From: Alphaproteobacteria bacterium
GTDB taxonomy: Bacteria > Pseudomonadota > Alphaproteobacteria > JAAXGF01
Reading direction: 5' to 3'
Length of the DNA stretch: 64,000 bases
Assembly: GCA_046758065.1 (NCBI GenBank)
Contig: JBHHZM010000001.1
Location: 7,822 to 71,821 of the forward strand
Shown here: piece after piece, positions 1-64,000 of the stretch
Position numbering within the stretch: the stretch's first letter is position 1
How the letters are laid out: every line of letters starts with the position of its first letter
Position numbers and translations under genes: made by a program
Notes under the pieces: model-generated
What the model was told of the DNA's origin: nothing
What the model saw: only the letters and a program-made list of their open reading frames with translations
The model's database searches: none

Positions 1-2707
1 CGAGGGCCTGCTCGCCGACGACGCCGACGCACCGCCGGCGGTCTCCGATCTCGCACGCCGGATGCTGCTCGCCCGCCTGATCGCTGAGTGGCCCGGCAGC
101 AGCGCCTTCAGTCGCGTCGAACAGGCGGCGCGTCTCGCCGCCGAACTTGCGCGACTCATCGACCAGGTGCAGACCGAGCGGCTGTCGTTCGACACGCTTG
201 GCGACCTCGTGCCTGAGGACTATGCGACCCACTGGCAGGAGACGCTCGAGTTCCTCGCCATCGTCACCCGGCACTGGCCCGAGATCCTCGCCGAACGGGG
301 GCTGATCGATCCGGCGGCGCGGCGCAACCTGATGATCGAGGCGCTCGCCGCACGCTGGCGCGCCCGCCCGCCCGCCGGACCGGTGATCGCCGCCGGTTCG
401 ACCGGCAGCATACCGGCGACCGCCGAACTGCTGGCGGTGATCGCCCGCCTGCCGGCCGGCGAGGTCGTGCTGCCCGGGCTCGACCGCGAAGCCGACGACG
501 CGACCTGGGAGGCGATCGACGCGAGCCATCCGCAATACGGCCTCAAACGGCTTCTCGACCGCCTCGAAATCGACCGCGACCGGGTCGGCGACTGGTTCGT
601 GACGGGCCTTACCGCGACCCATCCCGGCCGCGCCCGGTTGCTCTCGATCGCCCTGCGCCCGGCCGGGACGACCGATTCCTGGCGCGACGAGCCGCCGCCG
701 CCCGCCGCGGCGTTCACCGGCCTCGAACGCATCGATTGCCCGGGACCGCAGGAAGAGGCCGGGGTGATTGCGCTCAGGCTGCGCGAGGCGCTCGAACACG
801 ACGGCCGGACCGCCGCGCTCGTCACGCGCGACCGCAAGCTCGCCCGCCGTGTCGCCGCCGAACTGCGGCGCTGGGGCATCGGGGTCGACGATTCGGCCGG
901 TCAGCCGCTGGCCGACACGGCGCCCGGAAGTTTCCTCAGGCTCGGCGCTGCGATGGTCGCCGAAAAAGCGGCGCCGCTTGCGCTGCTAGCCGCGCTCAAG
1001 CATCCGCTCGCCGCAGGCGGCGTCAGGGCCGGCGTGTTCCGCGCCCGGGTGCGCGAACTCGAGCGCCGGGTGTTGCGCGGACCGCGGCCCGACCAAGGCT
1101 TCGGAGGAATCGCCCGGGTTCTCGACGAAACCAAGGCGCCCGCCGCGCTGCGGCGCTGGTTCTCCGGTCTCGCCGCCGCCGCAGACGCGTTCGCCACGCT
1201 GATCGCGGCGCCCGATGCGCGCCTGGCCGCGCTCGTCCGCGCCCATCTCGGCTTCGCCGAATGGCTTGCGGCCACCGATCGCGAACCCGGCGCCTCCCGG
1301 CTCTGGTCGGGCGAGGCCGGCGAGGCTGCCGCCGCCTTCTTCGCCGATCTCGTCGAGGACGCGCAAACGCTGCCGCCGTTCGCCGGGCGCGCGTATCCGG
1401 CGCTGCTCGACAGCCTGCTGGAAGGACGCGTGGCGCGGCCCCGTCACGGCCGGCATCCCCGGCTTCACATCTGGGGCCCCCTCGAGGCGCGCCTGCAGCG
1501 CGCCGACCTGATGATCCTCGGCGGTCTCAACGAGGGCAGCTGGCCGCCGGAGGCCCCGGCCGATCCCTGGCTCAGCCGGCCGATGCGCGCCCGCTTCGGT
1601 CTGCCGCCGCCCGAGCGCCGCATCGGCCTCGCCGCCCATGACTTCGTGCAATGCGCCTCGGCCGGACAGGTCGTCCTCACCCGCGCCGAAAAAGTCGATG
1701 GCACGCCCACGGTGCCGTCGCGCTGGCTCGCGCGACTTGATAACCTGCTCGCCGGCTGGCGGCGCGCCGGCCGGATCGTTCCGCGGACGCCGTGGCGCGA
1801 ATGGCAGCTCGCGCTCGATCGGCCGGACGCCGTGGTTCCCTGCGCGCCGCCGGCGCCCAAGCCGCCGCTCGCGGCGCGCCCGCGCCGGCTTTCCGTTACC
1901 GCGATCGAGACCTGGCAGCGCGATCCCTATGCGATCTACGCCCGCCGCATTCTCGGGTTGAAGCCGCTCGATCCGATCGACGCCGATCCCGGCGCCGCCG
2001 AGCGCGGCAGCATCATCCACGACGCGCTCGACAGCTTCGTCCGCGCCCACCCCGGCCGCCTGCCCGACGACGCCCTCGACCGGCTTCTGGCGTGCGGCGA
2101 GACGGCATTCGGCGGCGCGCTCGACCGCCCCGGTGTGCGGGCGTTCTGGTGGCCGCGTTTCGTCCGCATCGCCCGCTGGTTCGTCGAGACCGAACGGCAA
2201 CGGCGCGATGGCCTCGCGGGTCTGTGGACCGAGGTCGAGGGCGAGCGCGCGTTCGAAGGGCCCGGCGGAACGTTTGTCCTGACGGCCAAGGCCGATCGCA
2301 TCGAACGGGACACTGGCGATTGCCTCGCCATCATCGACTACAAGACCGGAACCCTGCCGAGCAAGGGCGATATCGAGCAGGGCTATTCGCCGCAGCTTCC
2401 GCTCGAAGCGGCGATCGCCGCGGCGGGCGGTTTCGCCGGGGTGCCGGCGGGCGGGATCGCGACGCTCTCATATTGGCGGCTGACCGGCGGTGAGCCCGCC
2501 GGAAAGGAATGTCCCCTGACACTCGACGCCATGGCAAGCGCCGAGAACGCCGCCGCCAGACTCGAAGCTCTGATCGCCGCGTTCGACGATCCCGCGACGC
2601 CTTATCATGCGCTTCCCGATCCGGCGAAGGCGCCGCGGTTCAACGACTACGACCATCTCGCCCGCGTTCGGGAATGGGCCGACATCGGCGACGAGGGCGA
2701 GCCGTGA
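1..2707 (+). CDS. addB: Double-strand break repair protein AddB (5' end lies upstream of the window)
   Basis: The reading frame is open from base 2. The C-terminal region carries the PD-(D/E)xK nuclease signature (IIDYKTG). The gene overlaps addA by 4 nt. Confidence 0.85.
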   Translation, partial: EGLLADDADAPPAVSDLARRMLLARLIAEWPGSSAFSRVEQAARLAAELARLIDQVQTERLSFDTLGDLVPEDYATHWQETLEFLAIVTRHWPEILAERGLIDPAARRNLMIEALAARWRARPPAGPVIAAGSTGSIPATAELLAVIARLPAGEVVLPGLDREADDATWEAIDASHPQYGLKRLLDRLEIDRDRVGDWFVTGLTATHPGRARLLSIALRPAGTTDSWRDEPPPPAAAFTGLERIDCPGPQEEAGVIALRLREALEHDGRTAALVTRDRKLARRVAAELRRWGIGVDDSAGQPLADTAPGSFLRLGAAMVAEKAAPLALLAALKHPLAAGGVRAGVFRARVRELERRVLRGPRPDQGFGGIARVLDETKAPAALRRWFSGLAAAADAFATLIAAPDARLAALVRAHLGFAEWLAATDREPGASRLWSGEAGEAAAAFFADLVEDAQTLPPFAGRAYPALLDSLLEGRVARPRHGRHPRLHIWGPLEARLQRADLMILGGLNEGSWPPEAPADPWLSRPMRARFGLPPPERRIGLAAHDFVQCASAGQVVLTRAEKVDGTPTVPSRWLARLDNLLAGWRRAGRIVPRTPWREWQLALDRPDAVVPCAPPAPKPPLAARPRRLSVTAIETWQRDPYAIYARRILGLKPLDPIDADPGAAERGSIIHDALDSFVRAHPGRLPDDALDRLLACGETAFGGALDRPGVRAFWWPRFVRIARWFVETERQRRDGLAGLWTEVEGERAFEGPGGTFVLTAKADRIERDTGDCLAIIDYKTGTLPSKGDIEQGYSPQLPLEAAIAAAGGFAGVPAGGIATLSYWRLTGGEPAGKECPLTLDAMASAENAAARLEALIAAFDDPATPYHALPDPAKAPRFNDYDHLARVREWADIGDEGEP

Positions 2708-5700
2708 GCGCCGCGCAACGCACGCGCCTCCCCCGTCGGCGCATCGACGCGCCGCAGCGCAACGCCGCCGATCCGGGCGGTTCGGTCTGGGTCGCGGCCT
2801 CGGCGGGCACCGGCAAGACCAAGGTGCTCACCGACCGGGTGCTGCGTCTGCTGCTCGACGGCGCGCCGCCCGAGAAGCTTCTCTGTCTCACCTTCACCCG
2901 CGCGGCGGCGGCCGAAATGGCGAATCGCATCAACGCCGAGCTCGGCCGCTGGACGACCGACGACGACCCGGAGCTCGACGCCAATCTCGAAGCGTTGACC
3001 GGAACGCCGCCCGACGACGCCCTGCGCCGCCGTGCCCGCCGCCTGTTCGCCGCCGTGCTCGATGCCCCGGGCGGCCTCAAGATCATGACCATACACGCCT
3101 TTTGTCAGTCTCTCCTGGGGCGCTTTCCGGTCGAGGCGGGCATCGCGCCGCACTTCGACGTGCTCGATGAGCGCGCCGCCGCCGAGCTCATGTACGCCGC
3201 TCAGGAAAGTGTTCTCGGAAGCGCCCGGGCGGGCCGTGACGCCTTGCTCGGCGACGCGCTTGCCGAGGTCGCCGGCCACACCGACGAGGGCTCGTTCCGC
3301 GATCTGCTGGAAAGACTGCGCGGCCTGCGCGGCCGTCTGCGGGCGCTGATCGCCGCCAACCATGGCCTCGACGGGCTGATCGCGGCGACCTTCCGCCTGC
3401 TCGGCGTCGAGGCCGGCGAAACCGTCGACAACGTCCTCCTCGCGGCCTGCGCCGAGGGCGCCTTCAACCGCGAGGCGCTCGGCGCCGCGGTCCATGCGCT
3501 CAAGGGTGGTAGCACCACGGATCGCAAACGCGGCACGCAAATCGCCTGTTGGCTCGCGGCGTCCCGCCACGAACGGCCGGCGTTGTTCGAGGACTACAAG
3601 AAGGCGTTCCTCACCGCCGCCGGCGTCCCCCGCAAGGACTTGATGACCAAGGCGGTGCGCGAAGGCAACCCGGAAGCCTTCGAGGCGTTGCTGGTGGAAC
3701 AGATGGGCCTCGCGCGGGTGATCGAGCGTCGCAACGCCGTTATCGTGGCGCGCGCGACCGCCGCGCTGCTGCGGCTCGGCGGGGCGATGCTCGACGCCTA
3801 CGACCGGCGCAAGCGGGTGATCGCCCGTCTCGACTACGACGATCTGATACTGGGCGCGATGGGGCTGCTCGAACGGCGCGACGCGGCGCCCTGGGTGCTC
3901 TACAAGCTCGACGGCGGTCTCGACCACATCCTGGTCGATGAAGCGCAGGACACCAGCCCCGAACAGTGGCGGGTGATCGCCGCGATTGCCGACGAGTTCT
4001 TCGCCGGCCGCGGGACGCGCGAAACGGCGCGTACGCTGTTCGTCGTCGGCGACGAGAAACAGTCGATCTTCAGTTTCCAGGGCGCCGACCTCGACGAGCT
4101 CGACCGCGTACGCGCTCATTTTCGCGACAAGGCGGCGGCGGAACGACGCTGGCGGGAAGTGCCGCTCGACCGTTCGTTCCGCTCGGTTCCCGCCGTGCTG
4201 CGGGCGGTCGATGCGGTGTTCGCGCTCGCCGGCGCGCGCGACGGCGTCGCCTTCGCCGATCACGCGATCCGCCACAGCGCCGAACGCAAGGGCCATGCCG
4301 GCCGGGTCGAACTGTGGCCGGTGGTGGGCCCCGCCGAGGACGCCGACGACGCCTCGTGGGCGCCGCCGCTCGCGCGCAAGCCGAGCGAGCGGCCGAACGC
4401 GCGCCTCGCCGGGCATATCGCGGCGACCGTCGGGCGCTGGCTCGATGCCGGCGAAATTCTCGAATCGCGCGGCCGGTCGGTGCGCGCCGGCGATATTCTC
4501 GTGCTGGTGCGCACGCGCTCGGCTTTCGTCGGCGAGTTGCTGCGCGCGCTCAAGGCCCGCGGCGTGGCGGTCGCCGGCAGCGACCGCATGGTGCTGGGCG
4601 ATCAGCTCGCGGTCATGGACCTGACGGCGCTCGCCGAGTTCCTGCTGCTGCCCGACGACGATCTGACCCTCGCCTGCGTGCTCAAGGGGCCGCTGATCGG
4701 TCTCGACGAGGACGCGCTGTTCGATCTCGCCTACGGCCGCAAGGGCGGCCTGTGGCGCGAGCTCGTGCGCCGGCGCGACGAACGCGCCGACTTCGCCCGC
4801 GCCCACGACACGCTCGCCGGTCTGCTCGCCCGCGCCGATTTCACCCCGCCCTACGAACTGTTCGCCGATCTGCTCGGCGCCGGCAAGGGGCGGCGGCGGC
4901 TGGTGGCGCGTCTCGGCCCCGACGCCAACGACCCGATCGACGAGTTCCTCGCGCTCGCTCTCGACTACGAACGCGTCGCCCCGCCTTCGCTACAGGGATT
5001 TCTGCACTGGGTGGCGACGGGCGACGACCAGATAAAGCGCGACCTCGATCAGGGCCGCGACGAGGTGCGGGTTATGACCATTCACGGCGCCAAGGGCCTC
5101 GAAGCGCCGATCGTCTTCCTACCCGACACGACGACCGTACCGCGCTCGCAGGGACCGCAGATCCTGTGGCGCGACGCGGCGCCCGAGGCCCTGCTGTGGC
5201 CGGTGCGCACCGGGTACTACGAGACGTGCTGCCGCGCGGCGTCCGACGCCATGCGCGAGCGCGACATGCAGGAGTACCGCCGGTTGCTCTACGTCGCGAT
5301 GACGCGCGCCGCAGATCGCCTTTACGTCTGTGGCTGGCGCGGCAAGCACGAGATGCCCGGCGACTGCTGGTATCGGCTGATCGAGACGGGACTCGCGCCG
5401 GTGGCCGAACCCTTCGCATTCGACGGCGGCGATGGTTGGCGCGGGCAGGGCCTGCAATTGGTCGACCGCCAGACGCGCAAGCTGCCGACGCCGGCCGCGG
5501 CGCGCGCGGCGACGGCGGCGCCCGCGGCACTGCCCGGTTTCGCCCGCGAGGCGCCGGCGCCCGAACCGGCGCCGCCCTGGCCGCTCGCGCCCTCGCGTCC
5601 CGAATCGGCCGAGGCCGCGCCGCTGTCGCCGCTGGCCGCCGGCGACGATGGCGCGCGCTTCCGCCGCGGGCGGCTCATCCACCGGCTTCTCGAGCTGTTG

Positions 5701-6147
5701 CCCGATCTGGCGCCCGAAACACGGGCCGAGGCCTGTCGCCTCTTGCTCGCCCGGCACGGTCACGACCTCGACGACGACGCCCAAGCGGCGGTCGCGGCCG
5801 AAGTGCTTGCCGTTCTCGAAGATTCGCGCTTCGCGGCCCTGTTCGGCCCCGGCAGCCGCGCCGAGGCGCCGCTCGTCGGCGTCATCGGCGACCGGACGGT
5901 CACGGGTCAGGTCGACCGCCTCGTCGTGCTCGACGACGAAGTCATGGTGGTCGACTACAAGTCGAACCGGGAACCGCCCGCGAGCCCGGCCGGGGTCGAT
6001 CCCGCCTATCTCGATCAGATGGCTGCCTACCGCGCGGTTCTCTCCAGGATTTATCCCGACAAGACAATAACTTGCGCTCTTCTCTGGAGCGAGGGACCAA
6101 AGCTGATGGTGCTCGACCCCGCACTGCTCGCAGCGCGGACAACTTGA
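2704..6147 (+). CDS. addA: Double-strand break repair helicase AddA (UvrD/PcrA-like)
   Basis: It has a Walker A motif (AASAGTGKTKVLT), UvrD-family helicase motifs and a C-terminal RecB-type nuclease (VVDYKSN). The start is the GTG at 2704 overlapping the addB stop; an alternative ATG lies at 2677. Confidence 0.9.
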   Translation: MSAAQRTRLPRRRIDAPQRNAADPGGSVWVAASAGTGKTKVLTDRVLRLLLDGAPPEKLLCLTFTRAAAAEMANRINAELGRWTTDDDPELDANLEALTGTPPDDALRRRARRLFAAVLDAPGGLKIMTIHAFCQSLLGRFPVEAGIAPHFDVLDERAAAELMYAAQESVLGSARAGRDALLGDALAEVAGHTDEGSFRDLLERLRGLRGRLRALIAANHGLDGLIAATFRLLGVEAGETVDNVLLAACAEGAFNREALGAAVHALKGGSTTDRKRGTQIACWLAASRHERPALFEDYKKAFLTAAGVPRKDLMTKAVREGNPEAFEALLVEQMGLARVIERRNAVIVARATAALLRLGGAMLDAYDRRKRVIARLDYDDLILGAMGLLERRDAAPWVLYKLDGGLDHILVDEAQDTSPEQWRVIAAIADEFFAGRGTRETARTLFVVGDEKQSIFSFQGADLDELDRVRAHFRDKAAAERRWREVPLDRSFRSVPAVLRAVDAVFALAGARDGVAFADHAIRHSAERKGHAGRVELWPVVGPAEDADDASWAPPLARKPSERPNARLAGHIAATVGRWLDAGEILESRGRSVRAGDILVLVRTRSAFVGELLRALKARGVAVAGSDRMVLGDQLAVMDLTALAEFLLLPDDDLTLACVLKGPLIGLDEDALFDLAYGRKGGLWRELVRRRDERADFARAHDTLAGLLARADFTPPYELFADLLGAGKGRRRLVARLGPDANDPIDEFLALALDYERVAPPSLQGFLHWVATGDDQIKRDLDQGRDEVRVMTIHGAKGLEAPIVFLPDTTTVPRSQGPQILWRDAAPEALLWPVRTGYYETCCRAASDAMRERDMQEYRRLLYVAMTRAADRLYVCGWRGKHEMPGDCWYRLIETGLAPVAEPFAFDGGDGWRGQGLQLVDRQTRKLPTPAAARAATAAPAALPGFAREAPAPEPAPPWPLAPSRPESAEAAPLSPLAAGDDGARFRRGRLIHRLLELLPDLAPETRAEACRLLLARHGHDLDDDAQAAVAAEVLAVLEDSRFAALFGPGSRAEAPLVGVIGDRTVTGQVDRLVVLDDEVMVVDYKSNREPPASPAGVDPAYLDQMAAYRAVLSRIYPDKTITCALLWSEGPKLMVLDPALLAARTT

Positions 6148-6240
6148 CGCCCCCTTACCCCTCACCTAGATTCCGGGGGCGCAATCCACGCGGGGCGGCA
6201 TTCCCGGACCGTCCCGGCAAAGCAATCAGAGGACACCTGT

Positions 6241-6561
6241 ATGAGCATTTCGCACGTCAGCGACGACACCTTCGAACACGAGGTCCTTCAGGCGAGCGGG
6301 CCGGTGCTCGTCGATTTCTGGGCCGAGTGGTGCGGTCCCTGCAAGCAGATCGCCCCGGCGCTCGAGGCGATTGCCGCCGATATGACCGGCAAGGTCGCGG
6401 TCGCCAAGATGAACATCGACGAAAACCCGACGACGCCGACGAAATACGGCGTGCGCGGCATTCCGACCCTGATGGTTTTCAAGGACGGCCAGGTCGCCGC
6501 AACCAAGGTGGGCGCGTTGCCCCGGAACAAGCTGGTCGAGTGGGTCGAATCGGTCATCTGA
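6241..6561 (+). CDS. trxA: Thioredoxin
   Basis: The 106-aa product has the WAEWCGPCK active site. Confidence 0.95.
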
Positions 6562-6584
6562 CGCCAAACCCTTTACCCCGGGAA

Positions 6585-6610
6585 CCCCGCCGATTCGGCG
6601 GGGTTTTTAT
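6585..6610 (+). terminator. Rho-independent terminator after trxA
   Basis: A GC-rich hairpin (ccccgcc-attc-ggcgggg) is followed by TTTTTAT. Confidence 0.6.
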
Positions 6611-6659
6611 TGAAATCGAGCCAAGTTTCGATCATAATGAACCGATTCGGTAATACGTC

Positions 6660-6693
6660 TTGACAAGGTTACGCCAATTTGGCGTCATATTGC
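6660..6693 (+). promoter_or_regulatory. Putative promoter (TTGACA -35) with an embedded 15-bp perfect palindrome operator
   Basis: TTGACA sits at 6660-6665. The palindrome ACGCCAAtTTGGCGT at 6671-6685 lies between -35 and a TCATAT-like -10 element. The ATG at 6695 follows immediately, suggesting a near-leaderless mRNA. Confidence 0.35.
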
Positions 6694-6694
6694 C

Positions 6695-8293
6695 ATGAAA
6701 CTCAGGGAATATCTCAAGGACGCAGAGCTCTCGCTTACCGAATTCGCCGAAACGGTGGGAGTGAGCGAGCAGTCGATGAGCCGCTACGTCGCCGGCAAGC
6801 GCCTGCCGCGGCCCGAGATCATGCGGCGCATCACCCGGGCGAGCGGCGGACGGGTCGAGGCCAACGACTTCTTCGCCGACGAGACCGCCGGGGACGGGGC
6901 GCCGCCGTTGCCTGCCAACGGTCCGTCGCGCGGTGGTGCGAGGGCCGACGCCGCGGCGGCGTTTCGCGCCGCCCATCCCGACGTCGCCACGGTCGATATG
7001 CTGGTCTGCGACATGTGCGGAATCCTGCGCGGCAAGCGCCTCGCCGCGGACGCGCTCGGCAAGCTGTTCGGCGACGGGGTTCTCATGCCGGGCTCGACCT
7101 TCGCGCTCGACGTCACCGGCAACGATGTCGACGCCACCGGGATCGGTCTGGTCAGCGGCGATCCCGATTTCGTCTGCCGTCCGGTGGCGGAGACGCTCAA
7201 GCCCGTGCCCTGGGCGCGCGGGCCGGCGGGGCAGGTGCTCGCCAGCATGTACACCGATGACGGCAACCCCTATTTTCTCGATCCCCGCCACGTGCTCGCC
7301 GGGGTGTTGCGGCGCTTCGACGAACTGGGCCTGACTCCGGTGGTGGCGATCGAGCTCGAATTCTATCTGCTCGACCGCGAGCGCGACGACGAGGGCCGGC
7401 CGCAGCCGCCGCTCGGCCCCGACGGACGCCGCGCCAGCGCCACCCAGGTCTACGCCATGGACGACCTCGACGATGCCGCGGAGATCCTCGATGACATCGC
7501 CCGGGCCTGTGCGCTCCAGGGCATTCCGGCGAGCGTCGCGATCGCCGAATACGCGCCGAGCCAGTACGAGATCAACCTTCAGCACGAGGCCGACGCGGTC
7601 GCCGCCTGCGATCATGCAGTGCTGCTGAAACGCGCGGTCAAGGGGGTGGCGCGACGGCACGGACTCGACGCGACCTTCATGGCCAAGCCGTTTCCCGAGA
7701 TCGCGGCGAACGGACTCCACATCCACGTCAGCCTGCTCGACCGCGACGGCGCCAACATCTTCGACGACGGCCGCGACGACGGCGACCGCAATCTGTGGCA
7801 CGCGGTCGGCGGCCTCAAGGCGACGATGGGCGAAGCGATGCTCGTGTTCGCGCCGAACGCCAACTCGTTCCGGCGGCTGAGGCCGGGAAACTACGCGCCG
7901 CTCGCCACCGCCTGGGGCTTCAACAACCGCACCGTGGCGCTGCGCGTGCCGGCGGCGCGGGGCAGCAACCGGCGCATCGAACACCGCACGGCGGGCGCCG
8001 ACGCCAACCCCTATCTCGCCGCGGCGGCGGTGCTCGCGGGCATCCACCACGGCCTCGCGCGGGAGATCGATCCCGGCCCGCCGACGCGCGGCAACGCCTA
8101 CGAACAGCACCCGCCGACGCTGCCCTCGAACTGGCTCGACGCGATCCGCGTCCTCGAAGCGGCCGAGATTTTACCCGACTATCTGGGCGCCGATTACCTG
8201 CGCGTCTACGCGGCCTGCAAGCGCCACGAGTATGCCGGGTTCAGCGCCCGCATCACGCCCACCGAGTACGACTGGTACCTGAGGGCGTTGTAG
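6695..8293 (+). CDS. Glutamine synthetase family protein (PuuA/GlnT-like, gamma-glutamyl-amine ligase type) fused to an N-terminal XRE-family helix-turn-helix domain
   Basis: Residues 1-60 look like a Cro/C1 HTH (MKLREYLKDAELSLTEFAETVGVSEQSMSRYVAGKRLP). A low-complexity linker follows. The GS catalytic domain then runs without any stop codon (MLVCDMCGILRGKR...NGLHIHVSLLD...). Confidence 0.8.
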   Translation: MKLREYLKDAELSLTEFAETVGVSEQSMSRYVAGKRLPRPEIMRRITRASGGRVEANDFFADETAGDGAPPLPANGPSRGGARADAAAAFRAAHPDVATVDMLVCDMCGILRGKRLAADALGKLFGDGVLMPGSTFALDVTGNDVDATGIGLVSGDPDFVCRPVAETLKPVPWARGPAGQVLASMYTDDGNPYFLDPRHVLAGVLRRFDELGLTPVVAIELEFYLLDRERDDEGRPQPPLGPDGRRASATQVYAMDDLDDAAEILDDIARACALQGIPASVAIAEYAPSQYEINLQHEADAVAACDHAVLLKRAVKGVARRHGLDATFMAKPFPEIAANGLHIHVSLLDRDGANIFDDGRDDGDRNLWHAVGGLKATMGEAMLVFAPNANSFRRLRPGNYAPLATAWGFNNRTVALRVPAARGSNRRIEHRTAGADANPYLAAAAVLAGIHHGLAREIDPGPPTRGNAYEQHPPTLPSNWLDAIRVLEAAEILPDYLGADYLRVYAACKRHEYAGFSARITPTEYDWYLRAL

Positions 8294-8299
8294 CGCGCC

Positions 8300-9573
8300 T
8301 CAGCCGTTCTCCGCCAGAACCGTGCCGGCGAGATAGATCGAGCCGCAGATCAGGACGCGGGCCGGTTCGGCCGCGCCTTCCGCGAGCGCCCGAAGCGCGG
8401 CGACGACACTTTGGTGCGCGGTTGCCGCGAGCCCCACCGTGCGCGCCGCTGCGGCGACGTCCTCCGCCGCAAAGCTCGCGTTTGCGCCGGGGATGGCGAC
8501 GCATCCGACGACGTGCGCGAGCGGCGCGAGCGGACGCAGGAAGTCCGCCGGATCACGCGTGTTCAGCATGCCGACGACGAGATAGAGCGGGCGGTCGCGC
8601 CAGACCGCGAGGGTCTTGGCGAGCGCCGCGCCGGCGGCGGCGTTGTGGCCCGAATCGAGCCACAGTTCCCAATCGCCGGGCAGGCAAGCGGCGAGCGGTC
8701 CGCGCTCAAGCCGCTGCATTCGCGCCGGCCAGTCGACGCGGCGCAGGCCGGTCGCAATCCGCGCCGCATCGACGCGGAAGTCCGCAAGCGCGTCGAGACC
8801 GGCGATGGCGGTCGCCGCGTTGTCGATCTGATAGGGGCCGGGAAGCGCCGGCAGCGGCAATTCGAGATCGGCGTCGCGGGCGTGGTAGCGCATGCCCCCG
8901 GTGTGCGCCTCGGCGATGAAATCGACGCCGTGACGGGCGAGCGGGCAGGCCAGCGCCGCCGCGCGTCCGGCGAGGACGCGGGCGGCTTCCGGTTCCTGCG
9001 GTCCAAGCACCGCTGCGACGCCGGGTTTTAGAATGCCCGCCTTCTCACCGGCGATGGCGGCGAGCCCTTCACCGAGATACTGGGTATGGTCGATCGAGAC
9101 CGGCGTGATGACCGTGAGCGCCGGGCGGGCGATCACGTTGGTGGCGTCGAGCCGGCCGCCGAGGCCGCTTTCGAGCAGCAGCAGGTCGGCGGGGACGCGC
9201 GCGAAGGCGAGGAACGCGGCCGCCGTGGTGACCTCGAAGAAGGTAATGGGTTCGCCCGCATTGGCGGTCTCGACCTCCGCGAGCAGGTCGGCGAGATCGG
9301 ACTCGGCGACGAGTTCGCCGGCGAGCCGGATGCGCTCGTGAAAGCGCACCAGATGCGGCGAGGTGTAGACATGGACGGCGTAACCCGCCGCCTCGAGCAT
9401 GGCGCGCAGGTAAGCGATGACCGAGCCCTTGCCGTTGGTGCCCGCGACGTGGACGACCGGCGGGAGGCGGCGCTCGGGATGGTCGAGCGCGGCGAGCAGC
9501 CGCTCTATGCGGCCGAGCGAGAGGTCGATGAGCTTGGGGTGGAGCGTCAGCAGGCGCTCGAGCAGAACGTCAC
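8300..9573 (-). CDS. folC: Bifunctional folylpolyglutamate synthase / dihydrofolate synthase
   Basis: A Mur-ligase P-loop (VAGTNGKGS) is encoded near 9430. The GTG start at 9571-9573 overlaps the accD stop (GTGA). Confidence 0.9.
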
Positions 9574-10517
9574 TCTTCAGGGGGCGCTTCCTCGACCTCG
9601 GCGTTCTCGTTCAGCGGCGCGGGAATCTCGAGCCCGGGCTGAGGCAACGCCACGACTTCGGCCACCGGCCCCGGGTTGCGCAGCAGGTCGAGCAGGCGGA
9701 TCAGGGTGTCGCGCAGTTGGTGGCGGTGAACCACCATGTCGACCATGCCGTGCTCGAACAGGTACTCGGCGCGCTGGAAGCCGTCGGGCAGCTTCTCGCG
9801 GATGGTCTCTTCGATCACCCGGGCGCCGGCGAAACCGATGACGGCGCCGGGCTCGGCCAGGGTGATGTCCCCGAGCATGGCGAACGAGGCGGTGACCCCG
9901 CCGGTCGTCGGATTGGTGAGCACGACGATGTAGGGCAGCCCGGCCTCCCTGACCTCGTCGATGGCGATGGTGGTGCGCGCCATCTGCATGAGCGAGAGCA
10001 CGCCCTCCTGCATGCGGGCGCCCCCCGAGGCCGGGAAGATGAGCAGCGGCGCCTCCTGCAGGGTGGCGAGCCGCGCCGCGGCGACGATCGCCTCGCCGAC
10101 CGCAACCCCCATCGAGCCGCCCATGAAATCGAAGGTGAAGGCGACGGCGACCACGCCCATGCCGCCAAGCTTGCCGTGCGCAGCGATGATCGCCTCGCTC
10201 TCGCCGGTGCGTCCCTGGGCCTCCTTGAGGCGATCGCCGTAGCGTTTGCTGTCGCGGAATTTGAGCGGATCGGACGGCACCTTGGGAAGCTCGACATGCT
10301 GGTATTCGCCGTCGTCGAACAGGGCCTTTAGCCGCGTCTTCGCGGCGAGGCGCATATGCCAGTCGCAGTGCTGACAAACATACTGGTTGGGCTCCAGATC
10401 GCGATGGAAGATCATCTGTTCGCAGGACGGACATTTCTCCCACAGGTTGTCGGGGATGTCCGGCTTGCGCACCAGCGCCCGGATCTTGGGGCGAACGAAG
10501 CTGGTCAGCCAGTTCAC
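9570..10517 (-). CDS. accD: Acetyl-CoA carboxylase carboxyltransferase subunit beta
   Basis: It has an N-terminal zinc ribbon (CPSCEQ...CQHCDWH) and a carboxyltransferase domain. Confidence 0.95.
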
Positions 10518-10541
10518 GGCCGTCGATCCCGCCCGTTCGCC

Positions 10542-11380
10542 CTAACGGCGCGCCGCCCGCACGCCGCCCGCGAGGTCGGCGACGAGCCCGAGCACGTCGT
10601 CGACCAGCCCGGGTTTGGCGGCGCCGTCGGCGTCGAGGTTGGCGGCGACCCGGTCGACCAGCGCCGAGCCGACCACCGCGGCGTCGGCGACGCGCGCCAC
10701 GGCCGCGGCCCGATCGGGGGTCTTGATGCCGAAGCCGACGGCGACCGGGAGCGCCGTGTGGCGGCGCAGGCGGGCGACCGCCTTGCCCACCAGTTCGGCC
10801 GAGGCGCCCTTCGCGCCGGTGATGCCGGTGATCGAGACGTAGTACATGAAGCCCGAGGTGTTGGCGACCACGGCGGGCAGGCGCGCGTCGTCGGTCGTCG
10901 GCGTGGCGAGCCGGATGAAGTTGACGCCGGCCTCGATCGCCGGCAGGCAGAGTTCCTCGTCCTCCTCGGGGGGCAGGTCGACGACGATCAGTCCGTCGAC
11001 GCCGGCGTCGATGGCGTCGGCGAGGAAGCGCCCGTTGCCGTAGATGTAAATCGGGTTGTAATAACCCATCAGAACGATCGGGGTGTCGGGGTCGTCGGCG
11101 CGGAAGGCGCGCACCATGCCGAGCGTCGCGGCCATCGTTTGCCCCGCCCTGAGCGCGCGCTGTCCCGAAGCCTGAATCGACGGGCCGTCGGCCATGGGAT
11201 CGGTAAACGGCATGCCGATCTCGATCAGATCGGCGCCCGCCGCCGGGAGTCCGCGCAGGATCTCGAGCGACCGGGCCGGATCGGGATCACCCGCCGAGAC
11301 GAAGGTGACGAAACCGCCGCGCCCTTCCTCGGCCAGCGCGGCGAAGCGGCGCGAGACGCGCGCCGTGCCCGAGGCGTCCT

Positions 11381-11384
<4 letters not shown>
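10542..11384 (-). CDS. trpA: Tryptophan synthase alpha chain
   Basis: TrpA motifs are present ([30 protein letters not shown]). The GTG start overlaps the trpB stop by 4 nt. Confidence 0.9.
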
Positions 11385-12592
<1,208 letters not shown>

Positions 12593-12631
12593 CCCGCTCC
12601 TCGCTCTTTCCCTCGCTCGCTTCGCCGTCGG

Positions 12632-13280
12632 TCACAGCGCCGCGACCGCCGCGAGAAACGCCGCGATCTTCTCCGGGCTCTTGTGGCCGCGCCGGTCCTC
12701 GACCCCCGAGGACACGTCGACCATCCGGGCGCCGCTGATCGCGACCGCCTCGGCGACGTTGCCGGCGTCGAGCCCGCCCGACAGCATCCACGGCGCCGGC
12801 CAGTCCCGTCCGGCGAGCAGCCGCCAGTCGAAGGCCAGGGCATTGCCCCCGGGCAGCGCGCCTTCGAACGTCGCCGGCGCGCGGGCGTCGAACAGGAGCC
12901 AGTCGGCGACTTCGGCGAAACGCTCGGCAGTCTCGACGTCTCCCTTGCCGGCGATGCGAATGGCCTTCATGACCGGGACGCCGAACCGCGCGCGCACCGC
13001 CGCGACCCGCTCGACGCTCTCGTCGCCGTGAAGCTGGAGAAGATCGAGCGTGACCTCGGCAAGCGTCGCGGCCAGCACGCCATCGTCGGGCTCGACGAAC
13101 AAGCCGACCTTGCATACCCCACCAGGCACTGCGTCGGCAAGCGCCGCCGCTTGCCTCGGCGTCACGTGGCGCGGCGAGGGCGGGTAGAAATTGAGGCCGA
13201 TGTGGCTCGCGCCGCCCGATACCGCGGCGACCATCGCGTCGGCGGCGTTGATGCCGCAGATCTTGGCGGTGACCGGCATG
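12632..13280 (-). CDS. trpF: Phosphoribosylanthranilate isomerase
   Basis: The sequence beginning [10 protein letters not shown] has a TrpF TIM-barrel signature. The ORF-track N-terminal extension is rejected. Confidence 0.85.
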
Positions 13281-13289
13281 CGCGAGTGC

Positions 13290-14021
13290 TCAGCCGCCGG
13301 CCCCGGCCACGTCTTCGAGGATGCGCCGCGCCGCCGCCGGCGGATCATCGGAACGGGTGATGGGCCGGCCGATGACGAGATAGTCGGCGCCCCGCCGCAT
13401 GGCGTCGGCCGGGGTGACGATGCGCTTCTGATCGTCGGCCGACGACCAGGCGGGGCGGATTCCCGGCACCACGAGCTTGAAGTCTTCGCCGCATTGCGCG
13501 CGCAGATCGGTAATCTCGTAGGCCGAGGCGACAACGCCGTCGAGACCGTTCTCCTGCGCGAGGCCGGCGAGGCGGCGGACCTGATCGGGAAGCGGTCCCC
13601 TCATGCCCACCGCCGCGACGTCGTCGTCGTCGAAGCTGGTCAATACGGTGATGCCGACGACCAGAGGCCGGCGGCCGCCGTTGCCCTCGCCGACCCGGAA
13701 CGAGGCGGCCATCGCCGCGCGCAGCATCGCCGGACCGCCGGCGACGTGCACGGTAATCATGAACGGGTTGAAAGCGGCCGAGGCGCGAATGGCGCCGGCC
13801 ACCGTGTTCGGGATGTCGTAGAACTTGAGATCGAGGAACAGCGGCAGCCCGCTTTCCGTCACGGCGGCCACCCCCGCCGGACCGTGCGCGGTGCAGAATT
13901 CGAGCCCCAGCTTGACGCCGCCGACGACGCCCGGAAGCGAACGCGCGATCGAAACGGCGCCGTCGAGGTCGACCGTATCGATGGCGCAAAGCAGACGCTT
14001 CGCGGCTTCGGTTTCTGTCAT
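13290..14021 (-). CDS. pyrF: Orotidine 5'-phosphate decarboxylase
   Basis: Key motifs are DLKFYDIPNTV and GADYLVIGRPI. The start was chosen at MTETEAAKRLL. Confidence 0.85.
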   Translation of the reverse strand: MTETEAAKRLLCAIDTVDLDGAVSIARSLPGVVGGVKLGLEFCTAHGPAGVAAVTESGLPLFLDLKFYDIPNTVAGAIRASAAFNPFMITVHVAGGPAMLRAAMAASFRVGEGNGGRRPLVVGITVLTSFDDDDVAAVGMRGPLPDQVRRLAGLAQENGLDGVVASAYEITDLRAQCGEDFKLVVPGIRPAWSSADDQKRIVTPADAMRRGADYLVIGRPITRSDDPPAAARRILEDVAGAGG

Positions 14022-14117
14022 GGCGCTCCTCCGGACGGCCTTGTTGCGGCGGCCGCTTGACCGTCCTTTATAGCAGATCGACAAACATCGAGATACGGGA
14101 AATGCCCGATGGTGCGT

Positions 14118-15065
14118 TCAGCCGACGCGAGCGGCGAGGAATTGGGCGACCGCCAGATCCTGGTTGCTGCCGCCGCCGTTCTTGAACACGGTGATCTCGT
14201 CGGCGGTGCGTCGGCCCGGGACCTCGCCGCGCGCGAGCTGGGTGAGATCGCCTTCGATGTCGGCCTCCGAGATCACGCCGGCGGCGAGCGGGGCGGCGAT
14301 GTCGCCGACTTCGCGCAGGGTGCCTTCGCGGGTATCGACGTAGATCCGGGCGCGGCGCATCGCCTCGTCGTCGGTCTCGCGCATCTCGGGGGTGTAGCCG
14401 CCGACCAGATCGAGATGCGCGCCGGGCTTGAGCCAGGCGCCGCGGATCAGCGGTTGGCGCGCCATGGTGGCGCAGGAGATGACGTCGGCCCCGCGCGCTG
14501 CGCCCTCGAGATCGGCGGTGGCGGCGATCGGCAGTTCGGGCCGGGTATGTTCGGCCGCCAGCGCCTCGGCGCGCGCGGTCGTGCGGTTCCAGACGGTCAC
14601 GCGGCGGACCGGACGGACGGCGGCATGCGCCCGGATGAGATGGGGGGCGAGCGCGCCCGCCCCCACCATCAGCATCGTTTCGGCTTGTTCGCGCGCGAGA
14701 TAGCAGGCGCCGAGCGCCGAATTGGCCGCGGTCTTGTAGAGCGTGAGCGCGGTACCGTCGATGCAGGCAAGCGGCTCGCCGGTCGTGCCGTCGATCAGCA
14801 CGACGACGCCCATCACGCTCGGCAGGCCCTTGGCGTTGTTGTCCGGAAACACCGTCACCAGCTTGACGCCGATGTGGCGATCACGCTGCCAGGCCGGCCT
14901 GAGCAGCAGGTTGTTGACGGTGCCTCCGGCGCTCGCGAGATCGACGCGGAACAGTTCGTTTATCTCGCAGCCCCGCCGGTACATCTCGCCGAGCGCCCCG
15001 ACCAGCGCCGGATAGTCGGCGGCGCCGTGGACCGCGGCGGCGTCGATCATGCGGAGGCCGCTCAT
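14118..15065 (-). CDS. Ornithine cyclodeaminase / mu-crystallin family protein
   Basis: The 315-aa product has a Rossmann motif (MLMVGAGALAPHL) and OCD-family architecture. Confidence 0.8.
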   Translation of the reverse strand: MSGLRMIDAAAVHGAADYPALVGALGEMYRRGCEINELFRVDLASAGGTVNNLLLRPAWQRDRHIGVKLVTVFPDNNAKGLPSVMGVVVLIDGTTGEPLACIDGTALTLYKTAANSALGACYLAREQAETMLMVGAGALAPHLIRAHAAVRPVRRVTVWNRTTARAEALAAEHTRPELPIAATADLEGAARGADVISCATMARQPLIRGAWLKPGAHLDLVGGYTPEMRETDDEAMRRARIYVDTREGTLREVGDIAAPLAAGVISEADIEGDLTQLARGEVPGRRTADEITVFKNGGGSNQDLAVAQFLAARVG

Positions 15066-15090
15066 CGGCCGTCCCGTATGCCGGCCCGGC

Positions 15091-15423
15091 TCAGCCCGCG
15101 TCGGCCGCTCGCGGCAATCGGGCGGCGGACTCGGCGTCCGACTCGCCCGGCTCGTTCAGGCGGGCGACCTCGCGTTCGAGCGTCCCGAGACGCCGCTTGC
15201 GCCGACGCGCGAGCCGTCGCCATTTTTGGGCGCTCAACCAGGCGCTCGCCGCGCCCAGCACGAAACCCGCAACGAGCGCGCCAAACGCGACCCCGAAGAG
15301 CGGGAGGTCGAATCTGAAAGGCAGGGGGTCGAGGCTGACGCCCACGGTCGCACGATTGGCTACCGCGAAGGCCACGACGCCGACCCCGACGACGACGGCG
15401 ACCAACCACCGCAGGAGATTCAC
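15091..15423 (-). CDS. LapA-family inner-membrane protein (DUF1049)
   Basis: This small protein has two TM segments and a basic coiled tail (RRLARRRKRRLGTLEREVARL). It lies immediately downstream of ihfB, as in many alphaproteobacteria. Confidence 0.6.
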   Translation of the reverse strand: MNLLRWLVAVVVGVGVVAFAVANRATVGVSLDPLPFRFDLPLFGVAFGALVAGFVLGAASAWLSAQKWRRLARRRKRRLGTLEREVARLNEPGESDAESAARLPRAADAG

Positions 15424-15446
15424 GGCTACGCCGCGCCCGCGCCAAC

Positions 15447-15728
15447 CTATTCCGCGTTGAGCCGTTCGCGCAACTCCTTGCCGGTCTTGAAATAGGGCAG
15501 ATGCTTGGCCGCCACCTGAACCGATTCGCCGGTGCGCGGATTGCGGCCGACCCGCGCCGCGCGCCGCTTGACCGAGAACGCGCCGAAGCCGCGCAACTCG
15601 ACGCGGTCGCCGCGCGCCAGCGCCGCCGAAATCTCATCGAACACGGTGGTGACGATGCGCTCGACGTCGTGATGATAAAGATGCGGATTGATCTCCGCCA
15701 ATCGCATGATCAGTTGCGATCTCGTCAT
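15447..15728 (-). CDS. ihfB: Integration host factor subunit beta
   Basis: The product reads [33 protein letters not shown]...RNPRTGESV. The start was chosen at MTRSQ. Confidence 0.9.
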
Positions 15729-15824
15729 CAGTGGGCCCCCTCCCTTTGCGTGGACCAGGCACCGCAGCAACCCCGCCGCCGGTTCGCTCGTCTGTTTATC
15801 CCCGATATCGTCGCGACGGCTGCG

Positions 15825-16736
15825 TCACTCGGGAGCAGGGTGCCAAACGGAGATCAGCCCGTCAAGGGTAAGCCGTTCTGAAAGCAACATTTTTCCTGCG
15901 AGCGACGAGATGCGCGGCAACCACTCCTCGGCGGGACGGTTGATCTCCACATCGCGCACGGGCAGGCTTTCCGGAATGTCCTTGGTCTCGGCGAGCCAGA
16001 CGCGCGCGTCCGATTCGTCGCCGATCGCATCAATCAGGTTGCGTTGCAGCGCCTGCCTGCCGGAATAGACGCGCCCGTCGGCGAGTTCGCGGACGCGCCG
16101 TTCGTCGAAGCCGCGGCGCTCGGCGACCATGTCGGTGAACAGCCCATACATGTCATCGATGATCGCCTGTGTGGCGGCGCGCGCCTCATCGGTCAGCGGT
16201 TCGAACGGCGAGGGCGTCGCCTTGAGCGGCGCACTTTTTATGGCCTCGGCCGTCACCCCGAGCTTGCCGAGCAGTCCGGTGATGTCCGTGGTCTGCACCA
16301 GCACCCCGATCGACCCGGTAATGGTGCCCTCGTGGGCGAAGATGCGATCGGCGGCGATCGCCGTCATGTAACCGGCCGACGTCGCGACCGTGCCCATCAC
16401 CGCGACCACGGGCTTTTTGGCCGCGACCTTGAGCAGGGCGTTATAGAGCGATTCACCGCCGACGAACGTGCCGCCCGGGCTGTCGATGCGTACGATCAAG
16501 GCCTTGGCGTGCGGGTCGTCAACGAGATCCGCGAGCGCCTCGATCGTTGCGTCGTCCTCGACGATGAGCCCTCCGACCTCGAGCCGGGCGACGTGGTCGC
16601 GCTCGGTAAGGCGGTCGAAGCGCGAGAACACCGCGAGCACCACCGCGACCAGCGCGACGATAGCGACGACGCGCCACAAGGCGAGCCGCCGCTTCAGACG
16701 GCGTCGGTCGATCAGCAGATCGGCTTCCTGCGTCAT
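15825..16736 (-). CDS. sppA: Signal peptide peptidase SppA (36K type, S49 family)
   Basis: An N-terminal TM segment precedes an S49 domain with the catalytic-serine region (VATSAGYMTAIAAD). Confidence 0.85.
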   Translation of the reverse strand: MTQEADLLIDRRRLKRRLALWRVVAIVALVAVVLAVFSRFDRLTERDHVARLEVGGLIVEDDATIEALADLVDDPHAKALIVRIDSPGGTFVGGESLYNALLKVAAKKPVVAVMGTVATSAGYMTAIAADRIFAHEGTITGSIGVLVQTTDITGLLGKLGVTAEAIKSAPLKATPSPFEPLTDEARAATQAIIDDMYGLFTDMVAERRGFDERRVRELADGRVYSGRQALQRNLIDAIGDESDARVWLAETKDIPESLPVRDVEINRPAEEWLPRISSLAGKMLLSERLTLDGLISVWHPAPE

Positions 16737-16772
16737 GTCGCCCCGGGGCCGCGGCCCGATCCGCGGTTTCCG

Positions 16773-18701
16773 TTATTTCGGCTCGTCGGCGCCGTCCTCC
16801 GCCGGAGCGCTCTTCCCGGCCTCCGGGTCGCCGGCGGGTTCCTCCGCCGCGGCCTCGTCGGGCGAATCCCCGGCGGCGGATGCGTCGCCGGTCGCCTCGG
16901 CGTCCGCATTCTCCTCGACGGCCGTCTCAGCGTCCGCATTCTCCTCGACGGCCGCTTCCTTGTCGCCGTCCTCGGACTTTGTCGCGCGCTGCTTGCTGGC
17001 CCGCGACATCGCCGCGCCGAGTATGTCGCCGAGGCTCGCGCCGCTGTCGGACGAGCCGTATTCGGCCATCGCCTGCTTTTCGTCCTCGATCTCGAGAGAC
17101 TTGATGGAGAGCGTAAGGCGCCGGGCGGCCCGGTCGATGTTGGTGACCTTGGCGTCGACCTTCTCGCCGACGGCGAAACGGTCGGGTCGCTGCTCGCTCC
17201 GCGCGCGCGACAAATCCGACTTGCGAATGAAGCCGACGGCGCCATCGACCGAGACCTCGATGCCGTTGTCGAGCACCGCGCTCACCGTGCCGGTCACCCG
17301 GGCGCCGCGCTTGAGTTTGCTCACGGCGTCGGTGAAGGGGTCGTCGCCGGCGAGCTGCTTGATGCCGAGGCTTACGCGTTCCTTCTCGGTATCGACGTCG
17401 AGCACCCGGGCCTTGACCATGTCGCCCTTCTTGTAGTCCTTGATCGCCTCGTCGCCGGGGCGGTCCCAGGAAATGTCCGACATGTGCACCATGCCGTCGA
17501 TGCCGCCCGACAGGCCGACGAACAGGCCGAACTCGGTGACGTTCTTGACCTCGCCCTCGATATCGTTGCCCGCCGGGTGGCTGTCGAGGAACTCCTGCCA
17601 CGGATTGTCGCGGCACTGCTTGAGTCCGAGGCTGATACGGCGCTTGTTGGGGTCGACGTCGAGCACCATCACCTCGACCTCCTGGCTGGTCGAGACGATC
17701 TTGCCGGGATGGACGTTTTTCTTGGTCCAGCTCATCTCGGAGACGTGCACCAGCCCCTCGACGCCCGGTTCGAGTTCGACGAAGGCGCCGTATTCGGTGA
17801 TGTTGGTGACGCGGCCGAGGAACTTGGTGCCCACCGGATACTTGGACTCGACACCCTCCCAGGGGTCTTCCTCGAGCTGCTTCATGCCGAGGCTGATGCG
17901 CTGGGTCTCGGGATTGAAGCGGATAACCTGAACCTTGACCGTCTGGCCGATCGACAGCGCCTCCGTGGGGTGGCCGATACGCCGCCAGGCGATGTCGGTG
18001 ACGTGCAACAGCCCGTCGACGCCGCCCAGATCGACGAAGGCGCCGTAGTCGGTGATGTTCTTGACCACGCCGTCGAGCACCTGGCCTTCCTTGAGGTTCG
18101 CGATGAGCTCGGTGCGGGCTTCGGCGCGCGCTTCCTCGAGCACGGCGCGGCGCGAGACGACGATGTTGCCGCGACGGCGGTCCATCTTGAGGATGGCGAA
18201 CTCGTGCTCGGCGCCCATCAGCGGCGCGATGTCGCGGACCGGACGGATGTCGACCTGGCTTCCGGGCAGGAACGCCACCGCGCCCGAAAGATCGACCGTG
18301 AAGCCGCCCTTTACCCGGCCGAAGATCGAACCCTTGACGCGTTCGCCCTTCTGAAACGCGGCCTCGAGCTGAATCCAGGCTTCTTCGCGGCGCGCCTTCT
18401 CGCGGCTCAGCACGGCTTCGCCCTGGCGGTTCTCGAGGCGGTCGAGGAAGACCTCGACCTCGTCGCCGACCCTGACTTCCGGAGGCTGTCCGCCTTCGGA
18501 GAATTCCTTGACCGCGACACGGCCTTCGGCCTTGAGTCCGACGTCGATCAGCGCCATGTCGTTCTCGATGGCGATGATGGTGCCCTTGATGACGCGACCT
18601 TCGACGGCGTCCTTTTCCTTGAGCGACTCGGCGAAGAGCGCCGCGAAGTTTTCCTCGGTCGATGGCGTGTCCTCGCCGGACACGGCGCGCTCGTTGGTCA
18701 T
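16773..18701 (-). CDS. rpsA: 30S ribosomal protein S1 with an extended acidic C-terminal tail
   Basis: Six S1 repeats are present. The start was chosen at MTNERAV. The final 60 residues or so are Glu/Asp/Ala-rich. Confidence 0.95.
   Translation of the reverse strand: MTNERAVSGEDTPSTEENFAALFAESLKEKDAVEGRVIKGTIIAIENDMALIDVGLKAEGRVAVKEFSEGGQPPEVRVGDEVEVFLDRLENRQGEAVLSREKARREEAWIQLEAAFQKGERVKGSIFGRVKGGFTVDLSGAVAFLPGSQVDIRPVRDIAPLMGAEHEFAILKMDRRRGNIVVSRRAVLEEARAEARTELIANLKEGQVLDGVVKNITDYGAFVDLGGVDGLLHVTDIAWRRIGHPTEALSIGQTVKVQVIRFNPETQRISLGMKQLEEDPWEGVESKYPVGTKFLGRVTNITEYGAFVELEPGVEGLVHVSEMSWTKKNVHPGKIVSTSQEVEVMVLDVDPNKRRISLGLKQCRDNPWQEFLDSHPAGNDIEGEVKNVTEFGLFVGLSGGIDGMVHMSDISWDRPGDEAIKDYKKGDMVKARVLDVDTEKERVSLGIKQLAGDDPFTDAVSKLKRGARVTGTVSAVLDNGIEVSVDGAVGFIRKSDLSRARSEQRPDRFAVGEKVDAKVTNIDRAARRLTLSIKSLEIEDEKQAMAEYGSSDSGASLGDILGAAMSRASKQRATKSEDGDKEAAVEENADAETAVEENADAEATGDASAAGDSPDEAAAEEPAGDPEAGKSAPAEDGADEPK
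16900..16959. repeat. 30-bp tandem duplication (two copies, 27 of 30 bases identical) inside the rpsA 3' end
   Basis: gcgtccgcattctcctcgacggccgtctca is directly repeated. It encodes AVEENADAE twice in the acidic tail. Confidence 0.6.
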
Positions 18702-18910
18702 ACGAACTCCCAGCTTTGAACGGTCTCCGGCGTCGGGCTGCAACCGGGCCACCCCGGTGCGCGCAACGACGCCTTGCTATTTCCTGCGCCCCGGGCTGAA
18801 AACGACGCGGCCGGAGGCGGTGATCCGAAGGCGGGAATCTATACAGTCGGGACCGTCATTCTGCAACCGCTTATGCCACAATTTCCGGTAATTTTTCTAG
18901 CCGGAACCGA

Positions 18911-19564
18911 CTATTCCGCCGGATCCGGATCGAGACCCAGGGCGGCGAGCGCCGCCCGGTAGACGGCCTCGGCGTCGAGATCGCTGGTATCGAGCACCAC
19001 GCCGTCGGTCGCCGCCGCCATCGGCGCGACCTCGCGTCCGGCGTCGCGGGCGTCGCGTAACGCCATCTCGCGCGCGACCTCGGCGCGCTCGCAGACCACG
19101 CCGCGGGCGCGGAGTTCGCGGTATCGGCGCTCGGCGCGAACCGCGGGACGGGCGGTGACGAACAGCTTGTGAGTCGCGTCCGGGAACACCACGGTGCCGA
19201 TGTCGCGACCGTCGATGACCGCGCCCGGCGGCGTGCGGCCGAAGCGGCGCTGGTATTCGAGCAGCGCCGCGCGCACCTCGGGAATCGCCGAGACGACCGA
19301 GGCCGCTTGGGACACCGCCTCGTCGCGCAGATCGTCGGCCGCGACATCGGCGTCGTCGAGCGCCCGCGCCGCGATCACCGCCTGCGCCGGATCGGCCGGA
19401 TCGCCGCCCTCGCGCAGCACGCGTGCGGCGACGGCGCGGTAGAGCCGGCCGCTTTCGAGATAGCGCAGGCCGAGGCGGGCGGCGAGCCGCCGCGCGAGCG
19501 TTCCCTTGCCCGCGGCCGCCGGGCCGTCGATGGCGATGATCGTCGGCTTCGCCGGTTCAGCCAA
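18911..19564 (-). CDS. cmk: Cytidylate kinase
   Basis: A P-loop ([14 protein letters not shown]) is present. The start is a TTG/ATA just upstream of AEPAKPTII. The ORF-track N-terminal extension is rejected. Confidence 0.85.
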
Positions 19565-20885
19565 TATCCGCCCCCAGCCCGGCGCAGAGCTCGACGAAGC
19601 CGGGAAAGCTGGTGGCGATGGTCGCGCCGTCGTCGATCGCGACCGGCCGGCGCGCGGCCATGCCCAAGACGAGGAAGGCCATGGCGATGCGGTGGTCGAG
19701 ACGACTTTCGACCCGTCCGTCCCCGGGCGGCGGGCCGGCGCAGCCGGCAACCCTGAGGTCGTCGCCGGCGATCGTGACGCCGACGCCGCAGGCGGAAAGA
19801 CCACGGGCGATTGCCGCGAGCCGGTCGCTCTCCTTGACGCGGAGTTCGGCAAGTCCGCGCATCACCGTCTCGCCCTCGGCGCAGGCCGCGGCGACGGCGA
19901 GGATCGGGTATTCGTCGATCATCGTCGGCGCCCGCGTCGCCGGCACCTCGACGCCCGACAGCGCACTCGCCCGCACGACCACGTCGGCGACCGGCTCGCC
20001 CGCTTCCTCGCGGGGGTTCGCGAACGCGAGATCGGCGCCCATCTCCCGGAGCGTGGTGAACAGGCCGGTGCGCAGCGGGTTGACGCCCACGCCCCGCAGC
20101 GTGAGCGTCGAGCCGGGCACCACGAGTCCGGCGACGGCGAGAAAGGCCGCCGCCGACGGATCGCCCGGGACGGCGACGGCGCGGCCCGAGAGTTCGGGCT
20201 GGCCGACGACGGTGATGGTGCGGGCGCCGTCGTCGTCCGGCGCGATGCGCAGTTCGGCGCCGAAGTGACGCAACAGCCTTTCGGTATGGTCGCGCGTCGG
20301 CGTCGTCTCGATTACCGAGGTCTCGCCCGGCGCATTGAGGCCGGCGAACAGGACCGCCGACTTGACCTGCGCCGACGGTTCCGGCACCGGGTAGACGATC
20401 GGCAAGGGATCCGCCGCGCCGACGAGCGCGAGCGGCAGGCGGCAGCCGCGACGCGCGACGATGCGCGCCCCCATGCGCTCGAGCGGCCGGGCGACACGCC
20501 CCATGGGCCGCGCGCACAGGCTGTCGTCGCCGGTGAACTGACAGGTGATGGGATGGCTCGCCACCACGCCCATCAACAACCGCGCGCCCGTGCCGGCGTT
20601 GCCCATGTCGAGCGTGGCCGCGGGTTCGGCGAGCCCGCCGACGCCGCAGCCCCGGACCCGCCAGACGCCGTCGTCGCCGCGCTCGATTTCGGCGCCCAGC
20701 GCGCGTAGCGCCTGCGCAGTGCGCATCACGTCGTCGCCCTCGAGAAGGCCGCCGATCGAAGTTTCGCCGACGGCGAGAGCGCCGAGCATCAACGCCCGGT
20801 GCGAGATCGACTTGTCGCCAGGGAGCAGGGTCTCGCCGACGAGCGGACCGGCGGGTCGGGCGGTAATCGGCTTCGGGATCGGCAC
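19557..20885 (-). CDS. aroA: 3-phosphoshikimate 1-carboxyvinyltransferase (EPSP synthase)
   Basis: The 442-aa product has the [18 protein letters not shown] motif. It overlaps cmk by 8 nt. Confidence 0.9.
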
Positions 20886-21072
20886 GGGTTCGTCGCAAAG
20901 CGAAGTTCAGGCCCGGCGCGCCGGGCTCGGTTGTCTCTATCACACCTCGGGACGCGGCGACAGAGCCGCCGCGCAGAGGGTTGAAATTTGTTTTTGACAG
21001 CACCGCGAGTTCGTGGCAAGTGGACTGCCCGCGCTTCGCCAAGACGGGATCGACAGGGGGTGTCGAACGGTG

Positions 21073-21444
21073 ATGAAACCGGAGTGGGGCAGCAAACGGC
21101 TGTGCCAGAATTGCGGCGCACGTTTCTACGACCTTAAACGTGATCCGATCGTCTGCCCTAGGTGCGATATGCCTTACGTGGCTCCGGCGCCCGCGAAACC
21201 ACGTCGCGCGGCGACGCCCGCGAAACCGAGCGGCGCGCCCAGGGCTGCGCTGCGACCGATCGAGGCAATCGTTACCGTCGAGGCGGCGCCGCCGGACGAC
21301 GAGGTTGCAGTCGTCGCCATCGAGACCGATGACGAACACGCCGGTCAGGACATCATCGAGGACGCCTCCGAACTCGGCGAGGACGAGGACGACATGGCCG
21401 AGGTGATCGAGTCGGGCCACGAGGAGCCCGAAGACGAGCGCTGA
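21073..21444 (+). CDS. TIGR02300-type (FYDLN_acid) zinc-ribbon protein with an acidic tail
   Basis: The zinc ribbon reads CQNCGARFYDLKRDPIVCPRCD and the C-terminus is strongly acidic. It is transcribed divergently from aroA, as is typical in alphaproteobacteria. Confidence 0.7.
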   Translation: MKPEWGSKRLCQNCGARFYDLKRDPIVCPRCDMPYVAPAPAKPRRAATPAKPSGAPRAALRPIEAIVTVEAAPPDDEVAVVAIETDDEHAGQDIIEDASELGEDEDDMAEVIESGHEEPEDER

Positions 21445-21538
21445 ACGTCGCGGGAAGCTTTTTCCCTTGCGCGATCCGGGCCGGCTTCCTACCTTTCCGG
21501 CCGGCGAGGTCGTCTGCGCACCGGACCATTCCCCTTGC

Positions 21539-21614
<76 letters not shown>

Positions 21615-21808
21615 CTACCCTCGCAAGTTCTTGAGTTCCCGATAACATTCTGATTTTTCGGAAGTTCCTTCCCCTTGAAAGGGACGGAACCGTGCCTGAG
21701 CTCCCGCCTCTCCGCCACCGCCCGCCGTTTCCGGAAAGGCGCGATCGCCGCTTGATCGCCGCGACGGCGCGCGCGATCATCGCCGAACCGTCGCAGAGGA
21801 TGGGATAT

Positions 21809-24172
21809 CCCATGCCAGCCAAGGCGCTTTCCGCCGCCGAGATCGGCCTTCCCCGTTTCGACCCCGGGGACGCGCAGTCCGGCGAGGTGTTCGCGTTGTC
21901 GAGTCATCGCCGCGCGCGCGAGGCGCTCGAGTTCGGGCTCTCGGTGCCCGACCCGGGCTTCAACGTGTTCGTTCTCGGCGAGCGCCGCAGCGGCCGCATG
22001 ACGGCGACGCTCGGCTTTCTTGGCGACTACGTCGCCGACAAGCCGCCGCCCGACGACTGGATTTATCTCAACAACTTCCGCCGACCGCATCGCCCCAAGC
22101 CCTATCGCCTTCGGGCGGGCGAAGGACGCCGCCTGCGCGCCCGTCTTGCGCGGCTCGTGACCGAGTTGCGCGAGGCGCTGTCGGCGACCTTCGAAGGCGA
22201 GGCGTTTCAGGAGCGCCTGCGCCGCAGCGGCGAGACGTTGCGCGAAAGTCTCGCCCGCGAGATCGAGGCGGTGCGCGCGGACGCGCGGACGCGCGGGCTC
22301 GACGTGATCGAATCGGCAAACGGACCGGCGATCGTCGCCGTCGACGACGACGGCAGTCCGCTGTCCGGCGATCAAATCGCGCCCGAACGGCGCGCCGAGA
22401 CCGAAGCCGCCGCGCGTGAGATCGAGCAGCGTCTGCGCGAGGTAAACCGCGAAGCGGCGCGCCGTCGCACCGCGGTCGTCGAGGAAGTCCAGGGATTCCA
22501 GCGCGACGCCGCCGGGCGCGCTATCGCCGCACCGTTCGCCGCGGTCGAGGCGGCGTTCGACGGCCACCGGGGGCTGACGCGCTGGTTCGCCGAAATGCGT
22601 CGCGACGTGGTCGAGAACCTCGAGCTTTTCCGCGAACCGGCGAAAGGCGAAACCCCGCCGACCGGCGGCCCGCCCGAGCGCCGCTACGCCGTTAACCTGT
22701 TCGTCGACCACAGCGACGATCTCCATCCCGGCGTCATCGTCGAAGCCAATCCGACCTACCAGAACCTGTTCGGCCGCATCGAGTATCGCCAGGTCGGCGG
22801 CGCGCTCGATACCGACTTCACCCTGATCCGTTCCGGCGCGCTGCACCGCGCCAACGGCGGCTGTCTGGTGCTGCGCGCCGAGGACCTGACCGCGACGCCG
22901 GCGATCTGGGGCTTCCTCAAGAGCGCGCTGCGCGACCGCGAGGTCCGCATCGAGGAGGTCGGCCGCGGCGGCCCGCCGATCGCCGGCGCGCCCCGGCCCA
23001 AACCCATCCGCCTCGACGTCAAGCTGATCCTGATCGGCGGACCGGAGCACTACTACACCTTCTTCTCGCTCGATCCCGATTTCGAAAGCCACGTCAAGGT
23101 CAAGGCCGACATCGACGCGGACATGGAAGCCGACACCGATAACCTCGCCCGTTACGCGGGCCTGATCCGCGGCTTGGTCCGTGACCGGCTCGGGGTGGCG
23201 TGCGACGACGAAGCGGTTGCGCATCTCCTCGGCATGACCGCGCGCTGGGCCGGCGACCGCGGCAAGCTGAGCTCGCGGTTCGAGCTTCTCGAAGACGTCC
23301 TGACCGAAGCCGCGCAAGGTGACGGCGGCGCCCGACCGGACCGCATCACCGAACAAGCGGTGAAGACCGCCATCGCCAACCGGCGGCGGCGCAACGCCCG
23401 CGTCGAGGACCGCATGCAGGAGGCGATCGCGCGCGGTCGGGTGATGATCGCGACCACCGGCGCCGCCGTCGGCCAGGTCAACGCGCTCACCATCCGCGAC
23501 CTCGGCGACCATGCTTTCGGGGCGCCGAGCCGGGTCACCGCGCGGGCGAGCCCGGGCCGGCGAGGGGTCATCAACATCGAACGCGACGCCGACCTCGGCG
23601 GTCCGATCCAGCAGAAGGGGGTGATGGTGCTGCAAGGCTTCCTCGCCGGCCATTTCGCGCGCCGCTTCCCGCTGTCGTTCAACTGTTCGGTGACGTTCGA
23701 GCAGACCTACGGCGGGGTCGAGGGCGACAGCGCCTCGCTGGCCGAGCTTCTCGCCATCCTCTCCGACCTTGCCGGGGCGCCGCTGCGCCAGGACCTCGCG
23801 ATCACCGGCTCGGTCAACCAGCGCGGCGAGGCGCAGGCGATCGGCGGCGCCCATCACAAGGTCGAAGGGTTCTTCCGCACCTGCGACGACCGCGGCCTGA
23901 CCGGCGATCAGGGGGTCGCCGTGCCGGCCGCCAACGAAAGCGACCTCGTGCTCCGCGACGACGTGGCAGCGGCGGTGGCGAAGGGCCGCTTCCACGTCTA
24001 CAGCGTGACCGGCGTCGACGATGCGGTAACGCTGTTCACCGGCATCGAGGCGGGGGTCGCCGACGACGACGGGCGCTATCCGCCGGAGACGGTCTATGGC
24101 CGCGTCGCGACGCGGCTCGAGGCGTTCGACCGCATCCTCGCCGCGCGCGAAGGCGGCATGCTGCAAAGCTGA
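21809..24172 (+). CDS. Lon-like protease family protein (AAA+ -like N-terminal region plus C-terminal S16 Lon proteolytic domain)
   Basis: The C-terminal domain carries the Ser-Lys dyad context (VEGDSASLAELLA ... ITGSVNQRGEAQAIGGAHHKVEGF). The only Walker-A-like element is atypical (GERRSGRMT). The start is ambiguous, with 21692 GTG as an alternative. Confidence 0.8.
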   Translation, partial: PMPAKALSAAEIGLPRFDPGDAQSGEVFALSSHRRAREALEFGLSVPDPGFNVFVLGERRSGRMTATLGFLGDYVADKPPPDDWIYLNNFRRPHRPKPYRLRAGEGRRLRARLARLVTELREALSATFEGEAFQERLRRSGETLRESLAREIEAVRADARTRGLDVIESANGPAIVAVDDDGSPLSGDQIAPERRAETEAAAREIEQRLREVNREAARRRTAVVEEVQGFQRDAAGRAIAAPFAAVEAAFDGHRGLTRWFAEMRRDVVENLELFREPAKGETPPTGGPPERRYAVNLFVDHSDDLHPGVIVEANPTYQNLFGRIEYRQVGGALDTDFTLIRSGALHRANGGCLVLRAEDLTATPAIWGFLKSALRDREVRIEEVGRGGPPIAGAPRPKPIRLDVKLILIGGPEHYYTFFSLDPDFESHVKVKADIDADMEADTDNLARYAGLIRGLVRDRLGVACDDEAVAHLLGMTARWAGDRGKLSSRFELLEDVLTEAAQGDGGARPDRITEQAVKTAIANRRRRNARVEDRMQEAIARGRVMIATTGAAVGQVNALTIRDLGDHAFGAPSRVTARASPGRRGVINIERDADLGGPIQQKGVMVLQGFLAGHFARRFPLSFNCSVTFEQTYGGVEGDSASLAELLAILSDLAGAPLRQDLAITGSVNQRGEAQAIGGAHHKVEGFFRTCDDRGLTGDQGVAVPAANESDLVLRDDVAAAVAKGRFHVYSVTGVDDAVTLFTGIEAGVADDDGRYPPETVYGRVATRLEAFDRILAAREGGMLQS

Positions 24173-24283
24173 CCGGGGAAAAGGTACCCCGCACGGCGGC
24201 GCGTCCGCCGATTCATCGTTGGTTTACTCTTTTTTGTTTGTCTGAGTTGTATTTACCGGTCACCAGCCGCAGGAAGGGCGCAG

Positions 24284-25138
24284 GTGCACTCAGGTCTCAT
24301 CATACTCGCCGAGGACGACGACAAGCTCCGCAAGCTTTACTCCGACTATCTCGGCCACCAGGGTTTTACGATCGTCGCCGCCAAGAACGGCGCCGAGGTT
24401 CTGCCGCTGTTGCACAACCTCACCCCGAGCATTCTCATCCTCGACATCATGATGCCGAAAATGGACGGTATCGAAGCCTGCCGGCAGGCCCGCAAGATCA
24501 TTGGCGCGGACGTGCCCGTTATTTTCCTCACGGCGAGTGACGCCCTCGACCGGCTCCACGAATGCATGGCGGCGGGGGGCGACGATTATCTGATAAAGTC
24601 ATCGAAACTGAACGTCCTTCTGCAGCGCGTGATCCATTGGACGCGGGCGACCTCCCGCAGTGAGACCAAGCGCCGGCGCGCCGAAGTCCTCAAGGAAATC
24701 AAAGCGGCCGTGGAGAACGCCAAACTCGACGCCGATCACGGCCACGACCTGACCGCCGACAGCGACGACATGGTTCGCCAGATGTCCGAATTCATTGCGG
24801 CGGCGAGATCGGCGGCACCGGAAAAATTCGGCGGCACCGTCGAGGAAAAACGGTTTCTTCTCGGTTATGCGACCGGCGTTGCCGACCATTGGTCGGAGAA
24901 CGCCGCGACCATACGGCCGCGTTTCATGGCTTACCTGCGGGCGGTGCTGGCCGAATCGAACCTGCTGACGCAGGAAGAAATTTCGCAGATGCTGGGCGCC
25001 TTCGCCGAACTCTCGGCGGAGAGGCTGTTCAAGACGGCCCGGATACGCGGCCAGTACGACTGCCTCGAAGCGGAAAATCAGGGTTCCGAATTCATCCCCA
25101 CGGGGCTCGCCAAGTTCGCGCAGTCGGCAGCCGCCTGA
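24284..25138 (+). CDS. Response regulator (REC domain) with an uncharacterised C-terminal output domain of about 160 aa
   Basis: The REC domain has the acidic pocket DD ... phospho-acceptor D (ILILDIMMPKMDG) ... K (DDYLIKS). The C-terminal half has no recognisable motif. Confidence 0.8.
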   Translation: MHSGLIILAEDDDKLRKLYSDYLGHQGFTIVAAKNGAEVLPLLHNLTPSILILDIMMPKMDGIEACRQARKIIGADVPVIFLTASDALDRLHECMAAGGDDYLIKSSKLNVLLQRVIHWTRATSRSETKRRRAEVLKEIKAAVENAKLDADHGHDLTADSDDMVRQMSEFIAAARSAAPEKFGGTVEEKRFLLGYATGVADHWSENAATIRPRFMAYLRAVLAESNLLTQEEISQMLGAFAELSAERLFKTARIRGQYDCLEAENQGSEFIPTGLAKFAQSAAA

Positions 25139-25151
25139 TCCTTGTCGGGGC

Positions 25152-26816
25152 TCAGGACACCCGGCGTTGCTGGATCGGGCCCACGCCCATCGTCGGCTCG
25201 CCGAAGAGATACCCCTGACCATAGCGCACCCCCGCTTCCTGCAGGAAGGCGGCGACGTCCTCGTTCTCGACCATTTCCCCCACCGTATCGATGTCGAGCT
25301 CGTGGCACAGGTTCGCCATCGACCTGAGGAACGCCTTGCCGTTGGGCTTGGTCAATGATTCACGTACATAGACGCCGTCGATCTTGACGTAATCGACGTC
25401 GAGGGCGCGCAGGTACTGGAAGGCCGCCGAACCGGCGCCGAAGTCGTCGAGGCATATTTGGTGCCCGCGCGCGCGGAGCCCGCGGAGAATATCGTTGATC
25501 GCATCGAGGTCCTTGATCTTCCATGATTCGGTGACCTCGAACAAAAGCTGATTGCGCATCGACCCACAGCCTTCGAGCAGCTTGTGCAATTTGTCGACGA
25601 ACGCCGGGCTGGTGAGCGAGCGCGCCGAGAGGTTGACGGCGACACTGATGTCGCCGCCGCTCTGGTGTGCGCTCCTGATCTTGTCGATGACCTTGCGGCA
25701 CATCGTGAGGTCGAATTCTGCGATCAGTCCGACTCCCTCGAGGAAGCTGATGAACTTGAACGTCGACGGCTCCAGCGTCGTATCCTGCACTCTTACGAGC
25801 GCCTCGTAATGATGCACCTCGCGCGTCGCCAGGTCGACGATCGGCTGAAACACCTGATCGTATGCTCCGGTCGTTATAATCTGCTTGCAGGCGTTCATTC
25901 TCTTACGCGTCTCGTCGAGCATCAGCTTGTAGCTCTCGGAGAGATCGGTGATCGTGAAGTCGCCGTGCGATTCAGAGAATTTGTTGATGGTGTAGATCAA
26001 TGCCTGGGCGCAATCGGCCTCGGAGGCGTCATCGGCTTCGAGCTCCATCGTCGTCGTCGCCACGTTCAGCCCTTCGTCCGCCGGGTCGAGATCGGCGGCG
26101 TGCTGCACGATCATCTGTTCGAGCGCGGCGACATCGAGCCCGGGCTCGTGGACAAGACCGTATTGTTCGTCGTCGAGCCGCCCCGCCGAGGAGCCATTGA
26201 CCGAACTGGCTTTCAGGTAGGTCGTGATGCTGCTGACGAGTTCGTCGGTACGCTCGGCGTCGAGCCGCTTCTTGAGGTCCTCCAGACCCTCGAAGCTGAG
26301 CAGCGTCATGTTGTACGCGTGGTCGTGATCCTTGCCGGCGGCGAGGGCCTCGGTGGCGATCCGTGAGAAAGCGTCCTTGTCGAGAAGGCCGGTTTCCCGA
26401 TCGTCGGCGCGTTGGTCTCCGATCTTCTCGCCCACCCCGATCCGCGGAGCGCTCAGGGCGAGGAACACACGCCCTTCGTAGCCCGGGAGTGCCAGGCCGA
26501 CCATGGTGACGCGCCGCGGAGTGCCGTTTCGTTGCAGAAAGCGGACGTCGATGGGGCCGAAGCGTCCCTCCGTGGTCGGAATCATCGTCGCCGCCCTGAC
26601 CAGTCCGTGGTCGGCACCGATCACCAGATCGAACAGCGAGACTCCCGTCAAACGCTCCGGCGCGCACCCCGTAAGCCACTGGATGGCGCCGTCGGCGTAT
26701 TTGATCGATTGCTCGGCGTCCACTTCGAGAAAGGCGTCCGCGGCGGCGAAGGCGAACGCGACGAAGCGGTTGCGCTCGTATCGCCAGTTAACGCCGTCCT
26801 TGGAAGGGGTGACCAT
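25152..26816 (-). CDS. c-di-GMP phosphodiesterase-type signalling protein (PAS-like domain, degenerate GGDEF-like region, then EAL)
   Basis: EAL motifs are present (YEALVR, FEVTES, DDFGAG, QGYLFG). The middle region is GGDEF-like but lacks the GG(D/E)EF motif. Confidence 0.8.
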   Translation of the reverse strand: MVTPSKDGVNWRYERNRFVAFAFAAADAFLEVDAEQSIKYADGAIQWLTGCAPERLTGVSLFDLVIGADHGLVRAATMIPTTEGRFGPIDVRFLQRNGTPRRVTMVGLALPGYEGRVFLALSAPRIGVGEKIGDQRADDRETGLLDKDAFSRIATEALAAGKDHDHAYNMTLLSFEGLEDLKKRLDAERTDELVSSITTYLKASSVNGSSAGRLDDEQYGLVHEPGLDVAALEQMIVQHAADLDPADEGLNVATTTMELEADDASEADCAQALIYTINKFSESHGDFTITDLSESYKLMLDETRKRMNACKQIITTGAYDQVFQPIVDLATREVHHYEALVRVQDTTLEPSTFKFISFLEGVGLIAEFDLTMCRKVIDKIRSAHQSGGDISVAVNLSARSLTSPAFVDKLHKLLEGCGSMRNQLLFEVTESWKIKDLDAINDILRGLRARGHQICLDDFGAGSAAFQYLRALDVDYVKIDGVYVRESLTKPNGKAFLRSMANLCHELDIDTVGEMVENEDVAAFLQEAGVRYGQGYLFGEPTMGVGPIQQRRVS

Positions 26817-27064
26817 CGTGCCGGGGTTCGCCTGCTGACGCGCGGTGGACTCGCAATGACCGCCTGTCCGGCAAAGGCCACTGGTTGCCAAATAGCTCTA
26901 TATACATCGATAATGAATCATCGCTTAAAGGATCACACTGGACTTCTGCTCCTATACATCAGGCGTAGGATGAATCATTCCTCCGAACGAAGAACGCCGT
27001 ATTGCGTGCGACGGTCGGCGGGTCCGCGCTCAAAATCGTAACCGCCCGGGCGACGGGAGGAGCC

Positions 27065-28183
27065 ATGCCCCGTATTCGAGATCTCGGCCTCTGCCGCGGT
27101 GCCCTGCCGGCCGGCGCGCACAACGCCATCACCGACGTCGCCGGCGTGGCGGTGGGACATTGCACCGTCATCGAAGGCGACGGTCGCTGGGAGGGCCGCG
27201 GCCCGTTTCGCACCGGCGTCACGGTGATCCTGCCCCATACCGGCAATCTCTACGAAGACAAGGTCGCGGCCGCGGTCCACGTGATCAACGGCTTCGGCAA
27301 ATACGCCGGGTTCGAGCAGGTGCGCGAAACCGGCAATATCGAGACTCCGATCGCGTTGACCAGCACGCTCAACACGCCGCGCGTCGCTGACGCGCTCATC
27401 ACGCTCGCGATCGAAGAAAACCCGTACATCGGGGTTGGTTTCGAGGTGTCGGGCCGCCAGGGCTACGCCAGCGTCAATCCGGTGGTCGGCGAATGCACCG
27501 ACGGATACTTAAGCGACGTGCACGCGCGGCGCATCGGCGAGACGGAGGTCCGCACGGCGGTATCCGAAGCGACCGCCGGCCCGGTCGCACAAGGCAGCGT
27601 CGGCGGCGGCACCGGTATGAGCTGTTTTGAATGGAAGGGCGGCATCGGCACCGCCAGCCGCGTCGCGCCTGCGAAGGCCGGCGGTTTCACCGTCGGCGTG
27701 CTGGTGCAGACCAATTTCGGCCGCGCTTCCGAACTCGTCGTTTCCGGCGTGCCGGTGGGTCGACACATCGTTCCGCCGAACGCCCGGGCGCAGGACGATG
27801 ACGGCTCGATCATGATCGTGATCGCGACCGATGCGCCGCTCGACGGGCGGCAATTGGAACGGCTGTCGAGGCGCGCCGCATTCGGGCTCGCCCGCACCGG
27901 CAGCACCTGCCACACCGGCAGCGGCGACGTCGTGATCGCCTTCAGCACCGCCTACCGCATCCCCGACCGTCCCGAATCGCCGCTCCTGTCGCGCCCGACC
28001 CTCGCCAACGAACACCGGGTGCTGACCGCGCTCGGTCAGGCGGTCATCGAGGCGGTGGAAGAGGCGATCCTCGACAGCATGTTCATGTCCGGGACGATGG
28101 TCGGGCGCGACGGCAACACGCGCCACGGCCTGCCGGTCGACAACGTGGTCGAGCTGGTAAAGAGCTACCGCTTCGGCGCCTGA
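27065..28183 (+). CDS. P1 (DmpA/OAT, S58) family aminopeptidase / D-esterase-like protein
   Basis: DmpA-family layout is present, with the self-processing region GGGTGMSCFEWKGGIGTAS. The start was chosen at MPRIRDLGL. Confidence 0.8.
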   Translation: MPRIRDLGLCRGALPAGAHNAITDVAGVAVGHCTVIEGDGRWEGRGPFRTGVTVILPHTGNLYEDKVAAAVHVINGFGKYAGFEQVRETGNIETPIALTSTLNTPRVADALITLAIEENPYIGVGFEVSGRQGYASVNPVVGECTDGYLSDVHARRIGETEVRTAVSEATAGPVAQGSVGGGTGMSCFEWKGGIGTASRVAPAKAGGFTVGVLVQTNFGRASELVVSGVPVGRHIVPPNARAQDDDGSIMIVIATDAPLDGRQLERLSRRAAFGLARTGSTCHTGSGDVVIAFSTAYRIPDRPESPLLSRPTLANEHRVLTALGQAVIEAVEEAILDSMFMSGTMVGRDGNTRHGLPVDNVVELVKSYRFGA

Positions 28184-28346
28184 CGACGCGCGCCCGACCC
28201 GGCGCCCGGCCCCGGCACCCCGACTGTCACCGTCTTGAGAACACGCGCCGCCGCCCGAAGGTTAAGCCGTCGTTAAGCCGGCCGGGCTACAACGGAAGCG
28301 GGCGCCCCGGCGTCCCGTATCGGCCCGCAACGGAAAAGACGCCGCC

Positions 28347-28925
28347 TTGAAGAAGATCGCGTTCGCTTTCCTTCTGACTTTCCTGCTGTCGGCGCCCGCC
28401 CGGGCGGGCCTCAACGCGGGCGTTACGGCTTACGAGCGCGGCGATTACACGACCGCCCTCAAGGAGCTTTCACCGCTCGCCGAGGAGGGCGACGCGGCCG
28501 CCCAATACTACCTCGGGGCACTCTACGAAAGCGGGTTCGACGCCGCGCCCGACTACGACAAGGCAATCGGCTGGTACCGCCGCGCGGCGGCGCAGCGGTT
28601 CGCCAGGGCGCAGTATCATCTCGGTCAGCTCTACGAGATCGGCGAAGGCGTCGAGCGCGATTACACGCAGGCCGCCGAATGGTACCGGCGCGCCGCGAAG
28701 GGAGGCTACGCCCCCGCGCAGAGCAATCTCGCGCGCCTTTACCTGAAGGGTCTGGGGGTGGCGCAAGACTACTATCAGTCGTACCTGTGGGCCATGATCG
28801 CGATGCAGCAGGGCTATACGCCGGCCAAGAAGCACAGCAAGAAGGCGGCGGTGCGCCTGTCGTCCGGCGCGATGACCGACGCCCAGCAGCGCGCGCGCAA
28901 GTGGCTGGAGGATCGGGCGCAGTAG
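28347..28925 (+). CDS. Secreted Sel1-repeat (TPR-like) protein
   Basis: A signal peptide (MKKIAFAFLLTFLLSAPARAG) is followed by four Sel1 repeats (AQYxLGxLYExGxGVxxDYxxAxxWYRRAA). Confidence 0.8.
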   Translation: MKKIAFAFLLTFLLSAPARAGLNAGVTAYERGDYTTALKELSPLAEEGDAAAQYYLGALYESGFDAAPDYDKAIGWYRRAAAQRFARAQYHLGQLYEIGEGVERDYTQAAEWYRRAAKGGYAPAQSNLARLYLKGLGVAQDYYQSYLWAMIAMQQGYTPAKKHSKKAAVRLSSGAMTDAQQRARKWLEDRAQ

Positions 28926-29036
28926 CACGACCGCGCTGATCCCTTGACCGTTTGACCCGGCGCTCCCTAGACTCTTCGAACCGACCGGCCAAACTCCGAA
29001 CGATCGCCGGCGGCGAGGGCCCAAGGGGAGGGTGCC

Positions 29037-30689
29037 ATGCACGGCCTGATGATGGACACGCCCCTGATGGTCTCGTCGATCATCAGGTATGCCGCCAACT
29101 GCCACGGCGCGACCGAGATCGTTTCGCGCACGGTCGAGGGGCCGATCCACCGCTATACCTATCGCGACTGCTACCGTCGGGTGCAACGGCTCGCCAACGC
29201 GCTCACGGCGCTGGGCGCGAAGCCCGACGACCGCATCGCCACGCTGGCGTGGAACGGCTACCGCCATTTCGAGCTCTACTACGCGATCTCCGGCGTCGGC
29301 GCGGTCTGCCACACCATCAACCCGCGGCTGTTCGCCGAACAGATCGTCTACATCGTCAACCACGCCGCGGACCGCTTCGTCTTCGTCGATCTCGATCTGG
29401 TGCCGCTGGTCGAACGGCTCGCCGGGTGCTTCGCCGGCGTCGAGGGTTTCGTCGTCATGACCGACGAGGCGCATATGCCCGAAACCACGCTGCTCGGCGC
29501 GCTCTGTTACGAGACGCTGATCGGCGGGCAGCCCGGGCGCTTCGACTGGCCCGAGTTCGACGAACGCCAGGCGGCGGCGCTGTGCTACACCTCGGGCACC
29601 ACGGGCGAGCCCAAGGGCGTGCTCTACAGCCACCGCTCGACGGTGCTTCACGCCTTCGGCTTCCTCGCCAGTGCTTCCGGGTTCAGCGCGCAGGATACGG
29701 TGCTGCCGGTGGTGCCCATGTTCCACGTCAACGCCTGGGGGGCGCCCTATTCGGCGGCGGTCTGCGGCGCCAAGCTCGTCTTCGCCGGAACGAGGCTCGA
29801 CGGCGCGAGCCTTCACGAATTGCTCGCCGGCGAACGGGTGACCGTATCGCTGGGCGTGCCCACGGTGTGGCTCGCGCTGGTCGAGTATCTGCGCGAGACC
29901 GGCAAGCGTCTCGACGATCTGCGCATGCTCGTCATCGGCGGGGCGGCGCCGCCGCTCTCGCTGATCACCGCGCTCGAAGAGGAGTACGGCGTCGACGTCT
30001 GGCATGGCTGGGGCATGACCGAGACCAGCCCGGTGGGGGCGGTCGGCATCCACCGTCACGCTCTCGCGGGTCTCGACCGCGACGACCGGCTCCGGCTCAA
30101 GCTCAAGCAGGGGCAGAGGTTCTTCGGCGTCGATATGAAGATCGTCGACGACGCGGGGCGCGAACTGCCGCAGGACGGCGTTGCGGAGGGCGAACTCCTG
30201 GTGCGCGGGCCCTGGATCGCCGGCGGCTACTACCGCAACGCGGCGGCGACCGCCGCGGCCTTCGACGACGACGGCTGGTTCCGCACCGGCGACGTCGCCA
30301 CGATCGATCCCGACGGCCATGTACGCATCACCGATCGCGCCAAGGACCTGATCAAGTCGGGGGGCGAGTGGATCAGCTCGATCGACCTCGAGAACGCGGC
30401 CATGGCGCATCCCGACGTCGCCCGCGTCGCGGCCATCGCGCTGCCGCATCCGAAGTGGGGCGAGCGACCGCTGCTCGTCGTCGTGCCGCGCGAGGGCGCC
30501 GCGCCGACGCGCGACGACATCATCGGTTTCCTCGCGGGCAAGGTCGCCAAATGGTGGCTGCCCGACGATGTGGTCTTTGCCGACGATCTGCCGCTCTCGG
30601 CGACCGGCAAGGTCTCGAAGATCGCGCTGCGCGAAACCTATCGCGACCACCCGTTGCCGACGGTCGCGAAGACGCGGCACGGCGCGTAA
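29037..30689 (+). CDS. AMP-dependent synthetase / fatty-acid--CoA ligase
   Basis: The AMP-binding signature ([12 protein letters not shown]) and ANL-family C-terminal motifs are present. Confidence 0.85.
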
Positions 30690-30725
30690 CCGTCGGACGG
30701 AAAGGCCAGCGGGGAGGAAATCCGG

Positions 30726-31490
30726 ATGGAAAGCCTGGACGGCAAGGTCGCCTGGGTAACCGGCGGCGGCAGCGGCATCGGCCGGGCGGCGGCGCTTGCG
30801 CTCGCCGGCGCCGGCGCGCGCATCGTGCTCTCGGGCCGGCGCGAGGCCCGGCTCGGCGACACCGCACGCGAGATCGCCGAGGCCGGCGGCGAGGCCGTGG
30901 TCGAACCGCTCGACGTCAGCGAGCGCGCGGCCGTTGCCACGGCGGCGAAGCGGATCGGGGACCGGTTCGGCCGGCTCGACATCCTGCTCAACAATGCCGG
31001 TCTCAACACCGTGCGCCGGCGGTTCGCCGATCTCGATCCCGAGACCTGGCGCCGTGTCGTCGACGTCAATCTCAACGGCGCCTTCTACTGCGCCGCCGCG
31101 GCGCTGCCGATGATGCGCGACCGGGGCGAGGGCCTGATCATCAACGTCAGCTCCTGGGCGGGACGTTACAACTCGGTCGTCAGCGGGCCGGCCTACGGCG
31201 CGGCGAAGCACGGCATGCTGGCGCTCAACGCCAGCCTCAATATGGAGGAATGCCGCCACGGCATCCGCGCTTGCGCCATCTGTCCCGGCGAAGTCAACAC
31301 CCCGATCCTCGACCAGCGGCCGGCGCCGCTCGGCGACGAGGAGAAGGCGCGCATGCTCCAGCCCGAGGACCTGGCCGAAATCGTGCTGTTCGTCGCTCGC
31401 ATGCCACGTCACGTCTGTCTCAACGAGATTCTCGTCAGCCCGACCTGGAACCGCAGTTTCATCGGGTTGACGATCCCCGGGCCGGCGTGA
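30726..31490 (+). CDS. SDR family oxidoreductase
   Basis: It has the TGGGSGIGRA Rossmann motif, an NNAG motif and a YGAAK catalytic motif. Confidence 0.85.
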   Translation: MESLDGKVAWVTGGGSGIGRAAALALAGAGARIVLSGRREARLGDTAREIAEAGGEAVVEPLDVSERAAVATAAKRIGDRFGRLDILLNNAGLNTVRRRFADLDPETWRRVVDVNLNGAFYCAAAALPMMRDRGEGLIINVSSWAGRYNSVVSGPAYGAAKHGMLALNASLNMEECRHGIRACAICPGEVNTPILDQRPAPLGDEEKARMLQPEDLAEIVLFVARMPRHVCLNEILVSPTWNRSFIGLTIPGPA

Positions 31491-31504
31491 ACGCCGCGGC
31501 GCCG

Positions 31505-32599
31505 ATGACCGTTCCGGTCGAGAAGGCGTGGATCGAGCGGCTGGTTGCCGACATCTTCGTTGCCGCGGGCTGTTCGGGCGTCGAAGCGGCGGCGATCGCC
31601 GGGCGACTCGTCGAGGCCAATCTCGCGGGGCACGACAGCCACGGCGTCATCCGCGTGCCGCGCTACGTCAAGATGCTGCGTGAGGGCGAGGTCTTTCCCG
31701 ACCGCACCATGACGGTGGTCAGCGAGAACGCTGCAATGGCCGTGGTCGACGGCAACCTCGGCTTCGGTCAGACGATCGGGCCGCAGGCGGTGCGGCTCGG
31801 CATCGACAAGGCGCGGGCAGGCGGCGTCGCGGTCGTTGCGCTCAGACGCGCGGGCCATCTCGGCCGCATTGGCGACTGGGCGGAGATGGCGGCCGAGGCC
31901 GGGTTTGTCTCGCTCCATTTCGTCAATGTTTCGGGAAGCCTTCTGGTGGCGCCGTTCGGCGGGGTCGAGCGCCGGCTGGGGACCAATCCGGTGGCGATCG
32001 GCGTACCGCTGGCGGGCGCGCCGCCGCTGGTCCTCGACTTCGCCACCTCGGTCGTCGCCGAGGGCAAGGCGCTGGTCGCGTTCCAAGGCGGCCCGGCGTT
32101 GCCCGAGGGCAGCCTGATCGACGACGACGGCAAGCCGACCGCCGACCCCGGCGCGTTCTACGGCGCGGCCGGCGCGGATACGCCGCCGAGCGCGCGCCGC
32201 GGCCGGGGCGCGTTGCGTGCCATGGGCGAGCACAAGGGTTCGGGCCTTTCGTTCATGTGCGAGATACTTGCCGGCGCGCTTGCCGGCTCGGGCTGCGCCG
32301 CTTCCGACAAGCACCATGTCTTCAACGGCATGCTGTCGGTCTACATGGACGTCGCCGCCTTCGACGCGCAGCACGCCTTCGCCGCCGAGGTGCGCCGCTT
32401 CGTCGATTTTTTCAAGAGCGCCCGGCCGGCGTGCGCGGGCGGCGAGGTCCTCGTCCCCGGCGAGATCGAGCGCCGGCGACGCGCCGAACGTCTGGCCCGC
32501 GGCATCCCGCTGAGCGAGACGACGCGACGGGTGCTGGCCGATGCCGCGCGCAGCGTTGGCCTGGACGAAGCGCGCATCGGCGCGGGACTTGGTCTCTGA
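31505..32599 (+). CDS. Ldh_2 family (malate / L-lactate / L-sulfolactate dehydrogenase type 2) oxidoreductase
   Basis: Family motifs are present (GHDSHGVIRVPRYV, GTNPVAIGVP, GEHKGSGLSFMCEILAG). Its true part is the C-terminal portion of the 1215-aa off-frame ORF. Confidence 0.8.
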   Translation: MTVPVEKAWIERLVADIFVAAGCSGVEAAAIAGRLVEANLAGHDSHGVIRVPRYVKMLREGEVFPDRTMTVVSENAAMAVVDGNLGFGQTIGPQAVRLGIDKARAGGVAVVALRRAGHLGRIGDWAEMAAEAGFVSLHFVNVSGSLLVAPFGGVERRLGTNPVAIGVPLAGAPPLVLDFATSVVAEGKALVAFQGGPALPEGSLIDDDGKPTADPGAFYGAAGADTPPSARRGRGALRAMGEHKGSGLSFMCEILAGALAGSGCAASDKHHVFNGMLSVYMDVAAFDAQHAFAAEVRRFVDFFKSARPACAGGEVLVPGEIERRRRAERLARGIPLSETTRRVLADAARSVGLDEARIGAGLGL

Positions 32600-32697
32600 A
32601 GCGGACAACCAACTCGATCGGGAAGCTCTGAGGGGCTCACGATTTGTTTACTGGACTGATCGGTCCGGAATAGCTATATCGGCTTCATCGCACATGG

Positions 32698-33300
32698 ATG
32701 AAAGAGCTTCCGGTAATGGCGCGGCCACGGGAATTCGACGAGAACGAGGCGCTCGCCCGGGCGATGCAGGTGTTCTGGAGCAAGGGCTACGAAGCGACCT
32801 CGCTCTGCGACCTGATCGAGGCCATGGGGCTGTCGAAGAGCAGCTTCTACGACACCTTCGGCAGCAAGCACGACCTCTTTCTCTCGGCCATAGACCACTA
32901 CAACGAGACCGTCGCCTCGCGTCGCGTCGCCGGCGTGATCGCCGACGCCGAAAACGTGAGGGCCGGAATCGCCAGGGTGTTCGCTGGTGTCGTCGACGAC
33001 ACGGCGGCGGGCGGCGAACGGCGCGGCTGCTTCATCAACAACTGCGCGGTCGAGCTCGCGCCCCGCGATAGCGCCGCCGCGGCTCGGGTGAGCGCCGGCT
33101 TCGCCCACATGGAAACCGCGTTCTTCGAGGCGGTGCGGCAGGGGCAGGCGAGCGGCGAGATCGGCGCCGGGCGCGACGCGCGGGCGCTGGCGCGCTATCT
33201 GACGAGCAGCCTCAACGGCGTCATCGTCATGGCCAAGGCCAACGCCGACCGGGCGGTGCTCGATGACGTGGTGCGCGTCGTGTTGGCGGCGCTCGATTGA
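32698..33300 (+). CDS. TetR/AcrR family transcriptional regulator
   Basis: An N-terminal TetR HTH is present (ATSLCDLIEAMGLSKSSFYDTFGSKHDLF). Confidence 0.85.
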   Translation: MKELPVMARPREFDENEALARAMQVFWSKGYEATSLCDLIEAMGLSKSSFYDTFGSKHDLFLSAIDHYNETVASRRVAGVIADAENVRAGIARVFAGVVDDTAAGGERRGCFINNCAVELAPRDSAAAARVSAGFAHMETAFFEAVRQGQASGEIGAGRDARALARYLTSSLNGVIVMAKANADRAVLDDVVRVVLAALD

Positions 33301-33370
33301 TGTTTTTTGAATTATCTGGACCGTTCGGTCTTGAATTGTGAATGAAATGGCAAACGAAAGGAGAGGGACC

Positions 33371-33517
33371 ATGCAAAGCGATTACAGCACGCCCGCAAGA
33401 CCGCTCCGCGAGCGGGCCGACCGGGAGACCGAGACGACCCTGTTCATGCTCAACTGCTACGACATCTGGAGCGCGTCGCAACCGGCGCGATTCGATTGCC
33501 GGACAGCGGGAGAATGA
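33371..33517 (+). CDS. Small hypothetical protein (48 aa) absent from the ORF track
   Basis: A strong Shine-Dalgarno sequence (AAAGGAGAGGG) lies 5 nt upstream of the ATG. GC3 is about 75%, higher than the overlapping 68-aa ORF at 33342. It sits between tetR and the AhpD-like gene. Confidence 0.35.
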   Translation: MQSDYSTPARPLRERADRETETTLFMLNCYDIWSASQPARFDCRTAGE

Positions 33518-33588
33518 GCCCCGCTTGTGCGAATACACCGGCGCATGAACCTGACCCAATCCAAAGATAGAGACAAGGAGCCAGACTG

Positions 33589-34149
33589 ATGACCAGCTTT
33601 TCGATCCACACGCCCGCAACCGCGCCTGAGGCGGCGCGGCCGATTTTCGACGACGTCAAGGGCAAGTTCGGCTTCGTGCCCAACCTCATGGGCGCGCTGG
33701 CCGAAGCGCCGACGGCGCTTGAGGCCTACGTTACGCTGTCCGACATATTCGCACGGTCGTCACTCACGCCGGCCGAGCGCGACGTCGTCACCATCGCGGT
33801 GAGCGCCAAAAACGGCTGCACCTACTGCGTCGCCGCGCACTCGATGAGCGCGGCCATGAAGAAGCTGCCCGAGGACGTGATCGCCGCGCTGCGCGACGGC
33901 CGGCCGATCGGCGATGCGCGGCTCGAGGCGTTGCGCCGCTTCGCCGAAGCGGTGGTCGAAAAGCGCGGCTGGGTGACCGACGACGACGTGCAGGCGTTCC
34001 TCGCCGCCGGCTTCGGCCGCGCCCAGGCGCTCGACGTCGTTCTCGGCGTCGCTTTCAAGACGCTCTCGAACTACGCCAACCATCTCGTCGGCACCCCGCT
34101 CGATGCGGCGTTCGCTCCGCGCGCGTGGCAGCCGCGCAAGGCCGGCTGA
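33589..34149 (+). CDS. Carboxymuconolactone decarboxylase / AhpD-like family protein
   Basis: The AhpD core CxxC motif is present (AKNGCTYCVAAHS). A good SD (AAGGAG) precedes the gene. Confidence 0.85.
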   Translation: MTSFSIHTPATAPEAARPIFDDVKGKFGFVPNLMGALAEAPTALEAYVTLSDIFARSSLTPAERDVVTIAVSAKNGCTYCVAAHSMSAAMKKLPEDVIAALRDGRPIGDARLEALRRFAEAVVEKRGWVTDDDVQAFLAAGFGRAQALDVVLGVAFKTLSNYANHLVGTPLDAAFAPRAWQPRKAG

Positions 34150-34200
34150 AGTTTCGACGCACGGCCCCATCATGGAGACGTCACTATGATCGACCTCTAA

Positions 34201-34343
34201 CAGGCTGCTGAAAAAGTGCTGTCGCTCGCCCTCCTGCTTCGACACGCTCAGCATGAGGGCGAGCGAATCCAAGGGATTGACCTCACCCTGAGCCCGTCGA
34301 AGGGTGAGGCCTCCCCCACTCTCAATACTTTTTCAGCAGCCTG
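34201..34343. repeat. 143-bp nested palindromic element between convergent genes (possible bidirectional terminator or MITE-like element)
   Basis: 17-bp terminal inverted repeats (caggctgctgaaaaagt / actttttcagcagcctg) enclose two further hairpins (gtcgctcgccctc/gagggcgagcga and cctcaccct/agggtgagg). Confidence 0.5.
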
Positions 34344-36872
34344 CTAATGCCCGCCGACGAGGGCGATCCCGGTCGCCTCGGAAGTGGCGAGCGTCAGCGC
34401 CCGCATGTCCTCGGGCTCGAGGTTGTGCAGCTTGGTCTTGCCGGTGCAGCGCGCCATCATCGACGCCTCGCCCGAGCTCGCCTTGATGATGCCGGCCACC
34501 GCATGGGCGCGCTCCTCCTCGGTGCGGTCGGCGCTGAAGCGGACGCCGTGGTCCGCGGTGATTTCACCGCCCGCGGCGAGCGCCGCCGCGACCCCCAGCA
34601 CCGCCGCGACGCAGCCCAGCCCGATCACCTTGGCCGCGTCGGTGCCCGAACGCACGCCGCCGAAATAAACCAGGTCGATTTCCTCCTCGCGACGGATGCG
34701 GCGGAGGATGCGTATCGTGTCGCGCAGGATGGCGAGATCGGGAGAGGCGGCGAGCTCGGCCCCGGACGCGCCCAGGCGGGCGCTGCCGTCGAGCAGCAGC
34801 ATGTCGAACCCGGCGCCGAGCGCGTAGGGGATCGCCTCTTCGAGTGCTTGCGGCGAAGAAACCGCCAGTCCCAGGATCTGATCGTCGTGAAACCGCCTGA
34901 CGTCGAGCGCGGCGAAGCGCTCGCCCGGCGCGTAGATCAGCGCGGCGGCATTGGCGCTCGGCGCGGTTTCGCCCGGCGCCACGAGCTGCAACCAGGGAAC
35001 GTCGTCGCCGATCGGGCGGACGCCGATGTAGCCGCAACCGCTTTCGGCCAGACCCAGCGCCACGCCCCGGCGCACGTCGTCGGGCGCGTCGTCGAAGCCG
35101 GCGACGAAGAAGGGCTGCGGCAGCGCCATGCCGCCGCCGATCTCGGTGCTCACCTTGCAGGCTTCGCGATAGGGATCGATGACCAGCCGAGACAGGTTCG
35201 CCGGCAGGAAAACGAGATCGTCGAGGGTCGCCGGGCGGTCCTCGGGGAAGGGATTGTCGCGGGGTCGGAGCCGCTTCGCCAGCATCGCCGCCTGTCCGGC
35301 GTGATCGCCCGGGTTGGTGCGCGCCATGGCGAAGATGTCTTCGCGGTGATGCACCGCGTAGTCGGCCGAGCCGGTCTCGGCGTCGCAGCGGTAACAGCGC
35401 GCCGTTTCGCGGCGCGCGGTTTCCCAGTCGTAGGTGGCCTCGATCTCGGGAAAAGCTGCCGGATCCTTGCCCAGGCCGAAGAACTCGGGGTGATGCATCC
35501 CGAGTTTTTCCCAGAGCGGGTCCTGCGCGACCGGAACCCGGCGCGTCCGATAGGGCGTGCGATAGGGCAGCGGATCGTCGCGACCGTCGAGATAAGCCTT
35601 GATGTAATAAGCCGCCCGCTGGCCGTGATGCATCGCCATGACGATGGTCGAGCCGCCGAACGCGCCGTCGCCGGCCGCGAACACGTTGGCGTCGGGCGTC
35701 GTCATGCCGTCGAAGTCGGCGCGCACGCGATCGGCGCCCATCAGGCCGGCGGCGTCGAGGTCTTGGCACGCCGCGTACTGCCCGACCGCCGCGATGACCA
35801 TGCCGCAGGAGATGACGTGCTCGCTGCCCGCGACGTCTACCGGGCGGCGGCGGCCGTCGGCGTCGGGCTCGCCGGCTTCGGTGCGGACGCAGTGGAGTGC
35901 GAGGCCGTTGCCCTGCTGCGAAACCGAAACCTGACGCGTGTTGTAGATGAACTCGATGCCTTCCGCGATCGCGCCTTCGAGTTCGATCTTGCGCGCCGGA
36001 ATTTCCTCGGGACCGCGGCGATAGAGCACCTTGACCTGCGCGCAGCCCGGCAGTCGCCGGGCGACCCGGCAGGCGTCCATCGCCACGTCGCCGCCGCCGA
36101 TGACGACGACCGTCTCCGGCATCTCGGGGCGTGCGCCCGCGTTGACCCGGCGCAGGAACTCGACCCCGTCGACGATGCGCGGGTCGTCCTCGCCGGGGAT
36201 GTTCATGCGCTTGCCCCACCAGGCGCCGATGGTGAGAAGCACGGCGTCGTGCCGCGTCTTGAGCTCTTCGAGCGTCACCCCGGCGCCGAGCGCCGTGTTG
36301 AAGTGGAAATGAAGGCCCGGGCAGCGTTTGGTCAACCGCTCGATGTCTTCGTCGATGATGCCGGGCGGCAGACGGAACGCCGGGATTCCCCAGCTCATCA
36401 TGCCGCCGGGGCGGTCGGTCATCTCGTAGACATGGACCTCGAAGCCGGCGACGCAGAGATCGTGCGCGGCGACCAGCCCGGCGGGACCGGCGCCGACGAC
36501 GCCCACCGTCTCGTTGCGCGTGATCGCCGCCGCCGGCGGCTCGTAGTCGCGACCGAGCTTGTCCATGACGAAGCGCTTGAGATTGCGTATCTGCAACGGA
36601 CCGTCGCTCGCGGTGCGCCGGCAGGCGGGTTCGCACGGCGCGTCGCACACCCGGCCGCAGATCGAGCTGAACGGATTGGTCGCGGTGATCGCCTCGAACG
36701 CCTCGTGGAACTTCCCTTCCCAGATATAGGCGATGTACGAAGGCGCGTCGGTGCCGACGGGACAGGCGACCTGGCACGGCGCCGGGACGAAGTGGGGATC
36801 GGCGGTGTCGTCGGCGAAGTCTTCGGGCGCGAACGTCTCGGGCGTATCGTCGGGCATTCGATCGTCCGGCAT
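34344..36872 (-). CDS. GltD-like NAD(P)H-dependent FAD oxidoreductase (glutamate synthase small-subunit family) fused to a C-terminal glutamate-synthase FMN-domain-like TIM-barrel region
   Basis: The N-terminal part has a 4Fe-4S cysteine pair plus dinucleotide-binding motifs (VGVVGAGPAGL, VVVIGGGDVAMD). The C-terminal 360 aa or so resemble the distal half of the GltS FMN domain (LLLDGSARLGASG ... VYFGGVRSGTDAAKVIGLGC). Confidence 0.8.
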   Translation of the reverse strand: MPDDRMPDDTPETFAPEDFADDTADPHFVPAPCQVACPVGTDAPSYIAYIWEGKFHEAFEAITATNPFSSICGRVCDAPCEPACRRTASDGPLQIRNLKRFVMDKLGRDYEPPAAAITRNETVGVVGAGPAGLVAAHDLCVAGFEVHVYEMTDRPGGMMSWGIPAFRLPPGIIDEDIERLTKRCPGLHFHFNTALGAGVTLEELKTRHDAVLLTIGAWWGKRMNIPGEDDPRIVDGVEFLRRVNAGARPEMPETVVVIGGGDVAMDACRVARRLPGCAQVKVLYRRGPEEIPARKIELEGAIAEGIEFIYNTRQVSVSQQGNGLALHCVRTEAGEPDADGRRRPVDVAGSEHVISCGMVIAAVGQYAACQDLDAAGLMGADRVRADFDGMTTPDANVFAAGDGAFGGSTIVMAMHHGQRAAYYIKAYLDGRDDPLPYRTPYRTRRVPVAQDPLWEKLGMHHPEFFGLGKDPAAFPEIEATYDWETARRETARCYRCDAETGSADYAVHHREDIFAMARTNPGDHAGQAAMLAKRLRPRDNPFPEDRPATLDDLVFLPANLSRLVIDPYREACKVSTEIGGGMALPQPFFVAGFDDAPDDVRRGVALGLAESGCGYIGVRPIGDDVPWLQLVAPGETAPSANAAALIYAPGERFAALDVRRFHDDQILGLAVSSPQALEEAIPYALGAGFDMLLLDGSARLGASGAELAASPDLAILRDTIRILRRIRREEEIDLVYFGGVRSGTDAAKVIGLGCVAAVLGVAAALAAGGEITADHGVRFSADRTEEERAHAVAGIIKASSGEASMMARCTGKTKLHNLEPEDMRALTLATSEATGIALVGGH

Positions 36873-36873
36873 G

Positions 36874-38823
36874 TCAGCCGGCTTTCCGCAGCGTCTGCTC
36901 GCGATACTCGGGCGCGTAGGGCAGCCGGGTGATCGCCGCGGCTTCGGGCGTCAGCGCGACGAGGTCGTCGCGGTTGAGCCGGGTCACGTCGTCGTAGCCC
37001 AGCGCCCGGGTCAGCGCGGCGATCTGCCAGCGTACGCCCTCGAGGAAACGGTGGATGTGGCGCGCCTCGATCTGCGGCTTGTAGCGCTTCTCGTGTTCGG
37101 GATCCTGGGTCGCGATGCCGGTGACGCACTGGCCGACGTGACACTGCATGCAGGCGATGCAGCCGCCGGCGATGATCGTCGAGGTGCCGAACGCCACCGC
37201 GTCGGCGCCGAGGCAGAGCGCCTTGACGGCGTCGACGCCGTCGCGCAGCCCGCCCATGAGGACGATTTCGATCTTGTCGCGGCAGCCGATCTCGTCGAGC
37301 GCGTCGAGCGCCTCGATGATCGCCGCGATGGTGGGAATGCCGACGTATTCCATGACCTCGGCGCCGCCGGCCCCGGTCGAGCCCTGCATGCCGTCGAGCT
37401 CGACGAAATCGAAGCCGTCCTTGACCGCGATCTTGATGTCGTCGCGAATCCGCCCCGCCCCGAGCTTGACGCTCACCGGCAGCCGGTAGCCCGTCGCCTC
37501 GCGGAACTCCTCGACCTTGATGACCAGATCGTCGGCGCCGAGGATGTCGGGGTGGCGCGACGGCGAGCGCAGGTCGATCCCGGCCGGAATGCCGCGGATG
37601 GCGGCGAGCTCCTCGGTCACCTTCTTGGCCATGAGCTGGCCGCCGAAGCCGGGCTTGGCGCCCTGGCTGATGTAGATTTCGAGCCCGTCGGCGCGATTCA
37701 TGTCGTGGATGTTCCAGCCCAGCCGGCCGCCGAGGCACTGGAAGACGAGCTGTTTGGCGGCGTCGCGCTGGGCGTCGCTCATGCCGCCTTCGCCGGTGTT
37801 CTCCGCGATCCCGGCGAGGCTCGACGCGATGCCGATGGCCTGTTTGGTCGAGCGGCTGAGCGCGCCGTAGCTCATCGGCGCGATCATCACCGGCATCGAG
37901 AGATCGAGCGGCTTGGCGCCGTTCTTGCCGCCGACCAGGGTGTGCATCCGGACCTGCGAGACCGGGTCGGCCGCCGCGCCGGCGTGCGAGACGTCCCTGC
38001 GGAAGGCGAGGTCCGAGAGATGCGGCAACTCGCGCGCGCCGCCGTAGCCGCGGACGCGATAGCGGCCGGTCTGCGACTTGATGTGGATGTCTTCCTGAAC
38101 CTTGGCGTTCCAGTAATCCGACGCGCCCGAGAAGGCGAAGAACGGCATGCTGCGGACCTGATGTTCGACGGTGCCGTATCGCAGCTTCTTGCCGGCGTTG
38201 ACGAGTTTTTGGAAGCGGCCCTTGAAGGCGATGCCATAGCGCTCGAGGAATTCCCTGATGCTCTCGATCTCCTCGGCGGCGATGTCGGTCAGCATGGCGT
38301 CGGAGCCGAGCTCGCGCAGGTTGCCGCCGACGAAAATCTCGCCGCCGGTCATGTCCTCGCCGACCCGCTCGCCGGAATCGCCGAGGATGATGATGCGCCC
38401 GCCGTACATCATGTAGCCGGCCATGAAATTGGCGTTGCCGGCGCAGCACAGCGTTCCCGCCTTCATCACCTGACCGGCGCGCGAGCCGATGTTGCCGTGC
38501 ACCACGACCTCGGCGCCGCGGATGGCGACGCCGGCGATCGCGCCGGCGTTGCCGCCGACCACCACCGAGCCGCGGTACATGTTGTCGGCGAGTCCCCAGC
38601 CGGCGTTGTTGTCGATGACGAAGCGCGGTCCGTCGGTCAGACCGGCGCAGAAATAGCCCGCCGAGCCGCGCACCCGCACGGTGATCGGATCGGCCAGTCC
38701 GACGCCGATATGGTGGCGCGCGTCCGGGTTGACGACCTCGACGTCCTCGCCCCGGGCGCCGCAGGCGCGGATGATCTCGTTGGCCTCGCGGACCGGAATT
38801 TTCGCCAGGTCTAGCGTGACCAT
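36874..38823 (-). CDS. Fused GlxC-GlxD homologue (glutamate synthase GXGXG domain plus FMN-binding glutamate-synthase domain)
   Basis: The N-terminal 230 aa carry GXGXG-domain repeats (GSAGYFCAG ... VVVGGNAG ... VVVHGNIG ... LCCAGNANF). They are followed in frame by the FMN/central domain (QGAKPGFGGQL ... ELDGMQGSTGAGG ... IVLMGGLRDGVD ... CIACMQCHVGQC). The start ATG at 38823 overlaps glxB by 13 nt. The Arg-rich 297-aa N-terminal extension in the track is rejected. Confidence 0.8.
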   Translation of the reverse strand: MVTLDLAKIPVREANEIIRACGARGEDVEVVNPDARHHIGVGLADPITVRVRGSAGYFCAGLTDGPRFVIDNNAGWGLADNMYRGSVVVGGNAGAIAGVAIRGAEVVVHGNIGSRAGQVMKAGTLCCAGNANFMAGYMMYGGRIIILGDSGERVGEDMTGGEIFVGGNLRELGSDAMLTDIAAEEIESIREFLERYGIAFKGRFQKLVNAGKKLRYGTVEHQVRSMPFFAFSGASDYWNAKVQEDIHIKSQTGRYRVRGYGGARELPHLSDLAFRRDVSHAGAAADPVSQVRMHTLVGGKNGAKPLDLSMPVMIAPMSYGALSRSTKQAIGIASSLAGIAENTGEGGMSDAQRDAAKQLVFQCLGGRLGWNIHDMNRADGLEIYISQGAKPGFGGQLMAKKVTEELAAIRGIPAGIDLRSPSRHPDILGADDLVIKVEEFREATGYRLPVSVKLGAGRIRDDIKIAVKDGFDFVELDGMQGSTGAGGAEVMEYVGIPTIAAIIEALDALDEIGCRDKIEIVLMGGLRDGVDAVKALCLGADAVAFGTSTIIAGGCIACMQCHVGQCVTGIATQDPEHEKRYKPQIEARHIHRFLEGVRWQIAALTRALGYDDVTRLNRDDLVALTPEAAAITRLPYAPEYREQTLRKAG

Positions 38824-39716
38824 GTGTCGTAGCTTCCCGGCGGCGGCTCGCGGGTGTCGAGCGCCTGGCCCGGGAACAGGCGGTTGAGCGAGACCTCTTC
38901 CGAGGCGATGGCGATGAGGTCGTCGTTCTCGTACATGATCATCGGCTTGGCGGCGAGACGGTCCTTGGCGTAGCCGATCTCGTCCTTGGTCGAAACCAGG
39001 AAGGAAAAGGTGCCGTCGAGGTCGTCGATCGACTGCCCGAGCGCCTGCCTGAGCGCCACGCCGTGGGCCAGCTTGTCGGCGAGGTAGACGGCGATGAGCT
39101 CGGAATCGTTGTCGGTGGTGAACTCGAAGCCGCGGCGCTCGAGGCGGCGGCGCATCTTCCAGTAGTTGGTGATCTGGCCGTTGTGGACGATGGCGACGTC
39201 GGCGAATCCGGTCGCCCAGAAGGGATGCGAGGCTTCGGGCTTGACCTCCGATTCGGTTGCCAGCCGGACGTGACCGAGCCCGTGGGTGCCGCGGTAGTCG
39301 CCGACATGATAACGCGCATCGACGTCGTGGGCGCTGCCGACGTCCTTGAGGATTTCGAGGCTTTCGCCGATCGACACCACCTTGGCGGCGTGCTCGACCG
39401 CGTAGGCGAAGCGCTGGAGATCGCCCGCGATGCGCACCACGGCGCGATAGACGTCGCCGACGTGTTCCTCCTCGACGATCTCGGCGTCGTGGTCGGCGAG
39501 CACCGCGCGGATGCGGCGCACCGTCGCGTCCGCTTCCCCGCCCCGGCCGACGAAAAAGCGCAGCATGAGCTCGCCGTCGCGTTCCTCGCCGTAAAGCGCG
39601 AAGCCGGTCGAATCGGGGCCGCGGTGCTGGCAGCCGTCGAGCATGTCGATGAGCGCCTTGCCGGTCGCGAGATTGCTTCCGGCGTTCTTGAACAGGATAC
39701 CGGCGATGCCGCACAT
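38811..39716 (-). CDS. glxB: Class II glutamine amidotransferase domain protein (GlxB / glutamate synthase domain-1 homologue)
   Basis: The N-terminal nucleophile Cys (MCGIAG) and a Ntn GATase_2 fold are present. It is the first gene of the glxB / glxCD / gltD-like operon on the minus strand. Confidence 0.85.
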   Translation of the reverse strand: MCGIAGILFKNAGSNLATGKALIDMLDGCQHRGPDSTGFALYGEERDGELMLRFFVGRGGEADATVRRIRAVLADHDAEIVEEEHVGDVYRAVVRIAGDLQRFAYAVEHAAKVVSIGESLEILKDVGSAHDVDARYHVGDYRGTHGLGHVRLATESEVKPEASHPFWATGFADVAIVHNGQITNYWKMRRRLERRGFEFTTDNDSELIAVYLADKLAHGVALRQALGQSIDDLDGTFSFLVSTKDEIGYAKDRLAAKPMIMYENDDLIAIASEEVSLNRLFPGQALDTREPPPGSYDTWSR

Positions 39717-39924
39717 GATGTCTTCCTTCCCGGCGCGCTTCGCGATGGCCGCAGATTAGCCCCGGCGCGGCAATCTTTCAATGTCTGAATAAATGTTTCA
39801 TGTCAGGAATATAACCGCCCCATCGCCCGCGCATGCACGCCGGCTCACAGCTGCGGCTAAGATCGATGAGCGATGATCCGGGTTGAGATCGGCGCGGGGG
39901 AACGTCCGGATGACGGTTGCCGGA

Positions 39925-41451
39925 TCAAAGTTTCCAGCGACGAGCGATTCTTTTCTTGCGGTCTTTAATAGCCTTTTCCACCTTTTTTTTATACGCGTCG
40001 ATGGTGCCAACCCGACGTTTCGCTTCGCGGGCCAACTGAGTGTCCAAGCGCAGGTCCACGGCCTCATCCCCGAGATCCCACTCCTTGTTATCGGGCTCGA
40101 TCCCGAGGTTCCATTCGATCGAAGCGGCGACCGAAAGGTAGGGCGCCTCCGTAAATTTCTCGAGGTGGCTGCTTTCAGCAGGGCCCTCCCCCTCAAGATT
40201 GGCCCATTCGCCAGAAAACGCAAAATGAGGCAATTTTATAGATAGATATTTTTTACATGAAGCGGGCGTTACGAATTCGTAATAATCACTCCATTTTTCT
40301 TCCGCTTTAAATAGCTTAGTAAACTCCTTTTCTTTAAAATTAAAAAAACCTAATGGATAATTGTCCAATTTCGTAATGCAGGAATCCCAATAAGTAATAG
40401 GATATGACATAGCACGAGCATTAACTCGCACCTCGAAGAAATTGCCATCCTTTAACTGCCCTCTAAAAATGAGCGCATGGCATATTTGAAAGGCAGCCCT
40501 GGGTGGCTCACTCTCCCCAACCGGAACGATGGTGAGCCAGATTTCGCGGACTCGCCGGGCTGTCACGTCTTTCGCCTCTATCACGCCGTCCGGAAGGTTG
40601 CGAGGATTACGATCGTAACGGTCGAACGGGGGATGTGTGCCTTTGAGAATCACGGTGGCATCTTCGACAATGAACCGCGCTGATGCCAAGACGTCGCCCA
40701 TCACCTGATAGATCAGGATGCCCGGCACCCAGCAAAGGTCGTCTAACCCAGAATAGGATTGATCATGGATATAATCAAATTCACCGTAACGACTATCTCC
40801 GGGATCAATTCCTATAATTGTTCCTTCTTTATCGAATAGAACACTGTTGTTCATTATGAACGAAAAATATTCATCCAGAGAATATTTTTTCGCAACCCAA
40901 TCGCACATGCCGCGCAACATGTCGCTGATGGTATGGCACCATTCCGCTTCGCTGCTTTGGATACTCTTATCCGCGGACAGATAATCCGTACCTTCAAAGA
41001 GTCGGAGAAGAAATGCATCTTCTTGCTTGTCAAGCGCCTTGGCCGCCTCTTGCGCAATTTTAATATAACCACGCGTACTCTGGGTAAGTTTTCTCCTTCT
41101 TTCTTTTTTCTTTTCTTCCGGAAGATCAGAGTCGAGCGCATATTGTGGCAGACGCTTGGTCGAGTCTTCCGGTTTGCCGTATCCGGCGGCATGTAAAATC
41201 TCCGATTTTCGGATGCCGCCTCGCTCGACTTGTTCAAGGATGGCCCAGAGATTCTCGGCGACAACCCCTCTCTCTCGGGGTTTGTTCATTCGGGGACGTT
41301 GTTCAAGGGCTGCCTTCAGGCTCTGACGGCGCTGGTCCTGATATGCGGCGTGTTGCTTTTCTTCTTCCTCGCGCCGTTTAGCCCTTTTTGGGCGTTCTTC
41401 CGGCGTGGACGAACCATGACGCGAGGAAAAGTCGATAACGTTGTCGGTCAT
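39925..41451 (-). CDS. Hypothetical protein (508 aa) of unknown function in the low-GC islet
   Basis: The N-terminal 60 aa are a charged K/R/E-rich stretch (PEERPKRAKRREEEEKQ). A globular region follows that I cannot assign to any family. The AT-rich codon usage is foreign to the host. The ATG at 41451 overlaps the upstream gene's stop (ATGA). Confidence 0.6.
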   Translation of the reverse strand: MTDNVIDFSSRHGSSTPEERPKRAKRREEEEKQHAAYQDQRRQSLKAALEQRPRMNKPRERGVVAENLWAILEQVERGGIRKSEILHAAGYGKPEDSTKRLPQYALDSDLPEEKKKERRRKLTQSTRGYIKIAQEAAKALDKQEDAFLLRLFEGTDYLSADKSIQSSEAEWCHTISDMLRGMCDWVAKKYSLDEYFSFIMNNSVLFDKEGTIIGIDPGDSRYGEFDYIHDQSYSGLDDLCWVPGILIYQVMGDVLASARFIVEDATVILKGTHPPFDRYDRNPRNLPDGVIEAKDVTARRVREIWLTIVPVGESEPPRAAFQICHALIFRGQLKDGNFFEVRVNARAMSYPITYWDSCITKLDNYPLGFFNFKEKEFTKLFKAEEKWSDYYEFVTPASCKKYLSIKLPHFAFSGEWANLEGEGPAESSHLEKFTEAPYLSVAASIEWNLGIEPDNKEWDLGDEAVDLRLDTQLAREAKRRVGTIDAYKKKVEKAIKDRKKRIARRWKL

Positions 41452-41819
41452 TGCCAGAGCCTCCGATGCCTTTGCCGCCAGCGATTCAACCGGCCGGGGC
41501 TGTGCCGCGGACGACGGCGTCGCGCCCGTTGGCCATGGACATGCAAGACCGTGACGATATGGCCGGTCTCTTCGCAGCGAATCACCACGAGGTTTGCGGC
41601 CCGCTCGACCAGACCGGGCGCATAGCCATCCGCCATAAGGGATGCGGTCTTCCGGCGGCTGATCTGCATCGAAATGCATCCGCGCCCCGCATTCAGCTCG
41701 ATGTCGCCGTGTTCGTCGATCAATTGTACCGCCTCGGACGGGATTCCGCGCTGTTGAAGCCGCCTGAGCGCGTGCCGCGTCATATGCGAGTGAGCGTTGA
41801 AGTATTCCATGTCCTGCAT
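41448..41819 (-). CDS. DUF4258-like small protein (toxin-like family), first gene of the islet operon
   Basis: MEYFNAHSHMTRHALRRLQQRGIPSEAVQLI ... GHIVTVLHV fits the DUF4258 pattern (F..HA..Rm.eRgI ... iITV) as I recall it. Confidence 0.55.
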   Translation of the reverse strand: MQDMEYFNAHSHMTRHALRRLQQRGIPSEAVQLIDEHGDIELNAGRGCISMQISRRKTASLMADGYAPGLVERAANLVVIRCEETGHIVTVLHVHGQRARRRRPRHSPGRLNRWRQRHRRLWQ

Positions 41820-42182
41820 CCCTCTCGTTGTCATGGCGGGATTGTCCTACACTCCAATCAACGGCGCATTCCAAAACTGGAAATTATAGAGGAATTTTAT
41901 TAGGAAGAAAATTTAGAATTCGACGGTATATCACGAGAAGATATTAGGTATATATCTGGCGCTTCGTATGGAACCGCTAAGCGCGACGGTTCGTAGACGG
42001 GCATCTCGCCGCTCGAACCGACCGGGATTACGGACATCTTGATTTTTGTGACCGTTGGCCGGTGCGGCGGGCATTCGGGCCAGCCGCCGTCATGCTGTCG
42101 AAGATCATGGGTTTGAGGTGTATATTTTCGTGGTTGCTCTCTCAAACGTTGCGGGGTCTCGGAAATGCGGCGACACGATACG

Positions 42183-42685
42183 ATGACGGTGGGGAACGCC
42201 GCCGAGGCTTTGGCCGTCCGTCTCCTGAAGGAGCACGGCTTCGACGTCGTGAACCTGAACGAGCGCCGGCGGAACTATCCCGTGTTCGACTTGCTCGCGC
42301 GCAAGCAGGGGCGCGACATCAGGATTTCGGTCAAATGCGCGCGGGCCAAGCGCGAACTGCGACTCGGTAAGCCGCAAACCCTTGAGAAAATGCCCGACGA
42401 GGGTGTCGTGATGGCGTCCTGCCCGTCGCCAAGGGCGAAGAGATCGACCTCGACGGCGGTCGTTATGAGCTATGGATCATCCCCGGCAACGTCGCGCGCG
42501 ACGAGGGCCTGAAAATGCATCGGCCTTATGCCGCGGCGCGCCCGGGCAGCGCCAATCATTCAGTGATGGTCAAGGACAAGGTGGACCGGAGCCCGCATAC
42601 GCGCTCGGGAGCGGTGTTCAGGAGTTGGCGCGACCGTTTCCAGGATGCGTGGCAGGTTTTGGAGCCCGGATACCAGCACGCATGA
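42183..42685 (+). pseudogene. Frameshifted PD-(D/E)xK nuclease-like (Mrr-cat/YraN-like) gene remnant
   Basis: Frame A reads MTVGNAAEALAVRLLKEHGFDVV ... VFDLLARKQGRDIRISVKCA up to about 42413. The sequence continues in the -1 frame (VLPVAKGEEIDLDGGRYELWIIPGN ...) to a TGA at 42683-42685. Confidence 0.4.
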
Positions 42686-42891
42686 TTCCAGCCGACTCGC
42701 GCGTTCCGTTCATGAGGATCGTTCGGCGGGTTTGAACGCCCCATCGCCCGGTGCTTGCGTATCCCTCATCGCCGCCGGTTGATCCAGGTCAAGTCGGGCG
42801 GGGGTGGTTGGCGTCACACTCCAGTTCGTGGGAGTCCGCGTCGTCATGCGGGGTTCCGCGCCGCGAGGCGCTCGAAAACGGGGACCGCGCC

Positions 42892-44523
42892 ATGCAGCTC
42901 GCCCAGGCCCTGCTCGCCGCGCTGAAGGACCACGGCGCGCGGCAGGTGTTCGGCATTCCCGGCGACTTCGCGCTGGCCTTCTTCAAGGTGATCGAGGAGA
43001 GCGGCGTGCTGCCGCTTTACACCCTGTCGCACGAGCCCGGCGTCGGCTTCGCGGCCGACGCGGCGGGACGCGCCGGCTGCACGCTGGGCGTCGCCGCGGT
43101 GACCTACGGCGCCGGGGCGCTCAACCTGGTCAACGCGGTGGCCGGGGCCTGCGCCGAGCGCTCGCCGGTGGTGGTGATCTCGGGCGCGCCGGGGACGGCC
43201 GAGCGCGCCGCTGGCCTCGCGCTCCACCACCAGGCCAAGACGCTGGATTCGCAGTTCCGCGTGTTCCGCGAGATCACCTGCGACCAGGCCCGTCTCGACG
43301 ATCCCGAGCGCGCGCCGGCGGCGATCGCCCGGGTCCTGCGCAGCGCGCACGAGCAGTCGATGCCGGTCTATCTCGAACTGCCGCGCGACAAGGTGACGGC
43401 GCGCTGCGCGGCGGTCGAAAAGGCGCCCCCGAGCCCGGTGGCACCCGAAGCGCTCGCCGAATGCGCCGGGGAAATCCTGGCGCGCCTCGAAGCGGCGCGC
43501 GCGCCGGTGCTGATGGCCGGGGTCGAGATTCGCCGCTACGGCATCGAAGACAAGGTGGCCGATCTCGCCCGCCGTCTCGGCCTGCCGGTGGTCACCAGCT
43601 TCATGGGCCGTGGCCTGCTCGCCGATTCGAACGCGCCGCCGCTCGGTACCTACCTCGGCGTGGCGGGCGACCCCGAAATCACCGAGCTGGTCGAAAACTC
43701 GGACGGTCTGTTGCTGTTGGGGGTGATCCTGTGCGACACCAACTTCGGGGTTTCTCACCATCAGATCGACCTGCGCGCCGCCATCCAGGCGCTCGGGCGC
43801 CGGGTGCGCGCCGGTTATCACGTCTACCCAGACATTCCGCTCGACGCGCTGGTCGACGCGCTGCTCGACCGTGCGCCGAAGGGGGCGGAGAGCGCGCCCT
43901 CGGCTGCGGCGGCGACCGGGTATCCGACCGGGCTGGTTCGCGACGACGCCCCGATCACGCCGACCGACATCGCGCGCGCGGTCAACGACATGATGCGCGT
44001 CCGGGGCGCGATGCCGATTTCCTGCGACGTCGGCGACTGCCTGTTCACGGCGATGGATATCGAACACACGCGCCTCGCCGCGCCGGGCTATTACGCCGGC
44101 ATGGGTTTCGGCGTGCCGGGCGGTCTCGGCATTCAGGCGGCGCTCGACGAGCGGCCGCTGATCCTGGTCGGCGACGGCGCTTTCCAGATGACCGGCTGGG
44201 AGCTCGGCAATTGCCGACGTTACGGCTGGGATCCGATCGTCCTGCTGTTCAACAACGCGAGTTGGGAAATGCTGCGCGTCTTCCAGCCCGAGTCGCGATT
44301 CAACGATCTCGACGACTGGCGCTTCGCCGCCATGGCCGGCGCCCTCGGCGGCGTCGGCGAACGGGTGACGACGCGAGCGGCACTCGGCGCCGCGCTCGAC
44401 CGCGCGGCGGCGACGCGGGGCCGCTTCCGTCTCATCGAGATCATGCTGGAGCGCGGCGTCTGGTCCAACACGCTCGCGCGCTTCGTCGCCGGTCTCAAGC
44501 GGGGCCGACCACGCGAGGCGTGA
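42892..44523 (+). CDS. Thiamine-pyrophosphate-dependent alpha-keto-acid decarboxylase (indolepyruvate / phenylpyruvate decarboxylase family)
   Basis: N-terminal PYR-domain, central domain and C-terminal PP domain are all present (GDGAFQMTGWELGNCRRYGWDPIVLLFNNASWEML). Confidence 0.85.
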   Translation: MQLAQALLAALKDHGARQVFGIPGDFALAFFKVIEESGVLPLYTLSHEPGVGFAADAAGRAGCTLGVAAVTYGAGALNLVNAVAGACAERSPVVVISGAPGTAERAAGLALHHQAKTLDSQFRVFREITCDQARLDDPERAPAAIARVLRSAHEQSMPVYLELPRDKVTARCAAVEKAPPSPVAPEALAECAGEILARLEAARAPVLMAGVEIRRYGIEDKVADLARRLGLPVVTSFMGRGLLADSNAPPLGTYLGVAGDPEITELVENSDGLLLLGVILCDTNFGVSHHQIDLRAAIQALGRRVRAGYHVYPDIPLDALVDALLDRAPKGAESAPSAAAATGYPTGLVRDDAPITPTDIARAVNDMMRVRGAMPISCDVGDCLFTAMDIEHTRLAAPGYYAGMGFGVPGGLGIQAALDERPLILVGDGAFQMTGWELGNCRRYGWDPIVLLFNNASWEMLRVFQPESRFNDLDDWRFAAMAGALGGVGERVTTRAALGAALDRAAATRGRFRLIEIMLERGVWSNTLARFVAGLKRGRPREA

Positions 44524-44551
44524 CGACGCCGCCTGTCCGGCGACGGATGGA

Positions 44552-45259
44552 TCAGCCGCGGATGCCGATCGTCGGGGCGATCCCGACGACGCGCCGCGAT
44601 TCGCTGACGCCCACGAGGTCCGACAGGTAGCGGAACGCGCTTTCGATCGCCCCGGCCACGGTGCCGTCCCTGGTCCGGTCGTCTCCCAGCAGCGTCTCGT
44701 CGATTACCAGCGTGCCGGCGTCTCTCATCACCAGGACGCCGCCGCCGAGGAAGGCGACGACGGCCCTGGCCGCGGCGTCGGTGGTGACGCGGTCGCCGAG
44801 ACGAATGGCCATTCCCGCGCGGACGTTTTTCGTCTTGCCGCCCGGCGCCAGGACGCGGACGCTGCCCGTAACCGCAGTCAGCGTGGCGACGGCGGCGGCG
44901 TCGGTCGGAGCGGCGATCGCCGCGCTCTCCGCCGCCGAGTTGGCGCTCGCGCCCCCCAGGCTCGGCGACAGCATGCCGCCGACGGCAAGCGCCGCGGCCG
45001 CCATGAGCATGCGGCTTTGATGCGCCAGCGAGTGCTGGAGATCGTGTGGGCGGACCAGCCCCCGGCGCAGCAGCACCTCGCCGATCTTCTCGCCGGTCCC
45101 GCGTTGCTCGGAAAGCGCCGCGGCAAGCTGTGCCGAGGTAATCAACCCGCGGTCGACGAGGATCTCGCCGATCCTCAAGTGGTCCTCTCGATAGTTCCGG
45201 GCGATGGGCCGCCACCGCCGTTCACCCTTTCCGCCGGCGCGGTCGGAAGCGGCGCCCAT
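44552..45259 (-). CDS. MshEN-domain (c-di-GMP-binding) protein with a TM helix and a C-terminal FecR-like domain
   Basis: Two tandem 24-aa MshEN motifs match RLGxxLxxxGxIxxxxLxxALxxQ (LRIGEILVDRGLITSAQLAAALSEQ and KIGEVLLRRGLVRPHDLQHSLAHQ). A TM segment follows (MLMAAAALAVGGMLSP), then a FecR-like beta region (GSVRVLAPGG ... AGMAIRLGDRV). The start is uncertain, with 45409 as an alternative. Confidence 0.6.
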   Translation of the reverse strand: MGAASDRAGGKGERRWRPIARNYREDHLRIGEILVDRGLITSAQLAAALSEQRGTGEKIGEVLLRRGLVRPHDLQHSLAHQSRMLMAAAALAVGGMLSPSLGGASANSAAESAAIAAPTDAAAVATLTAVTGSVRVLAPGGKTKNVRAGMAIRLGDRVTTDAAARAVVAFLGGGVLVMRDAGTLVIDETLLGDDRTRDGTVAGAIESAFRYLSDLVGVSESRRVVGIAPTIGIRG

Positions 45260-45429
45260 GCCTGCGCCGCGCGGAGCCAACCACCGTCCGAGCCCGCGGC
45301 GCCGGCGGTGCTCGCCCGTCAGCGCGAGCGCAACGGGTCCGCGCTGCGGCGACCGGCGGGCCGGTCGTGTCGCTTCGCTTCCATGACGTCGACGATCGCT
45401 GAGCCACATGTCGCCAGAATAGACTCGAG

Positions 45430-45587
45430 CGGTTAACCGATGACTAACGAATCCGGATACTTGGGTAACCTTAATAAAACCACCACATAATGTTTGGTTC
45501 TTATTTACAGCGCGGGCCGGGTGGCAATGATGATTCATGCGTCCCGACCGGAGCGAACGGTTAACGACGTTGTCCCGCGGTTAACCG
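45430..45587. promoter_or_regulatory. Cluster of GGTTAAC(C) palindromes in the divergent intergenic region
   Basis: CGGTTAACCG occurs at 45430-45439 and 45578-45587, CGGTTAACG at 45558-45566, and variants GGTAACC at about 45464 and GGTTAAT at about 45696. The first site reads TTAA-N7-CTAAC, one mismatch from a CtrA box. Confidence 0.3.
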
Positions 45588-45855
45588 TGCGCGGGCGGCG
45601 GCGCGACGGGCGCCACGGCGCCGCAGGCCGCAGCCGGCCGCAGGGATTAGGAAAAAATTCACGAAAAATCGCCCGAGGTGTGACGGCCGTCACTGGTTAA
45701 TCACGTTAGTCATATATGATAGCCGGCGCCGCATGCCGTACGACGTTCGTGACGGTCCGTCGCCGCTTCCGGGAGGGCGTCCCAAAATCTCGGATACATA
45801 ATGCATGTCTGCGGCTTGCGAAGACAAAAAATTCAAGAAAGACAATAGAATTTAG

Positions 45856-47244
45856 ATGATCAGAGTCTTCAAACATTATATACCTACACCGTTCTTGGTT
45901 CTCTGTGTAATAGAGAACCTTATACTCGTCGTTTCAATATATTCCGCCATATATATCCGATACTTCAATGTCTCCTACGCGCCCGGGGCGATAGCGGAAT
46001 ATCTTCCGGAGGCGTTGACTTTCGCCGGCGCGATTCTGCTCACGATGTTCGCGGTCGGCCTGTACCGGCGCGAACACAGCCAGGATCTGCGCGCCGTCTT
46101 CTTTCGCCTGATCGCCAGCTTCGGTCTTGCCTTGATCGCGCTGTCGCTCGTTTTCTACGTCTTTCCCGACCTCAAGATCTGGCGCAGCGCCTTCGCCGTC
46201 GCCGTGATCCTGGCGCTTGTCGGTATCCTCGCGGCGCGCTTCGTCTTTCTCAAGCTGTGTGACCGCGCGGCGTTCAAACGGCGGATTCTGGTCCTGGGGG
46301 CGGGCGCGCGCGCGGCACACATCGAACGCCTGGAAACCGATGGCGAGGCGCAGAGTTTTACCCCGATAGGATTTCTGGCCACGCCTGACGCCGAGACGTG
46401 CGTGAACCCGTCGCGCGTTCTTTCCGGTGTCAACTCGCTCGCCGCCTTCGCCCGCGATCATGGTGTCGAGGAGATCGTGGTCGCCGTCGAGGATCGGCGC
46501 GCAGGCTTGCCGGTCGAGGCGCTTCTCGAATGCAAGCTCGAAGGAATATCGGTCACCGATTATCCCGGTTTCTGCGAGCGCGAGACCGGTCAGGTGGACC
46601 TCGATTCCCTGCAGCCGAGTTGGCTCATCTTCTCGGACGGATTCGTCACCGGACCGGTGCGCAACGTGCTGAAGCGCGGCTTCGACATCGTCGCAAGCCT
46701 CGTGCTCCTGGTCTTTACCTTTCCCCTGATCGCAACGGCGGCACTGGCGGTTCGTCTGGAGAGCCACGGCCCGATTTTCTACCGCCAGGAGCGCATTGGG
46801 CTCGCCGGGCGCCCGTTCATGCTGCTCAAGTTCCGAAGCATGAAGGTCGATGCCGAAGACGACGGCGTGCCGCGTTGGGCGGCGGCGAAAGACAGCCGCG
46901 TCACCCGCGTCGGGGCTTTCATTCGCAAGACGCGCATCGACGAGCTGCCGCAAATCTTCAACGTGCTCAAAGGCGAAATGAGCTTCGTCGGACCGCGGCC
47001 CGAGCGCCATTATTTCGTCGATCAACTGAGCGCCCAAGTGCCGTATTATTCCGAACGCCACCGGGTCAAACCCGGCATCACGGGCTGGGCACAACTCAAT
47101 TACCCTTATGGCGCCTCGATCGACGACGCCAAGGCGAAGCTGCAATACGATCTGTATTATGTTAAGAATTATAGTGCATTCCTCGACCTGAGCATATTGA
47201 TGCAGACGATTCGCGTCGTCTTGTGGCCAGAGGGAGTTCGCTGA
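45856..47244 (+). CDS. Exopolysaccharide polyprenyl-phosphate glycosyl-1-phosphate transferase (EpsB-family, PEP-CTERM-system associated)
   Basis: An N-terminal TM bundle precedes the C-terminal bacterial sugar transferase domain ([13 protein letters not shown] ... [22 protein letters not shown]). The 5' region is AT-rich. It lies directly upstream of prsK. Confidence 0.85.
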
Positions 47245-47269
47245 CACGGCGAGCTGAAGAATTGCCGTA

Positions 47270-49375
47270 ATGGACGCCGGCTTCATCAGCCATTTGGCTG
47301 CCGCGGCCGCCTTTGCCGTTCTTACCCTTCTGCTGTTGGTCAGTTGGCGAGGACGGGGGGCGGGAACGCTGCTCATCGTCGCCAGCGTGACGACGATGGT
47401 CTGGGCTGCGCTGGCCGCCTATTTCGCCCTCGGCAACGTGGCGGAGACGGGCGGCCTGTTCTCGACGCCGGTGCGCGTGCTCGAGGTGCTGCGCAGTGCC
47501 GCCTGGATCGCGCTTCTGTGGGGCATTCTGACGATCAGCCTGCGGCGCGCCGGCGCGGCGCGCGTCCCGCGGGTCGGTCCCCTGATCACTGCGGGATTGT
47601 GTCTCGTTGTCCTCGCCCTCGATGTCTATCCCGATCTGGCGAGGATCCTGCGGTTGCCTTGCGAAGGTACCGCCTGCGCGGTGTTCGGCCGACTGGGCGT
47701 CGCCGTTATCGGCCTTGCCCTGGCGGAGAACCTTTACCGCAATACCGAATCCGAGCGTCGCTGGAGCATCAAGCACCTGTGTTTCGCCGTCGCCGGCATG
47801 TTCGTCTACGACATTTTTCTTTACGCCGACGCGATTCTCGTGCGGGCGCTCGATTACGAGCTCCTCGAGGTGCGCGGCATCACCAACGCGCTGATCGTTC
47901 CGCTGATCGCGGTATCGGCGGCGCGCAACCGCGAATGGCGGCTCGACATATTCGTCTCGCGGCGGGTCGTCTTTCACTCGGCGGCACTGATCGGCACCGG
48001 CGTCTACATGCTGCTGATGGCCGGTGTGGGCTATTACCTCAGAGAGTTCGGCGGCAGTTGGGGGGCGATGCTGCGCATGGCCTTCCTCTTCGGCGCCGCC
48101 ATCCTGCTGCCCATCATCCTGTCCTCCGGACGGCTTCGCTCGCGGCTCAAGGTTCTACTCACGAAGCACTTCTTCACGTACAAGTACGATTACCGCGAGG
48201 AGTGGCTGAATTTCATTCGTACGATTTCGTCGGCCACGCCGGGACGCAGCCTCCGCGACCAGACGATCCGCGCCATCGCCAACATCGTAGACAGCCCCGA
48301 CGGCGGTCTCTGGCTGCGCGGGGATGCCGATCGGTTCGATCTGACGACCACCTGGAACTTTGCCTGGCCGGCGGTGGAAGAACCGGCCGACGGCGCTTTC
48401 GCGCGGTTTCTCGAAGAGCGGCAATGGGTCGTGAATCTGAACGATTCCGCGCGGTCGGACAAGGCGCAGACGGGACCTCCGGTTCCCGAATGGTTGCGCG
48501 GGCTGAGTCGCGCCTGGCTCGTCCTTCCTCTGGTGCACGAGGAGCGGTTGTTCGGCTTTATCGTGCTCGGTCAGCCTCGCGCTCCCCGTCGGCTCAATTG
48601 GGAGGATTACGACCTGCTCAAGACCGTGGGCCGCCAGGCGGCGAGCTATCTGGCCCAAGAACAGGCGACGCGGGCACTCGCCGAGGCCCGCCAGTTCGAG
48701 GCGTTCAACCAGCGCTTCGCTTTCGTGCTGCACGATGTCAAGAATCTCGTGAGCCAGCTTTCGTTGATGGCGAAAAACGCGGCGAAGCACCGCGACAACC
48801 CGGCCTTTCAGGAAGACATGGTCCGGACAGTCGATGAATCGGTCGAGAAGATGAACCGTCTGTTGCAGCGACTCCACGCGGATTCGGCGAGCAGTCCCCG
48901 CTCTGTTGTCGAACTCGCCGGGCTGTTGCGCCGGATCGTCGACGAGCGCGCCGGCACGGCGCCCTCGGTCATCTTCGACGACGGCGGCGCGACCCTTGCC
49001 GTCGCCGTCGATGAAGATCGCCTCGCCGCGGTGGTCGAGCACCTGATCCAGAATGCCCTCGACGCCTCGCCCCCGGCCGCTCGGGTTCGGGTGCGCTTGT
49101 TTGCCAGCGGCGATGATGCGATCATCGAGGTCGAGGACAGTGGTGCCGGCATGGACGCCGAATTCATCCGCGAGGAACTCTTTCGGCCGTTCAAGACCAC
49201 CAAGGGGGCGGGGTATGGCATCGGCGCCTTCGAAAGCCGGGAGTTTGCGCGCCGCATGGGCGGTCGGCTCGATGTTTTCAGCGAGCCGGGCGAGGGGACG
49301 ACAATGCGATTGATCCTGCCTGTCGTAAAGGGTTCGCCCGAAACCACCGGCGATCGGCGAAAGGTGACGGCCTGA
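47270..49375 (+). CDS. prsK: PEP-CTERM system histidine kinase PrsK
   Basis: The 701-aa product has a multi-TM N-terminal region, a GAF-like domain, a HisKA H-box (FVLHDVKNLVSQL) and an HATPase_c domain. Its stop overlaps the prsR start (TGATG). Confidence 0.8.
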   Translation: MDAGFISHLAAAAAFAVLTLLLLVSWRGRGAGTLLIVASVTTMVWAALAAYFALGNVAETGGLFSTPVRVLEVLRSAAWIALLWGILTISLRRAGAARVPRVGPLITAGLCLVVLALDVYPDLARILRLPCEGTACAVFGRLGVAVIGLALAENLYRNTESERRWSIKHLCFAVAGMFVYDIFLYADAILVRALDYELLEVRGITNALIVPLIAVSAARNREWRLDIFVSRRVVFHSAALIGTGVYMLLMAGVGYYLREFGGSWGAMLRMAFLFGAAILLPIILSSGRLRSRLKVLLTKHFFTYKYDYREEWLNFIRTISSATPGRSLRDQTIRAIANIVDSPDGGLWLRGDADRFDLTTTWNFAWPAVEEPADGAFARFLEERQWVVNLNDSARSDKAQTGPPVPEWLRGLSRAWLVLPLVHEERLFGFIVLGQPRAPRRLNWEDYDLLKTVGRQAASYLAQEQATRALAEARQFEAFNQRFAFVLHDVKNLVSQLSLMAKNAAKHRDNPAFQEDMVRTVDESVEKMNRLLQRLHADSASSPRSVVELAGLLRRIVDERAGTAPSVIFDDGGATLAVAVDEDRLAAVVEHLIQNALDASPPAARVRVRLFASGDDAIIEVEDSGAGMDAEFIREELFRPFKTTKGAGYGIGAFESREFARRMGGRLDVFSEPGEGTTMRLILPVVKGSPETTGDRRKVTA

Positions 49376-50730
49376 TGGGTGCGCGGAATCGCAAACTGCT
49401 GATCGTTGAGGACGATTCGGGACTTCAGCGCCAATTGCGCTGGAGCTTCTCGGACTACGAGGTCTTCGTCGCCAAAGATCGGGACGGCGCTCTCGAATTG
49501 GTGAAAGATGAAAAACCGCCCGTGGTCACGCTCGACCTCGGCCTGCCGCCCGACGAGGACGGCACCTCGGAAGGCCTGGCGACGCTCGAGAATATTCTCG
49601 CACGGGCGCCGGACACCAAAGTCATCGTCGTCACCGGCAACGAGGATCGCGCCAACGCGGTAAAGGCCGTGGGTCTCGGCGCCTACGATTTCTACCAGAA
49701 GCCGATCGACGACGAGATGCTCGGCCTCATTATCCAGCGCGCCCATCAGCTTTACGAGCTTGAGGCGGACAACCAGCGGCTTACCGACGCTCGACGCGAA
49801 TCGACCTTGCGCGGGATCATCACGAGTTGTTCCGAGATGCTCAAGGTCTGCGGGACGATCGAAAAGATCGCGCCGGCCGACGTCAGCGTCCTGCTGGGCG
49901 GCGAGAGCGGCACCGGCAAAGAGCTTCTCGCGCGCGCGCTTCACGAACTGAGTGCGCGCCGGAAAGGTCCGCTCGTTACCATAAACTGTGCGGCGATTCC
50001 GGAGACCCTTCTCGAATCCGAACTCTTCGGGCACGAAAAGGGTGCTTTCACAGGCGCCGTCAAGCAGACCAAGGGCAAGATCGAGCTCGCCGACGGGGGC
50101 ACGCTGTTCCTCGACGAGATCGGCGACATTCCGGTCGCGCTACAGGTCAAGCTGTTGCGCTTCCTGCAGGAGCGGGTGATTGAACGGATTGGCGGGCGCA
50201 AGCAGATTCCCGTCGACGTGCGTATCGTCTGCGCCACCCACCAGGACCTTGACGCGCTTATCAAGGTGGGGCGGTTTCGCGATGACCTGTTCTACCGGAT
50301 CAGCGAAATCGTCATCAAGATCCCCCCGCTGCGCGACCGGGATAGCGATCCGATCGTCCTTGCTCGCAGTTTTCTGAACAAGTTCAACAAGGAGCTCGAT
50401 CGTTCCGTCCGCGGATTTACCGGCCCCGCGCTGGCGGCGATCACGAATTACCCCTGGCCCGGCAACGTGCGTGAGCTCGAGAACCGCATGAAGCGGGCCG
50501 TGATCATGGCCGAAGGCGTTCGCATTACCGCGGGCGACCTCGAACTCGAGGCGCCCGAAACCGAACCGATGCCGCTCGCCCTCAAGGACGTACGCGAGAT
50601 GGCCGAGCGCGACGCGGTGCAGCGAGCGCTCGCCGAAGTCGACGGCAACGTCTCGCACGCGGCAAAGCTCCTTGGTGTCAGCCGGCCGACGCTCTACGAT
50701 CTGATGCGGTATTACAATTTCAAATGGTGA
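49375..50730 (+). CDS. prsR: PEP-CTERM-box response regulator PrsR (sigma-54-dependent, NtrC family)
   Basis: It has a REC domain, a sigma-54 AAA+ domain (GESGTGKELLARALH, GAFTGA) and a C-terminal Fis-type HTH. Confidence 0.85.
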   Translation: MGARNRKLLIVEDDSGLQRQLRWSFSDYEVFVAKDRDGALELVKDEKPPVVTLDLGLPPDEDGTSEGLATLENILARAPDTKVIVVTGNEDRANAVKAVGLGAYDFYQKPIDDEMLGLIIQRAHQLYELEADNQRLTDARRESTLRGIITSCSEMLKVCGTIEKIAPADVSVLLGGESGTGKELLARALHELSARRKGPLVTINCAAIPETLLESELFGHEKGAFTGAVKQTKGKIELADGGTLFLDEIGDIPVALQVKLLRFLQERVIERIGGRKQIPVDVRIVCATHQDLDALIKVGRFRDDLFYRISEIVIKIPPLRDRDSDPIVLARSFLNKFNKELDRSVRGFTGPALAAITNYPWPGNVRELENRMKRAVIMAEGVRITAGDLELEAPETEPMPLALKDVREMAERDAVQRALAEVDGNVSHAAKLLGVSRPTLYDLMRYYNFKW

Positions 50731-50827
50731 ATCCGACAGCCGCAGGCGCTCGCCGAATCTGGCCTGCGCCCCGCACGGTCACGGGGAATCGGGTGGATCT
50801 TCGGCGTTACAGTGAAGGAGGCCCAGC

Positions 50828-53650
50828 GTGTTGAATTCCAGTCAACGGAGCCGCTTGCCGGTTCGTCAAACGATCGGTCGCCTTGTCGCCGCGTCGGTTC
50901 TTGCACTGACGCTCGCTGGTGTCCCCGCCCTTGCGGCCGCCGACCGCGAACAGTCCAACCGGCACTACGAGGACGCGCAAGCCTACGTCAAGCAGGGCGA
51001 CGTGAATGCCGCGGTGATCGAGCTCAAGAACGCACTGCAGAGCGACCCCGACAACGTTGCCGCGCGCTATCTGCTCGGTGAGATCTATGTGCGGACGGGA
51101 AACGGCGCGTCCGCCGAAAAGGAGCTCAAAAAGGCGCGCGAGCGCGGCCTCGACGAGGCGCGCGTGGCCGTTGCCTTGGCGCGGGCTTACCTGCTGCAGG
51201 GCAAGTTCAACGCCGTTCTCGAAGAGATTCCACGCGGCGAACGCGGCAACGATATCGAAGCGGCGATCGCCCTTGAACGCGGCCAGGCGTACTTCGGCCT
51301 CAACCGGGTCGACGAGGCCCTCGCCGCGTTCGAAGAGGCGCACCGTCTCAAGCCGGAGGATGCGGGGGTCAACATGGCGCTGGCGCGCGTCTTCGTTAGC
51401 AAGGGAGACATCGCGGCGGCCGAGGAACAGGCCGACACGGCGTTGTCGCTCGCACCCGAAATCGCCGATGTCTGGGTTCTCAAGGGCGAGCTTCGGCGTC
51501 TCCAACACGACCTCGAAGCCGCCGTCTCGCACTTCGACAAAGCGATCGAGATCCAGGCGAACAACGTCCCGGCGCGACTCGGCCGTGCGGCGGCGCTGAT
51601 CGACCTCAATCGTGACGACGCGGCGTTGGCCGACATCGACGTGGTGGCGAAGGCGGTTCCGAACCACCCGCTCGCATCCTACCTCGCGGCGCTCCTCGCG
51701 GCGAAGCGGAAGGACTATGGCACGGCCCAGGACCGCCTGCTGGAAGTTTTCCGCGTCCTGAACGATCACCTGCCGAGCATCTTTCTGTCCGGCGCCGTCA
51801 GTTACGCCCAGAACCAGCTCGAGCAGGCGGAGCACCAACTGAGACGTTACCTCAAGGCCGTCCCCCGCCACGCGGCGGCAAGAAAACTCCTCGGCGCCAC
51901 GCTGATCCGCAAGAACCAACCGGCCGGCGCGATCGAGGCGTTGCTGCCGGTGATCGAGGACGCGCCCGACGACGCCCAGGCGCTGGCCCTCCTGGGCAGC
52001 GCGTATATGCAGGACCGGCAGTACGCCAAGAGCACGGAGTATTTCGAGAAGGCGGCGGCGGCGTCACCGGAAGCCGCGTCGGTCCGCACGCAACTCGCGC
52101 TGAGCCGCATGGCGACCGGAGAATCCCAGCTTGCGCTTCAGGATCTCGAATCGGCCTTCGAACTCGACAGCGATCAAGGCCAGGCGGGAATTCTCCTCGC
52201 GCTCGCCCAACTGCGAAGCGGCAACTACGACGAAGCGATTAAGACTGCCGACGAGCTCGGCAAAAGACTCCCGGACAATCCGCTGCCCTTCAACCTCAAA
52301 GGCGCTGCTTTGATCGGCAAGGACATGTTCGCCGAAGCGCGGCAGAGCTACGAACAGGCGCTCAAACTGCAGCCGGATTACTTTCCTGCGACGATGAACC
52401 TGGCGCAACTCGATATGCGCGAGGGTCGGCCCGACGAGGCGAAGGCGCTCTACGAGTCGATCCTGGAAGTTGACGCCGGCCATGCGGGCGCGCTGATCGC
52501 CCTCGCGCGGATGGCGATGAGCGAGAAGCGTCCCGATGACGCCGTCGCGTTGCTCGACCGGGCGCGCGCGGCCAATCCGAAAAGCCTGCAGGCGCGGCTG
52601 TACCTGGTAAACCTCCACATCCAGCGGCGCGAGGCCGGAAAGGCGCTGACCGTGGCCCGTGAGCTCGAACAGATCGGCCCGCAGAGTCCGCAGGCCCTCG
52701 ACGCTCTCGCCAGGGCGCAGATCGCCAACGGCGAGGCGGAGAGCGCCGTCGCCACCTACCGCCGCATCATCGCGTTCAATAACGCTTCAGCCGGGGTCTA
52801 CCAGCGTTTAGCAGCGGCACAAGTGGTGGCGGGTGACATGGCGGGAGCCCGGGAATCGCTGGCGACGGCGCGCTCGGTTGACCCCAAGTTCCTGCCCGCA
52901 CGGATTGCTTCCGTCGAACTCGAGCTGCGCGACGATAAGCCGGATGCCGCGCTCGCGCTGGCGAAGGAACTGCGCGACGAGCAGCCCGACTCCCCCGTCG
53001 GCGACATGCTCGTGGGCGATGCGCTGATGCGCACGGAGCGGTTTGCCGAGGCCGCCGAGGCTTATGCCCGGGCGAGCGGGAAAAAGAACAGCGCCGCGCT
53101 CGCCGTACGCCGGTACAACGCACTCGTCAAAAGTGGCGATACGGACCGCGCGCTGGCGATTCTCAAGGACTGGGTCGACGCCAATCCCGACAATCACGCC
53201 TCGCGGCTGGTTCTTGCCGGCGCCTATCTGAAGGCGCGACGCTATCCCGAGGCAATCGAGAATCACGAACAGCTCCTCAAGATCGATCCGAAAAACCCGG
53301 TGATCCTTAACAACCTCGCATGGATCTATCTTGAGACCGGCGACCCGCGGGCTCTCGACTACGCCGAGAAGGCTCATGAAAACGCACCCCAGTCGGTTTC
53401 GATCACCGATACGCTGGGCTGGATTCTGACACGCCAGGGGCAGGGCGAACGAGGACTCGAACTGCTCAAGAAAGCGAGCGCTCAGGCGCCTGCGGAATCC
53501 GAAATCCGCTTCCATTTGGCGGTGGCGCTGAACAATCTCGGCCGGCGCGACGAGGCGCGCCGTGAGCTCGAAAGCGTGGTCAAGTCGGGAAAACACTTCG
53601 CCGCCATGGACGAAGCGCGCTCCCTCCTGCGCGAACTGTCGCAGCAATGA
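50828..53650 (+). CDS. prsT: PEP-CTERM system TPR-repeat lipoprotein PrsT
   Basis: The 940-aa product has a signal peptide and is almost entirely tandem TPR repeats. It lies immediately after prsK-prsR. Confidence 0.8.
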   Translation: MLNSSQRSRLPVRQTIGRLVAASVLALTLAGVPALAAADREQSNRHYEDAQAYVKQGDVNAAVIELKNALQSDPDNVAARYLLGEIYVRTGNGASAEKELKKARERGLDEARVAVALARAYLLQGKFNAVLEEIPRGERGNDIEAAIALERGQAYFGLNRVDEALAAFEEAHRLKPEDAGVNMALARVFVSKGDIAAAEEQADTALSLAPEIADVWVLKGELRRLQHDLEAAVSHFDKAIEIQANNVPARLGRAAALIDLNRDDAALADIDVVAKAVPNHPLASYLAALLAAKRKDYGTAQDRLLEVFRVLNDHLPSIFLSGAVSYAQNQLEQAEHQLRRYLKAVPRHAAARKLLGATLIRKNQPAGAIEALLPVIEDAPDDAQALALLGSAYMQDRQYAKSTEYFEKAAAASPEAASVRTQLALSRMATGESQLALQDLESAFELDSDQGQAGILLALAQLRSGNYDEAIKTADELGKRLPDNPLPFNLKGAALIGKDMFAEARQSYEQALKLQPDYFPATMNLAQLDMREGRPDEAKALYESILEVDAGHAGALIALARMAMSEKRPDDAVALLDRARAANPKSLQARLYLVNLHIQRREAGKALTVARELEQIGPQSPQALDALARAQIANGEAESAVATYRRIIAFNNASAGVYQRLAAAQVVAGDMAGARESLATARSVDPKFLPARIASVELELRDDKPDAALALAKELRDEQPDSPVGDMLVGDALMRTERFAEAAEAYARASGKKNSAALAVRRYNALVKSGDTDRALAILKDWVDANPDNHASRLVLAGAYLKARRYPEAIENHEQLLKIDPKNPVILNNLAWIYLETGDPRALDYAEKAHENAPQSVSITDTLGWILTRQGQGERGLELLKKASAQAPAESEIRFHLAVALNNLGRRDEARRELESVVKSGKHFAAMDEARSLLRELSQQ

Positions 53651-53683
53651 ACGCAGCGCCGGCGCGGACGGGCGGCTCCGCGT

Positions 53684-54667
53684 CTATTGGCCGGCGAGCT
53701 TGCGCTCCCAGGCGAGCGCGGTGGCGACGATGGTTTCGAGATCGTCGTGCTGTGGTGTCCAGCCCAGAACGCTGCGGATTCGCTTGCTGTTGGCGACCAG
53801 CCGGGGCGGATCGCCGGCGCGTCTCTCGCCTTCGTTCACCGTAATCGTGGCGTCGGCGGTCGCCATCACGCAGTCGAGAACCTCGCGCACGCTATAGCCC
53901 TTGCCGTACCCGCAGTTGAGCACCACGCTTTCACCGCCCGATTCGAGATAGGAGAGCGCGTCGAGGTGAGCGCGGGCAAGATCCTCGACGTGGATGTAGT
54001 CGCGAATTCCCGTGCCGTCCGGGGTGTCGTAGTCGGTGCCGAAAATGGTCACCGAGGGACGGACGCCGACGATCGCCTCGCAGGCCACCTTGATCAGATG
54101 GGTCGCGCCCGGGAAGCTCTGCCCGATGCGGCCGCCGAAGTCCGCCCCCGCGGCGTTGAAGTAGCGCAGCGTGACATGGCGGAAGCCCGAGGAAGCGGCA
54201 TGATCGCGGAGAATCCACTCGCTCATCAGCTTCGAGGCGCCGTAGGGGTTGATCGGGCTGGTTGGCGCGGTCTCGTCGGCGCCGCCGTCGGGCGGTTCGC
54301 CATAGACCGCGGCGGTGCTCGAGAAGACGAAGCGCTCGACCCCGAAGGCGGCGCAGCACCGCACGAGACGGAGCGTATTGGCGGTGTTGTTGCTGTAGTA
54401 GTCGAGCGGGTGAGCGACCGATTCCGGAACCACGATGCTGGCGGCGAAGTGAAGCACGGCGGCGAAGCGCCGCTCGTCGAAGAGTTGACGAAGGCGCTCC
54501 TCGTCGGCCAGATCACCGACCACGAGTGACGCGCCGAGCACCGCCTCGCGACGACCCGTCGAAAGATTGTCGTAGACGACGACGTCGTGGCCCGCCGCGA
54601 CGAGCTGTCGCACAACGTGAGAGCCGATGTAGCCGGCGCCGCCGGTGACCAGGACTGTTTCGGGCAC
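53684..54667 (-). CDS. galE: UDP-glucose 4-epimerase
   Basis: Motifs VLVTGGAGYIGSH and YxxxK are present. A GGAGG SD precedes the ATG at 54667. Confidence 0.9.
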   Translation of the reverse strand: MPETVLVTGGAGYIGSHVVRQLVAAGHDVVVYDNLSTGRREAVLGASLVVGDLADEERLRQLFDERRFAAVLHFAASIVVPESVAHPLDYYSNNTANTLRLVRCCAAFGVERFVFSSTAAVYGEPPDGGADETAPTSPINPYGASKLMSEWILRDHAASSGFRHVTLRYFNAAGADFGGRIGQSFPGATHLIKVACEAIVGVRPSVTIFGTDYDTPDGTGIRDYIHVEDLARAHLDALSYLESGGESVVLNCGYGKGYSVREVLDCVMATADATITVNEGERRAGDPPRLVANSKRIRSVLGWTPQHDDLETIVATALAWERKLAGQ

Positions 54668-54678
54668 GTCGCCTCCGC

Positions 54679-56517
54679 CTAGATCTCCGGCAATTCCTTG
54701 CTCGCACCTTCGGTTTCCTCGCGGAGATCCGAGAGTGCGCGACCGAGAGATTTTGCCGAGGTCTGCCGCCCGGCATTTCCGCCGGTACGGCGTTTCTTCG
54801 GCCGGGCGATGTCCGCAGTGCCCGTGAAGGCGCGGCCGGCCTCGCTCAGTTCGCTGGCGAGCACCACGAACTTTTCGACGGTTTCGCGGCTCGCCCGGGC
54901 GGCGGCGTTCATCTCGGTGGCGGCGCCCGCGATCACCTTGCCCGCCGCCCCATCGTCATCGAGGACGGTGAGCAGCCGGTCCTGGGTGTCGACCACTTGG
55001 TTGAGAATGGGCGTCACCGACAGTGCGAGGCTTTCGACCACGGTCTGCAGGCCGCTGAAGGCGGCCGACGTCTTGGCCAGGTCCTTGCCGCTGGTCGCGA
55101 GCGCCGCGTTGGTGATCTGTTCGACCCGGTCCAGGGTCTTCTTGACCAACGCATCGAACTGCTTCGAATGCTTGTCGACGTCGCGCCCCAGATTGGACGA
55201 GAACCGCTTGAGCTGGGCGGCGAGCTGCTTGTTTTCCTTGGCATGCTGGCTGTGCTCCACCTCGATCGCGGCGCGCAGTTCCTTGGAGAAAGTCTCGGCC
55301 TGCGCCGTGATCTGCCGGTTGAGCGTGTCGGCCAACCCGGCGAATGCCTTTTCCACGTCGGTGGCGATCGCGCTCGACGATTTGAGCAGCTCGTTGACCT
55401 CGCCGAGCTGGTCGCCAAAGCGCGTTTCGAGTTCGCTCACGAACCGCTCCAGGGCCGCGGCGAGAAGCTGCTGCACGCGCTCGCCTTCGTCCCGGGTCGC
55501 CTGGTTGACCGCCTCGGTCAGCAAGGTCATGGGCCGGGCGAGCGCCGCCCGGATCGATGCGCTCAGCGCCTCGGAGGCGGCGCGGCCCTGGTTCGCAACG
55601 GCCTTGACGAGTTTCTCGTTCTCCTTGCCCAGCGCGGTCTTGAGGTCGCTTCCGAGGGTCGCGACCGCGCGTTGCAGAACGCCGGCCTCGCTCTCGATCG
55701 TCCGGGTCACGGCGTTCAGGTCCGGGGCGTTGCCGCCGAGTCGGAAGAGACCGTCGATGCGACGGCAAATCTCGCCGGTTTGCTGGTAGCGCAGCGCGAC
55801 CACGGCGTGATGGACGAAGCCGATTGCTACCGCGAAGCACAGCGCGAGGAACAGCGCGATCAGGCCGCCTTGGGCGCCGACGGCGAGTGCGCCGTACGAA
55901 ACCTCGCCCCATCCCGCGGTCGTGGCGTTCGTCCGCAGATGTTCGAGACCGTCGAGGAGTCCGAAGGCGAGACCGAGCACGCCGAGTCCGCACAGGATGG
56001 CCGGCAGCCGCCGGAAGAACCAGACGAAGAGCCGCGCATCGACCAGAATCTCCCGGCGGAAATAGGTCGCCGCCGGGACGACCGCGCGATAGCGGTCCGC
56101 GTCGCGGTGGCCGTCGTTCGGTGCGCTGTCTTCGGCCTGAAGCGTGATGCTGTAATTGGCGGCGAGATCGACGAGTTCATCGGCTTCTCCGAACGCGGTG
56201 AGAAAGCTGCGCCGGTCGGTGTGCTCGCCGTCGCGTTGGCGTGTCTCGAGCCGCGCCAGGCCGGAGAGGGCGTGCCGCGCCTTCATCCAGTCGCCGAGAC
56301 CGATCGCCACGAAGGTGAGCACGAACACGCTGGCAGCGGCCAGCAGCAGGCCGAATACGAACGAGATATAGCCTTGTGTGCTCAGGGCTCCGGCGTCCCC
56401 GCCGTCGAGCAGCGTCGAAGTGAACCAGGCCACGACGCGCGGACCCCGGGCGTACCCCTGAACGCCGGTGAACGCCGATACGGCGAGTGCCAGAATGATC
56501 CAGAACCGCATCAGCAC
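54679..56517 (-). CDS. Membrane protein with four N-terminal TM helices (MotA/ExbB-like topology) and a C-terminal coiled-coil tail of about 350 aa
   Basis: Layout is TM1-TM2, a roughly 100-aa cytoplasmic loop, TM3 (LPAILCGLGVLGLAFGLL, weakly reminiscent of the MotA/ExbB PxxGLxGT motif) and TM4. Heptad-like helical repeats run to the C-terminus. It ends 12 nt upstream of galE and is cotranscribed with it. Confidence 0.6.
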   Translation of the reverse strand: MLMRFWIILALAVSAFTGVQGYARGPRVVAWFTSTLLDGGDAGALSTQGYISFVFGLLLAAASVFVLTFVAIGLGDWMKARHALSGLARLETRQRDGEHTDRRSFLTAFGEADELVDLAANYSITLQAEDSAPNDGHRDADRYRAVVPAATYFRREILVDARLFVWFFRRLPAILCGLGVLGLAFGLLDGLEHLRTNATTAGWGEVSYGALAVGAQGGLIALFLALCFAVAIGFVHHAVVALRYQQTGEICRRIDGLFRLGGNAPDLNAVTRTIESEAGVLQRAVATLGSDLKTALGKENEKLVKAVANQGRAASEALSASIRAALARPMTLLTEAVNQATRDEGERVQQLLAAALERFVSELETRFGDQLGEVNELLKSSSAIATDVEKAFAGLADTLNRQITAQAETFSKELRAAIEVEHSQHAKENKQLAAQLKRFSSNLGRDVDKHSKQFDALVKKTLDRVEQITNAALATSGKDLAKTSAAFSGLQTVVESLALSVTPILNQVVDTQDRLLTVLDDDGAAGKVIAGAATEMNAAARASRETVEKFVVLASELSEAGRAFTGTADIARPKKRRTGGNAGRQTSAKSLGRALSDLREETEGASKELPEI

Positions 56518-56709
56518 GTGATGTTCCTCACGATCGCCGGGAGACGCTCGCCGCCGGCGTATGACGATCGCCGGGCGTGGCGCACGGCATGACTACGGCC
56601 TGCCGTCGCCGCGGGCGTGGCCATGGCAGTCTACACCGCCATTGGGACGAAAATACCGTAAAGTTTGTATGAATCGGCAAGCCGGACGCGCCGCTGCCCG
56701 GCGCAGCGG

Positions 56710-57711
56710 TCATGACGCGCCGACCATCCCCCGGATCTCGCGCGCGGTGGCCGGCCGGCCGCCAAGCTCGTTGAAGAAGTAGTCGAGGTAGCGCTCGATG
56801 CGCGCCAGGAACACGGCGAGATCGTCGTCGCTGCGCACGTAAGGCGTGTTGCCGGGTTCGAGCGACGGGCTGTGGTAGGCGAGACAGAAGACCCGGTGGC
56901 CGGTGGCGAACAGGGCCTCGGTCAGCCGTCGGTGCTCGGCGTGGTCGATGCCTTCGGGGGTGAGCTTGCTCCATTCGAGCAGCGCCAGTCGAGCAAAGAC
57001 GCCGGGGAGCCGCAGGCGCGCGCCGGGCGCCCCGGTCAAGGCGGGATAGAGCGCAGGCCCGGCGCGCGACAGGCAGCCGAAGAACCCGGCGCTGAGCGGA
57101 ATTTCGAGCAGCCGACCGCCCGGGCCGAAGCGGTAAGGCTTGGCGCCGCAACGGCGGAAGTCGGGTCCGAAGTCGCGGCGCATGTCGGCCGCCGGCACCA
57201 CGCTGGTGTCGATCTCGTAACCGAGCTCGGCGAGGATGTCGCCGGTCGCCGGGCCGACGCCATAGCGCCCCGCCTTGTAGGTAACCGGCCTGACGCCGAA
57301 GTTTTCCTCGATCGCCGCGGTGAGCCGGCGCAGCTTCTCGCGTTCGAGCCCGCGCGGCAGGTTGCCGGGGTAGGAGTTGTGCGCCGAGACCTCCTCGTCG
57401 AACGGCGGGTTGACCCAAGGGTGGAGGTGGGCGCCGATCTCGCACAGACCGTCCTCGCAGAATTCGCGCAAGGGCCGGTATCCCGCCTCCTGCGTCGCGA
57501 TGGGGTAATCGACGACGTAGACGGGACGGACGCCGTAGCGCTCGTAGACGCGATGTGCCCGCGCCTGATGACGGGTCGCGCCGACCGCGGTATTGGCGCG
57601 CGACAGCGGCCGCGACCAGTCGAATTCCTCTTCGGTGTCGACCACCACGACGAGGCGCGGCGCCGACGACGCCGGGATGTCGACGACCGAGCGGGCATCC
57701 GGGTTGAGCAT
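56710..57711 (-). CDS. Polysaccharide deacetylase family protein (PEP-CTERM-locus / WalW-like subfamily)
   Basis: A CE4/NodB-like region is present (VVVVDTEEEFDW ... HLHPW). The start was chosen at MLNPDARS. Confidence 0.75.
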   Translation of the reverse strand: MLNPDARSVVDIPASSAPRLVVVVDTEEEFDWSRPLSRANTAVGATRHQARAHRVYERYGVRPVYVVDYPIATQEAGYRPLREFCEDGLCEIGAHLHPWVNPPFDEEVSAHNSYPGNLPRGLEREKLRRLTAAIEENFGVRPVTYKAGRYGVGPATGDILAELGYEIDTSVVPAADMRRDFGPDFRRCGAKPYRFGPGGRLLEIPLSAGFFGCLSRAGPALYPALTGAPGARLRLPGVFARLALLEWSKLTPEGIDHAEHRRLTEALFATGHRVFCLAYHSPSLEPGNTPYVRSDDDLAVFLARIERYLDYFFNELGGRPATAREIRGMVGAS

Positions 57712-57860
57712 GCGGTCTCCGGCCGGGTTGCGGATGTCGGCGGGCGCGGCCGACGACGGCAGCGACGCCTTGCGCCCGGGGCATTGTAAACAATGCCGGT
57801 CGGGTATTGACACCCGCTAACCGTTGATCTCCCGCCCCGTATGCGGAACCGCCGCCGGCT

Positions 57861-57888
57861 CTTGAATCCCGCGTCTCGGTTCCTACAT
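57861..57888 (+). promoter_or_regulatory. Putative sigma-32 (RpoH)-type heat-shock promoter upstream of hsp20
   Basis: CTTGAA, a 15-nt spacer and CCTACAT match the alphaproteobacterial RpoH consensus CTTG-N17-CYTATNT. Confidence 0.3.
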
Positions 57889-57994
57889 TTCCGTCGGTCG
57901 GGAGGCCGATGATGGCTCCCACCGCCGACCCGGCCGGTTGTTCGGCGGGTCTGGTCTGCAACCGATGATATCGCTTCTGAAGGAGGATATTGCG

Positions 57995-58465
57995 ATGCGC
58001 ACCTACGATCTCACCCCCCTGTTCCGTTCGACGGTCGGCTTCGACCGCTGGAACGATCTGTTCGATACGGTCTTCGGCGGCGAGGAAACCGCCGCGACCT
58101 ACCCGCCCTACAACATCGAGAAGCTCGGCGAAGACAACTACCGCGTCACCCTTGCGGTCGCCGGCTTCAGCGACGACGACCTGAACATCACGGTTCAGGA
58201 GAACTTGCTGGTGGTTTCGGGCAAACGTTCCGAGACCCGCGACAAGGATGCGAAGTACCTCTATCGCGGCATCGCCAATCGCGCCTTCGAGCGCAAATTC
58301 AGCTTGGCCGACCATGTCCGCGTCAAGAGCGCCACGCTGACCAACGGCATGCTCACGATCGAACTCGTCCGCGAGCTGCCCGAGGCGATGAAGCCGCGCC
58401 AGATCGCCATCGAAACCGCGCCCGTCGCCGGAAAGAAGGTGATCGAAGGCGCCAAGGCGGCCTGA
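57995..58465 (+). CDS. Hsp20/alpha-crystallin family small heat-shock protein
   Basis: An alpha-crystallin domain is present (YPPYNIEKLGEDNYRVTLAVAGFSDDDLNI). A GAAGGAGG SD lies 8 nt before the ATG. Confidence 0.9.
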   Translation: MRTYDLTPLFRSTVGFDRWNDLFDTVFGGEETAATYPPYNIEKLGEDNYRVTLAVAGFSDDDLNITVQENLLVVSGKRSETRDKDAKYLYRGIANRAFERKFSLADHVRVKSATLTNGMLTIELVRELPEAMKPRQIAIETAPVAGKKVIEGAKAA

Positions 58466-58630
58466 CCGCCACGTGTAGCCGCCCGGCCGCCGCGCGCGGC
58501 CCGGGGGTCGAACGGGGGCCCCGCGAGAGGGACGCCCTTTCGTTCGACCGCCCGATCCGGATCGGATTAAGCCTTCGTTAACCGTGATCCTGCTATCCCG
58601 GCTATGAACCTCCGAGAGGTGTCCACCGGG

Positions 58631-58996
58631 ATGACCGACGCATCAGTCGACGAACGCTTTGCGCGCATGTTCTACGCGCGCGTGCCGCCGGCGCTGGTCA
58701 ACAGCTTCAGCGAAGAACAGATCGCGGCCATCCGCGACGCCTTCGGCGCCGAGCGGTGGGATCGCCACCCGGTCGACGTTCGCGGCACCGTGCCGCTGCC
58801 GTTCCGCCGCTGGTACTTCGTTTTCGTCGCCGGTCCCGACAAGCGCTCGAAAAAGCGCAAACGCAAACAGGCTGCCCGCGAGCGGCGCCCGGCGCGGCGC
58901 ATTTTCGGTGCCGCGGTATCGACCTTTGCGCTGATCTGGCTCGTCCTGCTCGTCCTCTATCTTCTGCTTCCCGCCGAACTGATCGAAGCGCTGTAG
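58631..58996 (+). CDS. Hypothetical protein with a K/R-rich segment and a C-terminal TM helix
   Basis: The 121-aa product has a KKRKRKQAARERR stretch followed by a hydrophobic tail (FALIWLVLLVLYLLL). No family could be assigned. Confidence 0.4.
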   Translation: MTDASVDERFARMFYARVPPALVNSFSEEQIAAIRDAFGAERWDRHPVDVRGTVPLPFRRWYFVFVAGPDKRSKKRKRKQAARERRPARRIFGAAVSTFALIWLVLLVLYLLLPAELIEAL

Positions 58997-59014
58997 CGCG
59001 CGCCGGCGGCTTTC

Positions 59015-60427
59015 TCAGAGCGCGGGTTTCGAGCCGGCCCAGGGGCGCACGCGTTCGAGCGCCGCGCCGACCCGGAGCACGCCGAGATCGTCATACCGCC
59101 GGCCGACGATCTGCAATGCCGTGGGCAGGCCGTCGCGCGAGAAGCCCGAAGGCACCGTCAGCGCCGGGCACTGGCTGACGAAGTTGAATACGCTCGTCAT
59201 GTCGTAGCCGTGATAGCGGCCCTCGGCGTCCTCCTCATCGAACTGGTCGTCCGAGCCGCCGACCGGCCGGGCGGGCAGCGCCATGGTGGGGCAGAGCAGG
59301 GCGTCGAAGCGTTCGAGAATCGGGGCCAGCGCCTGCCACTGACGGGTGCGCACGAACTCTAGCCGCTTGAAATCGACCGCGTTCATGGCCAGAGCGGTGT
59401 CCATCAGCCTGACCACGCCGGGATCCATGCGGTCGCGCCAACCTTCGAGGTGCTGGCCGAAGAAGCTGGCGAGATAGACGCTCCAGTGCGCGACCCAGGC
59501 GTCGACGACCTCGCGGCTCCAGCCGAGTTCAACCTCCTCCACCCGGGCGCCGGCATCCGCAAGCGCCGCGGCGGCGGCGCGCGTATTGGCCGCGACGTCG
59601 TCGTCGAGCGCGTAGAATCCGAGGTCGAGCGAAAGGGCGAGCCTGAGGCCCGAGACATCGCCGGGCGGTGGAACGACCACGTCGAGCGGGGGGCTTAGCG
59701 TCTGGATGTCGCGTTCGTCGGGACCCTGGGTCACGGCGAGGAAAAGCGCGACGTCGGCGACCGTGCGCCCGAGTGGTCCGAAGTGCGACAGCGCGTCGAA
59801 CTGGCTGGGCAGGATCTCGAAAGGGATGCGCCCGAAGCTCGGCTTGAGGCCGACCACGCCGCAGAGCGCCGCCGGTATGCGCACCGAGCCGCCCATGTCC
59901 GAACCCTCGGCGAGCGGGACGCAACCGGTCGCCACCGCAGCACCCGAGCCGCCCGAGGAGCCACCGGGCGAGCGCTCCGGGTTCCAGGGATTGCGGGTAA
60001 CGCCCCAGAGCGGGCTTTCGGTGAACGACGAATGGGCGAACTCGGGCGTTGTTGTCTTGCCCACGACGATAGCGCCGGCGGCCTCGAGCTTTTCGACGAT
60101 CACCGCGTCGCGCTCGGGCACCCAATGCTGGTAGACGCGCGAGCCCATGGTCGTGGTCTTGCCTTTGGTCGGGGTCATGTCCTTGATGGCGACGGGAACG
60201 CCGTGGAGCGATCCCAGCGGCGCGCCCGCGGCGACCGCCTGTTCGGCGGCGCGGGCCTTGGCCAGGGCCTCGTCGGGGTAGGTGAAGCAGAAACAGTTGA
60301 GCTTCGGATTGACCTCGTCGATGCGGGCGAGACTGTTCTCGATCACCGCGACGGGCGAAAGGGCGCCTTCGGCGATGCGTCGCGCGAGTTCCGTGGCCGG
60401 GGTATAGGCGAGCGCGAGGTCGGTCAT
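59015..60427 (-). CDS. Amidase (amidase-signature family)
   Basis: The amidase signature GGSSGGSGAAVA and a Ser-cisSer-Lys triad context are present. Confidence 0.85.
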   Translation of the reverse strand: MTDLALAYTPATELARRIAEGALSPVAVIENSLARIDEVNPKLNCFCFTYPDEALAKARAAEQAVAAGAPLGSLHGVPVAIKDMTPTKGKTTTMGSRVYQHWVPERDAVIVEKLEAAGAIVVGKTTTPEFAHSSFTESPLWGVTRNPWNPERSPGGSSGGSGAAVATGCVPLAEGSDMGGSVRIPAALCGVVGLKPSFGRIPFEILPSQFDALSHFGPLGRTVADVALFLAVTQGPDERDIQTLSPPLDVVVPPPGDVSGLRLALSLDLGFYALDDDVAANTRAAAAALADAGARVEEVELGWSREVVDAWVAHWSVYLASFFGQHLEGWRDRMDPGVVRLMDTALAMNAVDFKRLEFVRTRQWQALAPILERFDALLCPTMALPARPVGGSDDQFDEEDAEGRYHGYDMTSVFNFVSQCPALTVPSGFSRDGLPTALQIVGRRYDDLGVLRVGAALERVRPWAGSKPAL

Positions 60428-60552
60428 GAACCCGAGGTTACGCCGTTGCCGGCAACCGTTCCAGCGCTACGGCGCCGTGCCGCCGCGACGCGCCTGCATC
60501 GTAGGGCGGCCCATGGCGCCGCGGCCGCCGGTTGTGATATGAGGCGAGACGG

Positions 60553-61773
60553 TTGGACGGTCGGAGGACGGGAGGGATGGTCAAGGGGGCGGCAAGCGAG
60601 CGACCGTTCGACGCGGATGCGACGGCATTGACCGCCGGTCAGCGCCGGCGCAGCCTCGCCGTGGCCATGGCGAGCGCCGCCGCCGCCGGCCTCACCATCG
60701 GCCTCACCGTGCCGCTCCTGGCGCTGATTCTCGAGCACGACGGCGTCGATACCACGCTCATCGGTCTCAACAGTGCCATGGCGGCGCTCGCCATCGTCGT
60801 CTCGGCGCCTTTCACGCCGCGACTGGTCCGGCGCTTCGGCACCCTGCCCTCGATGTATCTCGGTATCGCACTCGCGGTCGTCGCCATTCTGTTGCTCGCC
60901 GTCTTTCGCGAGCTTTCCGCCTGGTTCGTGCTGCGCTTCGTCGTCGGGCTCGGCATGGCGGTCCACTGGGTGGTCGGCGAAGCCTGGATCAACGCGGTCG
61001 CTGGCAACGAGAACCGCGGCCGGGTGATCGGGCTCTACGCCACCGTTCTTTCCGCCGGCTTCGCGACCGGCCCGCTGGTGGTCGCCGTGGTCGGCATCGA
61101 AGGCGTCACGCCGTTCCTCGCGAGCGCGGGACTTCTCGCACTGGGCGCGCTGCCACTGCTCTTCGCCCGCGGCGTCGCGCCGCCGATGGCGGTCCGGACG
61201 ACGACCACCCTGGCGCAGTTCTTCCGCCACGCCCCGACCACGCTGGCCGCGGCGCTGGCCGCCGGGTTTTCGGATTCGGCGCTGTTTGCTTTGCTGCCGC
61301 TCTACAGCCTGCACAGCGGATTCGATCAAGCGACGGCGGTGACGATGCTGTCGGTGTTCGTCGCCGGCAATCTGGCGCTGCAACTGCCCATCGGCTGGCT
61401 TGCCGACCGGATCGACCGCCGCCTGCTTCTCATGGTCTGCGCTGCCGTGGGTGTCGTCGGGCCGGTCCTGCTGCCGTTCGTGATCGACGTTCCACTGCTC
61501 GTCTGGCCGGTGCTGTTCATTTGGGGCGGCACCATCGAGGGCCTCTACACGGTCGGGCTCACGCTCCTCGGCGAACGCTTCGAGCTTGGCGATCTGGCCG
61601 GCGCCAACGCCGCCTTCGTCATGATCTATTCGGCTGGCGGCGTCGCGGGACCGTCGCTCGCCGGCGGCGCGATGGACGTCTGGGATCCTCACGGACTCTC
61701 GCTGGTGGTGGCGCTCGCCGGCGCCGCCTTCCTCGCGGTCGTCGTCGTTCGCCGCGCCCGGGCGAGAGAGTAA
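60553..61773 (+). CDS. MFS transporter
   Basis: It has 12 predicted TM helices and the MFS motif region (GxxxDRxGRR-like: ADRIDRRLLL). Confidence 0.8.
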   Translation: MDGRRTGGMVKGAASERPFDADATALTAGQRRRSLAVAMASAAAAGLTIGLTVPLLALILEHDGVDTTLIGLNSAMAALAIVVSAPFTPRLVRRFGTLPSMYLGIALAVVAILLLAVFRELSAWFVLRFVVGLGMAVHWVVGEAWINAVAGNENRGRVIGLYATVLSAGFATGPLVVAVVGIEGVTPFLASAGLLALGALPLLFARGVAPPMAVRTTTTLAQFFRHAPTTLAAALAAGFSDSALFALLPLYSLHSGFDQATAVTMLSVFVAGNLALQLPIGWLADRIDRRLLLMVCAAVGVVGPVLLPFVIDVPLLVWPVLFIWGGTIEGLYTVGLTLLGERFELGDLAGANAAFVMIYSAGGVAGPSLAGGAMDVWDPHGLSLVVALAGAAFLAVVVVRRARARE

Positions 61774-61819
61774 CGGCTGCGCCAACGCCTTCGAGCCGGC
61801 CGCCCGGTGGCCGCGGGCC

Positions 61820-62662
61820 TCATTCGTTCGCGGCAATCGCGATCTGCACGTCCCTCTGGCGCATCCTTTCCCGACGGGCGAGAAGAACACCGGCAAGTAC
61901 AACGCCGATGCTGACCAGCAGGACGATGATCGTCGCCAGGGCGTTGATCTCGGGGCTGAGACCGAGCCGCACCTTGGAAAACACCACCATGGGCAGGGTG
62001 CTCGATCCGGGTCCGGAGACGAAACTCGCGATCACGAGATCGTCGAGCGACATGGTGAACGACAACAGCCAGCCCGACGCCAGCGCCGGGGCAATGATCG
62101 GCAATGTGATGACAAAAAATACTTTGCTCGGTCGGGCGCCGAGATCGAGCGCCGCTTCCTCGATCGATAGGTCGACGCTGACCAGCCGCGACTGCACGAT
62201 CACTGCTACGTAAGCCATGGAAAAAGTGATGTGCGCGATGGTAATCGTGGTCACACCCCGTCCCTTGGGCCAACCGAGCAGTTGTTCGAGCGCGACGAAG
62301 AACAGCAGCAGCGACAGGCCGATGATCACGTCGGGCATGACCAGTGGTGCCGTCACCATGCCCGTCATGCCGGTGCGCCCCGGAAACCGGCCATAGCGGG
62401 ACAGCGCGAACCCGGCCATGGTGCCAAGGACGACGGCGACCGAGGCGTTCATGGTCGCGATCCGCACGCTGAGCCAGGCGGCATTGAGAATCTGTTCGTT
62501 GTGCAGCAGTTCGCCATACCACTTGGTGGAAAATCCGGCCCAAACCGTGACCAGCTTCGACTTGTTGAACGAGTAGACGACCAGCGAAAGGATCGGCGCA
62601 TAAAGGAACGCGAAGCCGAATGCCAAACAGGAAATCAGGAAGACCGAGCGATTGCGGCTCAT
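61820..62662 (-). CDS. Polyamine-type ABC transporter permease (PotC/PotI-like)
   Basis: Six TM helices and the EAA-loop region (EEAALDLGARPSKVFFVITLP) are present. The long 527-aa track ORF is this gene extended out of frame across the next gene. Confidence 0.85.
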   Translation of the reverse strand: MSRNRSVFLISCLAFGFAFLYAPILSLVVYSFNKSKLVTVWAGFSTKWYGELLHNEQILNAAWLSVRIATMNASVAVVLGTMAGFALSRYGRFPGRTGMTGMVTAPLVMPDVIIGLSLLLFFVALEQLLGWPKGRGVTTITIAHITFSMAYVAVIVQSRLVSVDLSIEEAALDLGARPSKVFFVITLPIIAPALASGWLLSFTMSLDDLVIASFVSGPGSSTLPMVVFSKVRLGLSPEINALATIIVLLVSIGVVLAGVLLARRERMRQRDVQIAIAANE

Positions 62663-63618
62663 TGCCCTCCCTCCAGTTCTTTCGTCTGGACGTTTTGATA
62701 AATCATCGTCGGTACGACGAGCAGCAGCAGAATGACGATCGCGACCGCCGACGCCACCGGCCAGTCCCGGTTGGCGAAGAATTCGTTCCACAGCACGCTG
62801 CCGATCATCAGGGTCTTGGGACCGCCGAGCAGCGCCGGGATCACGAACTCGCCCACCGCGGGGATGAAGACCAGCAGCGAGCCGGCGACGATCCCGGGCA
62901 CCGAAAGCGGCAGGGTGATCGTCAGGAACGCCTTGAACGGCCGGCATCCGAGATCGGCCGCCGCTTCCAGCAGGGCGATGTCCATGCGTTCGAGGTTGGC
63001 GTAAAGCGGCAAGACCATGAAAGGCAGGTATGAATAAACGATACCGAGGTAGACCGCGAAGTTGGTGTGCATCATGACGATAGGCTCGTCGATGATCCCG
63101 ACCGATTGCAGGAAGTTGTTGATGAGGCCGTTGTTCTGGAGGATTCCGATCCAGGCGTAGACCCGGATCAGGAACGATGTCCAGAACGGCAGACTGACCA
63201 GCATCAACAGGACGATGCGCCATGCCGGATTGGCCCGGGCCATGCCGTAAGCCATGGGATAACCGATCAGCAGGCACACCAAGGTGGAAATGAAAGCCAC
63301 CTTGATCGAGTTCAGATACGCTTTCCAGTACAGATCGTCCTCGAGAAGGAACAGATAGTTGCCCAGGTTGAGCTTGATCGTGAGGTAGCTGTGTTCCGCC
63401 CACTCGAACAGCGAGGTGTACGGTGGGCGGGCGATGACCATCTCGGCAAGCGAGATCTTGACGACGATGATGAACGGCACCACGAAAAACAGCGCCAGCC
63501 AGAAATACGGCACGGCGACGACGAAGGTTCGCCCCGAAATTCCGATTCGTTCGAGAGATGCCGACAGCCGGGCGCGATACCGGGCCAGGGCGGCGATGGG
63601 GGCGCGGTCGTCGTTCAC
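62659..63618 (-). CDS. Polyamine-type ABC transporter permease (PotB/PotH-like)
   Basis: An EAA loop (EAAADLGCRPFKAFLTITLP) is present. A 4-nt ATGA overlap links it to the downstream permease gene. Confidence 0.85.
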   Translation of the reverse strand: MNDDRAPIAALARYRARLSASLERIGISGRTFVVAVPYFWLALFFVVPFIIVVKISLAEMVIARPPYTSLFEWAEHSYLTIKLNLGNYLFLLEDDLYWKAYLNSIKVAFISTLVCLLIGYPMAYGMARANPAWRIVLLMLVSLPFWTSFLIRVYAWIGILQNNGLINNFLQSVGIIDEPIVMMHTNFAVYLGIVYSYLPFMVLPLYANLERMDIALLEAAADLGCRPFKAFLTITLPLSVPGIVAGSLLVFIPAVGEFVIPALLGGPKTLMIGSVLWNEFFANRDWPVASAVAIVILLLLVVPTMIYQNVQTKELEGGQ

Positions 63619-63655
63619 GGCGCCGGACGCCCGCCGGCGGATTCGGTCTTGCGGA

Positions 63656-64000
63656 TCACGACGTCAGCACCACGCCGCTTGACGACAGCCAGTGGAGATA
63701 GACCTCGTCGTCCCAGGTGATCCGGTCGTCGGCCCGCCGCGTGAGATTGGGCAAGACGACGCGGACCAGTTTCCCCGTCGCCAGCCTGACGTGGAAGACC
63801 GAGAGGTTGCCCATATAGGCGATCTCGTCGACCACGCCCTTGGTCCAGTTGCTCTCGGTATCCGGTTGTTCGCGCAGGATCGCGATTTTTTCCGGCCGAA
63901 CGGCGACCCACACCCGCGCGTCCGTGGCGCTTGCGATGCCGTGGTCGATGTAAAAGACGCATCCGGCCTCTTCCGAATGGATGCGGACGTAATCGGGCTC
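63656..64000 (-). CDS. ABC transporter ATP-binding protein, PotA/PotG-like, C-terminal (TOBE) part only (gene continues beyond the window end)
   Basis: The C-terminal regulatory beta-domain is present (VAVRPEKIAIL ... DEVYLHW). The frame stays open to base 64000. Confidence 0.7.
   Translation of the reverse strand, partial: EPDYVRIHSEEAGCVFYIDHGIASATDARVWVAVRPEKIAILREQPDTESNWTKGVVDEIAYMGNLSVFHVRLATGKLVRVVLPNLTRRADDRITWDDEVYLHWLSSSGVVLTS

What the first reader, a model, noticed from the sequence alone, without database searches (positions are those of the whole stretch)
44552..45259. Putative c-di-GMP receptor: tandem MshEN motifs fused to a TM helix and a FecR-like periplasmic domain, divergent from the EPS priming transferase
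Both halves of the published MshEN c-di-GMP-binding motif (RLGxxLxxxGxIxxxxLxxALxxQ) are matched almost perfectly (LRIGEILVDRGLITSAQLAAALSEQ / KIGEVLLRRGLVRPHDLQHSLAHQ). An MshEN-TM-FecR architecture sitting beside a PEP-CTERM exopolysaccharide regulatory locus would give a direct second-messenger input into EPS control. The same window also encodes a PAS/GGDEF-like/EAL enzyme.
Basis: partly seen in the sequence, partly recalled or inferred. Interest (0 to 1): 0.6.

Follow-up and report, generated by a model that had tools for sequence, protein, structure and literature searches.

The report
Membrane-anchored c-di-GMP receptor with half FecR domain
A small, very rare membrane protein joins an intact binding module for the bacterial second messenger c-di-GMP to a periplasmic domain that stops exactly where related FecR regulators cut themselves, and it sits beside a slime (exopolysaccharide) control locus, so it may carry the intracellular signal across the membrane.

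Summary
The minus-strand gene ending at 44552 encodes a complete 53-residue MshEN_N c-di-GMP-binding unit. It scores 66 bits against NCBIfam NF053729 (cut-off 38) and aligns residue for residue with V. cholerae MshE 9-63. All key residues and the 5-residue spacer are kept.

The start is most likely TTG 45178 (208 aa, MRIGE...), not ATG 45259. The only ortholog begins at the same position.

In the model, helix 4 of the binding unit runs straight into a probable transmembrane helix. The periplasmic part is homologous to FecR-family (PF04773) proteins, but Pfam's own FecR model does not detect it. It ends on the conserved IGIRG glycine. In about 97 related motif sites a Thr follows that glycine, and in E. 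coli FecR the same position is the G181|T182 self-cleavage site.

The gene is divergent from the TIGR03013 priming transferase, followed by prsK, prsR and prsT.

Among about 15 billion proteins only one other protein has this architecture, and its contig gives no context. The link to exopolysaccharide control therefore rests on adjacency in one genome.

Verdict: a new domain architecture of a known receptor class. c-di-GMP binding is likely; inside-out signalling is inferred. Interest is moderate.

The parts
44552..45178 (-). Coding sequence of the 208-aa protein (TTG start, TGA stop); identical to GenBank MFQ5783231.1 / locus tag ACE5H8_00220
   Evidence: GC by codon position is 0.72/0.55/0.89. 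The ortholog P0006 is 46% identical over the full length, with the same start and end.
45179..45259 (-).
   Evidence: GC3 is 0.78 here against 0.89 in the CDS. GAGAGGA lies just before the TTG. The extension is absent from the GenBank product and from the ortholog.
45017..45175 (-). 53-residue MshEN_N c-di-GMP-binding unit (residues 2-54): motif 1 at 45104-45175, a 5-residue spacer, and motif 2 at 45017-45088
44954..45010 (-). Probable transmembrane helix (residues 57-75, MLMAAAALAVGGMLSPSLG), continuous with helix 4 of the binding unit
   Evidence: The AlphaFold model has one helix spanning residues 44-69. The ortholog's hydropathy maximum is 1.96 at residues 57-75. Other MshEN proteins have a hydrophobic stretch at the same place. 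No dedicated topology predictor was available.
44894..44953 (-). Ala/Ser-rich linker (residues 76-95)
   Evidence: pLDDT falls to 46-51 around residues 71-90 and rises to 79 for residues 91-100; residues 78-87 are below 50. The stretch is poorly conserved in the ortholog.
44705..44893 (-). Beta-sandwich (residues 96-158) shared with the N-terminal part of FecR-family domains and with the anchoring domain of RTX adhesins
44555..44704 (-). C-terminal tail (residues 159-208) ending in the invariant IGIRG (44555-44569), followed directly by the stop codon
   Evidence: It aligns with FecR-family proteins up to the Gly that precedes the conserved Thr. pLDDT is 39-48. The equivalent region is modelled confidently in a homolog that keeps the strands after GT.
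45179..45855 (.). Shared divergent intergenic region with the CGGTTAACCG palindrome at 45430 and 45578, CGGTTAAC at 45558, and the inverted repeat ATGACTAACG/CGTTAGTCAT at 45440/45704
   Evidence: Five of the six CGGTTAAC matches in the window lie here; 0.68 are expected by chance. Function was not tested.
45856..47244 (+). Context: XrtA/PEP-CTERM-system priming glycosyltransferase (TIGR03013), divergently transcribed
   Evidence: 574.9 bits against a cut-off of 393.
47270..53650 (+). Context: prsK (47270-49375), prsR (49375-50730) and prsT (50828-53650)
   Evidence: TIGR02916 gives 776 bits, TIGR02915 gives 712 bits and TIGR02917 gives 820 bits, all above their cut-offs.

Best explanation
The gene encodes a single-pass inner-membrane receptor for c-di-GMP. 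Shown: residues 2-54 are an intact MshEN_N unit. Shown in the model only: its last helix continues without a linker into a hydrophobic helix. Shown by homology: the remaining 130 residues are a linker plus the N-terminal part of a FecR-family beta-domain, and the polypeptide ends on the Gly that precedes the self-cleavage Thr in FecR-type regulators. Inferred topology: the binding unit faces the cytoplasm and the beta-domain faces the periplasm. Inferred mechanism: c-di-GMP binds at the membrane surface and changes the position or pairing of the transmembrane helix. That changes what the periplasmic half-domain binds, so this would be inside-out signalling, as LapD does with unrelated domains. 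The half-domain lacks the strands that complete it in homologs, so it may dock onto a partner that supplies them. Weakest inference: the partner or target belongs to the adjacent PEP-CTERM exopolysaccharide system.
For: Binding unit: NF053729 scores 66 bits against a cut-off of 38. The unit aligns to MshE 9-63 with R2, G4, G11, L18, L22, Q25, K31, G33, G40, L47, L51 and Q54 in place and a 5-residue spacer. None of the substitutions that abolish binding in XpsE is present (list). Lys at the first motif position is compatible with nanomolar binding in PilF (PMC11731258). Isolated MshEN_N 1-62 binds c-di-GMP at 0.35 uM (PMC5013675). The predicted fold superposes on c-di-GMP-bound MshE and PilF.

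Membrane and topology: the model shows one helix over residues 44-69. Hydropathy is 1.96 in the ortholog. Homologous beta-domains in other proteins sit behind signal peptides.

Periplasmic domain: an exhaustive HMMER search gave 108 hits, and nine of the ten scanned match Pfam FecR (eight above its 24-bit gathering score). The profile search returned mostly PF04773 proteins.

End at the GT site: Thr follows the motif at 97 of 113 motif sites in 108 homologs, counted with a loose pattern. This protein, its ortholog and six others stop at the Gly. Genuine stop codons were confirmed for the window gene, the ortholog, P0142 and P0145. In P0142 and P0145 the terminal Gly is Pfam FecR model position 75, and E. 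coli FecR G181 maps to positions 73-75. FecR cleaves between G181 and T182 (PMC12036975).

Selection: the ortholog keeps both ends and all motif positions at 46% identity, and GC3 is 0.89.

Parallel case: P0113 has MshEN motifs, a TM helix and a different periplasmic domain, and lies inside a chaperone-usher pilus operon.

Context: the gene is divergent from TIGR03013, prsK, prsR and prsT. The PEP-CTERM kinase family EpsG (TIGR03029) also begins with an MshEN_N unit.
Against: No binding, topology or phenotype data exist. Pfam FecR and Pfam T2SSE_N do not hit the protein itself. The hydrophobic segment in this protein is Ala-rich and only marginal (about 1.56). Residues 162-208 are modelled with low confidence, which may reflect divergence rather than a missing partner. 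The link to exopolysaccharide rests on one genome: the ortholog's contig is 1 kb with no neighbours, and scans of 185,579 genomes and of JGI metagenomes found no further member. No gene in the window encodes the missing C-terminal half of the domain. The ortholog replaces the two turn glycines of the motif with Lys and Ser, so binding strength may differ between the two proteins.
Confidence: 0.55

Rival explanations
1. It is a genuine membrane-anchored c-di-GMP receptor, but its position beside the PEP-CTERM locus is coincidental and it acts on something else. For example, with no C-terminal fragment to protect it, the periplasmic stub could be trimmed by a site-1 protease and RseP, as happens to the FecR N-terminal fragment. 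That would release or destroy the c-di-GMP-binding unit.
For: Only one genomic context exists. The gene is monocistronic, convergent with an indolepyruvate/phenylpyruvate decarboxylase gene and divergent from the EPS operon. In FecR, losing the C-terminal fragment exposes the N-terminal fragment to further cleavage ending with RseP (PMC12036975). The protein ends exactly where that N-terminal fragment ends.
Against: Divergent genes that share a 677-bp regulatory region with clustered palindromes are often co-regulated. An MshEN_N unit is already part of the PEP-CTERM system's EpsG kinase family. No protease data exist for this family.
Confidence: 0.25
2. The N-terminal unit only looks like MshEN and does not bind c-di-GMP, as with XpsE. 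The protein would then be a FecR-like periplasmic protein held in the membrane by a helical N-terminus.
For: Degenerate MshEN domains exist (PMC5013675). The positions after the first residue of each motif are Ile rather than Leu, and the ortholog lacks both turn glycines. Pfam T2SSE_N does not hit.
Against: The score is well above the curated cut-off of the model built for the binding motif. All residues reported as critical are kept and none of the XpsE-type substitutions occurs. Ile fits the published relaxed motif [RKPN]hG. An MshEN_N unit alone is enough for binding.
Confidence: 0.12
3. It is a decaying remnant of a longer FecR-type gene that was truncated at its 3' end, and it has no function of its own.
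For: The domain is incomplete relative to Pfam FecR. A second protein, apparently from the same assembly (P0002), carries only the last 51 residues, fused to an unrelated membrane protein. This suggests rearrangements involving this sequence.
Against: An ortholog at 46% identity has the same length, the same start and the same terminal IGIRG followed by a stop. At least six other FecR-family proteins also stop at that Gly, and two of them were checked on their contigs. GC3 of 0.89 is typical of expressed genes in this genome. There is no FecR-like remnant downstream; only 28 nt separate the stop from the convergent gene.
Confidence: 0.05

Closest known systems
MshEN_N c-di-GMP-binding domain of V. 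cholerae MshE (PDB 5HTL) and T. thermophilus PilF GSPII-B (8PDK)
   Same: It has two 24-residue motifs joined by 5 residues. All contact residues are kept. The predicted four-helix fold superposes at 0.7-0.8 A.
   Different: There is no MshEN_C subdomain and no ATPase. The last helix runs into a membrane helix instead.
EpsG (TIGR03029) chain-length-determinant tyrosine kinase of PEP-CTERM/methanolan loci; Methylobacillus EpsG is listed as an MshEN_N-only protein
   Same: The MshEN_N unit sits at the very N-terminus of a protein associated with the same type of exopolysaccharide system. The target matches positions 4-61 of the TIGR03029 model.
   Different: The score of 21.7 bits is far below the cut-off of 313.8. 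There is no kinase/ATPase domain. The output here is a periplasmic domain.
NfrB, the c-di-GMP-activated exopolysaccharide glycosyltransferase of E. coli
   Same: An MshEN unit controls a membrane-bound polysaccharide machine. The target gives weak matches to the NfrB MshEN region (PMC8669469 listed).
   Different: In NfrB the unit is fused to the enzyme. Here it is a separate small protein next to a priming transferase gene.
FecR / FoxR / PupR cell-surface-signalling sigma regulators
   Same: The topology is the same: a cytoplasmic N-domain, one TM helix and a periplasmic beta-domain of the FecR family. The target ends at the position equivalent to the G|T self-cleavage site, so it corresponds to the processed N-terminal fragment.
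   Different: There is no anti-sigma domain (DUF4880), no Thr and no strands after GT. There is no STN/FecR_C domain, and no ECF sigma or TonB transducer nearby. Pfam FecR does not reach threshold.
LapD inside-out c-di-GMP receptor
   Same: The proposed logic is the same: cytoplasmic c-di-GMP binding changes what a periplasmic domain binds (established knowledge of LapD; not tested here).
   Different: The domains are unrelated (HAMP, GGDEF and EAL with a periplasmic LapD/MoxY domain), and LapD has two TM helices. This is an analogy only.
N-terminal anchoring ('retention') domain of RTX adhesins (MpIBP region I, PDB 5IX9; LapA retention module NF033682)
   Different: The NF033682 score of 23.8 is below its cut-off of 50. 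There is no giant adhesin and no type I secretion context.

Membership tests
MshEN_N c-di-GMP-binding domain | Two 24-residue motifs (R/K/L)hGxxhhxxGhhxxxxLxxxLxxQ | tested here: met
   The motifs are RIGEILVDRGLITSAQLAAALSEQ and KIGEVLLRRGLVRPHDLQHSLAHQ. The consensus comes from PMC5013675 and PMC11731258.
MshEN_N c-di-GMP-binding domain | Five-residue spacer giving a 53-residue unit | tested here: met
   The spacer is RGTGE. The unit aligns without gaps to MshE residues 9-63.
MshEN_N c-di-GMP-binding domain | Score above the curated cut-off of the dedicated HMM (NF053729) | tested here: met
   66 bits against a cut-off of 38, E 1.9e-18, covering profile positions 1-53 of 53.
MshEN_N c-di-GMP-binding domain | Four-helix fold like ligand-bound MshE or PilF | tested here: met
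MshEN_N c-di-GMP-binding domain | Binds c-di-GMP | not testable with these tools
   This needs ITC or DRaCALA on residues 1-56.
Full MshEN / Pfam T2SSE_N (PF05157) | MshEN_C subdomain present and Pfam model hit | tested here: not met
   There is no PF05157 hit at E up to 10. The membrane helix follows residue 54 directly.
FecR domain (Pfam PF04773; CJM subdomain of PupR) | Pfam model above its gathering score | tested here: not met
   There is no PF04773 hit at E up to 10.
FecR domain (Pfam PF04773; CJM subdomain of PupR) | Sequence homology to bona fide members | tested here: met
   phmmer gave 108 hits at E up to 1e-3. Nine of ten scanned match PF04773, eight above its gathering score. A profile search returned mostly PF04773 proteins. 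A family HMM built here scores the target at 72 bits.
FecR domain (Pfam PF04773; CJM subdomain of PupR) | Complete domain including the Gly-Thr site and the strands after it | tested here: not met
   The protein ends at the Gly, about model position 75 of 97. The stop codon follows directly.
FecR-type cell-surface-signalling sigma regulator | N-terminal anti-sigma domain, C-terminal STN/FecR_C domain, and adjacent ECF sigma and TonB-dependent transducer | tested here: not met
   None of these domains is in the protein (compare E. coli FecR). The flanking genes are a decarboxylase and the EPS operon.
RTX-adhesin retention module (NF033682) | Score above the curated cut-off | tested here: not met
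   23.8 bits against a cut-off of 50. The fold similarity to 5IX9 is nevertheless strong.
Accessory component of the XrtA/PEP-CTERM exopolysaccharide system | Conserved co-occurrence with PEP-CTERM system genes across genomes | tested here: inconclusive
   The gene is adjacent to TIGR03013, prsK, prsR and prsT in this window. No other genomic context was obtainable.

The most novel reading that the evidence does not exclude
MshEN_N units fused head-on to a transmembrane helix form an unrecognised class of minimal, single-pass inside-out c-di-GMP receptors that serve different envelope machines. This window gives a FecR-type half-domain beside a PEP-CTERM exopolysaccharide locus, and P0113 gives another periplasmic domain inside a chaperone-usher pilus operon. 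In the present member the periplasmic module is a genetically 'pre-cleaved' FecR N-fragment. It would either capture a partner by strand complementation or be a substrate for regulated proteolysis, under c-di-GMP control.
Probability: 0.2. Interest if true: 0.75.

Novelty: new variant of a known kind. Interest (0 to 1): 0.5.

Why it matters
c-di-GMP acts in the cytoplasm, but much of what it controls (exopolysaccharide export, adhesins, pili) is assembled beyond the inner membrane. LapD is the main characterised receptor known to carry the signal across. If this protein binds c-di-GMP and changes a periplasmic interaction, it would be a far smaller solution to the same problem, at about 200 residues and one helix. 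It would also give the poorly understood PEP-CTERM/exosortase exopolysaccharide systems a testable second-messenger input. Separately, several FecR-family proteins end exactly at the self-cleavage glycine. That suggests the 'N-fragment' of these regulators can work as a module of its own.

Tried and rejected
- Pfam scan of the ORF gave no T2SSE_N or FecR hit, only sub-threshold noise.
- Word-indexed protein searches with the protein and with the two-member alignment found only MshEN-region matches, apart from the protein itself, P0006 (alignment search only), and P0002, which matches only the C-terminal 51 residues.
- The genome-contig scan gave 80 loci. The 18 inspected are pilus/secretion ATPases, an NfrB-like transferase or small MshEN proteins. 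No locus matched beyond query residue 142, and none of the inspected ORFs has the FecR part.
- The metagenome-contig scan with the C-terminal alignment found nothing. A DNA pattern for APTIGIRG-stop gave 8 chance hits.
- Exact look-ups for P0001 and P0002 contigs found nothing on record.
- I searched the window for a separately encoded C-terminal half of the FecR domain, using an HMM built from the 45 residues after GT. There was no hit.
- A sigma-54 promoter consensus search in the intergenic region gave matches no more frequent than chance, and none was convincing.
- An Rfam search of 44000-46500 for a c-di-GMP riboswitch or other RNA found nothing.
- The terminator scan found none.
- The afdb50 fold library was unavailable.
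- An HMM scan of 168 FecR-like hits for an MshEN unit found it only in P0001 and P0006.
- A direct alignment of E. coli FecR to the family HMM is weak (4 bits). It puts G181/T182 on the IGIRG|T position, so the register rests on that alignment plus Pfam coordinates and the shared GT[DE]F.V motif.

Full report
**1. What is in the sequence**

The window has about 68% G+C. On the minus strand an ORF runs from 45538 to a TGA at 44552-44554.

The GenBank product for this gene is MFQ5783231.1, a 'hypothetical protein ACE5H8_00220' from an Alphaproteobacteria MAG. It is 208 aa and starts at the TTG at 45178 (MRIGEIL...).

The only full-length relative found anywhere is P0006. It is 207 aa, 46% identical, and comes from a 1-kb Logan contig. 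It starts MKIGELL at the same position and ends at the same residue.

GC3 is 0.89 in 44555-45178, 0.78 in the 27 codons up to the ATG at 45259, and 0.57 further upstream. GAGAGGA precedes the TTG. I therefore place the CDS at 44552-45178. Either start includes the motif.

**2. The N-terminal unit**

NCBIfam NF053729 ('cyclic di-GMP-binding domain-containing protein, MshE-related') matches residues 2-54 over its whole 53 positions. It scores 66 bits against a cut-off of 38, with E 1.9e-18.

phmmer against PDB sequences aligns the same residues, without gaps, to V. cholerae MshE 9-63 (5HTL). It also aligns them to the c-di-GMP-binding GSPII domains of PilF and to PilB.

The residues correspond as follows:

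| MshE | This protein |
|---|---|
| R9 | R2 |
| G11 | G4 |
| G18 | G11 |
| L25 | L18 |
| L29 | L22 |
| Q32 | Q25 |
| R38 | K31 |
| G40 | G33 |
| G47 | G40 |
| L54 | L47 |
| L58 | L51 |
| Q61 | Q54 |

The spacer is five residues, as in MshE. Wang et al. list the substitutions that abolish binding in XpsE: G11V, I19R, L29R, R38G, G40L, L54H, L58C and Q61V. None of them is present here. Lys at the first motif position occurs naturally in PilF GSPII-B, which binds at 6 nM, and the consensus has been extended to (R/K/L). The isolated MshEN_N 1-62 fragment binds c-di-GMP at 0.35 uM, so the missing MshEN_C subdomain is not an obstacle. That absence also explains why Pfam T2SSE_N does not hit.

No other ORF in the window has such a unit. 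c-di-GMP binding is therefore likely, but it has not been shown.

**3. The helix**

In the model, helix 4 of the unit (from residue 44) continues unbroken to residue 69. Residues 57-75 are hydrophobic. The 19-residue Kyte-Doolittle mean is about 1.56 here (my own arithmetic) and 1.96 in the ortholog.

Other MshEN proteins recovered in the searches (P0003, P0112-P0114) have the same arrangement...Q-[KR]-x-L-hydrophobic stretch directly after the last motif. No dedicated topology predictor was available, so the membrane helix is probable, not proven.

**4. The C-terminal part**

Pfam FecR does not hit the protein. I ran an exhaustive HMMER search with residues 55-208 against 1.84 billion cluster representatives. 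It gave 108 hits at E up to 1e-3. Of ten scanned, nine match PF04773, eight of them above its gathering score. A profile built from the aligned region (A3) retrieved further proteins, mostly annotated PF04773.

The protein fails Pfam's own membership threshold.

**5. The unexpected feature**

All these relatives share an invariant motif, IGIRG. Using a loose pattern I counted 113 motif sites in 108 homologs; Thr follows at 97 of them and Ser or Cys at four more. Six proteins in that set simply end at the Gly: the target, P0006, P0002, P0015, P0051 and P0067. Two more, P0142 and P0145, turned up in the profile search.

The stop is genuine in the window, in the ortholog's contig, and in the contigs of P0142 and P0145, where unrelated genes or spacer follow.

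In P0142 and P0145 the terminal Gly is position 75 of the 97-position Pfam FecR model. E. coli FecR residues 110-202 map almost colinearly to positions 2-96, which puts G181 at positions 73-75. A direct alignment of FecR to the family HMM is weak (4 bits) but places LTALG|TEFTV on IGIRG|TdFxV. FecR self-cleaves between G181 and T182, and FoxR between G191 and T192 (PMC12036975; PMC7186176).

The target therefore corresponds to the N-terminal cleavage fragment of a FecR-type protein, written directly in the genome.

In the target's model, residues 162-208 have pLDDT 39-48. A homolog that keeps the strands after GT (P0147) is modelled at mean pLDDT 89.8, and its IGIRG strand (132-136) is followed directly by the next strand (139-143). 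This fits a half-domain that needs extra strands. It could equally reflect the target's greater divergence.

No ORF in the window encodes the missing half.

**6. Context**

The gene is convergent with an indolepyruvate/phenylpyruvate decarboxylase gene (TIGR03394, 884 bits). Across 677 bp it is divergent from the TIGR03013 XrtA/PEP-CTERM glycosyltransferase. That gene is followed by prsK (TIGR02916), prsR (TIGR02915) and prsT (TIGR02917), all well above their cut-offs.

The intergenic region holds five of the six CGGTTAAC matches in the window (0.68 expected by chance), including two perfect CGGTTAACCG palindromes. I found no Rfam family, no terminator and no convincing sigma-54 promoter there.

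The target also gives a weak match to the N-terminus of TIGR03029 EpsG, the tyrosine kinase of PEP-CTERM loci. Wang et al. name Methylobacillus EpsG as an MshEN_N-only protein. c-di-GMP input into this kind of exopolysaccharide system therefore has a bioinformatic precedent.

An EAL protein with a weak PAS match lies 18 kb away.

**7. How rare it is, and what that costs**

| Search | Result |
|---|---|
| Two word-indexed searches of 5.8 billion clusters | No second full-length context |
| Exhaustive HMMER search | P0006 only, plus the P0002 tail |
| Scan of one genome per 185,579 species | No full-length member |
| Two scans of JGI metagenomes | No member |

Among 168 FecR-like hits, only P0001 and P0006 carry an MshEN unit. 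The link to exopolysaccharide control therefore cannot be tested by conserved neighbourhood.

One indirect support is a parallel architecture. P0113 has three MshEN motifs, a TM helix and an unrelated periplasmic beta-domain. It sits between spore-coat-U-type pilins and the chaperone and usher genes of a pilus operon, on two independent contigs. I found no paper in the held library that combines MshEN with FecR or with chaperone-usher systems in this sense.

**8. Mechanism**

- Shown: an intact binding unit; homology of the C-terminal part to FecR-family domains; the end at the GT glycine; the neighbourhood.
- Inferred with fair confidence: N-in, C-out single-pass topology and c-di-GMP binding at the membrane surface.
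- Inferred with low confidence: ligand binding is passed through the continuous helix to the periplasmic half-domain, which docks on a partner belonging to the PEP-CTERM system (inside-out signalling, analogous to LapD).

The alternatives are given as rivals: a receptor unrelated to the locus and possibly subject to FecR-like proteolysis, a degenerate non-binding unit, or a gene remnant.

**9. Verdict**

It is a new domain architecture of a well-known receptor module, with an unusual truncated FecR part. It is not a new kind of system. Interest is moderate, because everything beyond domain assignment awaits experiment and there is only one context.

Noticed in passing
L093 8001-9092 (JGI Ga0483962_000029) and L094 499-1590: P0113 (363 aa) has three tandem MshEN motifs, a TM helix and a periplasmic beta-domain of about 140 aa. 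It is encoded inside a chaperone-usher pilus operon, in the order SCPU pilins, this gene, PapD-like chaperone, usher, SCPU. This is a second, unrelated case of an MshEN unit fused head-on to a membrane helix beside an envelope-assembly machine.
   Followed up: partly
proteins P0015, P0051, P0067, P0142 (L090 4001-4510) and P0145 (L091 3592-4101): Several otherwise unrelated FecR-family proteins also terminate exactly at the IGIRG glycine that precedes the conserved Thr. For P0142 and P0145 the stop codon is genuine and no gene for the missing half follows. A naturally 'pre-cleaved' FecR N-fragment therefore seems to be a recurring form.
   Followed up: partly
protein P0002 (MFQ5786027.1; its contig was not retrievable): This 160-aa protein is annotated as a CDP-alcohol phosphatidyltransferase. 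Its accession number suggests it comes from the same MAG submission as the target. Its last 51 residues are 84% identical to the target's low-confidence C-terminal tail and also end in IGIRG. It could be a duplicated or recombined fragment, or an assembly chimera.
   Followed up: partly
window 45430-45587 and 45440/45704: The CGGTTAACCG palindrome occurs twice, plus one CGGTTAAC. Five of the six window matches lie here against 0.68 expected by chance. There is also a 10-nt inverted repeat, ATGACTAACG/CGTTAGTCAT. All lie in the region shared by the target and the EPS operon and are candidate regulator sites.
   Followed up: partly
window 54679-56517 (-): A 612-aa MotA/ExbB-like protein matches PADLOC ZorA1 at E 7.8e-62, but falls below NCBIfam's Zorya cut-offs. 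No ZorB-like gene lies downstream; galE follows. The 595-aa ORF upstream (56528-58315) has no family hit.
   Followed up: partly
window 39925-41874 (-): A 649-aa ORF lies in a low-GC island (0.52 against about 0.68) and has no hit in Pfam, NCBIfam or PADLOC. It may be horizontally acquired.
   Followed up: no
window 25152-26891 (-): A 579-aa protein has a strong EAL domain (E 6.6e-59) and a sub-threshold PAS match. It is a likely c-di-GMP phosphodiesterase in the same window.
   Followed up: partly
window 62-6147 (+): Two adjacent large genes encode a PD-(D/E)XK nuclease protein and a UvrD-type helicase-nuclease, which looks like an AddAB-like pair. A LonB/LonC-like AAA protease lies at 21692-24172.
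   Followed up: no

What the first reader, a model, noticed from the sequence alone, without database searches (positions are those of the whole stretch)
54679..56517. Stator-like 4-TM protein with a 350-aa coiled-coil tail embedded in the EPS operon (ZorA-like architecture but no ZorB)
The N-terminal topology resembles MotA/ExbB/TolQ proton-channel subunits: TM1, TM2, a roughly 100-aa cytoplasmic loop, then TM3 and TM4 with a weak PxxGLxG motif. The long helical tail mirrors the anti-phage Zorya ZorA design. No MotB/ZorB-like peptidoglycan-binding partner is adjacent, and the gene is cotranscribed with galE and a polysaccharide deacetylase. It may be a novel energy-coupled component of EPS export, or a degenerate stator.
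Basis: inference. Interest (0 to 1): 0.55.

Follow-up and report, generated by a model that had tools for sequence, protein, structure and literature searches.

The report
ZorB-less ZorA relative in exopolysaccharide locus
This gene encodes a true relative of ZorA, the membrane rotor of the Zorya anti-phage motor, that has no ZorB partner and has lost its ion-pathway residues. It belongs to a small, unannotated clade that sits almost always inside XrtA/PEP-CTERM exopolysaccharide gene clusters, so a motor part appears to have been re-used for a non-defence job.

Summary
The ORF is real: window 54679-56517, minus strand, 612 aa. It has four hydrophobic segments, a cytoplasmic loop of about 90 aa and a helical tail of about 350 aa.

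It is a sequence homologue of ZorA (PADLOC ZorA1 E=8e-62; E. coli ZorA structure 8QYD E=1e-20 alone, 2e-55 with a clade profile). Its best fold matches are ZorA, then ExbB.

An exhaustive profile search puts it in a monophyletic clade of about 38 cluster representatives, set against 113 canonical ZorA representatives. This clade:
- replaces the residues invariant in the 113 canonical ZorA representatives (T140, T147, S184, T195; T147/S184 contact ZorB Asp26) with hydrophobic ones;
- has lost the Ca2+-site glutamates;
- has a shorter periplasmic loop;
- has gained an extra N-terminal TM helix;
- carries its own conserved tail tip, ending in LP[EK]L in most members.

No ZorB, MotB or ExbD gene, and no ZorC/D, lies in the window or in about 18 related loci. 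Twelve distinct loci place the gene convergent to prsT-prsR-prsK-epsB. Others place it beside XrtA-type glycosyltransferases or the same deacetylase-family gene.

Best reading: a degenerate, ZorB-independent stator turned into a membrane-anchored coiled-coil stalk that serves the XrtA/PEP-CTERM EPS system. Identity and genomic association are well supported. The mechanism is inferred.

The parts
54679..56517 (-). ZorA-like gene (612 aa from GTG 56517; 610 aa from ATG 56511), a member of the ZorB-less 'degenerate' ZorA clade
56458..56511 (-). Extra N-terminal hydrophobic helix TM0 (residues ~3-20). It precedes the xWFxxxLL segment that matches the canonical ZorA N-terminus.
   Evidence: about 30 of 38 clade members versus 2 of 113 canonical
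56296..56364 (-). TM1 (residues ~52-74), equivalent to the peripheral TM1 of ZorA
56023..56295 (-). Membrane-proximal cytoplasmic domain (residues ~75-165) with the RA(V/T)VPA beta-hairpin. R144 matches Ec R108. The Ca2+-site Glu86/Glu89 are replaced (tyrosine/threonine in one alignment, asparagine/isoleucine in another).
55945..56022 (-). TM2 (residues ~166-191): LPAILCGLGVLGLAFGL. P172 matches Ec P136 and is kept. L183 replaces Ec T147.
55798..55878 (-). TM3 (residues ~214-240). L222 replaces Ec S184.
54832..55743 (-). Cytoplasmic helical tail (residues ~259-562) with 3.68-residue (hendecad-like) hydrophobic periodicity
54838..55071 (-). Clade-specific conserved tail tip (residues ~483-560: AAFxGLQTVVESLALSVTPILNQV...MNAAARASRETVEKFVVLA), the best-conserved part of the protein
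54682..54750 (-). C-terminal amphipathic helix and terminal LPEI/LP[EK]L motif (residues ~590-612)
53684..54667 (-). galE (UDP-glucose 4-epimerase), 11 bp downstream. A GalE homologue follows the gene in L001, L003, L013 and L015 (and probably L005, unlabelled), but not in L002 or the more distant relatives.
56710..57711 (-). Polysaccharide-deacetylase-family gene (333 aa; no Pfam or NCBIfam hit). It is the upstream neighbour in 9-11 loci, but the family is very large and also sits beside prsT where no ZorA-like gene is present.
50828..53650 (+). prsT (XrtA/PEP-CTERM TPR protein with a Sec signal peptide), convergent to the ZorA-like operon
49375..50730 (+). prsR (PEP-CTERM-box sigma-54 response regulator)
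47270..49375 (+). prsK (XrtA/PEP-CTERM histidine kinase)
45856..47244 (+). TIGR03013 XrtA/PEP-CTERM priming glycosyltransferase (EpsB)

Best explanation
The gene encodes a ZorA-family protein (the A subunit of a 5:2 ion-driven motor) from a distinct clade that no longer works with a ZorB-type partner or an ion pathway.

By homology it most likely still forms a membrane-embedded oligomer, pentameric like ZorA. This step is inferred. From that oligomer a right-handed coiled-coil stalk projects an estimated 40-50 nm into the cytoplasm; the length is scaled from the 70-nm model of the 507-residue E. coli tail.

The rotor core has become purely hydrophobic and an extra N-terminal TM helix has been added. 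The strongest conservation has moved to a clade-specific tail tip and a C-terminal LP[EK]L peptide.

The gene sits almost invariably inside XrtA/PEP-CTERM exopolysaccharide clusters: next to prsT-prsR-prsK-epsB, to GT4 glycosyltransferases, and to a deacetylase-family gene. I therefore read it as an accessory, non-rotary scaffold or signalling stalk of that system. Its tip would dock a cytoplasmic component, with candidates being the PrsK/PrsR cytoplasmic domains, EpsB, the GT4 enzymes, or the adjacent soluble deacetylase-family and GalE enzymes. This would parallel the way the canonical ZorA tail recruits ZorC and ZorD.

Shown here: homology, loss of motor signatures, absence of an adjacent B subunit, and the genomic association. 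Inferred: oligomeric state, a static mode of action, and the partner.
For: Homology:
- PADLOC ZorA1 E=8e-62 over residues 51-570.
- NCBIfam ZorA models E~1e-32.
- PDB 8QYD E=1e-20 and 2e-55 with the clade profile.
- Foldseek top hits are ZorA, then ExbB.

Clade:
- 854 representatives at E<=1e-3.
- 38 members with a hydrophobic residue at both T147 and S184 form one NJ clade, apart from 113 canonical ZorA.

Loss of motor signatures:
- The positions are hydrophobic in all 38 clade members but T/S in 113/113 canonical for T140, T147 and S184, and in 108/113 for T195.
- E86/E89 are lost.
- The periplasmic loop is 11 versus 16 aa.
- The roles of these residues come from PMC11946911: T147A/S184A is non-functional, and E86A/E89A abolishes defence.

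No B subunit:
- tblastn with two ZorB sequences finds nothing in the window or in loci L001-L009.
- No OmpA, MotB or ExbD Pfam domain appears in any gene list.
- blastp labelling with ZorB, ZorC and ZorD of L012-L021 finds nothing.
- In several loci there is no room, because the gene abuts prsT or galE.

Association:
- Convergent to prsT-prsR-prsK-epsB in 12 distinct loci spanning 28-57% identity and GC 0.49-0.72.
- Next to the TIGR04063 XrtA glycosyltransferase in L020; L021 shows the same arrangement by gene sizes only.
- Within a cluster that also holds the exosortase-A-associated O-ligase.
- With the deacetylase-family gene in L022 and L023.

Tail and tip:
- The tail has ZorA-like 3.68-residue periodicity.
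- The tip is the most conserved region and is clade-specific.
Against: - No experiment exists, and all members come from metagenomes or MAGs annotated as 'hypothetical protein'.
- The oligomeric state could not be modelled. The AF2 monomer model is poor (pLDDT 49).
- A B subunit encoded elsewhere in the genome cannot be excluded from a 64-kb window.
- Polar filter residues are not absolutely required in every 5:2 motor (own knowledge), so their loss is strong but not conclusive evidence of inactivity.
- The most conserved neighbour, PrsT, is periplasmic and cannot be the tip's partner if the tail is cytoplasmic.
- The association is mostly convergent adjacency rather than a shared operon.
- The deacetylase-family gene sits beside prsT even without the ZorA-like gene.
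- The most divergent member (L026) lies in a different, partly phage-like context.
Confidence: 0.55

Rival explanations
1. It is still an ion-driven 5:2 motor that pairs with a B subunit encoded elsewhere (a TolR, ExbD or MotB paralogue, or an unrecognised small TM protein). It would couple proton-motive force to EPS or PEP-CTERM protein export or assembly, as the first reader proposed with 'energy-coupled component'.
For: The fold and the structural motifs of the A subunit are retained: the P136-equivalent kink, glycine-rich TM2, the beta-hairpin and the long tail. Envelope polysaccharide systems could plausibly use PMF. Only 64 kb of the genome is visible.
Against: All polar residues in TM2/TM3 that are invariant in canonical ZorA (T140, T147, S184, T195), the Ca2+ site, and the periplasmic loop that grips ZorB are lost across the whole clade. 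No B-type gene lies next to it in about 18 loci (and the gene lists in 11-13, 29, 76-81), whereas canonical zorA is followed directly by zorB. No conserved acidic or polar residue replaces them in TM0-TM3.
Confidence: 0.15
2. It is a Zorya-type anti-phage element, either a minimal or remnant ZorA or a new ZorB-less subtype, that merely resides in the EPS locus.
For: Its closest characterised relatives are all anti-phage ZorA. One very divergent member lies near phage-like genes (L026). EPS is a phage receptor or barrier, so a defence link is conceivable (own knowledge).
Against: No ZorB, ZorC or ZorD relative lies next to it (tblastn/blastp), and no other nuclease- or helicase-type effector appears in the Pfam gene lists. 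In E. coli every Zorya gene and the ion pathway are required for defence (PMC11946911). The position inside XrtA clusters is stable across lineages at 28-57% identity, with no mobile-element or defence-island neighbours. The tail tip differs from the canonical one that recruits ZorC/D.
Confidence: 0.1
3. It is a decaying, functionless remnant of a stator gene.
For: Catalytic and ion-path residues are lost. The membrane core is much more divergent within the clade than among canonical ZorA (mean distance 0.86 versus 0.55).
Against: Intact full-length ORFs occur in more than 20 loci. The tip motifs are strongly conserved, including an invariant L553, L598 and P610 across 35 sequences at about 25% overall identity. 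TM0 was gained in a conserved way. Codon usage is gene-like.
Confidence: 0.03

Closest known systems
ZorA of type I Zorya (E. coli ZorA, PDB 8QYD; Shewanella ZorA, 8VVN)
   Same: Homologous over TM1-TM3, the membrane-proximal cytoplasmic domain and at least the first ~250 tail residues. It shares the LPxxLxGxG TM2 motif with the proline kink, the RATVPA beta-hairpin, a long tail with 3.67-residue periodicity, and best fold matches.
   Different: No ZorB, ZorC or ZorD. T140, T147, S184, T195 and E86/E89 are replaced. The periplasmic loop is shorter. An extra N-terminal TM helix is present. The tail is shorter (median 340 versus 448 aa). The tip and the LP[EK]L C-terminus are clade-specific. The gene resides in XrtA/PEP-CTERM EPS clusters rather than defence operons.
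ExbB/TolQ/MotA (PF01618) A subunits of 5:2 motors
   Same: Same superfamily fold (Foldseek ExbB probability ~0.95, E 0.2-1). With TM0 the topology is 4-TM, like MotA.
   Different: The PF01618 model gives no hit, although canonical ZorA1 also fails it. No ExbD, TolR or MotB partner is present. The conserved TM threonines are absent. There is a ~350-aa coiled-coil tail.
Known XrtA/PEP-CTERM locus components (PrsK, PrsR, PrsT, EpsB, stp1-3, exosortase-A-associated O-ligase)
   Same: Same gene neighbourhood in nearly all loci examined.
   Different: No NCBIfam/TIGRFAM PEP-CTERM model covers this protein. It is present in only a minority of XrtA loci (absent in L007 and a JGI contig). No paper in the searched library links ZorA to PEP-CTERM.

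Membership tests
ZorA (Zorya anti-phage system) | Significant sequence similarity to ZorA profiles or structures | tested here: met
   PADLOC PDLC00598 E=8e-62. PDB 8QYD E=1e-20, or 2e-55 with the clade profile. However, the NCBIfam scores of 112 and 101 bits are far below the curated cut-offs of 250 and 750.
ZorA (Zorya anti-phage system) | Adjacent zorB (MotB-like, with a peptidoglycan-binding domain and a TM aspartate) | tested here: not met
   tblastn with two ZorB sequences finds nothing in the window or L001-L009. blastp with ZorB labels nothing in L012-L021. No OmpA, MotB or ExbD Pfam domain appears in the gene lists. Controls L010 and L011 have zorB immediately downstream.
ZorA (Zorya anti-phage system) | Cognate cytosolic effectors (ZorC/ZorD, ZorE or ZorF/G) in the operon | tested here: not met
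   No ZorC or ZorD hit in L012-L021. No PADLOC hit for the neighbours in the window. ZorE, ZorF and ZorG were not used as queries in the related loci. The neighbours are galE, a deacetylase-family gene, GT4 enzymes and prsT.
ZorA (Zorya anti-phage system) | Ion-selectivity filter and ZorB-Asp26 contact (T147, S184), with the invariant T140 and T195 | tested here: not met
   The target has L183 and L222. All 38 clade members are hydrophobic at the T147 and S184 positions, and their commonest residues at T140 and T195 are also non-polar. Canonical ZorA has T/S in 113/113 (108/113 for T195).
ZorA (Zorya anti-phage system) | Ca2+ site Glu86/Glu89 | tested here: not met
   Non-acidic in the target in both alignments (tyrosine/threonine, asparagine/isoleucine). 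Almost always E-[ED] in canonical ZorA.
ZorA (Zorya anti-phage system) | Long cytoplasmic coiled-coil tail | tested here: met
   About 350 aa, helical, with 3.68-residue periodicity versus 3.70 in E. coli ZorA.
ZorA (Zorya anti-phage system) | Anti-phage activity | not testable with these tools
   Requires phage challenge assays.
5:2 ion-driven rotary motors (MotAB, ExbBD, TolQR, ZorAB) | A5B2 stoichiometry with B-subunit TM helices in the pore | not testable with these tools
   No multimer prediction is available. The monomer model has pLDDT 49.
MotA/ExbB/TolQ (Pfam PF01618) | Match to the PF01618 model | tested here: inconclusive
   No hit at E<0.01. The control shows that canonical ZorA1 from E. 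coli and Nitrosospira also fail, and one canonical representative reaches only 8.7e-4. Fold similarity to ExbB is present but weak.
XrtA/PEP-CTERM system-associated proteins | Recurrent location in XrtA/PEP-CTERM gene clusters across lineages | tested here: met
   12 distinct loci are convergent to prsT-prsR-prsK-epsB. L020 lies next to TIGR04063 stp3, and L021 has the same arrangement by gene sizes only. L018 also has the exosortase-A O-ligase. Exceptions or uninformative loci: L022, L023, L025, L026.
Polysaccharide co-polymerase (chain-length determinant) or MCP | Wzz/GNVR or MCP-signal domains; a periplasmic coiled coil between two TM helices | tested here: not met
   No such Pfam or NCBIfam hits. 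The topology and homology are those of ZorA.

The most novel reading that the evidence does not exclude
This would be the first A subunit of a 5:2 rotary motor that has been freed from its B subunit and from ion flow. It would be a ZorA-derived membrane stalk that physically links the inner membrane to the cytoplasmic machinery or regulators of the XrtA/PEP-CTERM exopolysaccharide system. For example, it could relay envelope or EPS status to PrsK/PrsR, or tether soluble sugar-modifying enzymes at the priming glycosyltransferase, through its conserved tail tip and LP[EK]L C-terminus.
Probability: 0.3. Interest if true: 0.75.

Novelty: new variant of a known kind. Interest (0 to 1): 0.62.

Why it matters
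The 5:2 motor family (MotAB, ExbBD, TolQR, GldLM, ZorAB) is defined by an A-subunit ring turning around B-subunit helices that carry the ion-binding aspartate. A coherent clade that keeps the ZorA ring and stalk, but has replaced every conserved polar pore residue and has no B gene beside it, shows that the scaffold can be re-used without rotation, or with an unknown partner.

It also ties a Zorya component to a non-defence system. That bears on how defence modules and housekeeping envelope machines exchange parts.

For exosortase/PEP-CTERM biology, where the signal sensed by PrsK/PrsR and the organisation of the cytoplasmic assembly steps are unknown, the protein gives a concrete accessory factor to test, with an obvious interaction surface in the tail tip.

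Tried and rejected
- The 595-aa ORF at 56528-58315 looked like the upstream neighbour but is a spurious Arg/Pro-rich frame. The real gene is at 56710-57711.
- Absence of a Pfam PF01618 hit was considered as evidence of degeneracy. It was dropped because canonical ZorA1 sequences also miss the model.
- A sigma-54 promoter search (TGGCAC-N5-TTGC, up to 2 mismatches) gave fewer hits than chance and none in the 190-bp region upstream of the gene. The sigma-70 and terminator scan was uninformative.
- The word-indexed homologue search returned only 6 proteins with a single sequence and the same 6 with a 35-sequence profile. The exhaustive representative search was needed to see the clade.
- Alignment A3 was too divergent for the metagenome scan, so the smaller A4 was used.
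- The GTDB genome scan found only 2 MAGs.
- The AF2 monomer model was poor (pLDDT 49). It still recovered ZorA as the top fold hit, but was not used for any residue-level claim.
- hhalign of the clade tip against canonical tail ends gave only a weak match to E. coli residues ~553-633 (probability 43%). This is inconclusive.
- PrsT as the binding partner of the C-terminal peptide (a TPR-peptide idea) was rejected on topology. PrsT has a Sec signal, while the tail is cytoplasmic by homology and by the positive-inside rule.
- The deacetylase-family protein as a dedicated partner was weakened. Its family has more than 7,900 close homologues and sits beside prsT even without the ZorA-like gene. It does recur upstream in divergent loci.
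- Chain-length determinant and MCP readings were rejected.
Full report
**Observation**

The ORF at window 54679-56517 (minus strand) is real. It is 612 aa from a GTG at 56517 that has GAGGA 7 nt upstream. Public gene callers start at the ATG two codons later and aa. Its codon-position GC profile (0.70/0.48/0.84) matches genuine genes in this ~68% GC window.

Hydropathy shows four hydrophobic segments at about residues 1-20, 52-74, 166-191 and 214-240. A K/R-rich loop of about 90 aa lies between the second and third. After residue ~260 the protein is almost all helix.

galE follows after 11 bp. The upstream 'deacetylase' is the 333-aa gene at 56710-57711. The overlapping 595-aa ORF at 56528-58315 is a spurious Arg/Pro-rich frame. 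About 190 bp containing a hairpin separate the deacetylase-family gene from the target.

The rest of the window is unrelated housekeeping. The PEP-CTERM part consists only of epsB (TIGR03013), prsK, prsR and prsT at 45856-53650 on the plus strand, convergent to the target operon.

**Identity**

The protein is a true ZorA homologue, not just a look-alike:
- PADLOC ZorA1 model PDLC00598: E=8e-62 over residues 51-570.
- NCBIfam ZorA models: E=3e-32 and 5e-29, but far below their curated cut-offs.
- E. coli ZorA of the cryo-EM structure 8QYD: E=1e-20 over residues 135-414, and E=2e-55 with a profile of the clade.
- Even a low-confidence AF2 monomer model (pLDDT 49) retrieves the four E. coli ZorA entries first (E about 1e-5), then Shewanella ZorA, then ExbB and TolQ.
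- The tail has a hydrophobic periodicity of 3.68 residues over 300 residues, about 3.5 sd above shuffles. The E. coli ZorA tail gives 3.70. This is hendecad-like rather than heptad, and matches the right-handed bundle described for ZorA (PMC11946911).

**A distinct clade that has lost the motor signatures**

An exhaustive profile search of 1.84 billion representatives found 854 relatives at E<=1e-3 and 190 at E<=1e-30. I aligned the best 150 with two canonical type I ZorA proteins taken from complete Zorya operons (L010 Nitrosospira, L011 E. coli). They split cleanly into two groups.

In 113 canonical representatives the following are invariant or nearly so: H134, P136, T140, T147, F148, F181, S184, I188 and T195, plus E86 and [E/D]89.

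In 38 representatives that include the target:
- T140 becomes L/A/I;
- T147 becomes L/F/V;
- S184 becomes L/A/F;
- T195 becomes G/A/W;
- the two glutamates are gone;
- the periplasmic TM2-TM3 loop is shorter (11 versus 16 aa) and half as polar.

In the target itself, T147 corresponds to L183 and S184 to L222. phmmer, MAFFT and profile alignments all agree on this.

According to the ZorAB structure paper (PMC11946911):
- T147 and S184 contact ZorB Asp26 and form the ion-selectivity filter.
- The T147A/S184A double mutant is non-functional.
- E86A/E89A (the Ca2+ site) abolishes defence.
- P163 and E164 in the periplasmic loop grip ZorB.

The 38 sequences form one clade in a neighbour-joining tree of the core region, with no canonical sequence inside it.

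The clade also has gained or changed features:
- An extra N-terminal hydrophobic helix (TM0) is detected in about 30 of 38 members against 2 of 113 canonical. It precedes a segment (xWFxxxLL) that aligns with the canonical N-terminus.
- Tails are shorter (median 340 versus 448 aa).
- The tail tip is clade-specific: ...AAFxGLQxVVESLxxxVxPxLxQV...AAAxASRETVE[RK]F..LAERLRE, then a low-complexity linker, then L..AL..LR and, in most members, a terminal LP[EK]L.
- The tip is the best-conserved part of the protein. It differs from canonical C-termini, with only a weak profile match to E. coli residues ~553-633.

**No B subunit**

Two ZorB sequences find nothing by tblastn in the window or in loci L001-L009. 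blastp labelling with ZorB, ZorC and ZorD finds nothing in L012-L021. No OmpA, MotB_plug or ExbD domain appears in any precomputed gene list.

In many loci there is no room for one. The stop codon lies 11-30 bp from galE or from the convergent prsT. In L016, L017 and L024 the upstream neighbour is on the opposite strand, so there the gene appears to be transcribed alone. By contrast, zorB follows zorA directly in both control operons.

**Genomic association**

- The close family (47-57% identity) lies between a deacetylase-family gene and prsT, with or without galE, in the window and in L001, L002/L004, L003/L015, L005, L006 and L013; L012 is a short contig that shows only the deacetylase-family gene. 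L014 has the same prsT side, but its upstream side runs off the contig.
- More distant members (28-30% identity) are also convergent to prsT-prsR-prsK-epsB. They include a lineage with 49% GC on contigs of about 1 Mb (L016, L017, L018/L019, L024).
- L018 additionally carries the exosortase-A-associated O-ligase (TIGR03097, above cut-off) and GT4 enzymes.
- L020 sits beside a TIGR04063 XrtA glycosyltransferase (E=1e-182); L021 has the same arrangement by gene sizes only.
- L022 and L023 keep the deacetylase-family gene upstream, with GT4 genes around it, but have no prsT within reach.
- Only the most divergent member, L026, sits in a different, partly phage-like context.
- XrtA loci without the gene exist (L007 and a JGI contig), so the gene is an accessory one.
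- The deacetylase-family protein belongs to a very large family: more than 7,900 hits at about 60% identity, with no Pfam or NCBIfam model. It is therefore not a dedicated partner, although it recurs.

**Interpretation**

Well supported:
- This is a ZorA-derived protein of a clade that has lost the ion pathway, the Ca2+ site and the ZorB-gripping loop.
- It has no B or effector genes beside it.
- It has been fixed inside XrtA/PEP-CTERM EPS clusters.

Inferred:
- It still forms a ZorA-like pentamer, now with a hydrophobic core, anchoring a cytoplasmic stalk of an estimated 40-50 nm.
- The stalk's conserved tip docks a cytoplasmic component of the EPS system or its PrsK/PrsR regulators. This would be analogous to ZorC/ZorD recruitment by the canonical tail.
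- PrsT cannot be that partner, because it carries a Sec signal peptide, whereas the tail is cytoplasmic by homology and by the positive-inside rule.

Rivals:
- A motor with a trans-encoded B subunit. This is not excluded by a 64-kb window, but the clade-wide loss of every conserved polar pore residue argues against it.
- A Zorya-like defence element. There are no effectors, and the position in the EPS locus is stable.
- A decaying remnant. This is contradicted by intact ORFs and strong tip conservation across about 25% identity.

**Novelty**

- No NCBIfam model names this protein.
- Public records call it 'hypothetical protein', and clusters hold 1-3 metagenomic sequences.
- The precomputed Pfam label PF28082 'ZorA-like_t1' shows that the family has been catalogued. 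That model is not in the local Pfam copy, and I could not read its description.
- Literature searches for ZorA with PEP-CTERM, for 'ZorA-like', and for MotA with exosortase found nothing relevant.
- The two structural Zorya papers do not mention orphan ZorA.

I classify it as a new variant of a known kind: a ZorB-less, ion-path-degenerate ZorA paralogue recruited to exosortase-associated polysaccharide loci.

Noticed in passing
window 56528-58315 (-): A 595-aa ORF that overlaps the deacetylase-family gene is a spurious Arg/Pro-rich reading frame typical of high-GC DNA. The ORFs at 60424-61902 (-) and 61820-63403 (-) also look spurious or over-extended. The first overlaps a plus-strand MFS transporter at 60538-61773. 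In the second, PotI-like similarity covers only residues 251-522.
   Followed up: partly
window 56710-57711 (-) and homologues (P0007-P0126): The 'polysaccharide deacetylase family' protein has more than 7,900 close homologues (about 60% identity) yet matches no Pfam or NCBIfam model at E<0.01. It habitually sits convergent to prsT in alphaproteobacterial XrtA loci. It looks like an unmodelled XrtA-associated family, with DTEEEFDW and HLHPW motifs reminiscent of CE4 enzymes.
   Followed up: partly
window 44552-45580 (-): This gene lies immediately upstream of, and divergent from, epsB. It encodes a protein with an MshE-N-type cyclic-di-GMP-binding domain (NF053729, E=2e-18) and a weak LapA retention-module hit. 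It may provide c-di-GMP input to the EPS locus. An EAL-domain phosphodiesterase (25152-26897) and a response regulator (24173-25138) lie further upstream.
   Followed up: no
window ~39900-42000: A low-GC island (GC 0.52 against ~0.68) holds a long lysine-rich ORF (39925-41874, minus strand, up to 649 aa) that was not scanned against any family library. Beside it are small ORFs with weak DUF4258 and SMEK_N hits. It is probably horizontally acquired.
   Followed up: no
window 56688-56706 (-), just after the deacetylase-family stop codon: An inverted repeat, CCGCTGCGCCGGGCAGCGG, forms a GC-rich hairpin with no T-run. An AT-richer stretch lies downstream of it in the 190-bp spacer before the ZorA-like gene. 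This may be a transcript boundary or an internal promoter.
   Followed up: no
L022 9400-9951 (+): In one divergent locus a 183-aa multi-TM protein with no family is inserted between the deacetylase-family gene and the ZorA-like gene. It is not seen in other loci.
   Followed up: no
L026 (P0187 at 9876-11639): The most divergent clade member (23% identity, no PF28082 label) lies next to phage-like genes (Rad52/DUF968, Sipho_Gp157), an 843-aa unknown protein and a UDP-GlcNAc 2-epimerase, rather than a prsT block.
   Followed up: no
P0183 (representative): A single representative has a mixed state, T at the T147 position and L at the S184 position, and falls outside the degenerate clade. It may be an intermediate or an independent loss.
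   Followed up: no
window 57938-58465 (+) and 58604-58996 (+): An Hsp20 gene and a small 130-aa protein with a C-terminal TM helix lie divergent from the deacetylase-family gene. The same neighbours are present in L008/L009, and an Hsp20 homologue with a similarly sized small ORF beside it in L013. They were not seen next to the more distant ZorA-like genes, so they are probably unrelated.
   Followed up: partly
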